A DNA stretch of 64,000 nt. Source: an uncultured delta proteobacterium. Its GTDB lineage: Bacteria > Desulfobacterota > Binatia > UBA9968. How positions within the stretch are numbered: the first letter of the stretch is position 1; each line of letters starts with the position of its first letter. The stretch covers positions 28,021 to 92,020 of the forward strand of contig CAVUVW010000004.1 of the NCBI GenBank assembly GCA_963745035.1, in the 5' to 3' direction. The translations under genes were made by a program, and so were the position numbers. Positions 1 to 64,000 of the stretch are shown here, one piece after another. The notes beneath the pieces are model-generated. The model was not told where the DNA came from and did no database searches. It was given only the letters and a program-made list of their open reading frames with translations.

Positions 1-192
1 ACCTTTTTACTCTTTAGTTTTGCCTCTTTCTCCGATCTTGCCTCAGGGATTTGGCTGTCCAAATAAGGGATTGCCCGATCCTGGAGCGATCGCCTCTCGG
101 ATAAAAAAATATATCGGCAGTTCGATCGGGAGTGAGCACCGGGGCCCGAAACCGGCAGCACAAGTTCTTCGGCGTGGACAAAATTACCTGAG

Positions 193-1254
193 GTGGAGGC
201 GACGAAAATGATGGCGGTATGGCGAGGCTCAAGCGACAAACGCCGAAACTACCAACGCATAGGGAATTTTGCGGCGCGGCTGCCGTTTTTACTCGGCGCT
301 ATTTTTTTGCTGCCGCAGTTTGCCTTTGGGCAGGCAGATGCCCTGCCGTCTTGGAACGACGGCAAGGCAAAGCAGGCCATCGTCGCTTTCGTGGACAAGG
401 TCACCAGACAGGGCTCGCCTGATTTCGTGCCGCCGCCCGAGCGCATCGCCACTTTCGACAACGACGGCACGTTGTGGTCAGAGCAGCCGATGTACGTGCA
501 GCTGGCTTTTGTGCTTGACCGGGTGAGGGAGCTTGCCGCGAAAAATCCCGAGTGGAAAAACAAACAGCCCTTCAAGGCCGTGCTCGAGAAGGATTTCAAG
601 GCCCTAGCGTCGCAGGGCGAAAAGGGCGCGGCGCAGCTCATCGCCGCCACGCATGCCGGCATGTCGTCCGAAGAATTCAATCGCATCGCCGGCGATTGGA
701 TCGCGAGCGCGCGCCATCCGAAATCCAAGCGGCCATACACCGAAATGGTCTATCAGCCGATGCTCGAAGTGCTCGCTTATCTGCGCGCCAATGGCTTCAA
801 GACTTTTATCGTTTCGGGCGGCGGCGTGGATTTCATGCGCTCATGGACGGAAAAAGTTTACGGCATCCCGCCCGAACAGGTGGTCGGCAGCACGGGCAAG
901 CTCAGGTACGAGATGCGCAACGGCAAGCCGGTGCTGATGAAACTCGCCGAAATCGACCATGTCGACGACGGGCCGGGAAAACCGGTGGGCATCCAGAAAT
1001 TTATCGGCCGCCGGCCGCTCGCGGCGTTCGGCAACTCCGATGGCGATCAGCAGATGCTGCAATACACCGCGGCCGGCAACGGCGCGCGCTTCATGATGAT
1101 CGTGCACCATACCGACGCCGCGCGCGAATGGGCTTACGACCGCAAGTCTCACATCGGCAAGCTTGATAAGGCGCTCGACGAGGCGAACGCGAAGGGCTGG
1201 ATCGTCGCGGACATGAAAAGAGATTGGAAGCGCGTGTTCGCGTTCGATCCATAA
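193..1254 (+). CDS. HAD-family hydrolase (nonspecific acid phosphatase-like), probably exported; true start may be downstream
   Basis: HAD motif I FDNDGTLW, motif II VSGGG, motif IV GNSDGD; hydrophobic N-terminal segment ending AFG-QA. Confidence 0.9.
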   Translation: MEATKMMAVWRGSSDKRRNYQRIGNFAARLPFLLGAIFLLPQFAFGQADALPSWNDGKAKQAIVAFVDKVTRQGSPDFVPPPERIATFDNDGTLWSEQPMYVQLAFVLDRVRELAAKNPEWKNKQPFKAVLEKDFKALASQGEKGAAQLIAATHAGMSSEEFNRIAGDWIASARHPKSKRPYTEMVYQPMLEVLAYLRANGFKTFIVSGGGVDFMRSWTEKVYGIPPEQVVGSTGKLRYEMRNGKPVLMKLAEIDHVDDGPGKPVGIQKFIGRRPLAAFGNSDGDQQMLQYTAAGNGARFMMIVHHTDAAREWAYDRKSHIGKLDKALDEANAKGWIVADMKRDWKRVFAFDP

Positions 1255-1320
1255 CGGTGACGATTCATTAGGTTTCTAATTCAACGATCCACGAAAAATA
1301 AGATTCCAAAGGAGGACGAG

Positions 1321-2838
1321 ATGGCGCAGCAAGAACAGAAGAAACCGAACATCCTGTTCATCATGGCCGATGACATCGGCTGGTTTAATGTCAGTTGTTA
1401 CAATCATGGCATCATGGGCTACCGCACGCCGAACATCGACCGCATCGCCAGGGAAGGTGCCATGTTCACCGACTTCTATGGTCAGCAGAGCTGCACCGCG
1501 GGCCGCGCCGCCTTCATCACCGGGCAATCGCCGATCCGCACCGGCCTCACCAAGGTTGGTATGCCGGGCGCGACGCTTGGGCTGTCGGCGGAGGACCCGT
1601 CTGTCGCGCAGTTCATGAAAAACTTCGGTTACGCCACCGGCCAGTTCGGCAAGAACCATCTCGGCGACCGCAACGAGCACCTGCCCACAGTGCATGGATT
1701 CGATGAGTTCTTCGGCAACCTTTACCATCTTAACGCCGAAGAAGAGCCCGAATACACCGATTATCCAAAGGATCCGAATTTCCTGAAGAAGTTCGGTCCG
1801 CGTGGCGTGCTCAAGTGCAAGGCCACCGACAAGGACGATGCGACTATCGACCCGGTATTTGGCAAGGTCGGCAAGCAGACGATCGAGAACACCGGCCCGC
1901 TGACGCGGAAGCGGATGGAAACGGTGGATGAGGAATTTATAGCTGCCGCGCTCGATTTCATGGATCGCAAGACGAAGGAAGGGCAGCCGTGGCTGTGCTA
2001 TTTCAACCCGACGCGGATGCACGTCTTCACGCATTTGAAGCCGTCATCCGTGGGCAAGACCGGGCATGGCCTCTATCCGGATGGCATGGTCGAGCTCGAT
2101 GGTTTCGTCGGCCAGCTTCTCAAGAAGCTCGATGACCTCGGCGTCGCTGACAACACAATCGTCGTCTTCACTACCGACAACGGCGCCGAAGTGCTGTCGT
2201 GGCCGGACGGCGGCGCGACGCCGTTTCGCGGCGAAAAAGACACCAACTGGGAGGGCGGCTGGCGCGTCCCGTGCGTCATGCGCTGGGCCGGCGTCATCGA
2301 GCCTGGCCGCGTCATCAACGACATCTGTTCGTTACAGGATTTCATTCCGACATTCGCTGCAGCGGCAGGCGACCCTGACCTCGTCGAAAAAGTGAAGAAG
2401 GGTTACGCGATCGACGGCAAGACCTTCAAGGTCCACCTCGACGGCGTCAACCTTTTGCCGTTCCTTTCAGGCAAGGAGAAGGAGTCGCCGCGTAACGGTT
2501 TCCTTTACTGGAGCGACGACGGCGACCTGATGGCGCTGCGCGTCAACCAATACAAAATCGTGTTCGCCGAACAGCGGAGCAAGGGACTCGACGTCTGGCG
2601 CGAGCCACTGTCGCAGCTGCGCATCCCCAAGATGTTCGATCTGCGCTCCGATCCATTCGAGCGCGGCGAGGAAAGCTTCAAGTACAACGACTGGTTCGTT
2701 GAGCACGTCCCGTTCCAGTACGCTGCGCAAGCGATCGTCCACGAGTGGCTTGAGAGCTTCAAGGAATTTCCGCTGCGTCAGAAGGCTGCAAGCTTCACCG
2801 TTGACAAGATCGTCGAGAAGCTGATGCCGAGGGACTGA
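1321..2838 (+). CDS. Arylsulfatase (Cys-type formylglycine sulfatase)
   Basis: KPNILFIMADD, CTAGRAAFITG (CxxxR motif), GKNHLG, TDNG, WEGGWRVP; RBS aggagg upstream. Confidence 0.95.
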   Translation: MAQQEQKKPNILFIMADDIGWFNVSCYNHGIMGYRTPNIDRIAREGAMFTDFYGQQSCTAGRAAFITGQSPIRTGLTKVGMPGATLGLSAEDPSVAQFMKNFGYATGQFGKNHLGDRNEHLPTVHGFDEFFGNLYHLNAEEEPEYTDYPKDPNFLKKFGPRGVLKCKATDKDDATIDPVFGKVGKQTIENTGPLTRKRMETVDEEFIAAALDFMDRKTKEGQPWLCYFNPTRMHVFTHLKPSSVGKTGHGLYPDGMVELDGFVGQLLKKLDDLGVADNTIVVFTTDNGAEVLSWPDGGATPFRGEKDTNWEGGWRVPCVMRWAGVIEPGRVINDICSLQDFIPTFAAAAGDPDLVEKVKKGYAIDGKTFKVHLDGVNLLPFLSGKEKESPRNGFLYWSDDGDLMALRVNQYKIVFAEQRSKGLDVWREPLSQLRIPKMFDLRSDPFERGEESFKYNDWFVEHVPFQYAAQAIVHEWLESFKEFPLRQKAASFTVDKIVEKLMPRD

Positions 2839-2949
2839 GGAGTTTACGCGGCGCCAAAAATCGGCGAGCTTCAACGTCGACGGCATCTGTCGCGCGAGGT
2901 CAGTATTGCTGAAAGACGTCCCCTAACTTCTTTTTGGTGACGAAAAGAT

Positions 2950-3306
2950 ATGATCGATCCCCTGCTTCGGATTCCAAAAATCCTCGGCAAAGCCAGTTCG
3001 GCCGCAATGATTCTAGGGATGACATTGAGTTGCTCCACAACTAAAGCCGAAACGGAGCAGAGATGGCTGAGCTTTCGCTGTCCGGATGGCCGAGCCGTGA
3101 TAGCGCGATTCGAGCCGCAAGACGACTTTGTGAATATGCGGTTCGATGGCCACGACTTGCGGCTGCCACATGTGATCTCCGGCTCCGGCGCGCGATACAG
3201 CGTCGGCAAAACAACTTTCTGGAACAAAGGCAGGAGCGCGCTGGTAGAAGTAGACGAGAAAGTCGTCGTGCAAGACTGCGTGCTTGAAGGGGAGCCGCGG
3301 GGTTAG
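2950..3306 (+). CDS. MliC/PliC-family lysozyme inhibitor-like lipoprotein
   Basis: SGSGARYS and FWNKG motifs, two Cys, lipobox-like LSC. Confidence 0.8.
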   Translation: MIDPLLRIPKILGKASSAAMILGMTLSCSTTKAETEQRWLSFRCPDGRAVIARFEPQDDFVNMRFDGHDLRLPHVISGSGARYSVGKTTFWNKGRSALVEVDEKVVVQDCVLEGEPRG

Positions 3307-3436
3307 TCTTTCGATGGTTGGACCTGCTGAGATTTGCGCCTTGCTCTTTGTGACGCTCGGGTGGCTCAAGAGCCTCGGATCCTTCGCCTAGCGTATGTGT
3401 GACACGACGAGATGTTCAGGAGGAAGGAATAACAAA

Positions 3437-4814
3437 ATGAGCGCAAAAAGTACTTCCAAAACTAACCAAACGTTTAGCCCGACTGACCTGGGCGAACGTG
3501 CGATCCATCGTCGCGCCGTCGAAGCCGTTATCTGGGGCATACCCGCGGTGAATTACGATCTCATGTTCCAGTCGATGGTCCGCGACGCCAAGGGTGCCGT
3601 GAACCAGATCCTCTATTGGTCCGGGTTAGCGGATTGGAAGAATCAGTATCTGACGCCGAATCCAGACACTATCTACCTCATGCCTTTCTTCAGCACGAAG
3701 GACGTTGGTCCAATCGTGCTGGAGATCCCTCCGGCGGACGATGGCTCGATCACCGGAACAATCATGGATTGCTGGCAGATGGCTTTGGAGGATGTTGGAC
3801 CGGCCGGCATCGATAAGGGCAAGGGTGGCAAATATTTGATCACTCCGCCCAATTACAAAGACAAGGCTGCGGATGGTTACATTCATCTGCCGTCAGTAAC
3901 CTATCAGGGTTACGCCTTGCTCCGGTCGATCCTGAAGAGTCGCGACGACGCGGATATTGCGAAGGCTGTCGAGTACGGCAAACGGATCAAACTCTATCCG
4001 CTTTCTGCGGCAGCCAAACCACCTGAAACGACGTTCGTCGATGCGATAAATGTGGTGGTTGATGGAGTGATTCCCTATGATGTTCGCTTCTTCCAGTCAC
4101 TCGATCGAATGGTCCAATACGAACCGTGGTTGGAGCGCGATCGGGCGATGATCGATCCACTAAAAACTCTCGGCATTGAAAAAGGCAAAGCATTCAAGCC
4201 GGACAGCAAAACCACAGACATTCTGAAAGCTGCTGCGCAAGAAGCGCTGGCTCTGTTCGATCTGCGGTACGAGAACACCTACGAGCCACACAACAAAGGC
4301 ATGCGCTGGTTCCTTCCGGCTGACCAGAGACTCATCAAATCCATGGAGACAGGTTATGGGGACCCGACATGCTATCCGACCGACGGGCGCGGGGCGCGTC
4401 TTCTACTTCGCCTTCAGTAGCATCAAGCACATGGGTGCGGGTCAGTTCTACCTATTCGTCAGTCGCGACAAGGATGGTAAGCCGCTTGACGGAGCCGCCA
4501 CTTATCGACTGCATGTACCGCCAAACCCGCCCGTGAAGCAATACTGGTCGGCGGTGCTTTACGATTTCGCCACGCACGCGCTCATCCGCAACATGCCGCA
4601 CGCGAGCCGTTCGTCGCAGTCGCCTGGCCTTCAGACCAATAGAGACGGATCGGTGGACGTTTACTTCGCTCCAAAAGCACCCGCCGGAAAGGAATCGAAT
4701 TGGGTACCGACTGATCCGAAGGGAAGATTCGAAGCGCTCTTCCGCTTCTACGGACCGGAAAAACCGCTGTTCGAGAAGACGTGGGTGCTTCCGGATATCG
4801 AAAAGATTAGCTGA
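3437..4814 (+). CDS. DUF1254/DUF1214 domain protein, frameshifted near 4390
   Basis: TPNPDTIY and GKGGKYL in ORF 3395..4420; PPVKQYWS, DGSVDVYF, RFYGP in ORF 4356..4814. Confidence 0.85.
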
Positions 4815-4841
4815 GAACAACCACAGGACGGAGAAACGATC

Positions 4842-5834
4842 ATGGCTACACAAGTACAACAAACTACTACGAGCAAAACGGTTCCGGTCACGGTTGAAAA
4901 CTTCGCGCGCGCTGAGACCGATGCTTACTTCAAAAAATACGCGACTGGCCCAGGACGTGAATTGGGCAAAATCATGTTCCGCCGTGACGTGTCGCCGGTG
5001 GACGACCAGACCATCGTGCGCCAGAACCGCGACACACTTTACGGAGCTGCGGTCTTCGACCTCGATGCGGGTCCGGTGACGATCACGCTTCCCGATCCCC
5101 GCGGGCGTTTTATGTCGATGCAGACCTGGAACGAGGATCAGCACACGCCGGGCGTCAAATACAACGCCGGGTCCTACAAGCTGACAAAAGAAGACGTGGG
5201 ATCGCGTTACGTTCTTGCGGCTTTTCGGATTCTCGTCAATTCGAATGACCCCGCCGACGTTCAGAAAGGACGCGACCTGGAGGATGCAATAAAGGTCGAT
5301 CAGCCGGGAGGCCCTGGAAAGTTCGAGATCCCGGAATGGGACACGGTGAGTCACAAGAAAGTGCGTGACGCGATTATGGTGCTGGCGGACACGGTTCCCG
5401 ACTCGAACAGGATGTTCGGGATGCCGAACGAGGTAGACCCGATTCGATTCCTGTGCGGAACGGCCGCCTTATGGGGCGGCAACAAGCCCGAGGATGCTAT
5501 CTATCTCAACGTTGTGCCCCAGAAAAATGATGGGAAGACGGTTCACAAGTTGACCGTAAAGGACGTTCCGGTCGACGGTTTCTGGTCGGTGATCGTGTAC
5601 GACAAGACCGGTTACATTCCTCAGAACGACCGGAAGGTTTACTCATTCAACAATCTCACTGCGAAACCCGACGCCGACGGTTCGGTCACGATCCAGTTTG
5701 GCGGCTGCGGAGACGCGACCGGCAATTGTATTCCCATCGTGCCGGATTGGAATTACACCGTGCGTCTCTATCGTCCACGTAAAGAGATCCTCGACGGGAC
5801 GTGGAAGTTTCCAGAAGCACAGCCGGTGAATTGA
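4842..5834 (+). CDS. DUF1254/DUF1214 domain protein
   Basis: VTVENFARAETD, RQNRDTLY, VPVDGFWS, DGSVTIQFG, WNYTVRLYRP. Confidence 0.88.
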   Translation: MATQVQQTTTSKTVPVTVENFARAETDAYFKKYATGPGRELGKIMFRRDVSPVDDQTIVRQNRDTLYGAAVFDLDAGPVTITLPDPRGRFMSMQTWNEDQHTPGVKYNAGSYKLTKEDVGSRYVLAAFRILVNSNDPADVQKGRDLEDAIKVDQPGGPGKFEIPEWDTVSHKKVRDAIMVLADTVPDSNRMFGMPNEVDPIRFLCGTAALWGGNKPEDAIYLNVVPQKNDGKTVHKLTVKDVPVDGFWSVIVYDKTGYIPQNDRKVYSFNNLTAKPDADGSVTIQFGGCGDATGNCIPIVPDWNYTVRLYRPRKEILDGTWKFPEAQPVN

Positions 5835-6126
5835 TAGAATGGGAGCAAGACGGGATTTTGGTTGCAGCAAAAAAGATATTGCATGACAAACGGTGTGAGA
5901 ATTGATTGATCCGGTGGATCACGGTAGTGAAGTGAGGTCTTCATTGCGCAGTGCTCTCCAATTGATATACAGATCGTCTACAGTCGGACAAGGCGATCAA
6001 TTACGCGTACGATTAGACATGGAGGAACAGGTGAGGTTGAGGTAGATACTTTAGTGCGGAGTCTGGCCGACGTACTTTTGGGCAATACTCAGCGGAATCA
6101 ATCGCCTGATCACCGAATCTTTACTT

Positions 6127-6531
6127 ATGGGTGCACGAATCTCCTGGCTTGGGGTGCTTGTCCGTTTGGTCGGAGCGCTGGGCGTCGTGTTGCTGACGTA
6201 TAACCCTACGGGGAACTCCTTTTACCACTGGGCTCTCCGCGATCTCGCCCATATCACGGCGGTGAAAGCATTAGCCGGGGCGCTCCTGCTGGTCGGATGG
6301 GTCATATGCATACGCGCGGCATTCGTATCACTTGGCCGCCTCGGGGTGGTACTGAGCGCGCTCGTGCTTGGCACTCTGGTATGGGTGCTTACCGACTATG
6401 GCTTAGTCGATCCTGATCGGCCATCGCTGCTGTCGTGGATCGCGCTGATCGCAATCGGCATTATTCTGGGTATCGGTTTATCGTGGTCGCTGTTGCGCGC
6501 GCGGGTTACCGGTCAAGTTGAGGTAGATTAA
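6127..6531 (+). CDS. Small four-helix membrane protein (DUF6524-like)
   Basis: LTYNPTG.S.YHW and GLSWS..R.R.TGQV motifs; 4 hydrophobic segments. Confidence 0.75.
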   Translation: MGARISWLGVLVRLVGALGVVLLTYNPTGNSFYHWALRDLAHITAVKALAGALLLVGWVICIRAAFVSLGRLGVVLSALVLGTLVWVLTDYGLVDPDRPSLLSWIALIAIGIILGIGLSWSLLRARVTGQVEVD

Positions 6532-7245
6532 GAGTTTCGACGGGCTTGCGAACACAACCGGCGAGAATCAATTTCAGATTTCAAAAGTGGTGCGTGCGAA
6601 TCGAACATCGCGTTATGACGTCGCGCCACCAGCGCTGCCCCGCTCCCCGGGGGCTAGATGTTTGCTCGCAGGGGGGTGTTTGCAATAAACAATTGTCAAC
6701 TGCATTAATCGTCGTGGCAGCGATGTAGGAGTGGTGGATTCCGGCATGAGCGCCATAAGCGAAAATCTGCGGGGCAATCAGAACGTTTTCGGCCGCGATT
6801 TGAGGCAGACCGTTCGCTGGTCGCATTTCCGGAATATTCTCGGGCTTGTTTTGTTCGTGGCGGCATGGCGATGCCGAGCATCCGACCGAGTCGCGGCTGC
6901 GCCAGGCAAAACACCTGTGCCCATGGCCACGTTCTTACGATGGCCAGCGCGATCGCGTGACTTCCAAAACAAATCGGGGATTAGTGAGCCTATCTTGAAA
7001 CGGCGGGCTCCGGACAAGGTATTTAGCAGGCAAAATCAGGAAACTCCTGATCTACAGCGTCAATATTATGTGGGACGCTCTTGAGCATTCTGCCGTAAAA
7101 GGCCAACGGGAAACGGAGCACTGGAAGATGACGAGAACAATGTTCCATAAGACGAAGAGAACCAAAAGAAGTACGCTCTCCTTCGATCGGGAACGCTGGC
7201 TGATCGACGGTGCATTGTGCGTCACAGTGTTGGAAGTAAGGACGC

Positions 7246-7371
7246 ATGAGAAGAAGGGTGAAGAAGGCCCCACGCGACGCAGCGGAAAAATTCGACAAGG
7301 GAATCGAGCAAACGGAGCAGGCGATAGATAAAGCTATAGAAAGCATCAAGGAAAAAAAAGCGGCGAGCTGA
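7246..7371 (+). CDS. Putative 41-aa charged helical protein
   Basis: Hand translation MRRRVKKAPRDAAEKFDKGIEQTEQAIDKAIESIKEKKAAS*, RBS-like aagga just upstream; below the ORF-track size cutoff. Confidence 0.4.
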   Translation: MRRRVKKAPRDAAEKFDKGIEQTEQAIDKAIESIKEKKAAS

Positions 7372-7558
7372 TGAAGGGATGTACTGCTTAGGTTTCTCTG
7401 CGTATGAAACGCTCTTTGGCGCTATGAATCATCCGCCGCGCGCGAATCCGCAAGCGCTTTGATGCCTCTTTTGCAGAATAACCGTGGCGAAGTAACGCCG
7501 CAACTGCGCATGGTGCATCGTGTCTTTCTAAACGAAGTTGGTAACCAAGGAGGGAATT

Positions 7559-8299
7559 ATGCCACTTTCTAATCGTCTTGCAGCGGAGTTCTTCGGAACG
7601 TTCTGGCTGGTTTTGGGAGGGTGCGGCAGTGCCGTGCTCGCCGCGGCATTTCCCAATGTCGGCATCGGACTCTTGGGTGTATCACTGGCCTTTGGTCTGA
7701 CCGTGCTGACGATGGCATACGGCATCGGTCACATCTCCGGATGCCACCTCAATCCGGCGGTGACCGTAGGTTTGGTCGTCGGCGGGCGCTTCAAGGCCGC
7801 CGATGCGCTTCCGTATATTCTTGCTCAGGTGATCGGGGCGGTCGTCGCGGCGATGCTGCTCTATCTTATTGCCAGCGGCAAAGAGGGATTCGATCTTGCG
7901 GGCGGGCTCGCGTCCAACGGCTACGACGCTCATTCTCCCGGAGGCTACTCGCTTGTGTCCGGCTTCGTTACCGAGTTGGTCATGACGTTTATGTTTTTGT
8001 TGATCATACTCGGAGCCACCGATGAACGCGCGCCAAAAGGGTTTGCGCCGCTCGCCATTGGCATGGCCCTGACGCTCATTCACTTGATCAGCATCCCCGT
8101 CACCAATACGTCGGTGAATCCAGCGCGGAGCACGGGCCCGGCGATCGTCGTCGGAAGCTGGGCGATCTCGCAGCTTTGGCTGTTTTGGGTCGCGCCGCTG
8201 ATCGGCGCCGTATTGGCGGGAGTGAGTTATCGCGCGATCGCCGGCGAGGTTGCTGCCGGATCCGCTCCTCACAGCGCTGTGAAACCCGCGACGGTATGA
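7559..8299 (+). CDS. aqpZ: Aquaporin Z
   Basis: [39 protein letters not shown] (two NPA motifs). Confidence 0.96.
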
Positions 8300-8576
8300 G
8301 CCTTGGGCTCCGGTCTGTGCATCTTGATGGACGGGCGGGCATCCGCGTGATCGTAGGTGCGATACCGTTGCCAAAGAGATCGATCACGAGCGGCATTGAT
8401 CCTCAGCGGTCTTGTGTCGGGGCTTTGGCTTGGTCGTGTTGGCGTATCCCGAAGCGGGAGCGCTAGCTCTCGGCTGGGTAATCGCGGCTTACGCTCTTGT
8501 TTTCCGAGACTTTGATGATTCGTCTGTCTTTTCATACTGAAAAGGCATCGCGTCGCGATTTCTTAGACGGAAAAGG

Positions 8577-9518
8577 ATGCCTTCGAGTACCGAACGACCG
8601 GCACTGACCCGGTTTGCCTGGCTTTCTGTGGGGGCGGCGGTCCTGACCATCGGCCTCAAGTTCGCCGCTTATCTGGTCACGGACTCGGTGGGACTTCTTT
8701 CCGACGCGCTGGAATCGCTCGTCAATCTCGCGGCAGCACTGATGGCTCTCGCCATGCTCACGATCGCCGGCCGGGCTCCGGACGAGATGCACGCGTTCGG
8801 CTACAGCAAGGCCGAGTATTTTTCCAGCGGCGTCGAAGGCGCGCTCATCCTGATCGCCGCGGCGAGCATCCTCTGGGCCGCAATCCCGCGGCTCCTGTCG
8901 CCGCAGCCGGTGGAAAAAATCGGAGCCGGTGTAGTCGCCTCGATGGCCGCATCGGCGATCAATTTCGCCGTCGCGCGCCGTCTGCTCCAAGCAGGCAAAG
9001 AGCACCGGTCCATCACCCTGGAGGCTGATGCCCATCATCTCATGAGCGACGTATGGACGTCCGCCGGCATCCAGTTGGGCGTCGTTGCGGTGTATTTCAC
9101 CGGTTGGAATCGGCTCGATCCGATCATCGCCATCGTCATTGCCGCGAACATCGTTCGCATCGGAGGACAGCTGCTGCGCCGCTCCGTGCTCGGATTGCTG
9201 GACCGGGCGCTGCCCGCGGCGGAGCAGGACGCGATCAAAGCAGCGCTGAGCCGATACGAGCGCGACGGGATTCGCTACCACGCCCTGCGCACGCGCAGCG
9301 CCGGAGCGCGGTCGTTTATTTCTTTGCACGTGCTGGTGCCGGGAGACTGGTCGGTGCAGCGGGGCCATGACCTTCTAGAAAATGTGGAACGAGATCTACG
9401 AGAAGCAGTTCCGGGTTCGGCCGTCTTTACGCACCTCGAACCCATCGATGATCCCGCCGCCTGGGAGGATCAGGAGCTGGATAGCACGCATGACACGATC
9501 GGCTCTAGAAAGATTTGA
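8577..9518 (+). CDS. Cation diffusion facilitator (FieF-like) transporter
   Basis: [30 protein letters not shown]-terminal HLEP dimerization domain. Confidence 0.92.
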
Positions 9519-10369
9519 GACAAAATTTACTGAGGCAATTATTTCGAGCATCGGCGACACTATCAGCGCGGCGTCTTCGGCTTCGCGCAGTTTATGAATC
9601 GCTGCGTCACCCATTGGCACTTCTATAAATTCACCCGCGAAGGGACCTTCGGCCGCCTCCGTCTTTTCAATTCCGGGTAGCCACGCGAGCAGCGCCGCGC
9701 GACTTTAAGGTTTTTCGAAATCTGGAATCAGGCGAACCCTGATGGCAATCCATCCGCCGCTCTGGCAAGTGCAAGACTGCGGGGACGGAATTGTAGGACC
9801 GCAAGCTTTCACAAGAGCGGGTCAATGGTGTCGGGCAGATTCAAATTCGCTATGACCCTGCGTATAGTTGCTCGTCGATAAGGCGATACCTACATGCCGG
9901 AGAAGAGGGAGAAGCGGACGTTTGGTAGATCCAAAGGTGAGTGGCGTCAGCGAGAATGAGCGCGGGCAAGCAGGATTTCTGGCGGCTCGTCCTTTGGCGC
10001 CCCTGTGTTTAGGGAATCGAAGCATGCAAGCCTCACTCTGCGAAGACATGAGGCGCACGAGCGTACCTTCAAGCCCTGGGTGAGGACGGTGGTGTCCTTG
10101 ATCCCGCGTCCTTCTGGCCGTAATCTCTTCTTTCTAGAAACTGACCCCTCAGATTTAAATGCTTGGAATCTTGGCGGGAAATCCATCACGTTAAGCTGAA
10201 CGAGAACCTGTAAGAGCCGTTCGTTACACTGTACCGCTGCCTCACCATCAATTCCGATCGCTTCAAACCCTCCACTTTTTTATCGTAACTTCAGATCGCG
10301 CGGAGAATAACGTCGTTTCCGTCTGACTTGCTGGCGGAAAGCTGCGGCGGGGCGACAATTTTAGGGAGA

Positions 10370-10588
10370 CTAACGAGAGGCGGCGCGACGATTTGAGGCC
10401 GAAAGTCCGCCTTGAATCAGTACCAGATGACGGCCGGTATTCGTGCTTTTGCCCGCGGGAGCGTGGCCAGTATCAGGTTGCGCGGCGGTCGCGGCGATAT
10501 CCTGATCCGAATGCAGCGAAGTAAGCGTCTCCGCACACAGATTAAGTATCTCAATCAGCGTGCCTGCGCTCCCGTTCGATCGGCCCAT
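10370..10588 (-). CDS. Hypothetical small protein
   Basis: 72-aa ORF with ATG start; no recognisable domain. Confidence 0.3.
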   Translation of the reverse strand: MGRSNGSAGTLIEILNLCAETLTSLHSDQDIAATAAQPDTGHAPAGKSTNTGRHLVLIQGGLSASNRRAASR

Positions 10589-10762
10589 GCTTTCAGGAGA
10601 GGCAAAATCCGTGCAAGAGCGTGGAGTCCGTTAAGGGAGTTTTTGAGCGCAATTGAGATAAGAAGCCGGGTGGCGGTGGCGGAAATGGCACGAAAAGTAA
10701 CAAACGCGTTCGCAAGCTGTTGGTTTGCGGTCCGGCACCGCCGCCATTGATCTCGGCGGCAA

Positions 10763-11641
10763 TCAGCGCGAGGTGAAGCGAATAAACTCGATGAGGTTTT
10801 TCTCGGCAGAGCTGAGAGTCTTGGCGGGATTGTAAATGAGGCGCGCTTTCGGATGCGGAATCAGTTTTTCCAAGGCAACGGTGCGCAGCCTGCTGTTGTC
10901 CTCGGGTTCGACGCAGATGTCGTGAACGATGCCCAGGCCGACGGCATTGGCAACGTAGCGCTTCACTTCCATGCACGTGCTGGCTTCCATCTCTGTATGA
11001 AGAGTAAGATTCTTTTTTCGGAAAGCGCCGTCGATGATCGCGCGCGTAGTGGTGAACGATTGCATCAAGACCATCGGCTGCTGAGCGAGTTCTTTGAGTC
11101 CTACCTGTTTGGCGGTGAAGTTCACTCCCTGACGGGGAATCACCAACGTGAGTTTGGGAGTGATCAAGGGAATTTCTTTGAGATCGACAAAAGCATGGGG
11201 AAACAGACCCATGGCCAGGTCGGCGTCGCCGGATCGCACCATCGAGAGCGCGTCCGCATGGCTGCGCGCAAGAATGGTTAGCTTGATCGACGGATAGGCG
11301 GCGCGAAAGCGCGCCAGGCTCGGCAGATAAAAATAACGAAGGCAGGCGGGAGCAGCGAGGGCGATCGTTCCGCAAAAATCGTTGGCCCGGCTCTTTGCTT
11401 TGGCGCCGGCTTCATGGACACTATCCAAAATCTTCTTCGCGTCGAGGTAGAAGTTCGCACCTTTCGGCGTCAAGGCCAGTTTTCGTCCTTTGATTTCGAA
11501 GAGCTTCAGTCCGAGCTCCTGCTCGAGAGTTTTGATCTGCTGTGAAACCGCCGACGGAGTGAGAAAACAGCGCCGCGCGGCTTCCTTCAAAGTGCCGGAT
11601 TGCACGATCTGGCAAAAGCTGTTGAGTTGGCGAAGCTCCAT
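10763..11641 (-). CDS. LysR-family transcriptional regulator
   Basis: N-terminal HTH (LKEAARRCFLTPSAVSQQIKTLEQELGLKLF), 292 aa, divergent from a catabolic operon. Confidence 0.95.
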   Translation of the reverse strand: MELRQLNSFCQIVQSGTLKEAARRCFLTPSAVSQQIKTLEQELGLKLFEIKGRKLALTPKGANFYLDAKKILDSVHEAGAKAKSRANDFCGTIALAAPACLRYFYLPSLARFRAAYPSIKLTILARSHADALSMVRSGDADLAMGLFPHAFVDLKEIPLITPKLTLVIPRQGVNFTAKQVGLKELAQQPMVLMQSFTTTRAIIDGAFRKKNLTLHTEMEASTCMEVKRYVANAVGLGIVHDICVEPEDNSRLRTVALEKLIPHPKARLIYNPAKTLSSAEKNLIEFIRFTSR

Positions 11642-11643
11642 GG

Positions 11644-11716
11644 TAATCGTTTAGAAAAACTACACTGACGATTAAATAAATTAAGATTGACACTGCTTCA
11701 AGACGGTCAGTAGTAT
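11644..11716 (+). promoter_or_regulatory. Sigma70-type promoter with upstream inverted repeat in the LysR/Rieske divergent region
   Basis: TTGACA (11687-92), 18-nt spacer, TAGTAT (11711-16); TAATCGT-N17-ACGATTA inverted repeat at 11644-11674; AT-rich. Confidence 0.65.
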
Positions 11717-11749
11717 GGCCGCGCGTGAAGGAATCTTAAGCAGCGAAGA

Positions 11750-12961
11750 ATGAAAAAACACTCCGAAGTATTATTGGCCGACTTGTGTCGCGTGGGCCGC
11801 GAAACTCCCGCAGGCCAATGGCTGCGCCGATATTGGCTCGCGGTCGGAACCACCCGGGAGCTTTACGACATTCCCCGAGCGGTCAAGGTTTTGGGCGAAG
11901 ACTTGGTGCTGTTTCGCGACCCACAGGGCAAAATCGGCTTGTTGGGTCTTCGCTGCCCGCACCGCGGGGCTTCATTGGAATACGGCGACATCGAAGCCGG
12001 CGGCTTGCGCTGTCCGTACCACGGCTGGCTGTTCGACGTGGGCGGGCGCTGTTTGGAGATGCCGGCCGAGGCGACCGACAGTAAGTTCCCTGAAAAGGTG
12101 AAGCACTTATCTTATCCGGTTCAGGAACTGGGCGGGCTGCTCTTCGCCTATCTTGGACCTGAGCCAACCGATCCCCCGCCCTTGCCCAAATACCGCGCGC
12201 TGGCCGATCCTGCCGGCCGGCGATCGTTGGAGGCGACGCGCGTCTACGATTACAACTGGTTCAACTTTATCGAAAACGGCGCCGACCCGGCGCATTTTTC
12301 GATCCTGCACCGCGCCGATCCGAACGATGGCACCTGGCGCAGCTGGTTTTTTAATTTCAAGGACATTCCGCCGTTCGACGCAGTCGAGACTTCCTACGGG
12401 ATGAAAGTCGTGTCGCGCAAGCCGGGACCGACCGGCGACACCGAATACGTCGATGAAAAGAGTTTCGCGCTGCCGAGCATTCTGCAGATCGGCGACACCG
12501 AGTTTACTCACTTCAAGCAGCCGCGCGAGGCGCTCACCGCCGGCTCGCACAACGCCCACTTCATGTTCGTCACGCCGAACGACGATCACAGCTTTACGCT
12601 GTTCACGGTCAATCACTACACAGGCTCCGATCCGGAATTTTTCGAGAAACTGTCGCCGAGCCGCAAGGTCGAAGCCAAGGCCGAGAAGAAGAGCTATGAC
12701 CGGCGCAAGTATTCGCCGTTTCGCGGCAACGTGCGCACAGAGGACATCGCATGCCAGGCGACTCAGCCGCTGCTCGATGAACGTCGGGAGCAACTCGCAA
12801 CTTCCGACAAGGGCGTGATTCTGATTCGAAAGATTATCCGGGGCGCGGTCGAGGCGGTGGAGAAGGGCGACGTCCCCAAAGGAATTCCCTCGCGCGGCGA
12901 TGCGGAGAAGATGATCCGAATCGATTCGTTCACCGGTATCCGAGCAAAAGGAGGGAGCTGA
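11750..12961 (+). CDS. Rieske non-heme iron oxygenase alpha subunit #1 (phthalate dioxygenase/LigXa/PobA-like)
   Basis: CPHRG...CPYHGW Rieske motif; ENGADPAHFSILH mononuclear Fe site; C-terminal EDIACQ...SDKGV. Confidence 0.93.
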   Translation: MKKHSEVLLADLCRVGRETPAGQWLRRYWLAVGTTRELYDIPRAVKVLGEDLVLFRDPQGKIGLLGLRCPHRGASLEYGDIEAGGLRCPYHGWLFDVGGRCLEMPAEATDSKFPEKVKHLSYPVQELGGLLFAYLGPEPTDPPPLPKYRALADPAGRRSLEATRVYDYNWFNFIENGADPAHFSILHRADPNDGTWRSWFFNFKDIPPFDAVETSYGMKVVSRKPGPTGDTEYVDEKSFALPSILQIGDTEFTHFKQPREALTAGSHNAHFMFVTPNDDHSFTLFTVNHYTGSDPEFFEKLSPSRKVEAKAEKKSYDRRKYSPFRGNVRTEDIACQATQPLLDERREQLATSDKGVILIRKIIRGAVEAVEKGDVPKGIPSRGDAEKMIRIDSFTGIRAKGGS

Positions 12962-12962
12962 G

Positions 12963-13953
12963 TTGAAAGTTCGTTCGACGGTATCTCGCTGGTTAGTTGC
13001 GGTGATTCTGTCCGTTGCGTTGCGCGCCGGCGTTGTCGATGCCGCGCCGCTGCGCGTGGCGTACAGCGCCATCAGTGGCGCGATGTCGTCGCTCTGGGTG
13101 GCGCAGGAGGGCGGCTATTTGAAACGCGAAGGGCTCGATACCGAATTGCTTTACATCGGCGGTGGCTCGCTTCTGATCCAATCGATGATCAGCGGCGACG
13201 TGCCGTTCGCCTACGGTCCGTCGGTGCCGGTGATCAACGCTTCGCTGCGCGGCGCGGATCTGGTGCTGATCGGCAACACCGGCAATTCTTTGGTCTTCTC
13301 GATCATGTCGCGGCCCGAGATCAAGCAGCCGGCGCAGCTCAAGGGCAAGAAAGTCGGCGTGACCCGCCTCGGCGGCTCCACCGATTGGGCGCTGGACGCT
13401 GCCTTGAAACAGTGGGGGCTTGATCGGCGCGAGCTCACGGTCATTCAAACCGGCGGGATGCCGGAAGGGTTGGCCGGTCTTATCGCCGGCGCACTCGACG
13501 CCGTGGTGCTATCGCCGCCGAGCAACTTCCGCGCGGCAAAGTCCGGCATGCACGAGTTGGTCGACGTAGGGCAGTTGAAGATCATCTTTCCCAACACGCC
13601 CTTATCCGCGTCCGAGTCCTTCATCAAATCGAACCGCGAAACCGTGCTCCGTTTCCTGCGTGGCTTCACTCAAGGTTTACATCGCCTGCGCACCGACAAA
13701 GAATTCAGCATGAAGGTTCTCTCCAAGTACACCAAGGTCACCGATGCCGAGACTTTGGGTCAGCTGCACCAGACTTACGGCGTACGCTACAGCGGCGACC
13801 GAATTCCTTACATCCGGGCGGAGGGCGTAGACGAAATTCTGAAGCGCACTCCTGGTAAGGAAGCGCGCGAAGCCAAGGTAGACAGCTTCATCGATAACAG
13901 TTTGTTGAAAGACCTAGAGCAGAGCGGCTGGTTCAAAAGTTTGGGACGCGTGA
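12963..13953 (+). CDS. NMT1/SsuA-type ABC substrate-binding protein #1
   Basis: Signal peptide, LWVAQEGGY, LKGKKVGVTRLGGST, FIDNSLL; ORF track runs on to 14393 because an indel removes the stop. Confidence 0.88.
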
Positions 13954-13955
13954 GC

Positions 13956-14835
13956 ATGCGGAGTCGTAGTCACCGGAGGCTCCGGACGATTGGGGCAATA
14001 CGTCATTCGGGAGCTTTTCACTCATGCGCATGGAGTGCTGTCGTTGGACGTAGTCAAGCCGCGCGAATGCTTATGCCCGACGGAGGTCGTCGATCTGCAA
14101 AAGTTCGAGGCCTTGGCGGCGCACTTCAAAGGCGCCGACGCGGTAGTGCATCTGGCGCGGATTCGCTTTCCGTACACCGAAACCGGCTTCGATCCGGCGA
14201 AGCAACAATGGCAGTTCAGCGATCCAGGCGGCGATGCCGACCGCTTCAAGCAAAACGTTGCGCTGACCAGCAACGTCCTGGCGGCGGCCGAGGCATGCGG
14301 CGTGGGGCGAGTCGTTTGCGGTTCGAGTTTGGCCGTGTACGGGTTGTATTATCCGACCAGACCGCAACTGCCGGATTATTTACCGGTGGATGAAGACCAT
14401 CCGCGCCGCCCGCAAGACCCGTACGGTTTGACCAAGATCGTCGGCGAGCAGCTTTGCGATGCTTTGACCTGGAGAACCGGCGCGCAGGTCGCGAGCTTAC
14501 GATTCGCCGGCGTCTACACCGAGGCGCACCGGTCCATGCTGCTCGAGCGGAGAGAAAATCCGCTCGTCCGCGGCACCGGCGCCCTGTGGAGCTACGTCGA
14601 TGCGCGCGACGCAGCGCGCGCATGCCGGTTGGCTTTGGAAACGGACTTTGCCGGGCACCAGGCGTTCAATATTTGCGCACCAATCAGTCTCTCGGACACT
14701 GAGACCGGGGAACTCGTCAGCCGGTATCTTTCTCAAGTCCGACGAATTCGCGATGGTCTGCAAGGTAACTGGTCAGGATACGATACTAAGAAAGCGGCGG
14801 CGGTGTTCGGTTTCCGCGCGCTGCACGTTCTCTAA
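13956..14835 (+). CDS. NAD(P)-dependent epimerase/dehydrogenase (extended SDR), indel just after the start
   Basis: Reconstructed MRVVVTGGSGRLG Rossmann motif, SSLAVYG, YGLTK (YxxxK), WSYVDARD. Confidence 0.88.
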
Positions 14836-14860
14836 AAACCGGAATCTCCCGATAGGAGGA

Positions 14861-15946
14861 ATGATGCCATCGCAAAGCGAATTTGTGCCGAAAACCTACG
14901 GAGCTACCCCGTTCGATCAGTTTCTCGAATGGGAAGAAATTCCGGTTATCAGAAACTTCGTTGTCAGTGACATCCGTAAACTTCCGGTGGAGCCCTGGCG
15001 CCGGCGCGGTGGTCTCGGTTGCTACATCATTCTCGGACATCCGAAGGAGCCACCCAACTCGGCGGCGTATGTGTGTGAAATTCCCCCGGGTCAAAGTCTA
15101 AAACCGCAAAAGCAGATGTTCGAGGAAATGATCTTTGTCCTCAAGGGACGCGGGGCGACGACGGTCTGGCTTGATGACGGAAAAAAGCAGACATTCGAAT
15201 GGCAGGAGCGCTCGATGTTTTCGATCCCGTTGAATGCATGGCACCAGCATTTCAACGGCCAAGGCGGAGAAACCGTGCGCTATATCGGCTACACCAATGC
15301 GCCGTCCGCTTTCAATCTGTATCACAACTATGATTTTGTCTTTAACAATCCATACCAATTCCTCGACCGCTTTCACGGCGAAGAAGGCTACTTTAGCGGC
15401 AAGGGAACTGCGTTATCTGAGCGCCGGGTCTGGGATACCGCCTTTATCGCCGATATTGAGAAGCTTCAATTTCATGACTGGACTAAAAAGGGTCCAGGCG
15501 CCACCAACGTCGAGCTCGAGTTCTGCGACAACATAATTTCCGCGCATATCACCAGATCTCCCGTTGGCGCTTACAAAAAAGCGCACCGTCACGGCCTCGG
15601 CGCCGACATTCTCGTGCTCGAGGGAAAGGGCTTCTCGCTCATGTGGCTCGAAGGCTCGCCTATGGAGCGCTACGACTGGGGCGAGTTCAGCATGTTTTCG
15701 CCGCCGCATATGTGGTTTCATCAGCACTTCAACACTGCCAAGGAGCCGCTCAAGATGCTCGCCTTCAAGCCATTTGGACAGAAGTTTCAGGTGATGGACT
15801 ACGACAAACTCTTCGTCAGCACCGGCGGAGGCGGACATTTGATCGAATTTCCCGATGAAGACCCAAAAGTGAAAGCGATGTTCGAGGAGGAACTTTGTAA
15901 AGAAGGTGTCCCTCTTAACATGCCGGCGCATATTTACAAGCGCTGA
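14861..15946 (+). CDS. Bicupin-domain protein
   Basis: Two cupin repeats (FEEMIFVLKGRG...WHQHFN; AHRH...WFHQHFN); RBS aggagg. Confidence 0.85.
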   Translation: MMPSQSEFVPKTYGATPFDQFLEWEEIPVIRNFVVSDIRKLPVEPWRRRGGLGCYIILGHPKEPPNSAAYVCEIPPGQSLKPQKQMFEEMIFVLKGRGATTVWLDDGKKQTFEWQERSMFSIPLNAWHQHFNGQGGETVRYIGYTNAPSAFNLYHNYDFVFNNPYQFLDRFHGEEGYFSGKGTALSERRVWDTAFIADIEKLQFHDWTKKGPGATNVELEFCDNIISAHITRSPVGAYKKAHRHGLGADILVLEGKGFSLMWLEGSPMERYDWGEFSMFSPPHMWFHQHFNTAKEPLKMLAFKPFGQKFQVMDYDKLFVSTGGGGHLIEFPDEDPKVKAMFEEELCKEGVPLNMPAHIYKR

Positions 15947-15954
15947 GGCCATTC

Positions 15955-16929
15955 ATGAGAAAGAGCAACATGCAGAAAAAGTTGATCTTGGCACTCGCGC
16001 TAGTAGTTTCTCTTGCCGCGATGCCACCTGTGTCATGGTCGTTGGAAAAGGTCCGGCTCGGCTATAGCGGAATCGGTTCCGGCGAGGAAGTTCACCATTT
16101 CGCCAAAGAAGCGGGTTTGTTCCAAAAAGCCGGCCTCGACGTCGAAATCGTTTACATACCGGGGGGCTCGACGGTCGTGCAGGCGATGGCGTCAGGTGAG
16201 ATCCAGTTCGGTCGCGGTTCGGCCACTGAAGTCGTCAGCGCACATATGGCCGGCTTTCCGCTCAAGATTCTCGCGGCGCTCATCAACAAGTTCGTCTACA
16301 GTTTCGTAACACCAACGACTGTCGTGAAGCCGCAAGACCTCAAGGGCCGGGCAGTGGCGATCAGCCGCTTTGGTTCTGGTTCGGATTTCATCACCCGTCT
16401 GGCGCTCAAGTCCTGGGGGCTGGAACCGATGAGGGATGTGACCATACTGCAAGTCGGCAATTCCCCCGAGCGATTGGCGGCGATCGTCGGCGGCAAAGTG
16501 CATGGTTCGATTCTTTCCCTGTCGCAGACGCCGAGAGCCAAGGCGTTGGGCCTGCGCGTGCTCGCTGATCTGTCGCAGATCGATGCCGAATATCCGCAAG
16601 GGGTTCTTTACGTGTCATCGTCCTTGATCGAAAAACGCCCGGACTTGATGCGGACTTTTTTGGGCGCATATGTCGAGGCGATTCGTCAATTCAAAACGAA
16701 TAAACAGCTTGCTTATAAAATTATTGCGAAAAGCAGCGGCTTGAAGGACCGGGCTGAGATCGAAGAGTATCATAACCTTTTGTCTAAAAACTTCTTGCTG
16801 GATAATCCGATGCCGACTGTAGCCGGCGTCAAGACGGTGTTGGAAGATCTCGGCTCAAAAAATCCCAAGGTGCGTGAAATCAAGCCGGAGGATCTGATGG
16901 ATACACGCTTCTTGCGGGCGTTGAAATAA
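15955..16929 (+). CDS. NMT1/SsuA-type substrate-binding protein #2
   Basis: Signal peptide, GLDVEIVYI, DLKGRAVAISRFGSGSD. Confidence 0.88.
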   Translation: MRKSNMQKKLILALALVVSLAAMPPVSWSLEKVRLGYSGIGSGEEVHHFAKEAGLFQKAGLDVEIVYIPGGSTVVQAMASGEIQFGRGSATEVVSAHMAGFPLKILAALINKFVYSFVTPTTVVKPQDLKGRAVAISRFGSGSDFITRLALKSWGLEPMRDVTILQVGNSPERLAAIVGGKVHGSILSLSQTPRAKALGLRVLADLSQIDAEYPQGVLYVSSSLIEKRPDLMRTFLGAYVEAIRQFKTNKQLAYKIIAKSSGLKDRAEIEEYHNLLSKNFLLDNPMPTVAGVKTVLEDLGSKNPKVREIKPEDLMDTRFLRALK

Positions 16930-16954
16930 GGCGAGTTGCAGAAAGGCGGTCAGT

Positions 16955-18349
16955 GTGAGCGCGAACGAAGGAATGATCGATTTAAGACAGTTTCTGAGAC
17001 TTTTGGAGTCCGAAGGAGAGTTGCACAAGATCGGCGCGGAGGTCGATCCGAAGCACGAGCTCGGCGCGATCTGCAAGATTCACAACGAGCGCCCAAACAC
17101 TCCGGCGCTGCTGTTCGAGAACGTCAAAGGCCATAAAATTCCGGTGGTGGGGCAATTGCTCGCGACCGATCGACGGGTGGCGCTGGCGCTCGGTCTGTCG
17201 CAGGAAAACGTATTCGAAGAGACCGTGGCACGCGCGGGCAAGCCGCTGGCGCCGCGCCGGGTTCCGCAGGGCCCGTGTCAAGAAGTCGTCTTTGAAGGCG
17301 TCGACGTGGATCTCAGCAAGCTGCCGATCTGCACGAACAACCCCAATGACGGTGGCCAGTACATCACTGCGGGCCACGTCATCATTAAGGATCCCGAATT
17401 TGGCAACAACCTCGCGATCTACCGGATGATGGTGGTGTCGAAGAACGAGGTGACGATCCGCTTCACTCCCGGCCACGATGGCTACGATTTTATCAAAGGC
17501 GCCGAGAAGCGCGGCCAAGAAAAATTCGAGGTCGCGGTGTGCATCGGTGTGCCGCCGGCGGTCTACGTCGCATCGCAGTTCGAGCCCCGCGCCGGAGTTT
17601 ACGAGTTGGAAATCGCCGGCGGGCTTGCAGGCGTGCCCGTCGATGTCGTGAAGTGTCGCACTCTCGACTTGGAAGTTCCCGCGCTCGCCGAGATCGTGCT
17701 CGAAGGCGAGCTGACGATCCCGGCGAAGACCGGCGACGAGGGGCCGTTCGGCGAATTCTGCGGCTACACGACCGCGCAGGTGCCCAACGAGCGGATCATG
17801 AAGATCAAAGCGGTGACCCATCGCAAGAATCCGATTTATCACAACATCTGGCTCGGCAAGCCGCCGCACGAGCACCTCTACGTCGATGCCTTGACCTACG
17901 CGGTGGCGGCCTACCAGGAATTGAAGCCTGCCTATCCGGCGCTGAAAAAAGCTTATGCGCCGCCCTGGGGCGTGTCGATCGTGTTGATCCTGCAATTGGA
18001 AAACCGTTTGATGCGCCCCGGGATTGTCAACAACATCCTCGCTTCGTCGCTCTACACGCGCAGCGGCAAGTGGAAGCACGTGATCGTGGTCGACGAAGAC
18101 ATCAACATGGAAGATCCCAACGAAGTGCTCTGGGCGTTGACCACGCGCTTCCAGCCGGCGACCGACATGTTCGTCATCCCGCGGAGCATCACCAGTTCCC
18201 TGGAGCCGTCGGCCGGCGCCGATGGTTTGACTTCGAAGCTGATGCTCGACCTGACGATCAAAGAGAACTTTCGCGGCGAAGTGGCGCAGCCCACCGACAA
18301 AATGCGCCAGTCGGTTTTGCAGCGCTGGAAAGAGTATGGCTTTAAATAA
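16955..18349 (+). CDS. UbiD-family (prFMN-dependent) decarboxylase #1
   Basis: DLRQFL, PALLFENVKG, DGGQYIT, AIYRM, EGPFGEF, VVDEDI, WALTTR. Confidence 0.93.
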   Translation: MSANEGMIDLRQFLRLLESEGELHKIGAEVDPKHELGAICKIHNERPNTPALLFENVKGHKIPVVGQLLATDRRVALALGLSQENVFEETVARAGKPLAPRRVPQGPCQEVVFEGVDVDLSKLPICTNNPNDGGQYITAGHVIIKDPEFGNNLAIYRMMVVSKNEVTIRFTPGHDGYDFIKGAEKRGQEKFEVAVCIGVPPAVYVASQFEPRAGVYELEIAGGLAGVPVDVVKCRTLDLEVPALAEIVLEGELTIPAKTGDEGPFGEFCGYTTAQVPNERIMKIKAVTHRKNPIYHNIWLGKPPHEHLYVDALTYAVAAYQELKPAYPALKKAYAPPWGVSIVLILQLENRLMRPGIVNNILASSLYTRSGKWKHVIVVDEDINMEDPNEVLWALTTRFQPATDMFVIPRSITSSLEPSAGADGLTSKLMLDLTIKENFRGEVAQPTDKMRQSVLQRWKEYGFK

Positions 18350-18359
18350 GGATAAATTC

Positions 18360-18400
18360 GTTCAAGCTGTTCAAGACGTTCAAAGCGTTCAATCCGTTTA
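18360..18400. repeat. 9-bp-period GTTCAAnnn tandem array
   Basis: GTTCAA at 18360, 18369, 18378, 18387, degenerate unit at 18396. Confidence 0.85.
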
Positions 18401-18420
18401 GGATTCAGAGGGAAACTTCC

Positions 18421-19661
18421 GTGGCGAAGGCGAGACGGGAAGAGAAAAACTAAAAGCGTTACGGTAGCGGATATCCCACATGTAGGGCCGGGAACGCCGT
18501 GTGGCGAATGGTTTCGGCGCTACTGGATCGTGGTCGGAACCGCGCAGGAGCTGTACGACATTCCCCAAGCTGTGAAAGTGCTCGGCGAAAAATTGGTGTT
18601 GTTCCGCGATCCGGCCGGGAAAGTCGGCTTGCTCGGCGAGCACTGTCCCCATCGCGGCGCGTCGTTGGAATACGGCGACATCGAAGACGGTGGTTTGCGT
18701 TGCCCCTATCACGGCTGGCTTTTCAATACCGCACGGCCAATGCCTGGAGATGCCGGCGGAGCCGAAAGACAGCAAGTTTTGCCAGAAGGTGAAACATCTT
18801 TCCTATCCGGTGAAAGAACTCGGCGGCTTGTTGTTCGCGTACATGGGGCCGAATGCGGACGATGCGCCGCCGCTGCCGAACTATGCGCCGCTCGCCGAGC
18901 GGCCCGGCCAGTGGCAGGTCGAGCCGGTGCGGCATGCGGACTACAACTGGTTCAACTTCTTCGAAAACTCCGCCGACCCGGCGCACGTGTGCATCCTGCA
19001 TCGCCACGCCGGCTACGGCCAGCAGTCCTGGGGCAATCAGTTCTTCAGCTACACGGATATGCCGCACTTCGAGTTCATCGAAATGGATTACGGCATGAAA
19101 GTCGTGATGACCAAGCCGGGGTCAGAAAAGGGAACCGAGTTTGTCGACGAGATGAGTCTCGCGCTGCCGAGCATCGTGCAAGTCGGCGATACCGAGTTTG
19201 TGCATGCCAAAGTCGATGCCGCGGAACTGATGGCGCGGGGCTCTCAGTGCGAGCACTGGATGTTCGTGACGCCGAACGACGATGACCACTTTATGCTTTT
19301 TACCGCTGACAATTATCGCGGCCCGGAGGCGGATTTTTTCGCCAAGCTGAAGACGCTGCGCGCCAAAGAGATGCCGGCCGAAGAAGTCAAGCCGTACGAC
19401 AAGCGGCGCTTCATGCCGTACAAAGGCAACATCCGTCAGGAAGACATCATCACTCAGGGAACGCAGGGTCTCCTCGGCGAACGCGGCGAGCAGCTCGGCG
19501 TCTCCGATCGTGGCGTGATCAAGTTTCGCAAGATCGTGCTCGAGGCGATCGAGACGGCGCTCAGCGGCGGCCGTCCCAAGGGCGTGATCGGGAAAAGCGA
19601 GTCCGCGGGGCTTTATAAGCTGGATACGCAGGTGGGACTGCGAGAGAAGAAAACTCAGTAG
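18421..19661 (+). CDS. Rieske oxygenase alpha subunit #2 (close paralog of #1), frameshifted
   Basis: VGPGTPCGEWFRRYW, CPHRG...CPYHGW, ENSADPAHVCILH, EDIITQGTQG; spread over ORFs 18530 and 18690. Confidence 0.9.
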
Positions 19662-19732
19662 AAGGGCGGCAAAAGCTAGGTGAAAGATTTTTGCGCATTT
19701 CGCCGCGCATTGCAGGTGACAAGGAGGCAACG

Positions 19733-20626
19733 ATGATACGAGGAGTGCTGCTGCCGATTATCACGCCGTTCGACGAAAAGGTTCGGGTCGACGAACAGAT
19801 GATGCGCCAGCTGGTCGATTTTCACATCAAGGCTGGGGTGCAGGGATTGTTCGTGGCTCGGCTCCACCGGCCAAGGACCGGCGATGACGGTCGAGGAGCG
19901 CAAGCAAACGGCCGCCGATCGCGCTCGATCAGGCGAAATCGCGCGTGCCGGTGATCATTCACGTCGGCACGGCCGATGCGGGCAGCGCGGTCGAGCTGGC
20001 TGAGCACGCCGCGGCGCACAAAGCCGACGCGGTGGCAATCGTGCCGCCGTATTACTATTCCGATCACACCGAATACGAGATCATCGCGCACTACGAAGCG
20101 GTCCACAAAGCGGTGCCGCTGCCGATCTATATCTACGAAAATCCTAAATACTCTGGGATTTCGATTCCGCCCGGCTTTGCCGTTCGCATGAAAGAAAAGG
20201 TGCCGGCGCTTAAAGGCATCAAAGTCGCTTATGGCCAAGGCGCGCTGCTCGACTACGTGCGGCTGTTGCCCGACGTTTCGGTGTTCACCGGCAACGCAGA
20301 CCTTTTCGGTTTGGTGCCGTTCGGCGTCGCCGGGATGATCAATCCGCCGACGAGCTTCGTCCCCGAACTGTGCGTCGATCTTTTCAACTCTCTCGATCGC
20401 AAAGACTTCCCGGCGGCCGTGGAAGCGCAGAAGCGGGTAGATACCGCGGCGCGAATCGTGGCCGCTCGCTTGCGCAAATACGGCCGAGTGCCGCTGCAGG
20501 AGGTCTATCGCATGCGCGGTTTCGCCGTGAAGCGTTTTCCCAAGTGGGAGACCGAGCAGATGCCGAAGGAGGAAATCGCCGAAATTGGAGCGTGAGCTTA
20601 GGGACGCGGGGATTCTCGGACAGTGA
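19733..20626 (+). CDS. DHDPS/N-acetylneuraminate lyase-family class I aldolase, frameshifted
   Basis: PIITPFD, GSTG, VIIHVG, VPPYY, YIYENP, Schiff-base GIK. Confidence 0.88.
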
Positions 20627-20700
20627 AAGGATTTAAGTTATTGCTTGAAAACGGGATGAAGTTGCAAGAATTGCTCTGCGACTAAGCGCGATTATGATGC

Positions 20701-21708
20701 TTGAAGCGAGCGCTCAGTCGCATGCTGATGAATGCTGGAGAGATGCTTTGTCCTTTGTGCTCTTTCGCACTGAGTTTTCTTATTCCGTCGGTCGCGCAAG
20801 CAGAGCCCATTCGATTGGCGTATAGCTCGATCAGCGGCGCCATGGCGCCTTTATGGGTGGCGCAGGACTATGGGTATTTTCGCCGCCACGGAGTGGATCT
20901 TCAGCTGCTCTACATCGGCGGCGGCTCGGTGGCGACTCAAGCGCTCCTCGGCGGCGATGTGCAGTTCGTTCGGCTCGGCGCGAACGCCGTCGTTCAGGCG
21001 TCGCTTAGAGGCGCCAATCTCAAAATGATCGGCAATACGATCAACACGCTGGTATTTTCATTGATGGCCCGCCCCGAAGTCCAAACCGCCAAGGATCTCA
21101 AAGGTAGAAAAATCGGTTTGACACGCCTCGGCGGCTCGACGGATTTTGCTTTGGATCTCGCGCTCAAAAAATGGGGACTGCGGCGCGGCTCCGACGTTGC
21201 GGTTCTCCAGACCGGCGGCATGCCGCAATTGCTCGGGGCGATCACCGGCGGAGTCGTCGACGCCGGCGTGGTCTCGCCGCCGACCAACTTGTCGGCGGCC
21301 AAGCTCGGTCTCAAGGAACTTGTCGACTTCGGCGAAATCGGCATTGTCTATCCCAACTCGCCGCTCGCCACATCTCAAGTGTACTTGGAAAAAAACCGGG
21401 CTACCGCTCTGAGGGTCTTGCGCGCCTACTGCGAAGGCATTCATCGGGTGAGAACGGACAAAGAGGGAACGATGAAGGTCCTGGCGAGATACACGAAGGT
21501 GAATGACCCGGAGATTCTCGCCGAGCTTTACCGAATCTACGGCGTCAAGTATCTCGAGCCGATTCCGAGAGTGAGACTGGATGCCGTCGATGAAGTGTTG
21601 CGCTCCGAGGTGAAAGCGGGGGCGGGTGTCAAGGCGAGTGATTTCATTGACAACAGCCTGGTGGCCGAGCTCGAGCAGCAGGGATTGTTTCAGACGTTGT
21701 ACCGATAG
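20701..21708 (+). CDS. NMT1/SsuA-type substrate-binding protein #3 (paralog of #1)
   Basis: RLAYSSISGAMAPLWVAQ, LKGRKIGLTRLGGST, FIDNSLV. Confidence 0.88.
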   Translation: MKRALSRMLMNAGEMLCPLCSFALSFLIPSVAQAEPIRLAYSSISGAMAPLWVAQDYGYFRRHGVDLQLLYIGGGSVATQALLGGDVQFVRLGANAVVQASLRGANLKMIGNTINTLVFSLMARPEVQTAKDLKGRKIGLTRLGGSTDFALDLALKKWGLRRGSDVAVLQTGGMPQLLGAITGGVVDAGVVSPPTNLSAAKLGLKELVDFGEIGIVYPNSPLATSQVYLEKNRATALRVLRAYCEGIHRVRTDKEGTMKVLARYTKVNDPEILAELYRIYGVKYLEPIPRVRLDAVDEVLRSEVKAGAGVKASDFIDNSLVAELEQQGLFQTLYR

Positions 21709-21714
21709 GAGGAA

Positions 21715-23145
21715 GTGATGGCTTATAAAGATCTCCGGGAGTGGCTGGATCAGGTCAACCAGTTAGGCGAGCTCAAAACCGTGGAGGGCGCGGACTGGGA
21801 TCTGGAGATCGGCGCGATCATCGAGATGGCGCGCAAGGAAGCCAAGGTCGCTCCTTGTATACTGTTCGATTCAATTAAAGGCTTCGATAAGGGTTTGCGG
21901 CTCGTGGCCGGACAGCTTAACTCGATCAAACGGGTCGCGCTCACCTGCGGCATGCCGACCGACATGGCGACCATGGATTTGGTCCGAGCCATGCGCACGA
22001 AGATCAAGGAAATGAAGCCGATTCCGCCGCGCGAGGTCAAAGAAGGGCCTTTCCTGGAGAATGTTTGGGAGGAAAAAGACGTCGACGTCATGCGTTTCCC
22101 GACGCCGCGCTACAACATCGGCGACGGCGGACGCTACATCGGCACCGGGCATCTGACGATCACCCGGGATCCGGAAGAAGGCTGGCTCAACATCGGCACT
22201 TACCGAGTGATGATTCACGATGAGAAGTCCGTCGGGCTGTATATCTCTCCGGGACGGCACGCGCGCATTCAAATGGAAAAGTATTTTGCCCAGAAGCGCC
22301 CTATGCCCGTGGCGCTCTCGTTGGGGCACGATCCGCTTCTCTTCATGGCGTCGGCCTTTGAAGTGCCGTACGGGCTCTCGGAATACGATTTCGCCGGCGG
22401 CCTCAAAGGCGCGCCGATCGAGGTGGTCAAACTGGCGCGAACGGGTCTTCAAGTGCCGGCGACCGCGGAGGTTGTCATCGAGGGCGAATGTTTGCCGGGC
22501 GATCAAAAGACCGAAGGGCCGTTCGGCGAGTGGACCGGATACTACGCGAGTCACGTCCGAGAAGAGCCCATCATCCGCATCCGCCGTATGTATTGTCGCA
22601 ACGATCCGATCATGGCGGGCGCGCCGCCGAGCCGGCCGCCGACGGAGGCAACTTTCTATAAAAGTTTTTGGCGGTCGGCCATGGTTTGGGAAGAGCTCGA
22701 GCGCGCCGGCGTGCCCGATGTCGTCGGGGTTTACTGCCCGCCTGAAGGCAATACGCGGCTGCTCACTGTAGTCGCCATCCGCCAGCGTTATCCGGGCCAC
22801 GCGCGCCAGGCGGGATTGATCGCGTCTCAATGCCACGCTGCCGCGTATCTCGGGCGTTTCACCGTTGTGGTCGACGAGGACATCGACCCAACCGACATGA
22901 AGGATGTGTGGTGGGCGATGACGACCCGCTGCGATCCGTCGGAAGACATCGAAATTCTGCGCCGCTGCTGGAGCGGGCCGTTGGATCCGATCGTTCAAAG
23001 AGGCAAAAAGGGATTCAACTCCCGAGCTGTCATCGACGCTTGTCGACCGTACGAATGGATCAAAGATTTCCCCGCTTCGGTGATCGTACCGCCGGACCTG
23101 GCGCAGCAGGTGAGACAAAAGTGGGGCAAACAAATTTTGTCGTAA
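21715..23145 (+). CDS. UbiD-family decarboxylase #2
   Basis: DLREWL, DGGRYIGT, NIGTYR, EGPFGEWTGYY, VVDEDIDP, TRCDP, IDACRP. Confidence 0.93.
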   Translation: MMAYKDLREWLDQVNQLGELKTVEGADWDLEIGAIIEMARKEAKVAPCILFDSIKGFDKGLRLVAGQLNSIKRVALTCGMPTDMATMDLVRAMRTKIKEMKPIPPREVKEGPFLENVWEEKDVDVMRFPTPRYNIGDGGRYIGTGHLTITRDPEEGWLNIGTYRVMIHDEKSVGLYISPGRHARIQMEKYFAQKRPMPVALSLGHDPLLFMASAFEVPYGLSEYDFAGGLKGAPIEVVKLARTGLQVPATAEVVIEGECLPGDQKTEGPFGEWTGYYASHVREEPIIRIRRMYCRNDPIMAGAPPSRPPTEATFYKSFWRSAMVWEELERAGVPDVVGVYCPPEGNTRLLTVVAIRQRYPGHARQAGLIASQCHAAAYLGRFTVVVDEDIDPTDMKDVWWAMTTRCDPSEDIEILRRCWSGPLDPIVQRGKKGFNSRAVIDACRPYEWIKDFPASVIVPPDLAQQVRQKWGKQILS

Positions 23146-23173
23146 GCGGCTTGAAACGTAGTTTGTTCATTTC

Positions 23174-23773
23174 ATGATTCGTTACGATTGCTTCGAATGG
23201 TTGGCGCCGCTTATGACGGACCAGCTCGTGGTCACGTCCCTCAGCGGACAAAGAGTGGAGTGGGGACATCTGTCGAAGCGTGAGGCGGACCTGAACCTCG
23301 GTTCCATGGGCAATGCATTGGCCGTAGGAATCGGCCTTGCGCTCGCGTTGCCGCATCGCAAAGTCTTCGTGTTCGAGTCGGATGGCAGCATCCTGCTCTC
23401 GCTCTTCAATCTCCCCACACTGGCGAACCTCAATCCGCCCAACATGGCCGTGTTCGTGTTCGACAATCAGGCTTACAGCGGCACGCGGATCAGCTATCCG
23501 AGCGCGACGGCGGGGAAAACGGATCTTGCGGCGGTGGCCAAAGGGTCCGGCATCGAGCATGCCGTGACCGTGTCGGAGCTGGAGGATTTCAAGAGGGAAG
23601 CTACCGGAGCGATGAACCAGACCGGCTTGCGCTTCGTCGTCTGCAAAATCGAAGAGAGCCTCGGTCACCGGAAGATCACCCGAAGCGACATCGATTTGTT
23701 GGAGACCAAGTACCGCTTCGTGCGTTATCTCGAGCGCACCGAAGGCAAAGCCATTTTCCAAGGACGGGGATAA
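23174..23773 (+). CDS. ComE-like ThDP-dependent decarboxylase beta subunit (pair 1)
   Basis: GSMG, ESDGS...FDN ThDP motif, TDLAAVAKGSGI. Confidence 0.85.
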   Translation: MIRYDCFEWLAPLMTDQLVVTSLSGQRVEWGHLSKREADLNLGSMGNALAVGIGLALALPHRKVFVFESDGSILLSLFNLPTLANLNPPNMAVFVFDNQAYSGTRISYPSATAGKTDLAAVAKGSGIEHAVTVSELEDFKREATGAMNQTGLRFVVCKIEESLGHRKITRSDIDLLETKYRFVRYLERTEGKAIFQGRG

Positions 23774-23800
23774 ACACTCGATAGTACGATTTGTAATCTT

Positions 23801-24307
23801 ATGAAAGCCGAGCTCGCCAGCAGAACCGTCGCGGGACTGAAAGCCGCGGGGATAGATTTCGTCAGCTACATGCCCGAGACGAGGTTGAGCGAAATTCTCC
23901 CGCTGATGAAGGCAGACGGGTCTTTTACTCTGGTGCCGGTGGCCAGTGAAGCCGAGGCGGTGGGTATCGCCGCGGGGGCCTCCCTGGGAGGAAAACGCTC
24001 GGCTGTATACATGGAAGGAACCGGTCTTTTCGTTTCGACTTACAACCTGCTCACGATCGGCGAGCGCTACGGCGTGCCGATGCTGTTGCTGGTGGCTTAC
24101 GTTGGAAGTTTCGAAGACCAGCGCAACTCCTATCTGTTTTCCCACTACGGCAACAAGACCAAGGGCATACTCGATACTCTTGGCATTCAATACCTGACCG
24201 TCGCTGCCGCCGACGAGCTCGAACCGCGGATCAAAGACGCGGTCAGAATGATGCACGCCCTGAAGCTGCCCGTGGCTTTGCTGTTCACGGGAGAATTCAC
24301 CGAATAG
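23801..24307 (+). CDS. ComD-like ThDP-dependent decarboxylase alpha subunit (pair 1)
   Basis: LKAAGIDFVSYMP, SEAEAVGIAAGA, PVALL; 168-aa PYR domain. Confidence 0.85.
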   Translation: MKAELASRTVAGLKAAGIDFVSYMPETRLSEILPLMKADGSFTLVPVASEAEAVGIAAGASLGGKRSAVYMEGTGLFVSTYNLLTIGERYGVPMLLLVAYVGSFEDQRNSYLFSHYGNKTKGILDTLGIQYLTVAAADELEPRIKDAVRMMHALKLPVALLFTGEFTE

Positions 24308-24333
24308 CTATCCGTTTAGAAAGGTCCATCAAA

Positions 24334-25305
24334 ATGAAATTGCGCAGCTCGATCCTGCACGCTGTTTTTCTTATCGCAGGGACTTTAAGTTTGGCCAGCG
24401 TCGAGGCGAAAACGATCTATATCGCCGTTTCCAATCCCGACATGTCGTTCTTGAGCGGCGGTGTTGCTAAGTTTCAAGGCTACTTCAAGGACGAGGGACT
24501 GGACGTCGAAGTTTTACAGATGAACGCCAACGTCTCGGTGGCGGCCCTAGCGGCGGGCAACGTCGATTACAATCTGATCCTGCAGTCTGTGGTCACGGCA
24601 AATCTGCGCGGCTTGCCGCTCAAGATCGTCGGCATTCTGATCGAACGGCCCAATCACGTCGTGGTCGTCCATCCGAGCATTCAGAAATTCGCCGATCTAA
24701 AAAATAAAAAAATTGCGATCAGCTCATTTGGCTCTCTGGTGGATATCCTGGCGCGACTCACGGCCGCCCATTTCCAGCTCGATCCGCGCAGGGAAGTGGA
24801 GTATGTCGCGGCGGGGAGCAGCTCGGCGCGCGTCGCGCAACTGCAGGCCGGCGTGGTGCAGGCGGCCTTCGTGACTCCTCCCGGCAATCTGCGGGCGGAA
24901 GCTTCGGGCTTCAAAACTTTGCTGCGGGTCCGAGACTTGTTCCCTTTTCCGGTAAACGGCATCGGCGTTACCGAGCAGAAGCTCAAGACCAACCGGGACG
25001 AAGTGAAGAAAATCGTCCGGGCGCTGCTGCGCGCCAACCGTTTTATCGTCAATAATCCAAAGGGCGCGGTTAAAATCCTCTCCGATTGGGGCAGGACCAA
25101 ACCCGAGGTAGCCGAGGACGCTTACAATGACAACGCGAAAAATTATAGCCGCAATCTGCTGGTATCGAGAGCGACTTTGGAGAACGTCATCGAGAGCACG
25201 CGTTTGAACGTGGAGTTGAAAAGAAGCGTCTCGGTCGACGAGATCTTCGACTTTAGCTTGGTCCGCGAGGTGCTTAAGGAAATGGGAGAATCGCCGAATC
25301 CATGA
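24334..25305 (+). CDS. NMT1/SsuA-type substrate-binding protein #4
   Basis: Signal peptide, GYFKDEGLDVE, DLKNKKIAISSFGS, FDFSLVREV. Confidence 0.88.
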   Translation: MKLRSSILHAVFLIAGTLSLASVEAKTIYIAVSNPDMSFLSGGVAKFQGYFKDEGLDVEVLQMNANVSVAALAAGNVDYNLILQSVVTANLRGLPLKIVGILIERPNHVVVVHPSIQKFADLKNKKIAISSFGSLVDILARLTAAHFQLDPRREVEYVAAGSSSARVAQLQAGVVQAAFVTPPGNLRAEASGFKTLLRVRDLFPFPVNGIGVTEQKLKTNRDEVKKIVRALLRANRFIVNNPKGAVKILSDWGRTKPEVAEDAYNDNAKNYSRNLLVSRATLENVIESTRLNVELKRSVSVDEIFDFSLVREVLKEMGESPNP

Positions 25306-26291
25306 ACATGCGAATGAGCAACTTGACTCAAATCATCTTTCTGGCCGTCTTTCTGCTCTGTGCTTCGACGGCGGAGCTGCCGGCGCAGGCGCGCCCCGAA
25401 AAGATCGTCTTCTCGATTCCCAGCCGGAGCATCGCTGCTATCGATCTTTACGTCGCCAAGGAGCGGGGCTTCTTTCGCGATGAAGGCCTCGACGTCGATA
25501 TCGTGCAGATCCGCGGCAATGTGGCGGTGGCGGCGGCGTTGAGCGGCCAGGTGCAGGCAACCAACGGGGTTGGAACGGTTATTCGCGCGCTGGAGCGGAG
25601 CGAGATTCCCCTCAAAGTTCTCACGGTAAGCCTCAAAAGAAATCTGTTCTGGCTTGTCGCGCGAAAAGAAATTACCTCGATTGCCCAGCTTAAAGGAAAG
25701 ATTTTGGGCACGACGACCTTCGGCGGTTCACAGCATACGGCCGCGACCCGGATCATACGAAAGGGCGGCGTCGATCCGGATAAGGATCTTACGGTGGTGG
25801 TAGGAGGAGATGTGCCGGCGCAGCTACAAAGTTTGATTAGTGGAGTTATCGACGTCGCCGCGCTTTCCCCGCCTACGGTGATCTTGGCGCGTGACAAGTT
25901 TCAAATGAATGTGCTCGGGTCGGCCATGGAAGATCTCTCGAACCTCCAGAACGGCACCGCCGTAACCGAGAAATATCTGCGCGAGAACAGAGACCTGTTG
26001 AAGCGGATTCTGCGCGCTCGCGCCAAGGCGAACCGTTATTTCTGGGAAAACGAGCGAGGCACAAGCGAAGTCCTGGCGAAATTTCAGAACGTCGATCTTG
26101 CCGTCGCGCGCGAATCTTATCGATTGGCCAAACCCGCTTTCACCGCGGATGGAATTCCTTCGCCCAAAGAGATCGACGAGTTTCTCAAGGCCGATGCCGA
26201 GCTGCTGAAATTGAAGGAACCGATCGCCGCGGCAAAGATCTTCGACTTCTCGCTGCAGCGTGAAGTGAATCAGGAGCTGGGCATGAAATAG
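25302..26291 (+). CDS. NMT1/SsuA-type substrate-binding protein #5
   Basis: Signal peptide, GFFRDEGLDV, LKGKILG, FDFSLQREV. Confidence 0.88.
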   Translation: MNMRMSNLTQIIFLAVFLLCASTAELPAQARPEKIVFSIPSRSIAAIDLYVAKERGFFRDEGLDVDIVQIRGNVAVAAALSGQVQATNGVGTVIRALERSEIPLKVLTVSLKRNLFWLVARKEITSIAQLKGKILGTTTFGGSQHTAATRIIRKGGVDPDKDLTVVVGGDVPAQLQSLISGVIDVAALSPPTVILARDKFQMNVLGSAMEDLSNLQNGTAVTEKYLRENRDLLKRILRARAKANRYFWENERGTSEVLAKFQNVDLAVARESYRLAKPAFTADGIPSPKEIDEFLKADAELLKLKEPIAAAKIFDFSLQREVNQELGMK

Positions 26292-26322
26292 TGCGCTTCT
26301 GGCGGTGACGATTCGGTGAATT

Positions 26323-26829
26323 ATGGAAGCGGAATTGGCGCAAAGACTCGTCGGCGGCCTCAAGCAAGCCGGTATCGATCTCGTGACTTACTTGCCGGAA
26401 ACCCGGCTCAGCCAGATCTTACCGCTTTTGCGCGGCGATCCATCGTTTACCTTGGTGCCCGTCGCCAGCGAATCGGAGGCGGTCACGATCGGCGCGGGCG
26501 CGGCGTTGGCGGGCAAGCAAGTCGCGATCTATATGGAATGCACTGGGCTCTATGTCTCATGCTACACGCTCGTGTCCATCGCCCGGCGCTACGGTGTCCC
26601 TTTGCTGCTGGTGGTCGCCTATCTCGGCAGTATGGCCGATCAGCGCAACAATTCGGTTTATGCCGTATCGGGAACCTACGTCGAGCCGTTGTTGGAAGCG
26701 TTGCAGATTCAATTCCAGATCATCAAGAGCGGCGAACGGCTCGAAGCTGATATCCAGGACGCGGTGCGGCACATGCATGCGCTCAAGCTGCCCGTGGCGC
26801 TGGTGTTTACCGGAGACTTCACCGAATGA
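26323..26829 (+). CDS. ComD-like alpha subunit (pair 2)
   Basis: LKQAGIDLVTYLPE, SESEAVTIGAGA; paralog of 23801. Confidence 0.85.
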   Translation: MEAELAQRLVGGLKQAGIDLVTYLPETRLSQILPLLRGDPSFTLVPVASESEAVTIGAGAALAGKQVAIYMECTGLYVSCYTLVSIARRYGVPLLLVVAYLGSMADQRNNSVYAVSGTYVEPLLEALQIQFQIIKSGERLEADIQDAVRHMHALKLPVALVFTGDFTE

Positions 26830-27425
26830 TCCGCTATGATTGCTTGAAGCTGCTGGCCCCGCGGATTACCGACCAACTCGTCGTGACTTCGCTCAGCGGG
26901 CAAAAGATCGAGTGGGCGAGTCTGTCGCAGCACCCGGGCAATCTCCTGGTCGGCACCATGGGAACGGCGCTCGGCGTGGGCATTGGCCTGGCCATCGGTT
27001 TGCCACGGCGCAAAGTCATCGTCTTGGAATCCGACGGCAGCGTGCTGCTCTCGCTGTTCAATCTGGCGACCTTGGCCAATCTCGATCCGAAGAACTTGAT
27101 CGCCTTCGTCTTCGATAACCAGGTATACAGCGGCACGCGCATCAGCGAGCCGACCGCCACAGCGGGTAAAACCGATCTGGCGATGATGGCGCGCGGAGCG
27201 GGCATCGAGCAAGCAACGACGGTGCGCGATTTGCCGACGTTTGAACAGGTAATGAACGCGGCACTCGATGGAAATCAGCTTAAATTTATCGTTTGCAAGG
27301 TCGAAGAGAGCGTTTCCCACAGGGAAATATTGCGTACGGATTTGGATCCCATCGAAAACAAATATCAGTTTGTCCGCTATCTCGAACGGAGCGAAGGCAA
27401 ACCGATCTTCCGCAGCCGCGGCTGA
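26826..27425 (+). CDS. ComE-like beta subunit (pair 2)
   Basis: GTMG, ESDGS...FDN; ATGA overlap with the alpha gene. Confidence 0.85.
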   Translation: MIRYDCLKLLAPRITDQLVVTSLSGQKIEWASLSQHPGNLLVGTMGTALGVGIGLAIGLPRRKVIVLESDGSVLLSLFNLATLANLDPKNLIAFVFDNQVYSGTRISEPTATAGKTDLAMMARGAGIEQATTVRDLPTFEQVMNAALDGNQLKFIVCKVEESVSHREILRTDLDPIENKYQFVRYLERSEGKPIFRSRG

Positions 27426-27459
27426 TCGAGCGAAGAAAGAAAGGAACCGAGGAACTTCA

Positions 27460-28218
27460 ATGAATGAGAACAATCAGGCCGGCGAGTACGTCAACGAGCA
27501 CTACCGAAAGGTCGCCGCGCGATGGCGCGCGCGGGTCACCGATTCGCCCTTCATGCAGCAATTGAGGGCCGGCACCCTCCCGATGGAGAAACTTCGGACA
27601 TTTTTCAAGAACTGGGGTTCCTACACGATTGAGATCAACACGGTGGAGGCGGCTTCGTACCACAAACATATTTCGTTCTTTCGCAAGCATCGCGATCTCA
27701 TGGCGCGCATGGCCGAAAAGCTCGCCGACGAGTTGATTCACCCCAAGCCGCCTGGGCATGTGCACGTGGTCGTGGAAACCGCCAAGGCTTTGGGCATCAC
27801 CGAAGATGAGATTTTCATGGCGCCAATGCTCGCTGAGTTTCGCGCCAAGCTCGATTTCAAGAGATCGCTTTTGTGGGAAGGGACGATGGCGGAGTTCTAC
27901 GCCGCGGGCGCGACGGAAGAACAGACAGGCTACTGGTCCGCGGATTTCTACAAGGCGCTGACCACCCATTACGGTCTCTCGCGCGAGCAGGCGGTGTACT
28001 TTTCCACCCACGAAGAAGCCGATCTCAAGGAACACGACGGCGTGATGGGCCACGGGAGTTTCCGCCGCCTGGTTCTCAAGACGCTCTTGGAGGACGGTAT
28101 GGCACAAGCGCGGCCGGGCTACACTTTGGAGTATTGCGGCTTGACCGCGGTCGACTTGCATGGCGTCTGCTTACAAGCCGCTTTCGACGCTGCCTCCAAG
28201 GATTCACGGGGAAAGTAG
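27460..28218 (+). CDS. TenA/PqqC/CADD (heme-oxygenase-like diiron) family protein
   Basis: PF...L.AG.L, ADE...PGH, ATEE, YFSTHEEADLKEH candidate diiron ligands. Confidence 0.8.
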   Translation: MNENNQAGEYVNEHYRKVAARWRARVTDSPFMQQLRAGTLPMEKLRTFFKNWGSYTIEINTVEAASYHKHISFFRKHRDLMARMAEKLADELIHPKPPGHVHVVVETAKALGITEDEIFMAPMLAEFRAKLDFKRSLLWEGTMAEFYAAGATEEQTGYWSADFYKALTTHYGLSREQAVYFSTHEEADLKEHDGVMGHGSFRRLVLKTLLEDGMAQARPGYTLEYCGLTAVDLHGVCLQAAFDAASKDSRGK

Positions 28219-28222
28219 AGAA

Positions 28223-30487
28223 GTGAAAGCACACGTCAGCCAAGCGCGTTATAAGACGGCGCGAAAAGTCATCGGCACGCCGGTGCAGCGGCTCGAAGGT
28301 CCGGAGAAAGTGTCGGGGCGAGCGACCTATGCCACCGACGTGAGCCTTCCAGGCATGCTCTGGTGCAAAGTCCTGCGCAGCCCGATCTCTTACGGGCGCA
28401 TCAAGCGGATCGACGTGAGCCGCGCGCTTGAATTGCCCGGCGTCCATGCGATCGCCACCGGCGAAGACGTGCAGGGGCTGCTGATCGGCAGAAAAATCTA
28501 CGACATGCCGATCCTCGCCGACGGCGTGGTACGCTTCATCGGCGAGAAAGTCGCCGCGGTGGCGGCGGAGAGCGAAGAGCGATCGCCGAAGAAGCGATCG
28601 AGCTGATCGATGTCGAGTACGAGGAAATGACGCCGCTGCTCGATCCACTCAAGGCGGTCCAGCCTGACGCGCCGCTACTCCATCCCAACGTGCAGGGCTA
28701 TCGCGGGCTGCTCCATCCGATCGATGCACCGACCAATGTTTTCGTGCACATGAACTGGAAAAAGGACGACGTCGAAACGGGCTTTCGCGAGTCCGATGTT
28801 ATCGTCGAGAACACGTTTACGACCAAACCGGTGCATCAAGCCTATATCGAGCCCCACGCTTGCGTTGTGCAAGCGCAAGAAAATGGCAATGGCGACATCT
28901 GGGCCTGTTCTAAAGTTCCCTTTGCGCTGCGCGAGCAAGTGGCGAACGCCTTCGGCAAAGGCCTGGAAAATTTTATCGTTCATCCGTGCTACATCGGTGG
29001 CTGCTTCGGCGGCAAGGGCGACTTCATGGACGTACCGGTTTGCTATCTGCTCTCGCTCAAGAGCGGCAGGCCGGTAAAAATGGTGATGGATTATTCCGAG
29101 GAGTTCGTCGCCGGCAATCCGCGCCACGCTGCCATCGTGCAGGTCAAAACCGGCGTCAAAAAAGACGGCCGGATTGTCGCCCATCAGATGAACTATGTCT
29201 TCGACAGCGGCGCCTACGGTGCGTTCAAGCCGCAGGGCTATTTGGTCGGTCCCAAGGAAGCCGCCGGCCCGTACAATATTCCCAACGTCTTCATCGAAGA
29301 GAAGATCGTCTACACGAACAAAATACCGTGCGGCCACATGCGCGCGCCGGGCGATCCGCAGGGCTTTTTTGCCAACGAGTCGCAGATGGACTTGATCGCG
29401 CGCCGTTTGGGCATGGACCCCGTTGCGTTCAGAAAAAAGAATCTCATGCATGACGGCGACCTCTCGCCCATCGGCCATGCGGTGCCGCATATCAAGAGCG
29501 ACGAGATTCTCGATGGCGCAGTCGAAAGCTCCGGTTATCGCCGGCCGAAGCGAAAACATACCGGCCGCGGCATCGGCGATTGCCCAGTGGCTGCCGCTCG
29601 GCGGCGAGTGCCACGCGTTCGTAAAGATCGATGAGCGAGGAGCAGTCACGGTAGCCACCGCGATGCTCGATCAGGGCGCGGGCACGCACACGGCCATGCG
29701 CCTGGTTGCGGCAGAGGAGTTGAAGATTCCGCTCGAGAAAACCGGCATTGCAACGCTCGACACCAGCGACGTCGGGCCGGACACGGGAATCGGCGCCAGC
29801 CGCGGCACGCGAATTTTCGGCAACGCCACCCGCTTGGCGGCGGCGCATGCGCGACGAGCAACTGCTTGCCGCGGCAAGCGAGGTGCTCGGAGTCGGTCAA
29901 GAAGAACTTTCGCTGTCGGGTGACGGCGAGAGTAGCGGCTTTGTCTGGACGGAGTGTGAGTTACGCCGACCTTGCGCGCAGCAATGGCTCGGCCATTCGC
30001 GGCGCTGGCTTCTACAAGAATTTCGAGTCGGGGCCCGAAGCGGCGCTCTGCGTGCAGGTGGCCGAAGTGGATGTCGATCCGGAAACCGGCCAGGTGAAGC
30101 TTAGCCATTTCACCAGCGCGCACAGCACCGGCACCGTGTTGAATCCGCTCATGCATCAAGGCCAGATCGACGGCGGCGTCGTGATGGGTATGGGATACGC
30201 GCTGATGGAAGGCGTGATGATCGACGGCGGCAGTGTGGTCACGACCAACTTCGGCGAAAACAAGATTCCCGTCGATTTGCGACATTCCACCTTTGAAAAC
30301 CGTGATTCAAGAATTCCCCGTGGGCAACGGTCCCTACGGCGGCATGAGCATCGGCGAGCCGCCGGTCGTTCCTACGGCTGCCGCGATCGCCAACGCCGTG
30401 CAAGATGCCGTCGGGGCGCGGATTTACGATTTGCCGATCACGGCGGAGAAGGTGCTGCGCGCGCTCGGCAGCGAGAAGACGCGGTAG
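28223..30487 (+). CDS. Xanthine dehydrogenase-family molybdopterin-binding large subunit, multiply frameshifted
   Basis: KVSGRATY, AYIEPH, GGCFGGKG, MRAPG, DQGAG, QGQIDGG, GPYG...IGEP. Confidence 0.88.
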
Positions 30488-30588
30488 TAATGGAGTATTG
30501 GGAGCTCTCGATATCGATGGACCTAATCGTTGGCTCGGCATCCCCGTTGCGACGGATTATTTTACCTGCTAATTCAATTGGACCAACT

Positions 30589-31097
30589 ATGAAAGACGAA
30601 CTGGCGAAACGATTGGTTCAAGGCCTGAAAGACGCCGGCATCGATTTCGTCACCTATTTGCCGGAGACGCGCTTGAGCCAGATCTTGCCGTTGATCCGCG
30701 ACGATCCGGAAATGGAGTTGATCGCGGCAGCGAACGAGCAGGAGGCGGTGACGATCGCCGCGGGCGCGACCCTTGGCGGCAAGCAGGCGGCCGTTTACAT
30801 GGAAAACACCGGCATCTACGTATCGAGCTACAGCTTGCTGACCGATCGGCAAGCAACTCGGCGTGCCGATCCTGCTCGTGGTCGGCTATCTGGGCGGCGT
30901 GCCCGACCTGCGCAACAGCTTTCTTTACGCCACCATCGGCAAGCACACGATTCCCACCCTCGACGGGCTGGGCATCGAATACATGCTTCTCAAACGACGG
31001 CGACAAGCTCGAAATCAAGATCGGCGACGCGATGCGGGCGGCCAATGCGCTGCGCGCGCCCTACGCGCTGCTGTTCGCCGGGGAGTTTTCCGAATGA
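30589..31097 (+). CDS. ComD-like alpha subunit (pair 3), frameshifted
   Basis: LKDAGIDFVTYLPETRL, NEQEAVTIAAGA, MENTG. Confidence 0.8.
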
Positions 31098-31703
31098 TCC
31101 GCTCACGAATGTCTTCGAATGGCTCGCCGGGCAAGATGAGCAGATCAATTGGTCGTCACTTCGCAGAGCGGCCAGCGCATCGAATGGTCGCACTTGTCGA
31201 AGCACGAAGGCAATTTGCTGGTCGGCATGATGGGCTGCGCCATCGGCGTGGCGACCGGATTGGCTTTGGCTTTGCCGCACCGCAAGGTGATCGCGCTCGA
31301 CTCCGACGGCAGCGTGCTGCTGTCGCTGTTCAATCTCGCCGACCTTGGGCAATTTGCGTCCGAAAAATCTGGTCGTTTACGTCTTCGACAACGGCGTTTA
31401 CAGCGGCAGCCGCATCAGTTATCCGACGGCGACCGCCGGCAACACGGATCTGGCCGCGATGGCGCGCGGCGCGGGCATCGCCAATGCGCACACGATCGAC
31501 GACGTCGAAGATTTCAAGAACAAAGGCGATGCGCGGCGCTGGCGCGCGACGAGCTGGCTTTCTTTGTCTGCAAAGTCGAAGAGAGCTTGCTGCACCGGGA
31601 GATTCCCCGGCCCAACACCGATCTCGCCGAAAACAAATATACTTTTGTGCGGTATCTGGAGCGCACGGAAGAAAAAACGATGCCGTTCGTCGGGCGCGGC
31701 TAA
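31094..31703 (+). CDS. ComE-like beta subunit (pair 3), frameshifted
   Basis: GMMG, DSDGS, FDNGVYSG, ENKYTFVRYLERTE. Confidence 0.8.
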
Positions 31704-31726
31704 CGTAAGATCTCAGGAGAAACAAA

Positions 31727-32768
31727 GTGGGATATGTGAAGAACTAGTTTTGATCGCGTGCGGTCCTTGCGCTCGGCGTTGCGGCTGCGCAGCCTACGGC
31801 TCAGGCGCAGGATTTCTACAAAGACAAAACGCTTGACGATCATCGTCGGCTATTCGCCCGGCGGTTCCTTCGATCTCTACGCGCGCGTGATCGCGCGTTA
31901 CATCGGCCGCTATCTGCCGGGCAATCCGACGCGCATCGTGGAAAACATGACGGGCGCGGGCGGGCTGATCGCCGCCAACCATCTGTACAACCGCGGTCAA
32001 GCCGGACGGCTTGACGATCGGCGCATGGGCGTCGCCGTTGGTGTTGCAGCACATCATGGGCAATGAGGCGGCGCAGTTCGACGGTCGCAAGTTCGGCTAT
32101 CTCGGCATCCCCAGCCCGTACGACACGGTCTGCACGTTCAATCAGCAAAGCGGCATTACCAAGATGGACGATTGGATCAACGCCAAGCGGCCGCAGAAAA
32201 TTTCCGCCATCGGTCCGGGCACGAGCACGTCGGATATTCCCAAGCTGCTCAAAGCGGCGCTGAATCTGCCGATGGACGTGATCGACGGCTACAAAGGCGG
32301 CGCGGACGCGCGCCTGGCGGTCGAGTCGGGCGAAGTCGACGGCTACTGCGGCTCGTGGGGCACGGTGGAAACGGTGTGGCGCGGCGCCTTCGAAAGCGAA
32401 GAAAGTTCATCCGGTGTTGCAGGCGTCGCTGAAATCGCATCCCAAATACAAGCAATATCCGCTCGCGATCAGCTACGCCAAGACCGAAGAAGCCCGCGAG
32501 TTGCTCACGGTCGCCGACAACGCCCACGGCGCGCAATTTCCTTTCACCGTGCCGCCGGGCATGGCCAAGGAGCGGCTGGAGATGTTGCAGCAGGCTTTCA
32601 TCAAGACCCTTAAGGATCCCGATCTCATCGCCGAAGCAAAGCAAGTCGCAGCTGGACATCGACCCGGTCGACGGTCCGACGGTGACGAAGACTCTGGCGG
32701 GTCTCTACGACTTCAAGCCGGCGACCGTGGCACGGCTGAAGGAAATTCTCCTGGCGAAAAAGAGATAA
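31727..32768 (+). CDS. Bug/TctC tripartite tricarboxylate transporter receptor, frameshifted, orphan
   Basis: FYKDK, IVGYSPGGSFDLYAR, ENMTGAGG, GYKGG...LAVESGEVDG. Confidence 0.85.
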
Positions 32769-32927
32769 ACGCGTAGCTCCGATCCCGAGTCCGGCATTGA
32801 GCCAGCCAAGCACGGCCATGCCGAATCGCGCATTCTAACTTGACACTCCCGGCGGTTTCCCGATAGACACTCACACAGAAGATTTTGCTCCCGATCGACA
32901 CTCTTCGACGAAGGGAGGCCGGCGAAC

Positions 32928-33889
32928 ATGGCGGAAATCGTAATCGGCATCGGCACATCCCACAGCCCGCAGTTGAGCATCCGCGCAAAGGACTGGGAAT
33001 ACCTTCTCAAAAAGGACGAGACCGATCCGCGGCTCGACTATCCAGGCCTTGCTGCAAAAAGGCCAAACCGGGCCTCGATAAACGAGCTGACGCCGGAGAA
33101 ATTTCGCGAGCGCGATCAGGCTTGCCAGACGGCGATCCGAACCTTGGGCGAGGCGCTGCAAGCGGCGCGCGCCGATCTGGTGGTGATTTTCGGCGACGAT
33201 CAGCAGGAGCAGTTTCACGACGACAACATGCCGACGTTCGCGATCTATCACGGCAAGTCGGTGCCGGTCGTAAAGGACAACAAGCATCAATCCGTCGGGG
33301 TGGAAAGACGCGGAGCGGCGCGGTTGGGCCGAAACCGCGGCGGAGTACGACACCGCGCAGGAGCTAGCCAATCATCTGATTCGCTCGCTCGTCGATGCCG
33401 AGTTCGACATCGCGCGCTGCAACAAGCTGCGCGAAGAAATCGGCGTCGGCCATGCCTTCAGCTTTCTCTACCGGCGCATCTTGCCGGGCGGCAAGCTGCC
33501 CATGGTGCCGGTGATGGTCAACACTTATTATCCCCCCAATCAGCCGACGCCGAAGCGCTGCTACGCTTTCGGCCAGGCGGTGCGCAACGCGATCGAATCG
33601 TGGGACAGCGACAAGCGAGTGGCGCTCATGGCTTCGGGCGGGCTGAGCCACGTGGTGATCGATGAAGAAATCGACGCCATGGTCATCGACGGCTGAAGAA
33701 CAAGAAGCCGGAAGTCGTTGTTTCAGTTTGCCGCGGGAAAAACTGCGCGGCGGCACATCGGAAATCCTCAACTGGGTGGCGTTGGCCGGTGCCATGGAAA
33801 AGCGCGAACTCAAGTATTTCGAATACGTCACGACCTACCGTTCTCCGGCGGCGACCGGGTGCGGGATGGGGTTTGCGTACTGGACGTAG
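32928..33889 (+). CDS. DesZ-like (3-O-methylgallate dioxygenase, LigB superfamily) extradiol ring-cleavage dioxygenase, frameshifted
   Basis: MAEIVIGIGTSH, GDDQ.E, HAFSFLYRRI, NTYYPPNQPTPKRC, ASGGLSH.VIDEEID, GTSE..NW, YRS.A.TG..MGF. Confidence 0.85.
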
Positions 33890-33927
33890 AGTCGGCGGCA
33901 GTTTCGCCGCGCGTGACAGGATTTTTC

Positions 33928-34592
33928 ATGGCAAGAGAAGCGATCATCGAACGGCTGGCGAAGCTCGATACCTGCGCAGTTTCGGATGCACTGGATAGCT
34001 TGGATCTGAAAGGCGCGACTTGGGGCGTGCGGCCACAGTGGCAGTGCCCGCGGATCGTCGGCCGGGCGGTGACGATGAAGATCAAGCCGGCGGGATTCGC
34101 AGCAACCAAAGCAACATCTCGGCACCGCGCCCATCGAAGCGGCGCAGTCCGGCGATATCATCGTCATCGACAACGGCGGCAAGCTGGAGTTTTCCTGCTG
34201 GGGCGGTTTGCTGGCGCTCTCGGCGAAGTTGAAAGGCTTGAGCGGTGTGGTGATCGACGGCGCGTCGCGCGACATCGACGAAGCGCGCGAGCTGGAATTT
34301 CCCGTTTTTGCGCGCGGCGCAGTGCCGATGACCGCGCGTGGGCGGATTGTCCAAGAATCCTTCAATCAGGAAATTCAATTTGCCGGCGTGCAATGCCGAT
34401 CCCGGAGATCTGGTGATCGCGGACGGCAGCGGCGTGGTGATTATTCCCAAAGAGAAAGAAGCCGAGGTGGTGACCGCGGCGGAGACGATTTACGCCAAAG
34501 AACAGGAAATGGCCGCGGGCATCCGCAAAGGCTTTTCCGGCCTAGAGATGCTCGAAAAGCTCGGCTATGAGCAGATGCTGAACAAAAAATAG
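33928..34592 (+). CDS. RraA/HMG-CHA aldolase (LigK-like), frameshifted
   Basis: VSDALD, GRAVT, CWGG, VIDGASRD, GD...AD.SGV. Confidence 0.85.
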
Positions 34593-34628
34593 CAAAGGCA
34601 AGTAATTTAGATTGCCATAAAAGAAACG

Positions 34629-35912
34629 ATGCTGACACGTGAAGAAAATCTGCTTCTGACCGAAGTGAGCCCCGGCACGGCGTGCGGCGAGCTCTTGCGG
34701 AGATACTGGCATCCGGTTGCCGCCGCCGCGGAATTGACCGACGAGAAGCCGATCAAAGCCGTGAAGATTCTCAATGAGGAGCTGGTCGTCTATCGAAATC
34801 GCAGAGGCGAGTACGGCCTGGTAGGCGAGCATTGCCCGCACCGTTTGGCTTCGTTGGCGTACGGGCGGGTCGATGACGAAGGGATTCGCTGTCCGTATCA
34901 CGGCTGGAAGTTCGACCGCAGCGGGCGCTGTCTCGAACAGCCGGCGGAGCCTGCTGAAAGCACGTTCAAAGACCGCATCCGCCACGTCGCCTATCCGGTG
35001 CAGTATTTAGGCGGGCTGATCTATGCCTATCTAGGTCCCGCGCCCGCGCCGCTCTTGCCGCGCTGGGACGTGTTGGTTTGGGAGCACGGGCGGCGCTGGA
35101 TCGTCAAAGAATCGATCATCGACTGTAACTGGCTGCAGCCGATGGAAAATTCCGTGGACCCGTCGCATCTTTATTGGCTCCACGGCGATACCGAGCGCTT
35201 TGTGCCGTCGGTAAAAACCTACGCCGAGAGTTACGAGTTTATTCGTTTCGAATACGGCATCAGAAAACGTCGAACGACCTTGCCGCTGGCAACCGGAGGG
35301 AATCCGGCCGTGGACGATCATCCGTTGCTCTTCCCGACAGTGTTGCGGCACGTGGCGCCGTTTAACGAGGGCAGCGGGCACCGCCATAATTTACAGATTC
35401 GCGTGCCGGTGGACGATCATCACACCCAGGTGTTTCGGGTGAATTTTTTGCCGATGGATTCGGAGCGGACGCCTGCAGATGCGCCGGTGCCGCTGCGCTT
35501 CGTGCAACTCAAAACCGGTCCGCGCGAGTACAAGATGAACATGATTCCCGCGCAGGACTCGATGGCATGGGAAACTCAGGGAACCCGCACCGACCGCACC
35601 CAGGAGCATCTGGGCGTGGGCGACGAAGGCATCATCGAACTCAGAAAACTTTTGCGCGAGCAGATCGAGCGCGTGCAACGGGGCCAGGAGCCGATGGGAT
35701 TGATACGCGATCCGCAGGAAAATCAACTGATTGACCTCCACGTGATCAACGAGCGCATCGGCCTGTTCGCTCCCGAGTTCTGGGATTCAGAACCGCAGTC
35801 GGGCTGTGGGCATTTAACTTCTCCGCTCTTTCCTGCACCTTTTACATCCCGTAATTGCTCGCGTTCGCACGCGACCAAATCATTCTCTTGCATGCTGACC
35901 GTTAAGACATAA
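34629..35912 (+). CDS. Rieske oxygenase alpha subunit #3 (LigXa-like); extreme C-terminus uncertain
   Basis: MLTREEN...GELLRRYW, CPHR...CPYHGW, ENSVDPSHLYWLH, QDSMAWETQG. Confidence 0.92.
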   Translation: MLTREENLLLTEVSPGTACGELLRRYWHPVAAAAELTDEKPIKAVKILNEELVVYRNRRGEYGLVGEHCPHRLASLAYGRVDDEGIRCPYHGWKFDRSGRCLEQPAEPAESTFKDRIRHVAYPVQYLGGLIYAYLGPAPAPLLPRWDVLVWEHGRRWIVKESIIDCNWLQPMENSVDPSHLYWLHGDTERFVPSVKTYAESYEFIRFEYGIRKRRTTLPLATGGNPAVDDHPLLFPTVLRHVAPFNEGSGHRHNLQIRVPVDDHHTQVFRVNFLPMDSERTPADAPVPLRFVQLKTGPREYKMNMIPAQDSMAWETQGTRTDRTQEHLGVGDEGIIELRKLLREQIERVQRGQEPMGLIRDPQENQLIDLHVINERIGLFAPEFWDSEPQSGCGHLTSPLFPAPFTSRNCSRSHATKSFSCMLTVKT

Positions 35913-35927
35913 AAAGTTCATGTCTTA
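35903..35927. promoter_or_regulatory. Operator-like palindrome upstream of Rieske #4
   Basis: TAAGACAT-N9-ATGTCTTA perfect 8-bp inverted repeat in an AT-rich tract. Confidence 0.45.
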
Positions 35928-36037
35928 TCTAAATACCTGATTTATTTGATGTTTTTTGCCGAAAAGCCCTTGCGCTGCGCAAGCCTCTTCGACTAATATC
36001 TGGCAGGCTTGAATGAAGACGTCACGAGGGTGAACGC

Positions 36038-37204
36038 ATGCTGACGCGCGAAGAAAACGAAATGCTGACGAGGGTGGGGCCGAGTACTCCAGCCGGTGAT
36101 TTGCTGCGGCGCTACTGGTTTCCGGTCGGGGTTGCGAGCGAGCTCACCGAAGGAGAATCCAACCCAGATTGTCCGCATTCTCGGCGAAACGCTGGTACTC
36201 TTCCGCGACAAATCGGGGAATGTCGGATTGATCGATGATCGCTGCGCGCATCGCGGCGCGTCGCTTTGCTACGGCAGGGTCGAAAAGCGCGGCATCGCGT
36301 GCCCGTATCACGGCTGGCTTTATGATACCAAGGGCAACTGCCTGGAGACTCCGGCCGAGCCGGCAAGCAGCAAATTCCATCTCACAGTTAAACAGAAAGC
36401 CTATCCGGTGCAGAAATTGGTCGGGCTCTATTGGACCTACATGGGGCCGAGCCGGCGCCGCTGATCACCAACTTCGATATCTGGTTTCGCAAAGATGGAC
36501 GGCGCAAAATTTTTATCCAGCCCCAGCTCGACTGCAATTGGTTTCAGGCGATGGAAAACTCCGTTGATCCGGCGCACTTGCAAATTCTTCATCAAGAGAC
36601 CGCCGGGCGCGGGCGCGCCGTGGCGGATAGCACGCGCGGCCTCACCGACGACGTCGCGAATTTCGATTTCTACGAAGTTTCCTACGGCATCATGAAGCGG
36701 CGCACCTATAAAAACGGCATGATCGACGAGCACCCGCTGATTTTCCCCAACATCTTGCGCCAGGGAAACGTCGGCCAGATCCGCGTGCCGATGGACGATA
36801 CCCACACCAAAGTTTACTTCGTCAGGTTCTTTCCCAGCGAGGACGGTGAGATCATCGAAAACGACGAGCCACCGGCGGAATATCTCGCGCCGTACAAAAA
36901 CCCACCCGATGCGCTGCATCCCTATACGAAATTCCGTATGGACTGCGTGCAGGCGCAGGATCACATGGCCTGGGAAACCCAGGGTCCGATCGCAGATAGG
37001 ACGCGCGAGCGCCTGGCGACCACCGACCGCGGTATCATCATGCTGCGCGAAGTCATGTTCCGCGAGATGAAAAAATTGCGCGCGGGGCAGGATCCGATGG
37101 GCGTGATCCGCGATCCCGGCAAGAATCCATTCATCGATACGCACTTGCTGGAATCGATCGAGCAAGGGGTCATGGATCGCGCACCCTACGCCGTCAATCA
37201 GTAA
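36038..37204 (+). CDS. Rieske oxygenase alpha subunit #4 (LigXa-like), frameshifted
   Basis: MLTREEN, CAHRG...CPYHGW, ENSVDPAHLQILH, QDHMAWETQG. Confidence 0.9.
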
Positions 37205-37376
37205 CGAATCCTCTGGCGTCTTCCGTTTAGAGGTTCGCCGGTCGTCTCTCTTTGGAGACCGCGCCTGTCCCGCTCGCAGATTTTCGCGTCATCAAGGTTT
37301 CTAGGAAAATCTTCCCTTGCCTTGGCGGAAGGCGGCGAATATGATCGCCGCGCATCCAGCAAAACGAGGAAAAATC

Positions 37377-38111
37377 ATGAGCGATCTCTCAAAATTGCGC
37401 GAGTTGGTGGCGCAGTCGTGCCGGGTGCTCGGCAAACTCAACTTGACCAAAGAACCGAGCGGCCACGTCAGCGCACGGGTGCCGGGCGAGGAGCGCGTGT
37501 TGATCAAAGCGCGCGGCCCGGAGGAATCCGGCCTGCGCTTCGTCGGTGCGCGCGACATCATCACCGTCGATTTTAACGGTAAGAAAGTCGCCGGCGACGA
37601 CGGCCTGGAGACGCCGCAGGAAGTATTCATCCACACTTGGCTTTACAAGACCCGTCCCGAAGTCCAGTGCGTCGTCCACGTCCATCCGCTGACCGTCGTG
37701 CTGTTCACGATTTGCGACAAACCGCTGCTGCCGCTCTACGGCGCTTACGATCCATCGGGTCTGCGGCTGCTCGTGGAAGGATTGGCGGAGTATCCGCGCA
37801 GCATCACGGTGTCCAACGAAAATCTCGGCGAGGAGTTCGCCAAGGCGATGGGCGGCAAAGCGGCTTGTCTGATGCGCGGTCACGGCATCACCACCGCGGG
37901 CGCCGGAGTTGAGGAGGCAACGCTTACCGCGATCAAGCTCAACGATGCGGCCGAGATCAACTACCGCGCCGCGCTGCTCGGCACACCGCGGCCGATTCCG
38001 CCCGAGGATATCGAAATTCTCGCCGGCAGGACACGCCGCGACACGCGCTCGGTTCACAGCGTTTCCAACTGGCGCTACTACTGCAAGCTGCTCGACGAAG
38101 ATCCGGTCTAA
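37377..38111 (+). CDS. Class II aldolase/adducin-family protein
   Basis: GHVSAR, EVFIH, HVH, MRGHG Zn ligands. Confidence 0.9.
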   Translation: MSDLSKLRELVAQSCRVLGKLNLTKEPSGHVSARVPGEERVLIKARGPEESGLRFVGARDIITVDFNGKKVAGDDGLETPQEVFIHTWLYKTRPEVQCVVHVHPLTVVLFTICDKPLLPLYGAYDPSGLRLLVEGLAEYPRSITVSNENLGEEFAKAMGGKAACLMRGHGITTAGAGVEEATLTAIKLNDAAEINYRAALLGTPRPIPPEDIEILAGRTRRDTRSVHSVSNWRYYCKLLDEDPV

Positions 38112-38199
38112 CCGAGTCCTCATAGCAGCTTTTTGCGATTCACGTCGCGGCCAAGGACTTCAGAGGAATTTAATACCCCCATATTCGCTAACTCGCCCG

Positions 38200-39927
38200 A
38201 TGACGATGCGGTCAACCGCTGCCGAAGCTGCCGGTCTCAAATTTCATTGGCGTCCGCAGGGCGCGGCGGAACTGCTCATGCTGGTTTTTTTCGCCACGGC
38301 GATGGGGCTGCCGTTGTTCTTTTTGCTCGCGGGCAGCTTCAACTTGTCGCCCCCCGGCGGGGAAGCGATTTACGGTCTTGGTAATTGGCTGCGCGCGTTC
38401 CACGACGGCGCGACCATCGATGCGCTCTGGATGAGTTTCTTGCTTTCCGCCGTCCGGCTGGTGCCGGCGATGGCGATCGCGGTGATTTTCGCCTGGCTTA
38501 TCGGGCGCACGGATATGCCCGGCGGAAACGCCATTGAATTCTTCTGCTGGCTCGCGTTTTTCATCCCCGATTTTCCCCTGACACTTGCTTGGATTTTGCT
38601 CCTCGATCCCAACTATGGTTTTCTGAACGCGCTCGCGCGCGGCTTGCCGTTCGTCGATGGACCGCTGTTCAATCCTTACAGCTTTTGGGGCATCGTCTGG
38701 GTGCATACCTCGGCGGGCGGCATCTGGTTCAAGGTGATTCTCCTGACGCCGGTTTTCCGGCGGCTCGGCGCATCGTTGGAGGAAGCGGCGCGGGTCGCGG
38801 GCGCGGACACTTGGACCACACTCCGGCGGGTGACCCTGCCGCTGCTGGCGCCGATGATCTTGGCGGTTGCGGTCTTGAGCTTCATTCGCGGCCTGCAATC
38901 GTTCAACACCGAGCTGCTGCTGGGCACGCCGGCCGGCATCTACGTCTATTCGACGCGCATCTACGACTACATCCGCCGCGAGCCGGCTTCCTACGGCGAA
39001 GCGACCGCGCTCGGCTCGATCTTCATCGTCATTCTCGGCATCCTGTTGTTTTCCTATTGGCGTTTTCTCGCGGCCAAGGGCAAGTTCGCGGTCATCACCG
39101 GGCAGGGCTACTCGGCCGCGCGCGTTAAGCTCGGCAAGTGGCGCGGCATTGCTTTGGCCGGCTGTCTTTTCTACTTGGCGGTCATGACCGTGTTGCCGCT
39201 GATTTTCCTAGTTGTCGGCTCGTTCATGCGCCGCTTTGGATTTTTTCATATCGCTTCGCCGTTTACCTTGGCGCACTGGCAGAATCTTTTGAGCGACGCG
39301 ATTTTTCTCGTGGCGCTGAAAAACAGTTTGATCATTGCAACGGTGGCCGCCGCTGCCGGGATTTTGCTCTACTCCACCGTGGCCTACCTGTTGGCGTCGC
39401 GCCGGACGGTCGCGGGCGCGGTTTTGGAAGGACTCTGCTGGCTGCCGCACGTTCTGCCGGGCATCCTTTTAGGTTTGGGGGTGCTCTGGCTTTTTCTCGC
39501 CACCCCGCTGAGATTTTTTCTTTACGGCACCGTGTGGGGCATCGCCTTCGCGCTCATGCTGAGCGACAGTCCGGTGTCGACCCAGGCATTTCGCGCCGGA
39601 TTTCTGCAATTGGGCGCCGATCTCGAAGAAGCCGCGCGCGTTGCGGGGGCGTCGTGGTGGTACACCTACCGGCGCATCTTGCTGCCACTGCTCGCGCCGA
39701 TCGCCGGCGCGGTGGGCCTGATGAACTTCGGTGGCGCCTTGACCAGCATCAGCACTCCCGTGCTACTTTACAGCCACCAGTCGCGCCCGCTGGCGATTTT
39801 GCTCCTTGAATACAGCGTGACCGGAGAGTTGGAGCGCGGCGCTGCGCTGGGCTTGCTGATTACCGCCATGATCTGCGTAATGATGCTCGCCGGCCTCAAG
39901 CTCGGTCTGCGTTTGTCCGGGCTGTAG
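38200..39927 (+). CDS. FbpB-type (iron/thiamine) ABC transporter permease
   Basis: Two EEAARVAGA (EAA) loops, ~12 TM segments. Confidence 0.9.
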   Translation: MTMRSTAAEAAGLKFHWRPQGAAELLMLVFFATAMGLPLFFLLAGSFNLSPPGGEAIYGLGNWLRAFHDGATIDALWMSFLLSAVRLVPAMAIAVIFAWLIGRTDMPGGNAIEFFCWLAFFIPDFPLTLAWILLLDPNYGFLNALARGLPFVDGPLFNPYSFWGIVWVHTSAGGIWFKVILLTPVFRRLGASLEEAARVAGADTWTTLRRVTLPLLAPMILAVAVLSFIRGLQSFNTELLLGTPAGIYVYSTRIYDYIRREPASYGEATALGSIFIVILGILLFSYWRFLAAKGKFAVITGQGYSAARVKLGKWRGIALAGCLFYLAVMTVLPLIFLVVGSFMRRFGFFHIASPFTLAHWQNLLSDAIFLVALKNSLIIATVAAAAGILLYSTVAYLLASRRTVAGAVLEGLCWLPHVLPGILLGLGVLWLFLATPLRFFLYGTVWGIAFALMLSDSPVSTQAFRAGFLQLGADLEEAARVAGASWWYTYRRILLPLLAPIAGAVGLMNFGGALTSISTPVLLYSHQSRPLAILLLEYSVTGELERGAALGLLITAMICVMMLAGLKLGLRLSGL

Positions 39928-39950
39928 CGATCAAGCGCCTCGGAGGAAGC

Positions 39951-41042
39951 ATGAGAATGATCGCGTTGCTTTTTATCATGGTTGCGTCGATCGCGCCGGT
40001 ATGGGCGCAAACCAAGGCGAGCGACAAGGACTGGAACGCGCTCGTGGAAGCGGCCAAGAAAGAAGGCAAGGTCGTGGTCGCCGGATCTCCCGATCCGGTG
40101 ATGCGCAATGAAATCATTCCCAAGTTCAAAGAGCGCTACGGCGTCGCCGTCGAACTCCTCGCCGGCCGCTCGAGCGAGATCACCGCGCGGGTCAAAACCG
40201 AGCGGGGATCCGGAATCTACAGCGTCGACGTTTATCTCGCTGGACCGGACACGACGGCAGTCGTGCTCTACGGCGAGAGGATGATCGATCCGCTGCGGCC
40301 GCTGTTGGTCATGCCCGAAGTGGTGGACGGCACGAAATGGAAACGCGGCAAGGTCTGGTTCGCCGACCCGGAAGAGCGCTTCGCGGCGCGGCCGTTCAGC
40401 AGCGTGGCGACCATGCTGTTCATTAATACGGATCATGTGAAGCCCGAGGAAATGCGTTCGGCCAAGGATCTGCTCAATCCTAAGTGGCGGGGTAAAATTT
40501 CGGCTGAGGACCCGACCACCACCGGCTCAGGTTCGAACGCCGCGGCGCGGTTTTATCACGATCTCGGCGAAGAATTCGTGCGCAAACTCTATATCGAGCA
40601 AAAGACCGTGCGCACTCGCGAGCGCCGGCAGATGTCGGACTGGCTCGCGCGCGGCACCCAGCCGATCTGCTTGAACTGCCGGGAAGACGACGTGCGACCG
40701 CTGGTTAAGGAGGGATTCAAGATCCTTGAAATTTTCGAACTGACCGATATGCCCGGCTCGGTCAACGGCTCGCCGTGGATGATCACCATCGCCAATCGAG
40801 CCCCGAATCCGAAAGCGGCGCAATTGTTCGCCAACTGGATTCTGTCGCGCGAGGGCCTTGGTATCTATGCGCGCGGCTACGGCTCGGTCAGCATGCGCAC
40901 GGACGTCGAGGAGAGCAATCTCAATCCGGGTAATCTGCCGAAGAAGGGCGTGAAATATTTCGACGACACCGATTGGAACTGGATTGTCACCGGACGCCAT
41001 GAGTATCGGGAGAAGGTCTGGCAGGTACTCAAATCGCGCTGA
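39951..41042 (+). CDS. FbpA/AfuA-type extracellular solute-binding protein
   Basis: Signal peptide, AAKKEGKVVV, DLLNPKWRGKI, APNPKAAQLFANW. Confidence 0.9.
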   Translation: MRMIALLFIMVASIAPVWAQTKASDKDWNALVEAAKKEGKVVVAGSPDPVMRNEIIPKFKERYGVAVELLAGRSSEITARVKTERGSGIYSVDVYLAGPDTTAVVLYGERMIDPLRPLLVMPEVVDGTKWKRGKVWFADPEERFAARPFSSVATMLFINTDHVKPEEMRSAKDLLNPKWRGKISAEDPTTTGSGSNAAARFYHDLGEEFVRKLYIEQKTVRTRERRQMSDWLARGTQPICLNCREDDVRPLVKEGFKILEIFELTDMPGSVNGSPWMITIANRAPNPKAAQLFANWILSREGLGIYARGYGSVSMRTDVEESNLNPGNLPKKGVKYFDDTDWNWIVTGRHEYREKVWQVLKSR

Positions 41043-41056
41043 GCGCGATTTGAAAC

Positions 41057-41094
41057 GTTCAAGCCGTTCAAATGGTTCAAGTCGTTCAAGCCGT
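41057..41094. repeat. 9-bp-period GTTCAAnnn tandem array (second copy)
   Basis: GTTCAA at 41057, 41066, 41075, 41084. Confidence 0.85.
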
Positions 41095-41127
41095 GCGAGC
41101 AACCACGGAAAGAAAGGCGAAGGAGTT

Positions 41128-42063
41128 ATGGCTGCAAAAAAAATTCGTATTTACTACCGGGCGCCGAGCCACGTACCGCTGTGGAAGGTGATGGAAGCAT
41201 GCGGCTTCATGGAAAAGCACGGCTTGGCGATGGAAATGGGCTCGCTCGAAGGGCAGCGCAAACGAGCGGCCGAAGGCCTCAAGGCGGGCGAGTTGGATAT
41301 CGTCTCGGGCAATCATCACAATTTGTACGCGCGCAAAGCGCTGCACGGCGATCCGTACGTGCACATCGGGCAGAGCAATAATGCCTGGCGTGAGAATTTT
41401 TTAGTCTGCGGCAAAGGCATCAATGGCCTCGCGGACCTGAAAGACAAGCGCATCGCGATGGACGATTACGACGGTCATACGGGACTTAATGTCTGGCTCT
41501 ATCTCAGACAGCACGGCTTGGAAGAGGGGCGCGACGTCGAGCTGGTCACCGATCCGGTGAAGGGCGCGGAGCGCGCGAAAGGCGTTATGGACGAAAAATA
41601 CGATGCCACCTTTATCCGCGCGGTGGACCGGCTGCGCGCGTTGAAATTCGGCGCGAAGATCGTCGAAGTCCCGCCCATGGCGATGATCGAAGGCGTGACA
41701 CTCACGACGACGACCACTTACGTGAAGAATCATGAGGGCGAAGCGCGCGCGTTGATTATGGCGATGATCGACGGCATTCATTTCTTTAAAACCAACAAGG
41801 CCGATACGCTCGCGATCCTAAAAAAGCACTGCTCGCAGCTGCTCAAGATGCACGACGACGCGGAGTGGGATTGTTTTTACGAGACCCAATCCGAGACGCT
41901 GGAGAAAGCGCCGTATCCTTCCATCGAAGCGATTCAGAACGTCTTTGCCCTCGCCGTGAAGCGCGACCCGGAAATCAAGGAATTCAATCCGCTGGCGCTG
42001 TGGGATCTCCACTATGTCAAAGAGATCGACGACAGCGGTTACATCCGACGACTGTATCAGTGA
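41128..42063 (+). CDS. NMT1/THI5-like periplasmic-binding-fold protein #6, no signal peptide
   Basis: GFMEKHGL, DLKDKRIA, GLEEGRDVEL, YVKEIDDSGYI; N-terminus MAAKKIRIYY has no h-region; RBS aggag. Confidence 0.8.
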   Translation: MAAKKIRIYYRAPSHVPLWKVMEACGFMEKHGLAMEMGSLEGQRKRAAEGLKAGELDIVSGNHHNLYARKALHGDPYVHIGQSNNAWRENFLVCGKGINGLADLKDKRIAMDDYDGHTGLNVWLYLRQHGLEEGRDVELVTDPVKGAERAKGVMDEKYDATFIRAVDRLRALKFGAKIVEVPPMAMIEGVTLTTTTTYVKNHEGEARALIMAMIDGIHFFKTNKADTLAILKKHCSQLLKMHDDAEWDCFYETQSETLEKAPYPSIEAIQNVFALAVKRDPEIKEFNPLALWDLHYVKEIDDSGYIRRLYQ

Positions 42064-42069
42064 TCTGAT

Positions 42070-42094
42070 GAGGGCGACCACCGGTCGGCCCTAC
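42070..42094. repeat. GTAG-type REP-like hairpin
   Basis: agggcgacc-acc-ggtcggccctac. Confidence 0.6.
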
Positions 42095-42131
42095 GACCTT
42101 TGAAACATTCTAAAAGATTCTGGAGGTTCTT

Positions 42132-43201
42132 GTGACCGTGACCGCTCAGCCGATCAATCTTTTTGACTTCGAGGAACTTGCCAAAGAACGGCTGCCTAAA
42201 GAGGAGTACGACTACATCGCAGGCGGCGCCACCGACGAGATCAGCGTCGACCGCAACCGGCGCGCGTACGCGTCCTGGGCGTTTCGCCCGCGGGTTTTGC
42301 GCGACGTGAGCAAGCTCGATCTTTCGACGACTGTGCTGGGCACGAAAGTAAACTTGCCGGTGTTGATCGCGCCGTGCGGCGGGCATAAGCGCGCCCACCC
42401 GGAGGGAGAGTTGGCGACCTATCGCGCCGCGACGACATGCGGCACGGTGCTCGCCGTGAGCGCCAACTCCAACACGTCATTTGAAGATTTGGCGAATTCG
42501 GCAAAGGGTCATCTGTGGGTGCAGATGTATCCATTTCGCAACAAGGAGATGACCGAGGATTGGCTTAAGCGCGCCGCCGACAACGGCTACGAAGCGGTCA
42601 TCGTCACCCTCGATTCGCAATGGCCGCCCAAGCGCGAGCGCAACATCCGCAACAACTACCGGCGCACCCGCGGCGTCAACTATCCGAAAACTGGTACCGA
42701 AACGCCGCGGCCGGCGGGACGCGCGGGAGAGGGCTCCGACCCCGCTGCTACCTGGCAGGATCTGGAGTGGATCAAAGAAAGCGGCGGACCTTCCCGTGGT
42801 CGCCAAAGGGCATCATGACCGGCGAAGACGTCGAGCTTTGCATCGAAGTCGGCGCCGACGGCGTGATCGTCTCAAATCACGGCGGCCGACATTTGGACAA
42901 TACCCTGGCGACGATCGAAGTGTTGTCCGAGGCAGTCGCGGCGGCAAACGGAAAGTTGGAAGTTTATCTCGACGGCGGCATCCGCCGCGGCGCCGATGTC
43001 GTCAAAGCGATCGCGCTGGGAGCCAAGGCCGTGTTTATCGGCCGCCCGCTCTTCTGGGGGCTCGCGGTCGACGGAGACAAGGGCGTCATTCGTGTTCTCG
43101 ATATTCTCCGTGAAGAGATCGAGATCACCATGGCCAAGTGCGGGAGGCCGACGATCGCAAGCATCGATGCTTCCACCATCGTCAAGGCTCCGCGGTTGTA
43201 G
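42132..43201 (+). CDS. FMN-dependent alpha-hydroxy acid oxidase/dehydrogenase, frameshifted
   Basis: DYIAGGA, RPRVLRDV, SNHGGR, DGGIRRG.D. Confidence 0.9.
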
Positions 43202-43332
43202 GCGTGATAGCTGCTAAACTCCCCTTAATCGCTTTGCATATGAGCGTCACGTCAAAAGCGCCATCGTTGTCGTACTCTCGAAGAGATTTTCGCTGACAGC
43301 GTACGTTGACCGGGTGGGAAACAGTTTAAAGT

Positions 43333-44262
43333 ATGCACAGGAAACGTTTTCGCGCTCTGAGAAACATCGTGTTTGTGATCACCGGCGGGTTTGCGCTGTT
43401 GGTTGGTCTTAACTTTCCGTACAACTACGATCGACCGCTTTCCCAGGAAGAGATGCGCGCCGCTCAGGACTACTATGCGGCTGCATACGCGAAGCCGGCG
43501 GTCGAGGCAGAACAAGGCGAATATGACACAAAGTATCTGCGTACCGCGGAATGGGCTGCGGGCGAGTTTGATATAGCGGGCCAGGTCCGCGCGTTTGTAG
43601 AAGAGTACAAACTTGGCGACAAGGTAGTTTTGGAAGTCGGATCGGGCCGCGGAAATCTCCAGGAGATTGTTGATAATTATACCGGACTTGACATCTCACC
43701 GAACGTGGCGCGGTTCTACAAGAAGAAATTTGTTTTGGGCTCCGCGACCGCGCTGCCATTTCGAGACGACAGCTTCGATGCGCTTTGGTCCATCTTTGTT
43801 CTAGAGCACGTACAGAATCCCGAGCAGGCTCTTTCTGAAGCTCGCCGCGTCGTCAAAAACGGTGGTTTGATGTTCTGGTTCCCGGCATGGAACTGTCCTA
43901 CATGGCTCGCGGACGGTTACGACAAACGACCCTATTCGGATTTCGGGGCGTATGGAAAGCTTGTCAAGGCAACGATACCGTTTAGATGGTCAATGAGTTA
44001 TCGCGTAGCTACGACAATGCCTGTAAGAATGGTGCGCGCTCAGGCGGCGAAGCATGGGCCTACGACGTTTCGATATCGTCGCCTAGAGCCCAACTATAAA
44101 GAATATTGGGGTCCAGACAGCGATGCCTTAAATTCGATTGACGGCTACGAGATGATCTTGTGGTTTATTAGTCGTGGTGACGAGTGTCTCAATTGCGCGG
44201 GTACTCCGATCTTTTTCCCAGTCAGTCATACGCCGTTGATCGTTCGCGTGCAAAAGGGCTAG
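43333..44262 (+). CDS. Class I SAM-dependent methyltransferase with N-terminal membrane anchor
   Basis: VLEVGSGRG, GLDIS, ALPFRDDSFD, VLEHV. Confidence 0.85.
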   Translation: MHRKRFRALRNIVFVITGGFALLVGLNFPYNYDRPLSQEEMRAAQDYYAAAYAKPAVEAEQGEYDTKYLRTAEWAAGEFDIAGQVRAFVEEYKLGDKVVLEVGSGRGNLQEIVDNYTGLDISPNVARFYKKKFVLGSATALPFRDDSFDALWSIFVLEHVQNPEQALSEARRVVKNGGLMFWFPAWNCPTWLADGYDKRPYSDFGAYGKLVKATIPFRWSMSYRVATTMPVRMVRAQAAKHGPTTFRYRRLEPNYKEYWGPDSDALNSIDGYEMILWFISRGDECLNCAGTPIFFPVSHTPLIVRVQKG

Positions 44263-44378
44263 CTTTAACAGCGGTCAGCCGCGATGTTGCAAGCCTTGAT
44301 TGGAAAATTTACGCCGTTGGTTGGCGGGCCGGGTCAAAGCTGTGCCGCCCGCCATGGTTTATCAAGATGGTAAATCAC

Positions 44379-45834
44379 ATGGATGAAATTCGGATTGTTG
44401 ATACCACCTTGCGCGATGGCGACATCAGCCTGTGGGCTTACGGCATGACCACGGGCATGATGCTGCCGGCCTTGCGGCACATGGACCAGCGCCGGTTTCG
44501 ATTCCATGGAATTCTTTCTGAGCCTGCGCTTCAAGAAATTTGTCCGCGAGCACAAGGAAGATCCCTGGGATTGGCTGCGGCTGGGCACCAAAGAAATCAA
44601 GAATACCCGGCTGCGCTACCACGGCGGGCTGCACAGCGGGTTTGAATTCATTCCCGAGTGTATTCGCAGACTGGTGATTCAGACGATCGTCAAGTACGGC
44701 GTGACCCTGACTCGCACTTCGAACGCGTGGAACAACTACGAGTTATTAGGCAAGGAGGCAAACGAACTCAAGAAGCTTGGCATGGAGACGGTGATGAATC
44801 TGATTTACTCGATCTCGCCGCGCCATACCGACGAGTACTACGCGCAGAAGGCGCGGGACGCCGCCGCGCTGAAGCCCTACCGGCTCTGCTTTAAAGACGT
44901 CGGCGGCATGCTGACGCCGGAACGAACGCGCACGTTGGTCCGGCTCATCAAGCAAAATGCGCCGAACGTGCCGCTGGAGTTTCACGCCCATTGCAACAAC
45001 GGGTTGGCGCCGTTCAATTTACTGGAGGCGGTGAAGGAAGGGATTCGCATCGTGCATACGGCGATTCCGCCGCTGGCTAACGGCTCTTCACAGCCGTCGG
45101 TTTTCAACGTCGCAAACAATCTGCGTACGCTCGGCTACAAACCGCTGGTCGATGTCGATGTGCTCTCGCCGGTGAGCGAACATTTTAGCGAAATTGCCAA
45201 GCGCGAAGGCCTGCCGGTCGGTGCGCCGCGCGAATACGATCAAGCTTGGTACGGCCATCAGGTGCCGGGCGGCATGATCTCCAACCTGCGCCATCAGCTG
45301 AAGCTCATGGGCAAGGAAGAGAAGCTGCACGAAGTCCTCGAAGAAACGGCGCAGGTGCGCGCCGAGCTCGGCTATCCGATCATGGTTACGCCGTTCGCCC
45401 AGTTCGTCGGCAGCCAGGCGGCGATCAACGTCATCCTTGGTGAGCGATACAAGGAAGTAACGGATCAAGTGATCCAGTATGCTCTCGGCCAGTGGGGAAA
45501 AGAAGGCAGCGATCACATGGACGCGGCGGTGAAAGCGAAAATCCTGGATCGACCGCGCGCCCGCGAGATCGAGAAAAAAGAGTATCCCGAGCCGACGCTG
45601 GAAGAAGTGCGCAAGCAGTACGGCGGCGCGCATTTGTCGGATGAAGAGCTGCTGCTGCGCTTCTACGCCGGGCCGGAATTTGTCGATGCTCTCAAGACGG
45701 CGCCGCCGAGAAAAGAATATTCAAACGCCAAGAAGCCGCTCGTGCGACTGATCGAAGAACTCAGCAAAAAAAAGTTAGGTCATGTTTACATCAGCAAAGG
45801 CGATTTCGCGCTCAAAATAGATCGAGGCCACTAG
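44379..45834 (+). CDS. Pyruvate carboxylase subunit B / oxaloacetate decarboxylase alpha-like carboxyltransferase, no biotin domain, frameshifted
   Basis: DTTLRDG, FKDVGG, FHAHC, HQVPGGMISNL, LGYPIMVTPFAQFVG.QA. Confidence 0.88.
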
Positions 45835-45876
45835 CATCTCAGATAGACGTTATATCCGAGGCGTGTGCGAACATCG

Positions 45877-45902
45877 GTAGGGGCGACTGGCTGGTCGCCC
45901 CT
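45877..45902. repeat. GTAG-type REP-like hairpin between convergent genes
   Basis: gtaggggcgac-tggctg-gtcgcccct. Confidence 0.7.
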
Positions 45903-45921
45903 TTCCATTTTGGCGCAGACC

Positions 45922-47422
45922 TCACAGCGCCGTCGTGCTGGCTGGTGGACGGCGGTGGTGCGTCGCTTGCTCGTAGGCGTAGGCGAACTTGATCAAGTTG
46001 CCGTCATCGTAGGGCCGGCCGATGAAGCAGACGCCGGCCGGTAAGTTGTCGCGGGTGAAACCCGCCGGGACGACGATCGTCGGGGCGTAAACTAGAAAAG
46101 TATTCAGATGCGGCGCGCCTTTCTGGTCCACGAAGGGCGGGGCGATGCCGTCCTTGATCAACGTTGGCTGGTGCTCGACGGCTTTGTGGACGATGGCGTC
46201 GAGCTTGTGATCAGCCATGACTTTCAAGAACAAGGTCATCAACTCATCCTGGGCCTTTAGACTCTCGTAATGTTTCGCGGCGTCGGGATTTCTCTTGAAG
46301 CGCTCCTGCGAGCGTTTGACGACTTTCGCGAAGTCGGCCGAGGCGGCGGCTTCCTGTGGAGTTTGAAAAGGGGGCTTGGCGCTGCGGCCGTAGTAGTTGG
46401 CAAATGATTGATTGGTTTCTCCAGGAGCGCCGGCGCGCTTGGCGAGCAGTTCTTTGATTTTCGGAATCACGATCGGATCGACGATCTCGGCCCCGCCGGC
46501 TTTGAGCTCGCCGATCGCGCGATCGAATACTTCCTGAATTTTTTTGTAATCTTCGGAGTCCGGCTCGGAATTGAGGCCGATCGACTCGCGTAAGATGCCA
46601 AGCCGCGCGCCTTTGAGTCCGTCCTTGCTCAAGAAGCTTGGTAAAGCTTTCCGGAATGTGGCCGACGCCGCGCGCGGTGATCGGATCTTCGGGATCGTAG
46701 CCGACCATCGTGTCCAAAAGCTTCGCCAGATCTCTTACCGTGCGCGCCATCGGCCCGAGCGAACCGAAGACCTCCGGCCAGCAGCCGTACACGCCGCCGC
46801 GGCTGACGAGACCGCCGGAGGGCCGCATGCCCGTGATGCCGTTCCATGTAGACGGCCTGCGGATCGAGGCGAGACCTTCCTGGCCCACGCCGACCGTCGA
46901 GTAATTCGCCGAAACCGAAGCCGCCGACCCTCCGGAAGAGCCGCCTACCGTGCGCTCGGTGTCGTACGGATTGCGCGTCGAACCGAACAGGGAGCCGTGG
47001 GTGTCGCCTCCGCCGAGCTCGCCCAGCGTCGCTTTGCCCAGAATCACTGCGCCGGCGTTCTTCAATTTCTCGGCTACGAACGAGTCGCGATCAGGAAAAT
47101 ATTCTTTGAACAGCACCGAGCCCAACGTTGTAGGCATGCCTTTGACGTCCGCTTGGTCCTTCACGATCACGGGAATGCCGTGCAGCGGGCCGACGGCACC
47201 CGAAGATTTGTAAGCCGCGTCGAGGCGCTCGGCTTCTGTGAGCGCATCGGGATTCACCGTTACGATTGCGTTGATGTTCGGGCCCTTCTTGTCAAAGGCC
47301 TCGATGCGATCGAGGTACATCTGTATCAGTTGGCGGCACGTGAGGCGGCCGGATTTGTAGGCGTCATGAATATCATCGATAGTCGCTTCAACGACATTGA
47401 AGGGCGCGCCAGCTTGAGCCAT
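45922..47422 (-). CDS. Amidase signature family protein, frameshifted near 46630
   Basis: GPLHGIPVIVKD, GGSSGGS, SIRRP, YAYEQATHHR. Confidence 0.9.
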
Positions 47423-47601
47423 GAGAATTCTCCTTATGCCACCGTCTAAGTAGCTCTTTGATATTCAAACCACGCGCAAATGTCTAGATGAAAAGGCGTG
47501 AGGCTCGGGGCCGGAGGCGTGAGTCTGAATGGGAACTCGATCTGTTGAAACGGCTCTGGGTTCGTGATTATTCCGTTGGAGATGTTTTTCGGGGAATATC
47601 C

Positions 47602-48777
47602 ATGCCGGTAATGTCTCAACGCGTGGCCGGTTTCGGCACGACCGTTTTTGTCGAGATCAACGCGCTCGCTCGCGCCTATAACGCTGTCAATCTCGGCCAA
47701 GGCGCGCCTGACTTCGATGGGCCGCCCGAAGTTCTGGCGGCGGCAGTAACCGCGGTGAACAGCGCGTTCAATCAGTATGCGCCGGGAATCGGTCTGCCAG
47801 CAGCGCGCCAAGCCATCGCCCGGCATGCGGAGCGCTTTTACGGTCAAAGGCTCGATCCGGAAACCGAAGTGCTGGTAACCAGCGGGGCTACCGAGGGAGT
47901 TTTCGCTGCGATCCTCGGACTCACCGATCCCGGAGACGAAGTCATCGTATTCGAGCCGGTCTACGATACCTACGTGCCGAACATGGTCATGGCCGGTGTG
48001 ACGCCGCGTTATGTCCCGCTCCGAGGAGGCGATTGGACTTTCGATCCCGATGAGCTGGCCAAGGCCTTTAACCGCCGCACGCGGGCGATCATCGTCAACA
48101 CTCCGCACAACCCGACCGGTAAAGTCTATTCACGCGAGGAACTCGGCGTCATCGCCGAGCTGTGCCGGAAGCATGACGTTGTCGCAATTACCGATGAAGT
48201 CTACGAACATATCCTCTACGATGACGCGAGCCACACGAGATTGGCCACGTTGCCCGGCATGGGCGATCGCACCTTGACGATCAGCTCGCTGGGCAAAACC
48301 TTCAGCGTAACCGGGTGGAAAATCGGTTGGGCGCTCGGTTCTCCGTCGTTGGTCAATGCCGTCAATCAGGCGCACCAGTTCATTACCTATGCCGTGGCGT
48401 CGCCGCTGCAGGCGGCGGCCGCGACGGCCCTCGATTTGCCGTTTTCTTTCTTCGAGAATTTACAGCTGAGTTATCAGGCCAGGCGCGACCGGATGATAGA
48501 GATTCTGGAAAACGCCGGCTTCAAGGTTTTCAAACCAAGCGGCAGCTACTTTGTCATGATCGACTGGCGTGGCGTTGCGCCGGCGGACGTGAAAGACGAT
48601 TTTCAATTCGCGCAGTGGCTGATCCGCGACGTCGGCGTGGCGTGTATTCCCGCGAGCCCGTTTTACCAGGATTCCGACAAACACATGGGCAAGTACTTCG
48701 CGCGCTTTGCAGTCTGCAAGAAAGATGAGACCCTCGCAGCCGCCGCGGAGAAGCTCGCCAAATTGGCAAGACCGTGA
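47602..48777 (+). CDS. Class I PLP aminotransferase (YbdL/methionine aminotransferase-like)
   Basis: NLGQG.PD, NTPHNPTG, DEVY, SLGKTFSVTGWKIG. Confidence 0.92.
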   Translation: MPVMSQRVAGFGTTVFVEINALARAYNAVNLGQGAPDFDGPPEVLAAAVTAVNSAFNQYAPGIGLPAARQAIARHAERFYGQRLDPETEVLVTSGATEGVFAAILGLTDPGDEVIVFEPVYDTYVPNMVMAGVTPRYVPLRGGDWTFDPDELAKAFNRRTRAIIVNTPHNPTGKVYSREELGVIAELCRKHDVVAITDEVYEHILYDDASHTRLATLPGMGDRTLTISSLGKTFSVTGWKIGWALGSPSLVNAVNQAHQFITYAVASPLQAAAATALDLPFSFFENLQLSYQARRDRMIEILENAGFKVFKPSGSYFVMIDWRGVAPADVKDDFQFAQWLIRDVGVACIPASPFYQDSDKHMGKYFARFAVCKKDETLAAAAEKLAKLARP

Positions 48778-48868
48778 ACCGCGTCGCGCGGCGAGCCGCT
48801 GACTGGCAGTGATTTGAATCGGCTCTTATGGCCGTGATAGACGTGGAGCCCCAGCGCGAGGAGGGATT

Positions 48869-49252
48869 ATGGCACGCATCGTTCATATCGCTCTGAAGGT
48901 CGACGATCTGGAGAAAGCGACGGAATTTTATGAAAAGGGATTTGGCTTCGTCGAAACGGAAACCGGCCAGGTGAGAGACCATACCTCGCGTCATCTAACC
49001 GACGGCACGATCGATCTGGCACTGATCAAATACGACAGCGAAGAGTCCGCCGAGGCCCGTGCGTCGGGTCTGGGCCCTTGCATCCACCACTTTGCCATCG
49101 AAGTGGATGACATGAAGGAATCCGCTGATCAGTTAAACCGCTTCGGCTGTGAGATCATCAGCGATCCGGGCGTGGTTCCCATCAAGTTTCGCGCTCCCGG
49201 CGGCACGGTCGCCGAAATCGTGCCGAAGGCAAGGTATAAAAAGCCGGAGTGA
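48869..49252 (+). CDS. VOC/glyoxalase-family protein
   Basis: HIALKVDDLEKA..FY, HHFAIEVDD. Confidence 0.88.
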   Translation: MARIVHIALKVDDLEKATEFYEKGFGFVETETGQVRDHTSRHLTDGTIDLALIKYDSEESAEARASGLGPCIHHFAIEVDDMKESADQLNRFGCEIISDPGVVPIKFRAPGGTVAEIVPKARYKKPE

Positions 49253-49344
49253 CGGAGTAACAAGAACTGGAGTGATGGAGTACTGGAATATTGGGTTTCG
49301 GAGCATCACTTCATTACTCCAACACTCCAATACTCCAGTCTTCC
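49246..49344. repeat. 8-bp-unit (GGAGTnnT) array followed by its inverted complement
   Basis: ggagtgat/ggagtact/ggaatatt then catcactt/cattactc/caacactc/caatactc; partial copy near 30488-30505. Confidence 0.75.
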
Positions 49345-49357
49345 GCTGGGAGGTCTC

Positions 49358-49825
49358 ATGTCTCTGCATGTTAAGTCCGCGGATGTGCCGACGCGAAAAG
49401 TCGTGCGTACCGGCGTTGAAGGCGAAGGCGCCATGGTCGTGAAGCGGGGCTATGGCAACGAGTGCAGTCTCATGTGGGCCACGCGCGCGCCCGGTTATCA
49501 CACGACGCCGCACGCGCACGAGGCGGAGCAGATCAACTACGTGCTCGAAGGCGAGATCTGGTTCTTCGTCGAAGATCGCGGCTTTCTCTGCAAGGCGGGA
49601 GATTTTCACCGCATTCCCGGGCACAAAATCCACTGGGCATGGAACCGGTCCAACGCCGATGCCGTCGTGGTGGAGGCGCATTCGCCGGCGCTCGTGGCGG
49701 GAAAGCTTCAGCAAACCTCTATCGGCCTATTCGACGAAAGCGAGGCGCCGCAGATGCGGCCGCCGAGCGAAAATAATTTTGTCCCCTACGACTGGCAGAG
49801 CGTGGAGCGCAAGATTTTTGGCTAG
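49358..49825 (+). CDS. Cupin-domain protein
   Basis: PHAHEAEQINYVLEG...IPGHKIH. Confidence 0.88.
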   Translation: MSLHVKSADVPTRKVVRTGVEGEGAMVVKRGYGNECSLMWATRAPGYHTTPHAHEAEQINYVLEGEIWFFVEDRGFLCKAGDFHRIPGHKIHWAWNRSNADAVVVEAHSPALVAGKLQQTSIGLFDESEAPQMRPPSENNFVPYDWQSVERKIFG

Positions 49826-49890
49826 GCGGCGTCGCTCGGCCGTTCGGATGCTTCTCTAACGAATACTGCTCTAGCGCGGCTTGATGCAGT

Positions 49891-49918
49891 GTAGGGGACG
49901 TTTGAAACCTGCCCCTAC
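49891..49918. repeat. GTAG-type REP-like hairpin
   Basis: gtaggggacg-tttgaaac-ctgcccctac. Confidence 0.7.
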
Positions 49919-50038
49919 AGTCGGCTGTTCCATCCAATGCTATCAGTGAAGAATTCCGCATCGGTACAACAACTAACATAGATGGCCTTGCAAGAATCTC
50001 AAATCAAGACTATTTAGAAGTCCGCCTTCTGAATATCT

Positions 50039-50496
50039 ATGGCACACGATAAAGGCGATCTGGTTGCAGGCGCTGTGCTCGCTGCGTTTGGCATCTATGT
50101 GATCTGGGTTGCGGCCAAGCTGCCCTATGTCTCTGACGTAGGACCGGGGCCAGGGTTTTTTCCACTCTGGCTCGGGATCGGCATGGTGGTGTTCGCTGCC
50201 GGTTTGATGTTCGATCGTTCACTTCCTCTGTGAACAAGGCTAAGAGTTCGAAATCGTGGAGTTCGTGGTTCGCCCGTTGGCCGGCTGGCTTGCCGTGATG
50301 GTTGCCATCGCTCTTCTCGGCAAAATCGGGTTTGCTCTGAGCTTCATCATTCTCACCATATTTCTCGTCGTCGCTCTAGACCGCCGTCCGGCATTGCTCG
50401 CCGCTGGGCGTCGCGGTCGGTCTCGCCGTGGCATTCCACTTGATTTTTGTCGTCGCGCTCGATGTGTCGTTGCCGAAGGCAGTCTGGGGATTTTGA
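50039..50496 (+). CDS. tctB: Tripartite tricarboxylate transporter small subunit TctB, frameshifted
   Basis: GPGPGFFP.WLG, C-terminal LDVSLPK..WG; precedes tctA. Confidence 0.75.
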
Positions 50497-50514
50497 CTCG
50501 CATCGCGTTGACGC

Positions 50515-52029
50515 ATGGATGCCTTCCATAATCTCCTGCTGGGTTTTTCCGTTGCGCTCACGCCGATCAATTTGTTTTGGTGTTTAGTCGGCGTTCTCAT
50601 GGGCACCGTTGTCGGCGTGTTGCCCGGGCTTGGGGCCGGCGGCGACGATCGCCATGCTGCTGCCGCTTACCCTCAAAATGGATCACACGACGGCGATCAT
50701 CGCGCTCGCCGGGATTTTTTACGGCGCGCGTTACGGCGGCTCGACGACGTCGATCCTGCTCAACATTCCCGGAGAATCCTCCTCGGTCGTCACTTGCCTG
50801 GATGGCTATCAGTTGGCGCGCAAAGGAAGAGCGGGCGCGGCGTTGGGCATTTCCGCGATCGCGTCCTTCGTCGCCGGCACGGTCGGCGTCTTGGGTTTGA
50901 TGGTGATCGCGCCGCCGCTGGCGCGCTTCGCGCTGCGCTTTGCGCCGCCGGAGTACTTTGCCTTGATGGTCTTGGGACTCGCGATGGTGGTTTTCCTGGC
51001 GGGAGAGTCGATGGTCAAGGCGCTGCTGGCGATGCTCGTCGGTCTGTGGATCGCGACCATCGGCACCGATCTTTTCACCGGGGAATCGAGATTTACTTTC
51101 GGCCAGGCGAAGCTGCTCGGCGGCGTCGATTTTATCGCGGCGACCGTCGGCGATTTTTGCCATCGCGGAAGTCCTGGTGAACCTGGAATCACGAGGCGGC
51201 GCCGAGCTATTCAAACTGGCCAAGGGTCTGAGAAATCTGCTGCCGACGCTCCAGGATATCAAGGATTGCCGCTTCGCTTTCTTGAACGGTTCGATTATCG
51301 GATTTTTCGTCGGCGCGCTTCCCGGCGCCGGCGCAACCGTAGCGTCGTTTTTATCCTACGGTCTTGAAAAGGCGGTGTCGCGACATCCGGAAAAATTCGG
51401 CACCGGCGTGATCGAAGGCGTGGCCGCGCCCGAGGGCGCCAACAACGCCGATGCCAGCGGCGCACTGGTGCCGCTGCTGACACTCGGCATTCCCGGCGGC
51501 AACACCACGGCGATTCTGCTGGGCGGCCTCATTCTCTGGGGATACAAACCGGGTCCGCTGCTGATTCAGGAGCACCCGCAGCTTTTCTGGGGGCTGGTCG
51601 CGAGCATGTACATCGGCAACGTGCTGCTGCTGGTGTTGAATCTCCCGTTGGTGCCGCTGTTCGCGCAGATTTTGCGTCTGCCTTATTACGTTCTCTATCC
51701 GCTGATCCTCGGCATTTCCATCGTCGGTGTTTACAGCGTCAACAATAGTTTATTCGACGTCTGGGTCATGGGACTTTTCGGTTTGCTCGGCTATCTCATG
51801 CGCAAGCTCGAATTTCCCGCCGCGGCGCTGATTCTGGGAATGGTTCTGGGAGACTCGCCTCGAACGCGCGCTGCGCCAATCGTTGATGATGTCGCAGGGC
51901 GATATCGCGATTCTCATGACGCGGCCGATTTCCGGCGTCTTGTTATCGCTCGCCGCGCTGATCTTATGTTTGCCTGCGATCCGCAAAGTGCGCTACTGGC
52001 GCGTCGAAGCTATTGAGCGCGAAGGCTGA
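50515..52029 (+). CDS. tctA: Tripartite tricarboxylate transporter large permease TctA, frameshifted
   Basis: [40 protein letters not shown]. Confidence 0.9.
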
Positions 52030-52085
52030 AGGTGATAGGTGCCCCTTTTACATTGGCGGCAAAAACTTTCTGGGAGGCATGGAAC

Positions 52086-53075
52086 ATGAAACATAGAGCG
52101 ATGTCCGTAGCGATGCTTCGTCGCAGCGGCTCACGGTGCTACCCGGCGAACGCGCTGGGAGCCAGGAATTCAAACCGAGCAGACAGATCGAGGCGGTAGT
52201 TCACACCGGCCCGGGCGGTGGATCGGATCTGTTAGCGCGCGCGATCGCCGAAATGCTGCAAAAAGAAAAGCTGATCTCGCAGCGCATGCAGGTCGTCAAC
52301 AAGTCCGGCGGCGGCAATAGCGCAGTTGCCATGTCGTACCTCGCGGAAAAAAAGGGAGATCGCTCACACCATCGGGTTTTTCACTGGAGTTTGGGTGACA
52401 AATCCACTGACGACTACCGAGGCGACGGTCACGGTGAAAGAATTGACCCCGGTTGTCCGGCTGATGTTGGAACCGGCCGTGGTCGCGGTCAAAGCCGACT
52501 CGCCCTACAAAGACATGAAGGACTTTATCGAGGCAGCGAAGAAAAGCCCCAACCAACTGCGCCAGTCCGGCGGCTCGATAACCGGCCGGGACAATCTCAT
52601 GCGCCTGTTGATCCAAAAGGCCACCGGCGCACAGTGGACTTACATTTCTTTTCCGAGCGGCGGTGAGCGGTTGTCCAATCTGCTCGGCGGCCACGTGCAT
52701 ATGATGGTGATCGAACCGCAGGAGGCGGGCGAGCAGATTCGCGCGGGAAATCTGCGCGTGATCGCGTCGCTGACGGAAAAGCGCCTGGCTTCTATGCCGA
52801 ACGTGCCGACGATCAAGGAACAGGGGATCGACGTCACGATCATCCCTCAGGCCCGCGGAGTTCTCGCCCCGCCGGGGGCACCCAAAGATGTCGTGCAATA
52901 CTACGAAGGTGTTTTCGATCGCTTTGCGAAATCCGCCAGTTGGAAACAGTACGTCGAACAGAATCAATTCGAAGACGGCTATCTGAAGGGGCCGCCGCTG
53001 GACAAATTTTTCGACGATTTGACGGTGCTGATGCGCAACGTGCTCAAGGAGGCCGGCGCCAAAGTCGTGCGCTAG
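52086..53075 (+). CDS. tctC: Tripartite tricarboxylate transporter receptor TctC, frameshifted
   Basis: GPGGGSDLLAR, VNKSGG, VPTIKEQG. Confidence 0.85.
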
Positions 53076-53083
53076 ATTTCTTG

Positions 53084-54451
53084 ATGAACGCCACCCAACG
53101 CCTCGCGCGCTTCGCCGTCGATTTGAGCTACAAACAGATTCCCAAGGAGGTCATCGAGCGCTCCAAGGCGTGCATCCTCGACACGCTGGCGGTCTCGCTC
53201 TACGGCTCGACCAAGCCGTGGAGCCGGACCGTCAGCGGTTTCATCCGCGATACCGGCCTGCGCGGCCGCTCGACAATTTTCGGCGAAGGGCTCTCGGCGC
53301 AGCCGGCGCAGGCTACCTTGGCCAACGGCGTCATGGCTCACGCCTTCGAGCTCGACAATGTGCGTCAGCCGGGCGCGGGAGTTCATCCGGGAGCTACGGC
53401 ATTTCTCCCGGCATTTGCAATGGCTGAGGACAGGAAAGCCGACGGCAAATCGTTGCTGACGGCGTTCGTCGCGGCCTGCGAAGTTGTATCGCGGATCGGC
53501 GTTGCCGCGGGAAATTCGCTCGAGCGGCGCGGTTTCCATGCGCCGGGATTGACCGGCACTTTTGGCGGAGCGATAGCGGCAGGCCGGCTGCTGAAGCTGA
53601 ACGAGAGCAAGATGGTCAACGCACTCGGCATCGCCGGCTCTTACTCCGGCGGATTGATCGAGTTTTCCCGTTGTCAGGATGGCGCCATGGTCAAGCGGCT
53701 CCATCTCGGCAAAGCGGCCGAGGGTGGCGTGACTGCGGCGCTTCTGGCGAGCCGAGGCTTCGCGGGACCGGAGAGCGTGCTGGAAGGGAAGTTCGGCTTT
53801 TGCCAGACGTATTCCGATTCGCCGGAGCTCTCCTATCTGACCCACCGCCTCGGTCGCGATTTTGAAACCATGAACATCGGCATCAAGCGCTGCGCGTGCC
53901 ACATCAATGCGCACGCGCCGATCGAAGCCCTGCAGAATCTGCGGACGCAGATGGCTTTCCAGCCGCAAGAAATCCGTGAAATCGTCGTCAGCGGCATCGA
54001 AAAATTAGTGACACATCACGCGATCTACAAACCGAAGGATTTGATGATGGCGCAGTACAGCATTCCGTTTTGCGTCGCCTTAAGTCTATATGCCGACCCG
54101 ACGGATCCCGAATCCTTCAATGAGAAGAAACTCAAAGACAAAAAAATTCTCGCCATGATGCGCAAGGTGAAGCTCAAAGTGGACCGCGAGATCGAACAAA
54201 AAGGCTGGGACCGCGCCGCGCGCGTCAGCGTCGCCTTGGCAAACAAGCAGCAGCGGTCCGAGCTGGTCATCCATTTTAAAGGAACGCCGCGCAATCCGAT
54301 GAGCGAGCTCGACGTGGAAGAAAAGGCGCGTAAGCTGACCCGCGCGATTTTGCCCGAACGGCGCCTCGGGCGCTTGGTCGAGATGGTGAGAAGTTTGGAA
54401 AAAATCAACGATGTCTCCTCCATCGGTGCTTTGCTGCGTAAGGCCGGATGA
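53084..54451 (+). CDS. MmgE/PrpD-family protein
   Basis: NGVMAHAFELD, HPG, GFH, KRLHLGKAA, LEGKFGF, QYSIPF, KGTPRNP. Confidence 0.92.
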   Translation: MNATQRLARFAVDLSYKQIPKEVIERSKACILDTLAVSLYGSTKPWSRTVSGFIRDTGLRGRSTIFGEGLSAQPAQATLANGVMAHAFELDNVRQPGAGVHPGATAFLPAFAMAEDRKADGKSLLTAFVAACEVVSRIGVAAGNSLERRGFHAPGLTGTFGGAIAAGRLLKLNESKMVNALGIAGSYSGGLIEFSRCQDGAMVKRLHLGKAAEGGVTAALLASRGFAGPESVLEGKFGFCQTYSDSPELSYLTHRLGRDFETMNIGIKRCACHINAHAPIEALQNLRTQMAFQPQEIREIVVSGIEKLVTHHAIYKPKDLMMAQYSIPFCVALSLYADPTDPESFNEKKLKDKKILAMMRKVKLKVDREIEQKGWDRAARVSVALANKQQRSELVIHFKGTPRNPMSELDVEEKARKLTRAILPERRLGRLVEMVRSLEKINDVSSIGALLRKAG

Positions 54452-55573
54452 AGATAGCGCTGATTGAAACCTATCCGCTAGTCTTGTCGGTGCGCGAGAT
54501 CTACGGCGGCGCGGCGGGTTTCCTCGAAGATTGCAGGTCGTTGATCGTATGCGTGGAAACCGAGAACGGCATCGAAGGCTGGGGCGAAGCCACGCAAGGG
54601 CGGCCGGGCAACACCTACGAGACCCTCGAGACCATGGAAGTCATGGCGCAAAAATACTTTGCGCCGGCGCTCATCGGCATGGAGCTCGAAGAAACCGGCA
54701 AGGTACTCGGCAAACTCCATAGTGTTCGCTACGGCCATCCGATCACCAAAGCCGCTATCGAAATCGCGCTCTTTGATGCGCTGGCCAAATCGTACCGACT
54801 GCCACTCTGTTCGCTTCTCGGCGGAACATACCGGCGCGAAATCGAGCTGGTCGGTGGCCTGGGCATGGATCTTGGACCGGAAGCGATCGCGGCGCGTGCA
54901 CGCCAACTCGCGCAGGACGGCTTTCGAACCTTCAAGATCAAAATCGGCCAGCAGGATCACCGGAAAGACATCGAACGGGTTCAGGCGGTTCGCGAAGCGG
55001 TCGGTGATCACGCCTTGATCCGCGTCGACGGCAATGCGGCGTACTCATTTGTCGACGCTCGTTCTGTGCTGAATGAGCTCAGCCGGTATCACGTTGCGGA
55101 CGCCGAGCAGCCGCTGGCGCGAGGCGACCTGCGCCGGCTCGCCGAATTGCGCCGCGTCGTGGGCATTCCGATAGCTGTGCAGGAAAGCGTCAGCTCGCCG
55201 GAAGACGCGCTCGCGGTGCTTGAAGAGCAAGCCGCCGATTTGCTCAAAATAAAACTCACCCACATCGGCGGTTTTGAGCGCGCGCGCGAAGTCGCCGCGG
55301 TGGTCGGCGCCAAGGGACTGCCCGTGGTGATCGGGCAGGGCAGCGCTTGCACGACGATTCTTTCAGCGGCGGAAATGCATCTTCATTGCGCGACTGAAAA
55401 ATGCTCAGCCCGGTGGCGAAATGACAGGATTCCTGCGTTTGGGTGAGCAAGATATTTTTAGCCCGATCCCGGTGGTCCGAGGAAAAGCGTTACCGCCGAT
55501 GACCGCGGGGCATGGCATTGAAGTTAACAAGGAAAAATTGCAGCGGCTCGCGGCACAATTTAGAACCTTCTAA
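54448..55573 (+). CDS. Mandelate racemase/muconate lactonizing enzyme (enolase superfamily), frameshifted near the 3' end
   Basis: GWGE, KIKIG, RVDGN, EQP, KIK...GG, GHGIEV. Confidence 0.88.
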
Positions 55574-55603
55574 TTCACAAGCAATTCTTGTTCGATCTTT
55601 TCT

Positions 55604-55640
55604 AATCCCCTCTTTGGAAAAAGAGGGGAAGGGGAGATTT
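55604..55640. repeat. CCCCTCTTT...AAAGAGGGG hairpin (repeat or terminator-like)
   Basis: cccctcttt-ggaa-aaagagggg followed by aaggggagattt. Confidence 0.55.
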
Positions 55641-55716
55641 TGCTTGCCTTCCCGTCGGCAATGGAGCCATGACGATTAGAATGCGGCACCAAGCGCAAAC
55701 CGCGACCTAAAGCTTC

Positions 55717-57399
55717 ATGGCGACTAAAGCTGCCGATTGGATTTTCGCCAATGGCGAGATACTGACCTGCCATCCGCGCGTGCCTCGCGCAGAGGCCATG
55801 GCCATCGCGGGTGAGCGCATCGTGGCGCTCGGGAGCACGCGGCAGTTGCGGCGTTTGTGCGGGCGCGAAACCCGGTGGGTGGATTTAGCCGGCGCGAGCG
55901 TCATACCTGGAATCGTCGATGCACACGCCCACATGGATCGCGAGGGACTCAAGTTTCTTTATCCGTCGCTCGAATCCTGCCGCTCAATCTCCGACATCCA
56001 AGCGCTGATCCAGCGCTTGGCGGCGCGCAAGCGTGTTGGCGAGTGGATTGTGACAATGCCGGTCGGCGCACCGCCGTTCTATCTCGATGTTCCGGATTGC
56101 CTTGCGGAAAAGCGCATGCCCGATCGGCACGATCTCGATGCGGCCGCGCCGAGGCATCCGGTTTACATTCGCGGTATTTGGGGGTTCTGGAACACACCGC
56201 CGATCTTTTATGCCGCCAACAGCGCGGCGCTCCGCCTGGCGGGAATCACGCGCGAGACCGTTGCGCCACACGGCGTCGAGATCATCAAAGACGCGGCCGG
56301 CGAGCCGACCGGTGTCTTCATCGAGCACAACGTCACGCCGATTCTCGAATTTACTTTGCTGAAATCGATGCCGCGCTTTACAGCGGCGGATCGCTTGCAC
56401 GGGCTGAAGGACGCACAGCGACGCTATCACGCCCGCGGCATCACCAGTATTTATGAAGGTCATGGCGTGGCGCCCGAGCTGCTCAGCGCGTTCCGCGAGT
56501 TGCGCGACAGCGGCGGCCTTACGATGCGCAGTCATCTGACCGTGAGTCCGACGTGGCGCTCGCGGCTGGAGGCGGAGCGGGACATTCCGAATCTCGCATC
56601 TTGGGCGGGCGGTGGCGGCATCGGCGATGGAGTGTTCCGCGTAGAGGGCATCTATATCGGTTACGGGGGAGATGCCGAGATATCGCGCATTCTCATCGAC
56701 GGACTGCCTTACACCGGCTGGGCGGGATTTGTCGAGCAAACGCACGATCCGGAAAGTTATCGTGCCGTCGTCCGCTTGGCTCGAAGCTGCGGACTGCGGG
56801 TTAGCACGATCGTTGGCGCAAAGCTCGATGAGCTGCTCGCGATCTGGGAGGAGATCGATAGAGAGGCACCGTTACCTGGGCAACGCTGGACCCTCGTGCA
56901 TCTCGCGCGGGTTACGGCGCGCCAGATACAGCGGATCCATCGTCTCGGCGCGGTCGCGACGACCAATCCGCTGAGTCACATTTACTCTCCGCGCTCGCAT
57001 CGGATGCGAGATATCGGCGACGGCGAGGAATGGCTGCCGCATCGAAAATTGCTTCGTAGCGCGCTACCGTTCGGTATCGGCACCGACAACAAGATCGCCG
57101 ATCCTTTTGTGGCGCTGTGGAGCGTCGTTGCGCGCGAAGATTTTTCCGGTGCGGTAATCGGCCACCGGCAAAGACTCACGGTGAATCAAGCGCTGCGACA
57201 ACTGACGCTAGGAGGAGCGGCGATCATCGGACGTGGTCATGAGCTGGGTTCACTCGCGCCGGGCAAACTCGCCGACCTCGCCGTGCTGAACGACAATCCC
57301 TTGAAAATACCGATCTCGAAGATTTCCGAGATCCGAGTGCGATTGACTATGGTTGGCGGTGTGCCGGTTCATCGCGAAGATGCGCCAAAGGGCGCGTGA
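55717..57399 (+). CDS. Amidohydrolase family 3 (YtcJ-like)
   Basis: PGIVDAHAH, GEPTG, GTD, GSLAPGKLADL. Confidence 0.9.
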   Translation: MATKAADWIFANGEILTCHPRVPRAEAMAIAGERIVALGSTRQLRRLCGRETRWVDLAGASVIPGIVDAHAHMDREGLKFLYPSLESCRSISDIQALIQRLAARKRVGEWIVTMPVGAPPFYLDVPDCLAEKRMPDRHDLDAAAPRHPVYIRGIWGFWNTPPIFYAANSAALRLAGITRETVAPHGVEIIKDAAGEPTGVFIEHNVTPILEFTLLKSMPRFTAADRLHGLKDAQRRYHARGITSIYEGHGVAPELLSAFRELRDSGGLTMRSHLTVSPTWRSRLEAERDIPNLASWAGGGGIGDGVFRVEGIYIGYGGDAEISRILIDGLPYTGWAGFVEQTHDPESYRAVVRLARSCGLRVSTIVGAKLDELLAIWEEIDREAPLPGQRWTLVHLARVTARQIQRIHRLGAVATTNPLSHIYSPRSHRMRDIGDGEEWLPHRKLLRSALPFGIGTDNKIADPFVALWSVVAREDFSGAVIGHRQRLTVNQALRQLTLGGAAIIGRGHELGSLAPGKLADLAVLNDNPLKIPISKISEIRVRLTMVGGVPVHREDAPKGA

Positions 57400-57426
57400 T
57401 CCGCGCGAGGGTGTCTCAACGACCAA

Positions 57427-58173
57427 TTAGCGCAGGGTCTTGAGACGTGCTTGCATCTCGTTGGCCGTTATCTGCTGCCCATACAGAGGTCCGCCCTGGG
57501 CAAACAGTTTCGCGCTTTCCAGCGAGCCGATCACCACCGGATCGAAGCCCGCGTCGCGAACCAGTCTCGATGCCATCGCCAGAGCTTCTTTGTCATCTCC
57601 CGCGATGGGGATCGCCATGCGCTCGCCGGCGCGATTGGCATTTTGCGCAACGACTCGATAGTTGAGTGTGTTGAAGGCTCGGACAATCCGCGCCTTGGGC
57701 AAATATTTCTTTGATGTGGCGCCGATGCCGATCTCCCGCGCCTCTTTGGAAATCTCGCCGTCGCGCGACAGAACCGCGTTTCCCGCATCGAGCACGATCT
57801 TGCCGGCAAGCTCCTTCGCATAATCCTTGCCGATTTGGGGATACGCGCCGTAGGGCACCGCGATAAGAATCGCGTCGCCGAAGGCCAGCGCCTCACCCAC
57901 CGTGCCGGCGCGCGCCAGAGGCCCGAGTTCGTCGACCATCTTTTTAAGATTTTCCGGATTGCGCGACGAAAACAGAACTTGATGGCCGGCTTTGATCCAC
58001 AGGGCTCCCACCGTTCCGCCGATATTGCCGGACCCGATGACGCCGATTTGGATTGCCGGGGAGGTTTTCGACTGGCTGAAGACTTTCTCTGCGGTAGAGC
58101 TACAGAGCGCGAGAGAACTGCAGCGATCTGCCGCCAGCCGAAGTCCAACCCGAGCGATGGGCCTACACAGCAT
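57427..58173 (-). CDS. NADPH-dependent F420 reductase-family (dinucleotide-binding) oxidoreductase
   Basis: IGVIGSGNIG, AVP, VRAFNT, IAGDD. Confidence 0.85.
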   Translation of the reverse strand: MLCRPIARVGLRLAADRCSSLALCSSTAEKVFSQSKTSPAIQIGVIGSGNIGGTVGALWIKAGHQVLFSSRNPENLKKMVDELGPLARAGTVGEALAFGDAILIAVPYGAYPQIGKDYAKELAGKIVLDAGNAVLSRDGEISKEAREIGIGATSKKYLPKARIVRAFNTLNYRVVAQNANRAGERMAIPIAGDDKEALAMASRLVRDAGFDPVVIGSLESAKLFAQGGPLYGQQITANEMQARLKTLR

Positions 58174-58721
58174 GCACGATCCTCACGGGACGCCTCCTTG
58201 GTAAGACGCGAATGCAGCCGATGAAATAGGTCTTCGACCGGCATCAAGCCGACTATTCAAAGATGATAATAGAACAATCGGGATGCGTGGTCGATGTACG
58301 AATTTTATCAGGCCATTTACCATCTAGCGGAAGAGGGCGTCTCGAACGATATGGATCGTATGAGAAACTTCGCGCTCTGAATTCGCTCTGCCGGAGCCGT
58401 GCGAAGGTGATGCATGTCTTGCCAAATACAAAGCGATCCAAAACTGCGAGGCGGCAGTGCTTGCCGAGGAACAAGCGCGGCGCAGGCGCCAGTTGCAACG
58501 CAATGAATAGAGCCTATCAAAACAAGCCCTCAAGAAAGAACTCCGAAGCTCAAAGAACTTGAAGACCCCCAACAGAATTGAGCGAAACGCGATCGATACG
58601 ACGAACGGGGCGACCGATTTGTCGTTCTTGCCTTTACGACGTTGTGCCGGTCGTCCGTGGAATTTTCCAACACAGCTCGCACTAGCCGAACGCTCGCGCG
58701 CGGGTTAATCCGGCCCATCGT

Positions 58722-60085
58722 TCAGCGTATTGCGCGAGCGCGCGGCAGTGCAAGGTAGATTCCGAGCATGCTGAGAGCCCGGCGAATGCCCATGGATGCG
58801 GTGGCCCACTGTACGCTCCAATCCAGGACGCCAGCGCGCCGATGAAGATGCCACCGACCAGGAGAATGACGTGGGTCATATGGTAGAGCGCCATGGTTCG
58901 GCCGCGAAATTCCGATGGGGAGTAGGTTTGAATGACGGTTTGCGCCAAGGCGTGAGATGTGACGTGGACGACTCCGACCAGGCCCATGAGTATGACCGAT
59001 AGCTTGAACCATGGCGAGATCGCAAAAGCTGCGATGATAATGCCATACAACGTGACGCCGACCAGCATGACATTGATGCGCGGCACACGGTCGCCAAAAG
59101 AGGCGATCAGAAAGGAGCTGAACAAGGCGCCGACACCCATGGCGCTGAGCAGTAGGCCTTGGCCAGTGGCGCCGGCCTGGAGAATGTCGCGGGCAAACAC
59201 CGGCAACAGGGTCATGAACGGAATGATGAATATAGACGCCAAACGACAATCAGGAGGCTGGCACGCACAGCTTCATTGCGCCAACTGAATTTCCATCCCT
59301 CCAGAATACTCTTGGTGAACGATTCGCCGTCCCCGTGTTTGCCGTGCGCGCGGGAGGCGCTGCGATTGGAGCTCAACTGAATAGTCCAGATAGTCGCCAG
59401 AAAGTAACAGACCGCTTGCGCGCTGTAGGCGCCGCCGGTGCCGACGACAGCGATGAGAAGTCCGGCGATGGCTGGGCCGGCGCTGCGCGCCACATTGAAG
59501 ATAATGGAGTTGAGCCCGATGGCGTTGGTCAAGTGATTGATCGGGACGGCATCGCCGATCATGGCGGCGCGCGACGGCTGTTGGAACGTCTGGACGACCG
59601 ACATGCCGAAAGCGGTGACGTAAACATGCCAGGGCTCTATCCTGCCCGCGAAGATCAACGCTGCCATGATGGCGAACAGCACGCCGTCCACGATCTGCGC
59701 GATGAGCACCTGATTCTTGCGCGAGTAGCGGTCGGCGACGCTCCCGGCCAGCGGCGACAGCAGGAGAAGCGGAATCGCCTGCACGCCGCGCACCAGGCCG
59801 AGCTGCAAGGTCGAATTGGTGAGCTCGTAGAGCAACCAACCGCGCGCGACCTGGTCCATCCAGGTGGCCTGGGACGCGAAGACTTGCGCGTACCAGATCA
59901 GGCGGTACTCGCGGTAGCGCAGCGCCTCGAACGCGCGCAAACGGGTCAGTAACTGGATGGCTCGAGGAGCCGGGCAAGTGGAGGTTGCGGCTCGGATGCG
60001 CCCGGGGCGCGACCTTCTTCTTTCGCGCTCCTGGTGCGGCAATACAGGGCGGCGAATCCGGCGGCGAGGTCAAGTCGTTGCTCAT
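58722..60085 (-). CDS. MFS transporter (DHA3/MFS_3-like), frameshifted
   Basis: W.DQVARGWL.YELT, AGSVADRYSRK, NAIGLNS, RGR.MA.Y. Confidence 0.85.
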
Positions 60086-60240
60086 GCATCGTGTCGACAC
60101 CCGGCTCATATCATGGCTCAGGCAAAGCCTCCACCTTTTCAAGCCCGTTGACGATCTGCAGTTGTTTGGTGCGATCGACGGACGCGCAAGAGGCAGCGTG
60201 CCGCCGCACAATGCTACCAAGCAGTGATTCTAACGCGAGC

Positions 60241-61923
60241 CTACGCCCGCGTCAGCGGCCGATACTTGATCCGGTGGGGCTGGTCGGCGGCGGCGCCGAG
60301 GCGGCTCTTGCGGTCGGCTTCGTACTCCGAATAATTGCCGTCGAACCAGACAACTTTGCTGTCGCCTTCGAAGGCGAGAATGTGAGTGGCAATGCGATCG
60401 AGAAACCAGCGATCATGGGAGATCACGACGGCGCAGCCGGCGAAGTTTTCCAACGCTTCTTCGAGCGCGCGCAGGGTGTTTACGTCGAGGTCGTTGGTCG
60501 GCTCGTCGAGCAACAAAACGTTGGCGCCCTCTCTCAACATCTTCGCCAGATGAACCCGGTTGCGCTCACCGCCGGACAAGGCGCCGACTTTTTTCTGCTG
60601 GTCGGTGCCGGAGAAATTGAAGCGCGCCACGTAGGCGCGCGAGTTGACGTCACGATTGCCGATCTTCAACGAATCGGCCCCGCCGCTGATCTCCTCCCAG
60701 ATCGATTTTTTCGGATCCAGCGTGCGGCTCTGATCGACGTAGCCCAGCGCCACAGTCTCGCCGATGCGAATCTTGCCGCTGTCGGGTTTCTCCTGCCCTA
60801 TGATCATGCGGAAGAGCGTCGTCTTGCCGGCGCCGTTGGGTCCGATCACGCCGATGATGCCGCCCGGTGGCAGCTTGAATGTCATATCCTCGACGAGCAG
60901 ATTATCGCTGTATCCTTTATTGACGCCTTCGGCTTCGATCACGACGTTGCCGAGCCGCGGTCCCGGCGGCAGAGGAATCTCTAAGTCCTCGCGCCGTTTT
61001 TGCGCTTCCTGATCGAGCAGCGCCTCATAGGCGGTGATGCGCGCTTTGCCCTTGGCGCGGCGCGCCTTCGGCGCCATGCGAATCCACTCCAGCTCGCGCT
61101 CCAAGGTCTTCTGCCGCTCGCTTTCGGATTTTTCTTCGCGGCGCAGTCGTTCCTGCTTCTGCTCCAGCCATGACGTGTAGTTGCCTTTGAACGGAATGCC
61201 TTGGCCGCGATCGAGCTCGAGAATCCAGCCGGCGACGTTGTCGAGAAAATAGCGATCGTGGGTAACTGCGATCACCGTGCCGGGGTAACTCTGCAAGTGG
61301 TGCTCCAACCAAGCCACCGACTCGGCATCGAGATGATTGGTAGGCTCGTCGAGCAACAGAATGTCGGGCTTTTGCAAAAGCAGGCGGCACAACGCGACCC
61401 GGCGGCGTTCGCCGCCGGATAAGATCTTCACCGGCGTGTCCGGCGGAGAACAGCGCAGCGCATCCATAGCCATCTCCAGCCGCGCGTCGAGATCCCAGGC
61501 ATCCTGCTGGTCGAGCTTCTCCTGCACCTCGCCTTGCCGCTCGAGGAGCTTGTTCATTTCGTCTTCGGACATTTCCTCGGCAAACTTGGCGTTGATCTCT
61601 TCGAACTCTTTCAAAAGATTGACGGTCTCCTGCACCGCTTCCTCGACAACCTGTCGCACGGTGCGCGAATCGTCGATCAACGGTTCCTGCTCGAGAAACC
61701 CCACCGTATACCCCGGCGAGAGCACCGCTTCGCCGTTAATCTCCTTATCGGCACCCGCCATGATGCGGAGCAGCGATGATTTGCCCGAGCCGTTGAGGCC
61801 GATTACGCCGATCTTGGCGCCGTAAAAGTAGGAGAGATAAATGTCTTTGAGGACCGGCCGCTTGTCGTAATACTTGCTGACACCGACCATCGAGTAGATG
61901 ACTTTGTTGGGTTCTATGGCCAT
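60241..61923 (-). CDS. ettA: Energy-dependent translational throttle ABC-F protein EttA
   Basis: YFYGAKIGVIGLNGSGKS, two ABC domains, ELEWIR linker, C-terminal PHRIKYRPL. Confidence 0.96.
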   Translation of the reverse strand: MAIEPNKVIYSMVGVSKYYDKRPVLKDIYLSYFYGAKIGVIGLNGSGKSSLLRIMAGADKEINGEAVLSPGYTVGFLEQEPLIDDSRTVRQVVEEAVQETVNLLKEFEEINAKFAEEMSEDEMNKLLERQGEVQEKLDQQDAWDLDARLEMAMDALRCSPPDTPVKILSGGERRRVALCRLLLQKPDILLLDEPTNHLDAESVAWLEHHLQSYPGTVIAVTHDRYFLDNVAGWILELDRGQGIPFKGNYTSWLEQKQERLRREEKSESERQKTLERELEWIRMAPKARRAKGKARITAYEALLDQEAQKRREDLEIPLPPGPRLGNVVIEAEGVNKGYSDNLLVEDMTFKLPPGGIIGVIGPNGAGKTTLFRMIIGQEKPDSGKIRIGETVALGYVDQSRTLDPKKSIWEEISGGADSLKIGNRDVNSRAYVARFNFSGTDQQKKVGALSGGERNRVHLAKMLREGANVLLLDEPTNDLDVNTLRALEEALENFAGCAVVISHDRWFLDRIATHILAFEGDSKVVWFDGNYSEYEADRKSRLGAAADQPHRIKYRPLTRA

Positions 61924-62053
61924 ATAGAGAACTCTTTAGAATTGAAATCTAACTTCTTTCAAAACTCTGCACAACTTGGCGCCTCAGAAAGTGGCGGGTG
62001 CCGGCGAAGCGGAATCGAGAAGTTCTGCGGGCCGTAGTCGTGAGCTGTGAAAC

Positions 62054-63283
62054 TCAATTCGCCGTGAGGGTTGAATTGTTTTTCCCTGGGAGTGTTAGGT
62101 AAATTAACAAGTATGCCGGAGCCAGCCAGAAGTAGTAATAATCGCTGACGAGCACGAATTTGAGGAGTAGATAGAGTAGATTAATGAGACCATAGGAAAG
62201 CAATGTCCCGTTCTTATACCAAACGGCATTCCCGCGAGTGAGTAAAACAAGCCCGTGGATGACGGCCGGAAGCAAGATGACGTAGTCATAGGTCCAGGCA
62301 TACGCACTCATTGTCAACGAAACCAAAAGAATAATAGGCATTTGTTCATGCCATTCCCAATGGTCCTTGTAACGCGTCCAATGCCAAACGAACCACAATA
62401 CCCCCAATAGCGGCGGTAAGAATTGAATCGGTAGGCTGGTGTGCGGAATAGATGCTGTCAATAGGCTGCCGAGGCTGGGCGCGGGTAACTCGAAGGGCGT
62501 GGTACGTCCCGGATTTCTGTACATCTCAAAAAACTGAGAGTAAACCGCGGGATCGATCATCGCCGGGATCGCGGCAATGATTAAGCCGGCAACCAGCGCT
62601 CCCAGTGCGACCATCCAGCGGCTTTGGTGCACGATCCACAATAGGATGCCGAGCCAAAACAAATACGCTAAGTGGGGTTTGACAGATATCAGAGTTGTCG
62701 CAATTCCCGCTAAGAGCCAATTGTTTTTCTTCTCAAAGTGAAGAAAGCCCACGATTCCTAGCAAAATGAGCGGTGAAATCTGGCCTAAGATCAAGACAAA
62801 CCAAGTTGGAATGAAAGTTAAAGCAGCCAACCAGGGCAAATAGGTTTTTCCTTCAGCTTGACCATAGATTACCCATAGCTTTTGTGCCGACACCAGCGTC
62901 AAGAGAACATGTAGCAGCAGCCACAGAAATTGGCTAAGGCGAAAGTCCATGGCGCCAAACGGCAGAACAAACGAAAGCGTCCACGGTGGGTTCCACATCA
63001 GAAGCGGCTTGGAATCGGTGAAACCGACCGATTTTTGTAACTCCAGGACTTCGGCCGGCGAGAAAGGGTTTCCACCCTGTATCAGCAATCGCGCGGCGGC
63101 CCAAAAATCAACGAAATCCGTGACCGCGCCTAGGCTTTGACCGCCGTGCGATTCGGCAAATGCCGATGACCAAGAAAGCAGTGTGAGCAAAAAACAAATG
63201 ATAATTGCACAGTGCGCAGCCGCGACCGCCAGACGGAACCGGGCCTCACGCAATTTACCAACGAATCTCTTCCTATGATTCAT
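62054..63283 (-). CDS. GT-C fold membrane glycosyltransferase (GT87/DUF2029)
   Basis: DF.DFWAA, WNPPW, LGQ, KPHL, AWTYD; ~10 TM segments; visibly more AT-rich than neighbours. Confidence 0.82.
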   Translation of the reverse strand: MNHRKRFVGKLREARFRLAVAAAHCAIIICFLLTLLSWSSAFAESHGGQSLGAVTDFVDFWAAARLLIQGGNPFSPAEVLELQKSVGFTDSKPLLMWNPPWTLSFVLPFGAMDFRLSQFLWLLLHVLLTLVSAQKLWVIYGQAEGKTYLPWLAALTFIPTWFVLILGQISPLILLGIVGFLHFEKKNNWLLAGIATTLISVKPHLAYLFWLGILLWIVHQSRWMVALGALVAGLIIAAIPAMIDPAVYSQFFEMYRNPGRTTPFELPAPSLGSLLTASIPHTSLPIQFLPPLLGVLWFVWHWTRYKDHWEWHEQMPIILLVSLTMSAYAWTYDYVILLPAVIHGLVLLTRGNAVWYKNGTLLSYGLINLLYLLLKFVLVSDYYYFWLAPAYLLIYLTLPGKNNSTLTAN

Positions 63284-63291
63284 CGCCGCGT

Positions 63292-63582
63292 CTAAGATTC
63301 CTTGACGACTTGCCGCACCGTGCGCGAATCGTCGATCAAGGGTTCCTGCTCCAAAAATCCGACGGTATACCCCGGCGAGAGCACGGCTTCGCCGTTGCTC
63401 TCCTTATCGACGCCCGCCATGATCCGCAGCAGCGACGACTTGCCCGAGCCGTTGAGTCCGATCACGCCGATCTTGGCGCCGTAGAAGTAGGAAAGGTAGA
63501 TGTCCTCGAGGACCGGCCGCTTGTCGTAATACTTGCTGACGCCGACCATCGAATAGATCACTTTGTTGGGTTTTGTGGACAT
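63292..63582 (-). pseudogene. ettA: Truncated 5' copy of ettA (96 codons)
   Basis: Near-identical to the EttA N-terminus up to VRQVV, then KES-stop. Confidence 0.88.
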
Positions 63583-63751
63583 ATTTCGCCATCACTTAAC
63601 ATCTGTATTCAATTTCCGCACGCTAACCTGTCAGGTTGGATCCTGCAACATTGTGTCCCGAGAACCGCCAGAATTCCATTTCTACATAAGCAAAATGGAG
63701 CTATCCTGCCATCGCTTCCGACGATCGATTGCTCAAAGGAAGGAGAAAACC

Positions 63752-64000
63752 ATGAATTTTATAGTTGTCCTACTCGGCTCCTGGTTTTTGCTTTTGAGCC
63801 TGGCTTCCGCTTCGTGGTCGGCGGACGTCGATAAGAATCAGGCCGGCAAAGCAGTCCCATTGCCGGTGGAACTTAAGGTCGTCGAAAAATGGCGGGGGAC
63901 TTGGGATGTGAAGGCCATGAGGCGTCAACCACAACCCGCCGGAGAGGTGATTTACGCGGAGACTTTCGATTGGGTGCTCGACGGCCGCTATCTCCGCTCG
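63752..64000 (+). CDS. Secreted hypothetical protein (DUF1579-like), runs off the window
   Basis: RBS aggag; MNFIVVLLGSWFLLLSLASASWSA signal peptide; GTWDV...WVLDGRYL. Confidence 0.6.
   Translation, partial: MNFIVVLLGSWFLLLSLASASWSADVDKNQAGKAVPLPVELKVVEKWRGTWDVKAMRRQPQPAGEVIYAETFDWVLDGRYLRS

Follow-up and report, generated by a model that had tools for sequence, protein, structure and literature searches.

Which reaction is served by three alpha/beta gene pairs of a split ThDP enzyme that lie together at 23174-31703 of the 64,000-nucleotide stretch analysed here (the window), from an uncultured Binatia soil bacterium? The ORFs and translations that we checked agree with an earlier, sequence-only reading of this DNA on the number of pairs, their gene orders and their ATGA overlaps: pair 1 runs beta-alpha with a 27-nt spacer, and pairs 2 and 3 run alpha-beta with overlaps at 26826-26829 and 31094-31097, respectively (Table 1). 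Of the intact paralogues, alpha1 and alpha2 are 61% identical, beta1 and beta2 64%. Three same-genus clusters contain four alpha genes and three beta genes—a count that is the sole hint of the subunit mixing suggested in that reading.

Table 1. Features of the window (position 1 is its first letter; scores in bits)
Feature	Position	Strand	Remarks
Sulfatase gene	1321-2838		
Second UbiD gene	16955-18349		
Third NMT1/THI5-like gene	20701-21708		
UbiD-family decarboxylase	21715-23145	+	Directly upstream of beta1
beta1, PP-domain subunit	23174-23773	+	ORF, 199 aa; SDG at residues 69-71; PF02775 58.1; TIGR03846 95.7 (cut-off 221.5)
alpha1, Pyr-domain subunit	23801-24307	+	ORF, 168 aa; YMPETRLS, YMEGTG; PF02776 30.0; TIGR03845 93.4 (cut-off 147.95)
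Two NMT1/THI5-like solute-binding protein genes	24334-25305, 25302-26291	+	Between pairs 1 and 2
alpha2	26323-26829	+	ORF, 168 aa; YLPETRLS, YMECTG; PF02776 36.2
beta2	26826-27425	+	ORF, 199 aa; LESDGS ... FDNQ; PF02775 54.4
Haem-oxygenase-like/TenA-PqqC-like protein	27460-28218	+	Between beta2 and Mo subunit; PF14518 32.9, PF03070 31.3
Xanthine dehydrogenase (XDH)/aldehyde oxidoreductase-family molybdopterin large subunit	28223-30487 (start approximate)	+	Directly upstream of alpha3; insertion-broken
alpha3 (YMENTG)	30589-31097	+	Frames 1>2>3 in tblastn; insertion-broken
beta3 (LDSDGS)	31094-31703	+	Insertion-broken; 200-aa orthologues intact in G004, G006 and G015
TctC-like binding protein, LigB-type extradiol dioxygenase, RraA/CHA-aldolase-like genes	31758-34596	+	Downstream of pair 3
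Rieske/LigXa-like oxygenases (two genes) and class II aldolase-like gene	34629-38118	+	From orthologues in L033 and colinearity
FMN-dependent alpha-hydroxy-acid dehydrogenase fragment	42132-42818		

The motifs listed in the sequence-only reading were all found, with SDG in each of the three betas (FESDGS, LESDGS and LDSDGS) and Y(M/L)PETRLS together with YME(G/C/N)TG in each of the three alphas. The beta tail that it had described as shared, E(T/N)KYxFVRYLER(T/S)E, is likewise present at the pairs of the window but not specific to them, since most other intact paralogues of the genome carry it (ENKYLFVRYIEKSE, ENKYHFIRYVEESEG and others). TPP_enzyme_C (PF02775, cut-off 21.9 bits) exceeds its cut-off in both intact betas, as does TPP_enzyme_N (PF02776, cut-off 26.8 bits) in both intact alphas. 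In alpha2, E50 is aligned to the RhiE Glu; all 18 subfamily alphas compared share this residue, in keeping with the proposed retention of the catalytic Glu, and all 18 subfamily betas share D70, D97 and N98. Judged from these alignments, the subfamily retains both its catalytic Glu and its Mg ligands; alpha is the Pyr domain, with the cofactor-activating Glu, and beta the PP domain, with the Mg/diphosphate site. The AlphaFold model of alpha2 (pLDDT 81.7) has AzcB and RhiE as its top PDB matches (TMq 0.82-0.86), and the structure model of beta2 (pLDDT 83.1) has RhiF and AzcC (TMq 0.71-0.78).

Close homologues of the pairs are annotated by JGI as sulfopyruvate decarboxylase subunit beta, NMT1-family binding proteins flank the pairs and the window contains a sulfatase gene; together, these features could indicate true sulfopyruvate (ComDE) or phosphonopyruvate (Ppd) decarboxylases, with the NMT1/SsuA-like proteins importing sulfonates. 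ComD/ComE, too, divides a ThDP decarboxylase between alpha and beta subunits whose genes overlap, and the alignment of the ComE model runs through the beta tail region. Nevertheless, we consider this assignment highly improbable. The intact subunits score 87-98 bits on the ComD and ComE models (NCBIfam cut-offs of 147.95 bits for TIGR03845 and 221.5 for TIGR03846) and 61-85 bits on the Ppd model (cut-off 312.5), and no match in the whole genome exceeds the ComE cut-off. The earlier reading had seen no CoM or phosphonate partner genes nearby, and the genome-wide search extends this observation: at 92.6% completeness, the genome has no match to ComA, and its best matches to PEP mutase (148.5 bits; cut-off 319.55) and Xsc (337.6 bits; cut-off 676.4) stay below the cut-offs. 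In a 17-row tree of alpha plus beta, the window clade (support 100/100) is separate from the ComDE/PEP-mutase-context clade; it joins other paralogues of the genome and a plasmid pair of Rhizobium tumorigenes (93/94), while the PGAP-named Leisingera ComDE joins a pair from Priestia with a PEP-mutase context (95/92). In the alpha loop, the window alphas have Glu in place of the Gln of Leisingera ComD and RhiE, and ComDE-type betas have GDG where the window betas have SDG. Moreover, the adjacency to NMT1 genes is just about 2-fold above chance because the genome holds 394 NMT1-like ORFs. A ComDE or phosphonopyruvate decarboxylase identity was rejected on the basis of the sub-cut-off scores, the separate clade and the lack of ComA and of above-cut-off PEP mutase and Xsc matches. 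On sequence grounds, the pairs are a distinct, uncharacterised subfamily of ComDE/Ppd-like two-subunit ThDP enzymes, much as the sequence-only reading had anticipated.

Pair 3 is interrupted in the assembly. Compared with three intact same-genus orthologues, it carries nine single-base insertions and no deletions, with two extra bases in alpha3 (30842 and 30995) and seven in beta3 (31102, 31116, 31129, 31142, 31334, 31526 and 31527); the Mo large-subunit gene has five insertion events (28576, 29573, 29855, 29931 and 30271) and the TctC-like gene four. The TctC-like, LigB-type and RraA/CHA-aldolase-like genes are all frameshifted in the window, with intact, colinear orthologues in G006. Such frameshifting insertions in the deposited sequence, together with the local nature of the frame-switch patches (16-28 kb is clean), might mean that pair 3 and its neighbours at 28.2-34.6 kb are genuine pseudogenes of the strain, leaving two functional pairs—an explanation that we regard as unlikely. 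Besides in-frame or alignment-end gaps of 3-4 nt, the window-only changes in pair 3 and its two neighbours are all insertions, with no frameshifting deletion and no in-frame stop within the correct-frame segments; amino-acid conservation is high within every frame piece of pair 3, and comparable patches are seen in other parts of the window. In addition, short-read contigs of close strains, from four independent runs, are missing bases at, or a few positions away from, several of the window-only insertions (missing at 29577, 29856, 29927, 30266 and 31831, mostly in the Mo-subunit and TctC-like genes); inside pair 3, the one such place listed is 31339, in a contig from one run. Because the orthologues are intact and the close-strain contigs are without some of the neighbouring window-only bases, assembly error is the most likely cause of the breaks, and the organism itself probably has an unbroken pair 3.

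The most consistent partner of the pairs is an XDH-family Mo large subunit, encoded immediately before alpha. Across 71 loci in species-representative genomes, which are non-independent in that several come from one contig or genus, a Mo large subunit is found at 34, UbiD at 27, and Rieske and DHDPS-like genes at 21 each, with LigB and aldolase-like genes also recurring; at 19 loci the order is directly Mo subunit, alpha, beta. Within the genome studied here, a MoCoBD_1 gene lies no more than 7 kb from 6 of the 10 paralogue loci (0.7 expected), and none of 20,000 random placements gave as many as six linked loci, under a null that ignores the clustering of catabolic genes in islands. The intact Mo-subunit orthologue has 752 aa with Ald_Xan_dh_C, MoCoBD_1 and MoCoBD_2 domains. 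The contig holds no Fer2_2 gene or other FeS or FAD partner, so the activity of the Mo subunit is itself uncertain. The haem-oxygenase-like gene is kept at the same place in G004, G006 and G015. Further downstream, the L033 orthologues of the oxygenases have Rieske and LigXa_C domains, and that of the class II aldolase-like gene falls just short of the 3,4-dihydroxyphthalate decarboxylase model NF053537 (189 bits; cut-off 200).

Among related two-subunit systems, the best PDB sequence match is RhiE/RhiF, the phosphonopyruvate decarboxylase of Bacillus subtilis ATCC 6633 (PDB 9iz3/9iz4; E 2.2e-9 for beta2 and 2.9e-6 for alpha2), which has the same two-subunit architecture and fold, and with which the catalytic Glu aligns. 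However, RhiE has MQNSG and RhiF GDG against ME-x-TG and SDG in the window, and RhiE/RhiF works with a PEP mutase, of which the window genome has none above cut-off. AzcB/AzcC of a Streptomyces is split in the same manner (alpha 168-170 aa, beta 194 aa), and its MENSG and DTDG show the same two departures as the window motifs. AzcB is the best structural match of the alpha2 model (E 1.7e-12), and AzcC has the top TMq for beta2 (0.78). At the sequence level the two are distant from the window pairs, with about 20-24% identity and phmmer E values of 4e-5 (alpha) and 2.3e-4 (beta): alpha2 scores 26.9 bits against AzcB and 30.6 against RhiE, and beta2 24.3 against AzcC and 40.7 against RhiF. The function of AzcB/AzcC is known here from the PDB entry title alone (9u8q/9u8r/9u8s, TPP-dependent alpha-imino acid decarboxylase), a literature search having found no publication; judging by name and source, it probably serves biosynthesis and not catabolism. 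Among plasmid-borne homologues from cultured bacteria, the closest is the uncharacterised pair on Rhizobium tumorigenes pRt1078 (WP_111222304/WP_111222303), with 41% identity to beta2, MENSG and TDG motifs, and a place on the same tree branch; its alpha is clearly AzcB-like (76 bits versus 39 for RhiE). The cluster that encodes this pair also has genes for an amidohydrolase, a Rieske dioxygenase, a Mo-binding protein and a 2Fe-2S protein. Its group is very conserved (at least 83% identity among the best 120 matches) and its few named members span Actinobacteria and Alphaproteobacteria, the window clade being separate and largely from Binatia-type MAGs.

A catabolic precedent is provided by LumK/LumL of lumichrome catabolism in Nocardioides simplex, a TPP enzyme whose two subunits, of 20 and 23 kDa, combine 1:1 and which removes the carboxyl group from a quinoxaline carboxylic acid; its product is hydroxylated by the xanthine-oxidase-like LumJ, which unites FeS, FAD and Mo domains in 140 kDa, and then passes to Rieske and extradiol dioxygenases, with a retro-aldolase following (PMC12746152). 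Compared by description, the likeness lies in two small subunits annotated as TPP-binding (168/199 aa here) and in a catabolic setting where the same enzyme classes (Mo, Rieske, extradiol and aldolase) surround the pairs. LumJ combines the three domains, whereas the Mo protein of the window is a large subunit alone on a contig without an FeS gene. Unlike in the LumK/LumL pathway, no P450 or pyrimidine-ring hydrolases are found here, which makes lumichrome an unlikely substrate.

The Mo partner, the heterocyclic acid of LumK/LumL and the alpha-imino acids of AzcB/AzcC point to a step before ring opening. The sequence-only reading had proposed 2-oxo acids from ring-cleavage or aldolase steps as substrates; no tie to such steps was found, the steadiest partner being the Mo large subunit. 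We infer instead, with a probability of roughly 0.5, that the pairs—pair 3 probably among them as an intact enzyme—are decarboxylases of heterocyclic or aryl alpha-imino/alpha-oxo acids that feed Mo hydroxylases. Within the aromatic/heterocycle catabolic island, they would non-oxidatively decarboxylate acids whose carboxyl is borne by the carbon of a C=N or C=O bond, with aryl alpha-oxo acids and alpha-imino acids (heteroaromatic or cyclic) as candidates, and leave either an aldehyde or a ring C-H adjacent to nitrogen. The predicted Mo subunit encoded upstream of alpha3 would oxidise this product, in the order of chemistry seen from LumK/LumL to LumJ, and the Rieske oxygenases, LigB-type dioxygenase and aldolase-like enzymes may then open and cleave the ring. 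The UbiD enzymes of the island could already serve aromatic-acid decarboxylations, which would count against the pairs doing so.

A possible but more doubtful assignment is that of ordinary 2-oxo-acid decarboxylases, acting on arylglyoxylates (e.g., benzoylformate analogues) or aliphatic aldolase/ring-fission acids, with the Mo enzyme oxidising the aldehyde; it resembles the idea of the earlier reading. The classical chemistry of the family, as in ComDE and RhiEF, is 2-oxo-acid decarboxylation (PMC12141560). Many relatives outside the clade, on plasmids, adjoin aldehyde or succinate-semialdehyde dehydrogenases and aminotransferases, a setting that fits this chemistry, and the Mo subunit matches the glyceraldehyde dehydrogenase alpha (343 bits) and PaoC (264 bits) models, both below cut-off. 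The FMN-dependent dehydrogenase fragment and the DHDPS-like, RraA-like and class II aldolase-like genes of the island are also in its favour. However, what consistently accompanies the pairs is an XDH-family subunit and not an NAD-dependent aldehyde dehydrogenase, the clade joins the AzcB-like Rhizobium pair and not ComDE, and the change from the alpha-loop Gln (MQN) of ComDE/RhiE to an invariant Glu, and from GDG to SDG, is that of AzcB/AzcC.

ThDP enzymes with the same two domains also include lyases and carboligases. With lower-ranked PDB fold matches to 2-hydroxyacyl-CoA lyases, benzaldehyde lyase and formolase, and with altered residues in the active-site loop, the pairs might catalyse carboligation or C-C cleavage of aromatic-derived diketones or alpha-hydroxyketones; we deem this quite improbable, as the characterised two-subunit members compared here are all decarboxylases and the pairs have no conserved neighbour that handles CoA.

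As for its distribution, the clade of the window pairs occurs almost solely in Binatia-type MAGs, in several subtypes, with SDG in beta and ME-x-(T/S)-G in alpha invariant throughout. Other families of the same order have a single pair-3-type copy, flanked by genes for an M20 deacylase-like protein and a RidA-like protein, the latter of the imine deaminase family.

Within the island, the two domains of a ThDP enzyme are encoded three times over by neighbouring small genes, with TPP_enzyme_N (PF02776) in the alpha (Pyr-domain) subunits and TPP_enzyme_C (PF02775) in the beta (PP-domain) subunits, all above the Pfam cut-offs—the separation of Pyr and PP domains into small proteins found in the two-subunit decarboxylase fold of the ComDE, RhiEF, AzcBC and LumKL type. 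Pair 1 is arranged beta-alpha with a spacer of 27 nt, and pairs 2 and 3 contain an ATGA overlap; alpha1 and alpha2 share 61% identity, and beta1 and beta2 64%. The three pairs, gene orders and overlaps proposed in the sequence-only reading were borne out by the ORFs and Pfam matches, and all of the motifs it listed were found in the window's alphas and betas. By homology to RhiEF, a phosphonopyruvate decarboxylase (Ppd; PMC12141560), and LumKL (PMC12746152), alpha and beta would form a complex that binds ThDP.

Positions of the features discussed (window coordinates unless a locus or contig is named)
Feature	Position	Strand	Remark
LysR regulator gene	10763-11641	minus	island start
Rieske/LigXa-like oxygenases and two UbiD decarboxylases	island	+	UbiD at 16955-18349 and 21715-23145
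DHDPS-like gene and several NMT1-like binding proteins	island	+	
Three pairs and haem-oxygenase-like/TenA-like gene	island	+	
beta1	23174-23773	+	
alpha1	23801-24307	+	
alpha2	26323-26829	+	
beta2	26826-27425	+	
Pair 3 (alpha and beta)	30589-31703	+	
Mo large subunit and TctC-like binding protein	island	+	Mo large subunit at 28223-30487
LigB-type dioxygenase and RraA/CHA-aldolase-like genes	island	+	
Two further Rieske genes and class II aldolase-like gene	island	+	
ABC transporter parts	island	+	
Sulfatase gene	1321-2838		upstream of island
Two DUF1254/DUF1214 genes	3395-5834		upstream of island
Frame-switch patches	12900-15950; 28200-34600; 42100-44500; 50000-53000		inside otherwise coding sequence
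Single-copy cassette	L035 9068-12926; L036 7656-10907; L037 9803-12462; L038 7667-10321		another family of the same order
Rhizobium plasmid pair	L110 8504-9609		
Fused family member	C13:69006-70220		beta-alpha, 404 aa
Fused family member	C13:1544245-1545117		alpha-beta, 290 aa ORF

Our analysis indicates that the three pairs are a real, conserved and uncharacterised variant of two-subunit ThDP decarboxylases, neither ComDE nor Ppd. Under the ComD model (TIGR03845), alpha1 and alpha2 reached 93.4 and 87.5 bits against a cut-off of 147.95; under the ComE model (TIGR03846), beta1 and beta2 scored 95.7 and 98.4 bits against 221.5, with none of the 23 ComE-like matches in the genome above the cut-off; and scores under the Ppd model (TIGR03297) ranged from 60.7 to 85.4 bits against 312.5. 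The partner-gene search, which covered ComA, Xsc and PEP mutase, returned no match to ComA (PF02679) in the genome (completeness 92.6%), while the best matches to Xsc (337.6 bits; cut-off 676.4) and PEP mutase (148.5 bits; cut-off 319.55) fell short. The proposed absence of coenzyme M and phosphonate partners therefore holds genome-wide for ComA and, for the other two, in the sense that nothing exceeds the cut-off. A phylogenetic comparison with ComDE, as suggested by the same reading, was also carried out: in a tree of 17 concatenated alpha and beta rows, the group holding the three pairs (the window clade; support 100/100) joined four paralogues from its own genome and a plasmid pair of Rhizobium tumorigenes at 93/94, apart from the branch on which the Leisingera ComDE—the sole ComDE reference, named by PGAP without experimental proof—grouped with pairs from Priestia and Deinococcus at 95/92. 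The Priestia pair adjoins a PEP-mutase-family gene. In public annotations, close homologues go under the name 'thiamine pyrophosphate-dependent enzyme' or under 'sulfopyruvate decarboxylase subunit beta'.

The clade is sharply delimited. Phmmer scores inside it were at least 145 (alpha) and at least 250 (beta), against at most 100 and at most 167 outside, and its stem branch had a length of 1.42 with 100/100 support, in a tree that took in one row (L017) from an unpublished genome on which no claim depends. All 41 genomes searched, the window's own and 40 relatives from the genus and order, matched at E <= 1e-20, and three same-genus genomes (G004, G006 and G015) contained three betas with the spacing seen in the window. 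Among 1.84 billion cluster representatives, alpha2 matched 1105 at E <= 1e-3 and 17 at E <= 1e-30; in the ESM Atlas, only generic TPP_enzyme_N clusters were matched. Across species-representative genomes, the clade was present at 71 distinct loci, most of them in MAGs labelled Candidatus Binatia, delta proteobacterium or Syntrophobacteraceae and a few labelled Verrucomicrobiia, Udaeobacter, Eisenbacteria, Acidiferrales or Chloroflexota. Five subtypes could be distinguished in the tree. The pair-3 type is the one common to other families of the order, where it occurs as a single copy in a cassette of a small unnamed gene (72-84 aa, without a family match), an M20 ArgE/DapE-like deacylase gene, alpha, beta and, last, a RidA-like gene (170 aa); gene calling recovered this last member at two of the four cassette loci and, at the other two, only an opposite-strand ORF in its place. 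A likeness of the small gene to GatC was dropped after it gave no Pfam or NCBIfam match.

Gene arrangements around the pairs may point to some flexibility in subunit partnership. The order UbiD, beta1, alpha1 can be regarded as real because another genome (L041) has it too. In G015, G006 and a further locus (L045), an extra alpha precedes the beta1 orthologue and the alpha1 orthologue follows it, giving four alphas and three betas; in G015 and G006, the extra alpha and the beta1 orthologue overlap by 4 nt. This upstream alpha has been lost from the window, where beta1 evidently manages without it. In another subtype of the clade, a binding-protein gene splits alpha from beta. These arrangements hint that alpha and beta partners may not be strictly fixed.

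Conserved residues reveal both the general features of the family and those specific to the clade. In 18 subfamily betas, S69-D70-G71-S72, D97-N98 and H165-R166 are invariant, as are the tail residues E177, K179, Y180, F182, R184, Y185, E187 and R188 (18/18); in 18 alphas, the same applies to P25-E26, R28-L29-S30, E50, E52, Y70, E72 and G75. The invariant E50 aligns with the RhiE Glu, in agreement with the earlier suggestion that the catalytic Glu is kept, and since all paralogues of the genome have E50, and most intact ones the beta tail, both are family features. By analogy with ThDP enzymes in general, we take E50 to be the cofactor-activating Glu and the beta Asp and Asn residues (D70, D97 and N98) to be the metal ligands, all of them present here. 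Specific to the clade are a Ser that replaces the leading Gly of GDG (18/18 betas) and Glu72 of alpha, where RhiE and the rows of the ComDE branch have Gln (MQN). In the AlphaFold model of alpha, Glu72 lies at the end of strand 67-72, directly before a loop—presumably where active-site residues are placed, His70 in benzoylformate decarboxylase being an example. Alphas with ME are likewise coupled to S/T-DG betas in the own-genome paralogue C13a, the Rhizobium pair and AzcB/AzcC; the five paralogues of the MQ type, of which four are pairs and one is a fusion, carry GDG without exception, as does RhiEF.

The structure models (pLDDT of 83.1 for beta and 81.7 for alpha) matched the same proteins. 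The beta model retrieved RhiF (E 4.7e-10, TMq 0.71) and AzcC (TMq 0.78), and the alpha model AzcB (E 1.7e-12, TMq 0.82-0.86), followed by RhiE (E 7.6e-11, TMq 0.84). Two things favour kinship of the window branch with AzcB/AzcC: the ME and (S/T)DG motifs they have in common and the best fold match. PDB entries 9u8q-s describe the latter pair by title as 'TPP-dependent alpha-imino acid decarboxylase (AzcB and AzcC)'; a literature search found no publication on AzcB/AzcC (9U8Q) as an imino acid decarboxylase. At the sequence level, alpha2 scored 26.9 bits against AzcB and beta2 24.3 bits against AzcC, not above the RhiEF scores. The sister alpha from Rhizobium is clearly AzcB-like, and its plasmid pair clusters with genes for an amidohydrolase, a Rieske dioxygenase, a Mo-binding protein and a 2Fe-2S protein. 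Other own-genome paralogues did not prove nearer to AzcC than to RhiF (C13a, 41.7 versus 54.9; C18, 35.3 versus 63.6). Among the 120 best matches of the Rhizobium alpha, none bears the name Nocardioides, the genus of LumK. Those 120 matches are at least 83% identical, the few named members being Subtercola, Azospirillum, Methylorubrum, Komagataeibacter and Xanthobacteraceae; such unusual conservation combined with wide spread suggests that a fixed module may have moved horizontally.

Pair 3 requires separate consideration, as its reading frames are broken in the window. By tblastn, alpha3 spans three frames and the beta3 match contains an in-frame stop, and the frame switches of beta3 are also visible by eye. 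Relative to the intact orthologues in G006, G015 and G004, pair 3 carries exactly nine extra single bases and lacks none; window-only insertions also affect the upstream Mo gene (five events) and the downstream TctC-like gene (four), and alignment to relatives showed none in pair 2 and the haem-oxygenase-like gene. Contigs of close strains from four independent short-read runs are missing bases at or next to 29577, 29856, 29927, 30266, 31339 and 31831. A genuine pseudogene would account for the broken frames, but appears quite improbable: the changes are insertions only, and protein sequence is conserved in every frame piece, a pattern that favours assembly error over decay. The assembly seems to carry local insertion errors. 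A coding-frame scan located frame-switch patches at 12.9-15.9, 28.2-34.6, 42-44.5 and 50-53 kb, with 16-28 kb clean. In the one patch checked, the switches corresponded to window-only single-base insertions relative to both relatives and short-read contigs. Broken window genes were annotated through their intact, colinear orthologues in G006 and G004 (about 80% identity).

At the 71 loci—several of which share a contig or genus and are hence not independent—the neighbours were an NMT1-like binding protein (46), the large subunit of a xanthine-dehydrogenase-family Mo enzyme (34), UbiD (27), TctC-like (23), DHDPS-like (21) and Rieske (21) genes. Two orders recur: Mo subunit, alpha, beta, TctC, with the first three directly adjacent at 19 loci, and Rieske, DHDPS-like, alpha, binding protein, beta. 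Within the window's genome, a MoCoBD_1 gene lies within 7 kb of six of the 10 paralogue loci, against 0.7 expected, and a count of six never arose in 20,000 random placements, under a null that ignores the clustering of catabolic genes. Adjacency to NMT1-like genes was discarded as a meaningful link, since about 16 were found near pairs against 7 expected, only about 2-fold, in a genome where 394 ORFs match the profile of the window's five NMT1/THI5-like binding proteins, an extremely expanded set with a member roughly every 19 kb. The genome encodes about 36 Mo large subunits against 22-25 matches to Fer2_2 (2Fe-2S subunit), with no Fer2_2 match on the window's contig. For many of these large subunits, that of the window included, the neighbourhood lacks an FeS or FAD partner. 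In the island, the class II aldolase-like gene scored 189 bits against a cut-off of 200 under the 3,4-dihydroxyphthalate decarboxylase model.

A recent precedent offers a frame for these associations. According to Sinha et al. 2025 (PMC12746152), LumK and LumL carry a TPP-binding annotation, form a 1:1 complex and decarboxylate a quinoxaline carboxylic acid in lumichrome catabolism, after which the xanthine-oxidase-like LumJ hydroxylates the product, followed by a Rieske dioxygenase, an extradiol dioxygenase, a hydrolase, a hydratase and a retro-aldolase; the authors state there that two-subunit TPP decarboxylases were previously known only from the rhizocticin and coenzyme M pathways. The window contains the same enzyme classes, with its Mo gene directly upstream of alpha3. 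Gene linkage to a Mo subunit would suit a lum-like coupling, in which a decarboxylase acts ahead of a xanthine-oxidase-family hydroxylase; FeS and FAD partners are missing around the window's Mo protein. On this basis, the pairs would remove a carboxyl group from a C=N (or C=O) carbon of their acid substrate, and the decarboxylation product would next undergo Mo-dependent oxidation. We regard this as the best-supported mechanism, with a probability of roughly 0.5, on the strength of the lum-like enzyme set, the AzcB/AzcC precedent and, in sister families, a RidA-like gene beside the pair. A classical route, in which a 2-oxo acid is converted to an aldehyde and then to an acid, is a serious though less probable alternative; relatives outside the clade adjoin aldehyde dehydrogenases and aminotransferases, as such a route would have it. 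Complex prediction for beta3 and the Mo large subunit, the latter represented by its G006 orthologue in an alignment of 12 rows, scored 0.01 (mark 0.32) and speaks neither for nor against contact between them.

This two-step chemistry, decarboxylation and then oxidation by a Mo enzyme, could also be part of a larger pattern, which we consider rather unlikely: a Binatia toolkit of radiated paralogues (about 12 pairs in the genome, five subtypes of the window clade), each of which would remove the carboxyl group beside a ring nitrogen, or at an alpha-imino or alpha-oxo carbon, from a different N-heterocyclic or aromatic acid and pass the product to its own, often FeS-less, Mo subunit of the xanthine dehydrogenase family. 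Decarboxylation before hydroxylation would then be a general entry route for soil heterocycles, with LumKL-LumJ as the only characterised case, and neighbouring alphas and betas might combine variously, widening the substrate range, as the three relatives with four alpha and three beta genes may illustrate. Split ThDP decarboxylases were long thought to be confined to coenzyme M and phosphonate pathways, until LumKL (heterocycle) and AzcBC (alpha-imino acid) widened the known roles of the fold in 2025-2026; the present clade, abundant in Binatia MAGs from soil and groundwater, occurs three times over in one island and is tied to molybdenum hydroxylases. Should heterocyclic or imino acids be the substrates, the clade would signal a widespread, unannotated entry step of N-heterocycle breakdown in soil, the 'sulfopyruvate decarboxylase' labels in public annotations would be corrected, and new ThDP catalysts for heteroaromatic acid decarboxylation would become available. 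If the enzymes were ordinary 2-oxo-acid decarboxylases, the finding would amount to routine paralogue expansion.

Several minor features of the window and its genome accompany these results. The two UbiD paralogues lie 3.4 kb apart, each behind an NMT1-like binding-protein gene, and both score under the specific equivalog cut-offs. No link to the pairs was found for the sulfatase gene and the two DUF1254/DUF1214 genes upstream of the island. Finally, the window's genome carries about 12 pairs or fusions of this kind at 10 loci; among its fused family members, the alpha-beta fusion has an odd C-terminus.
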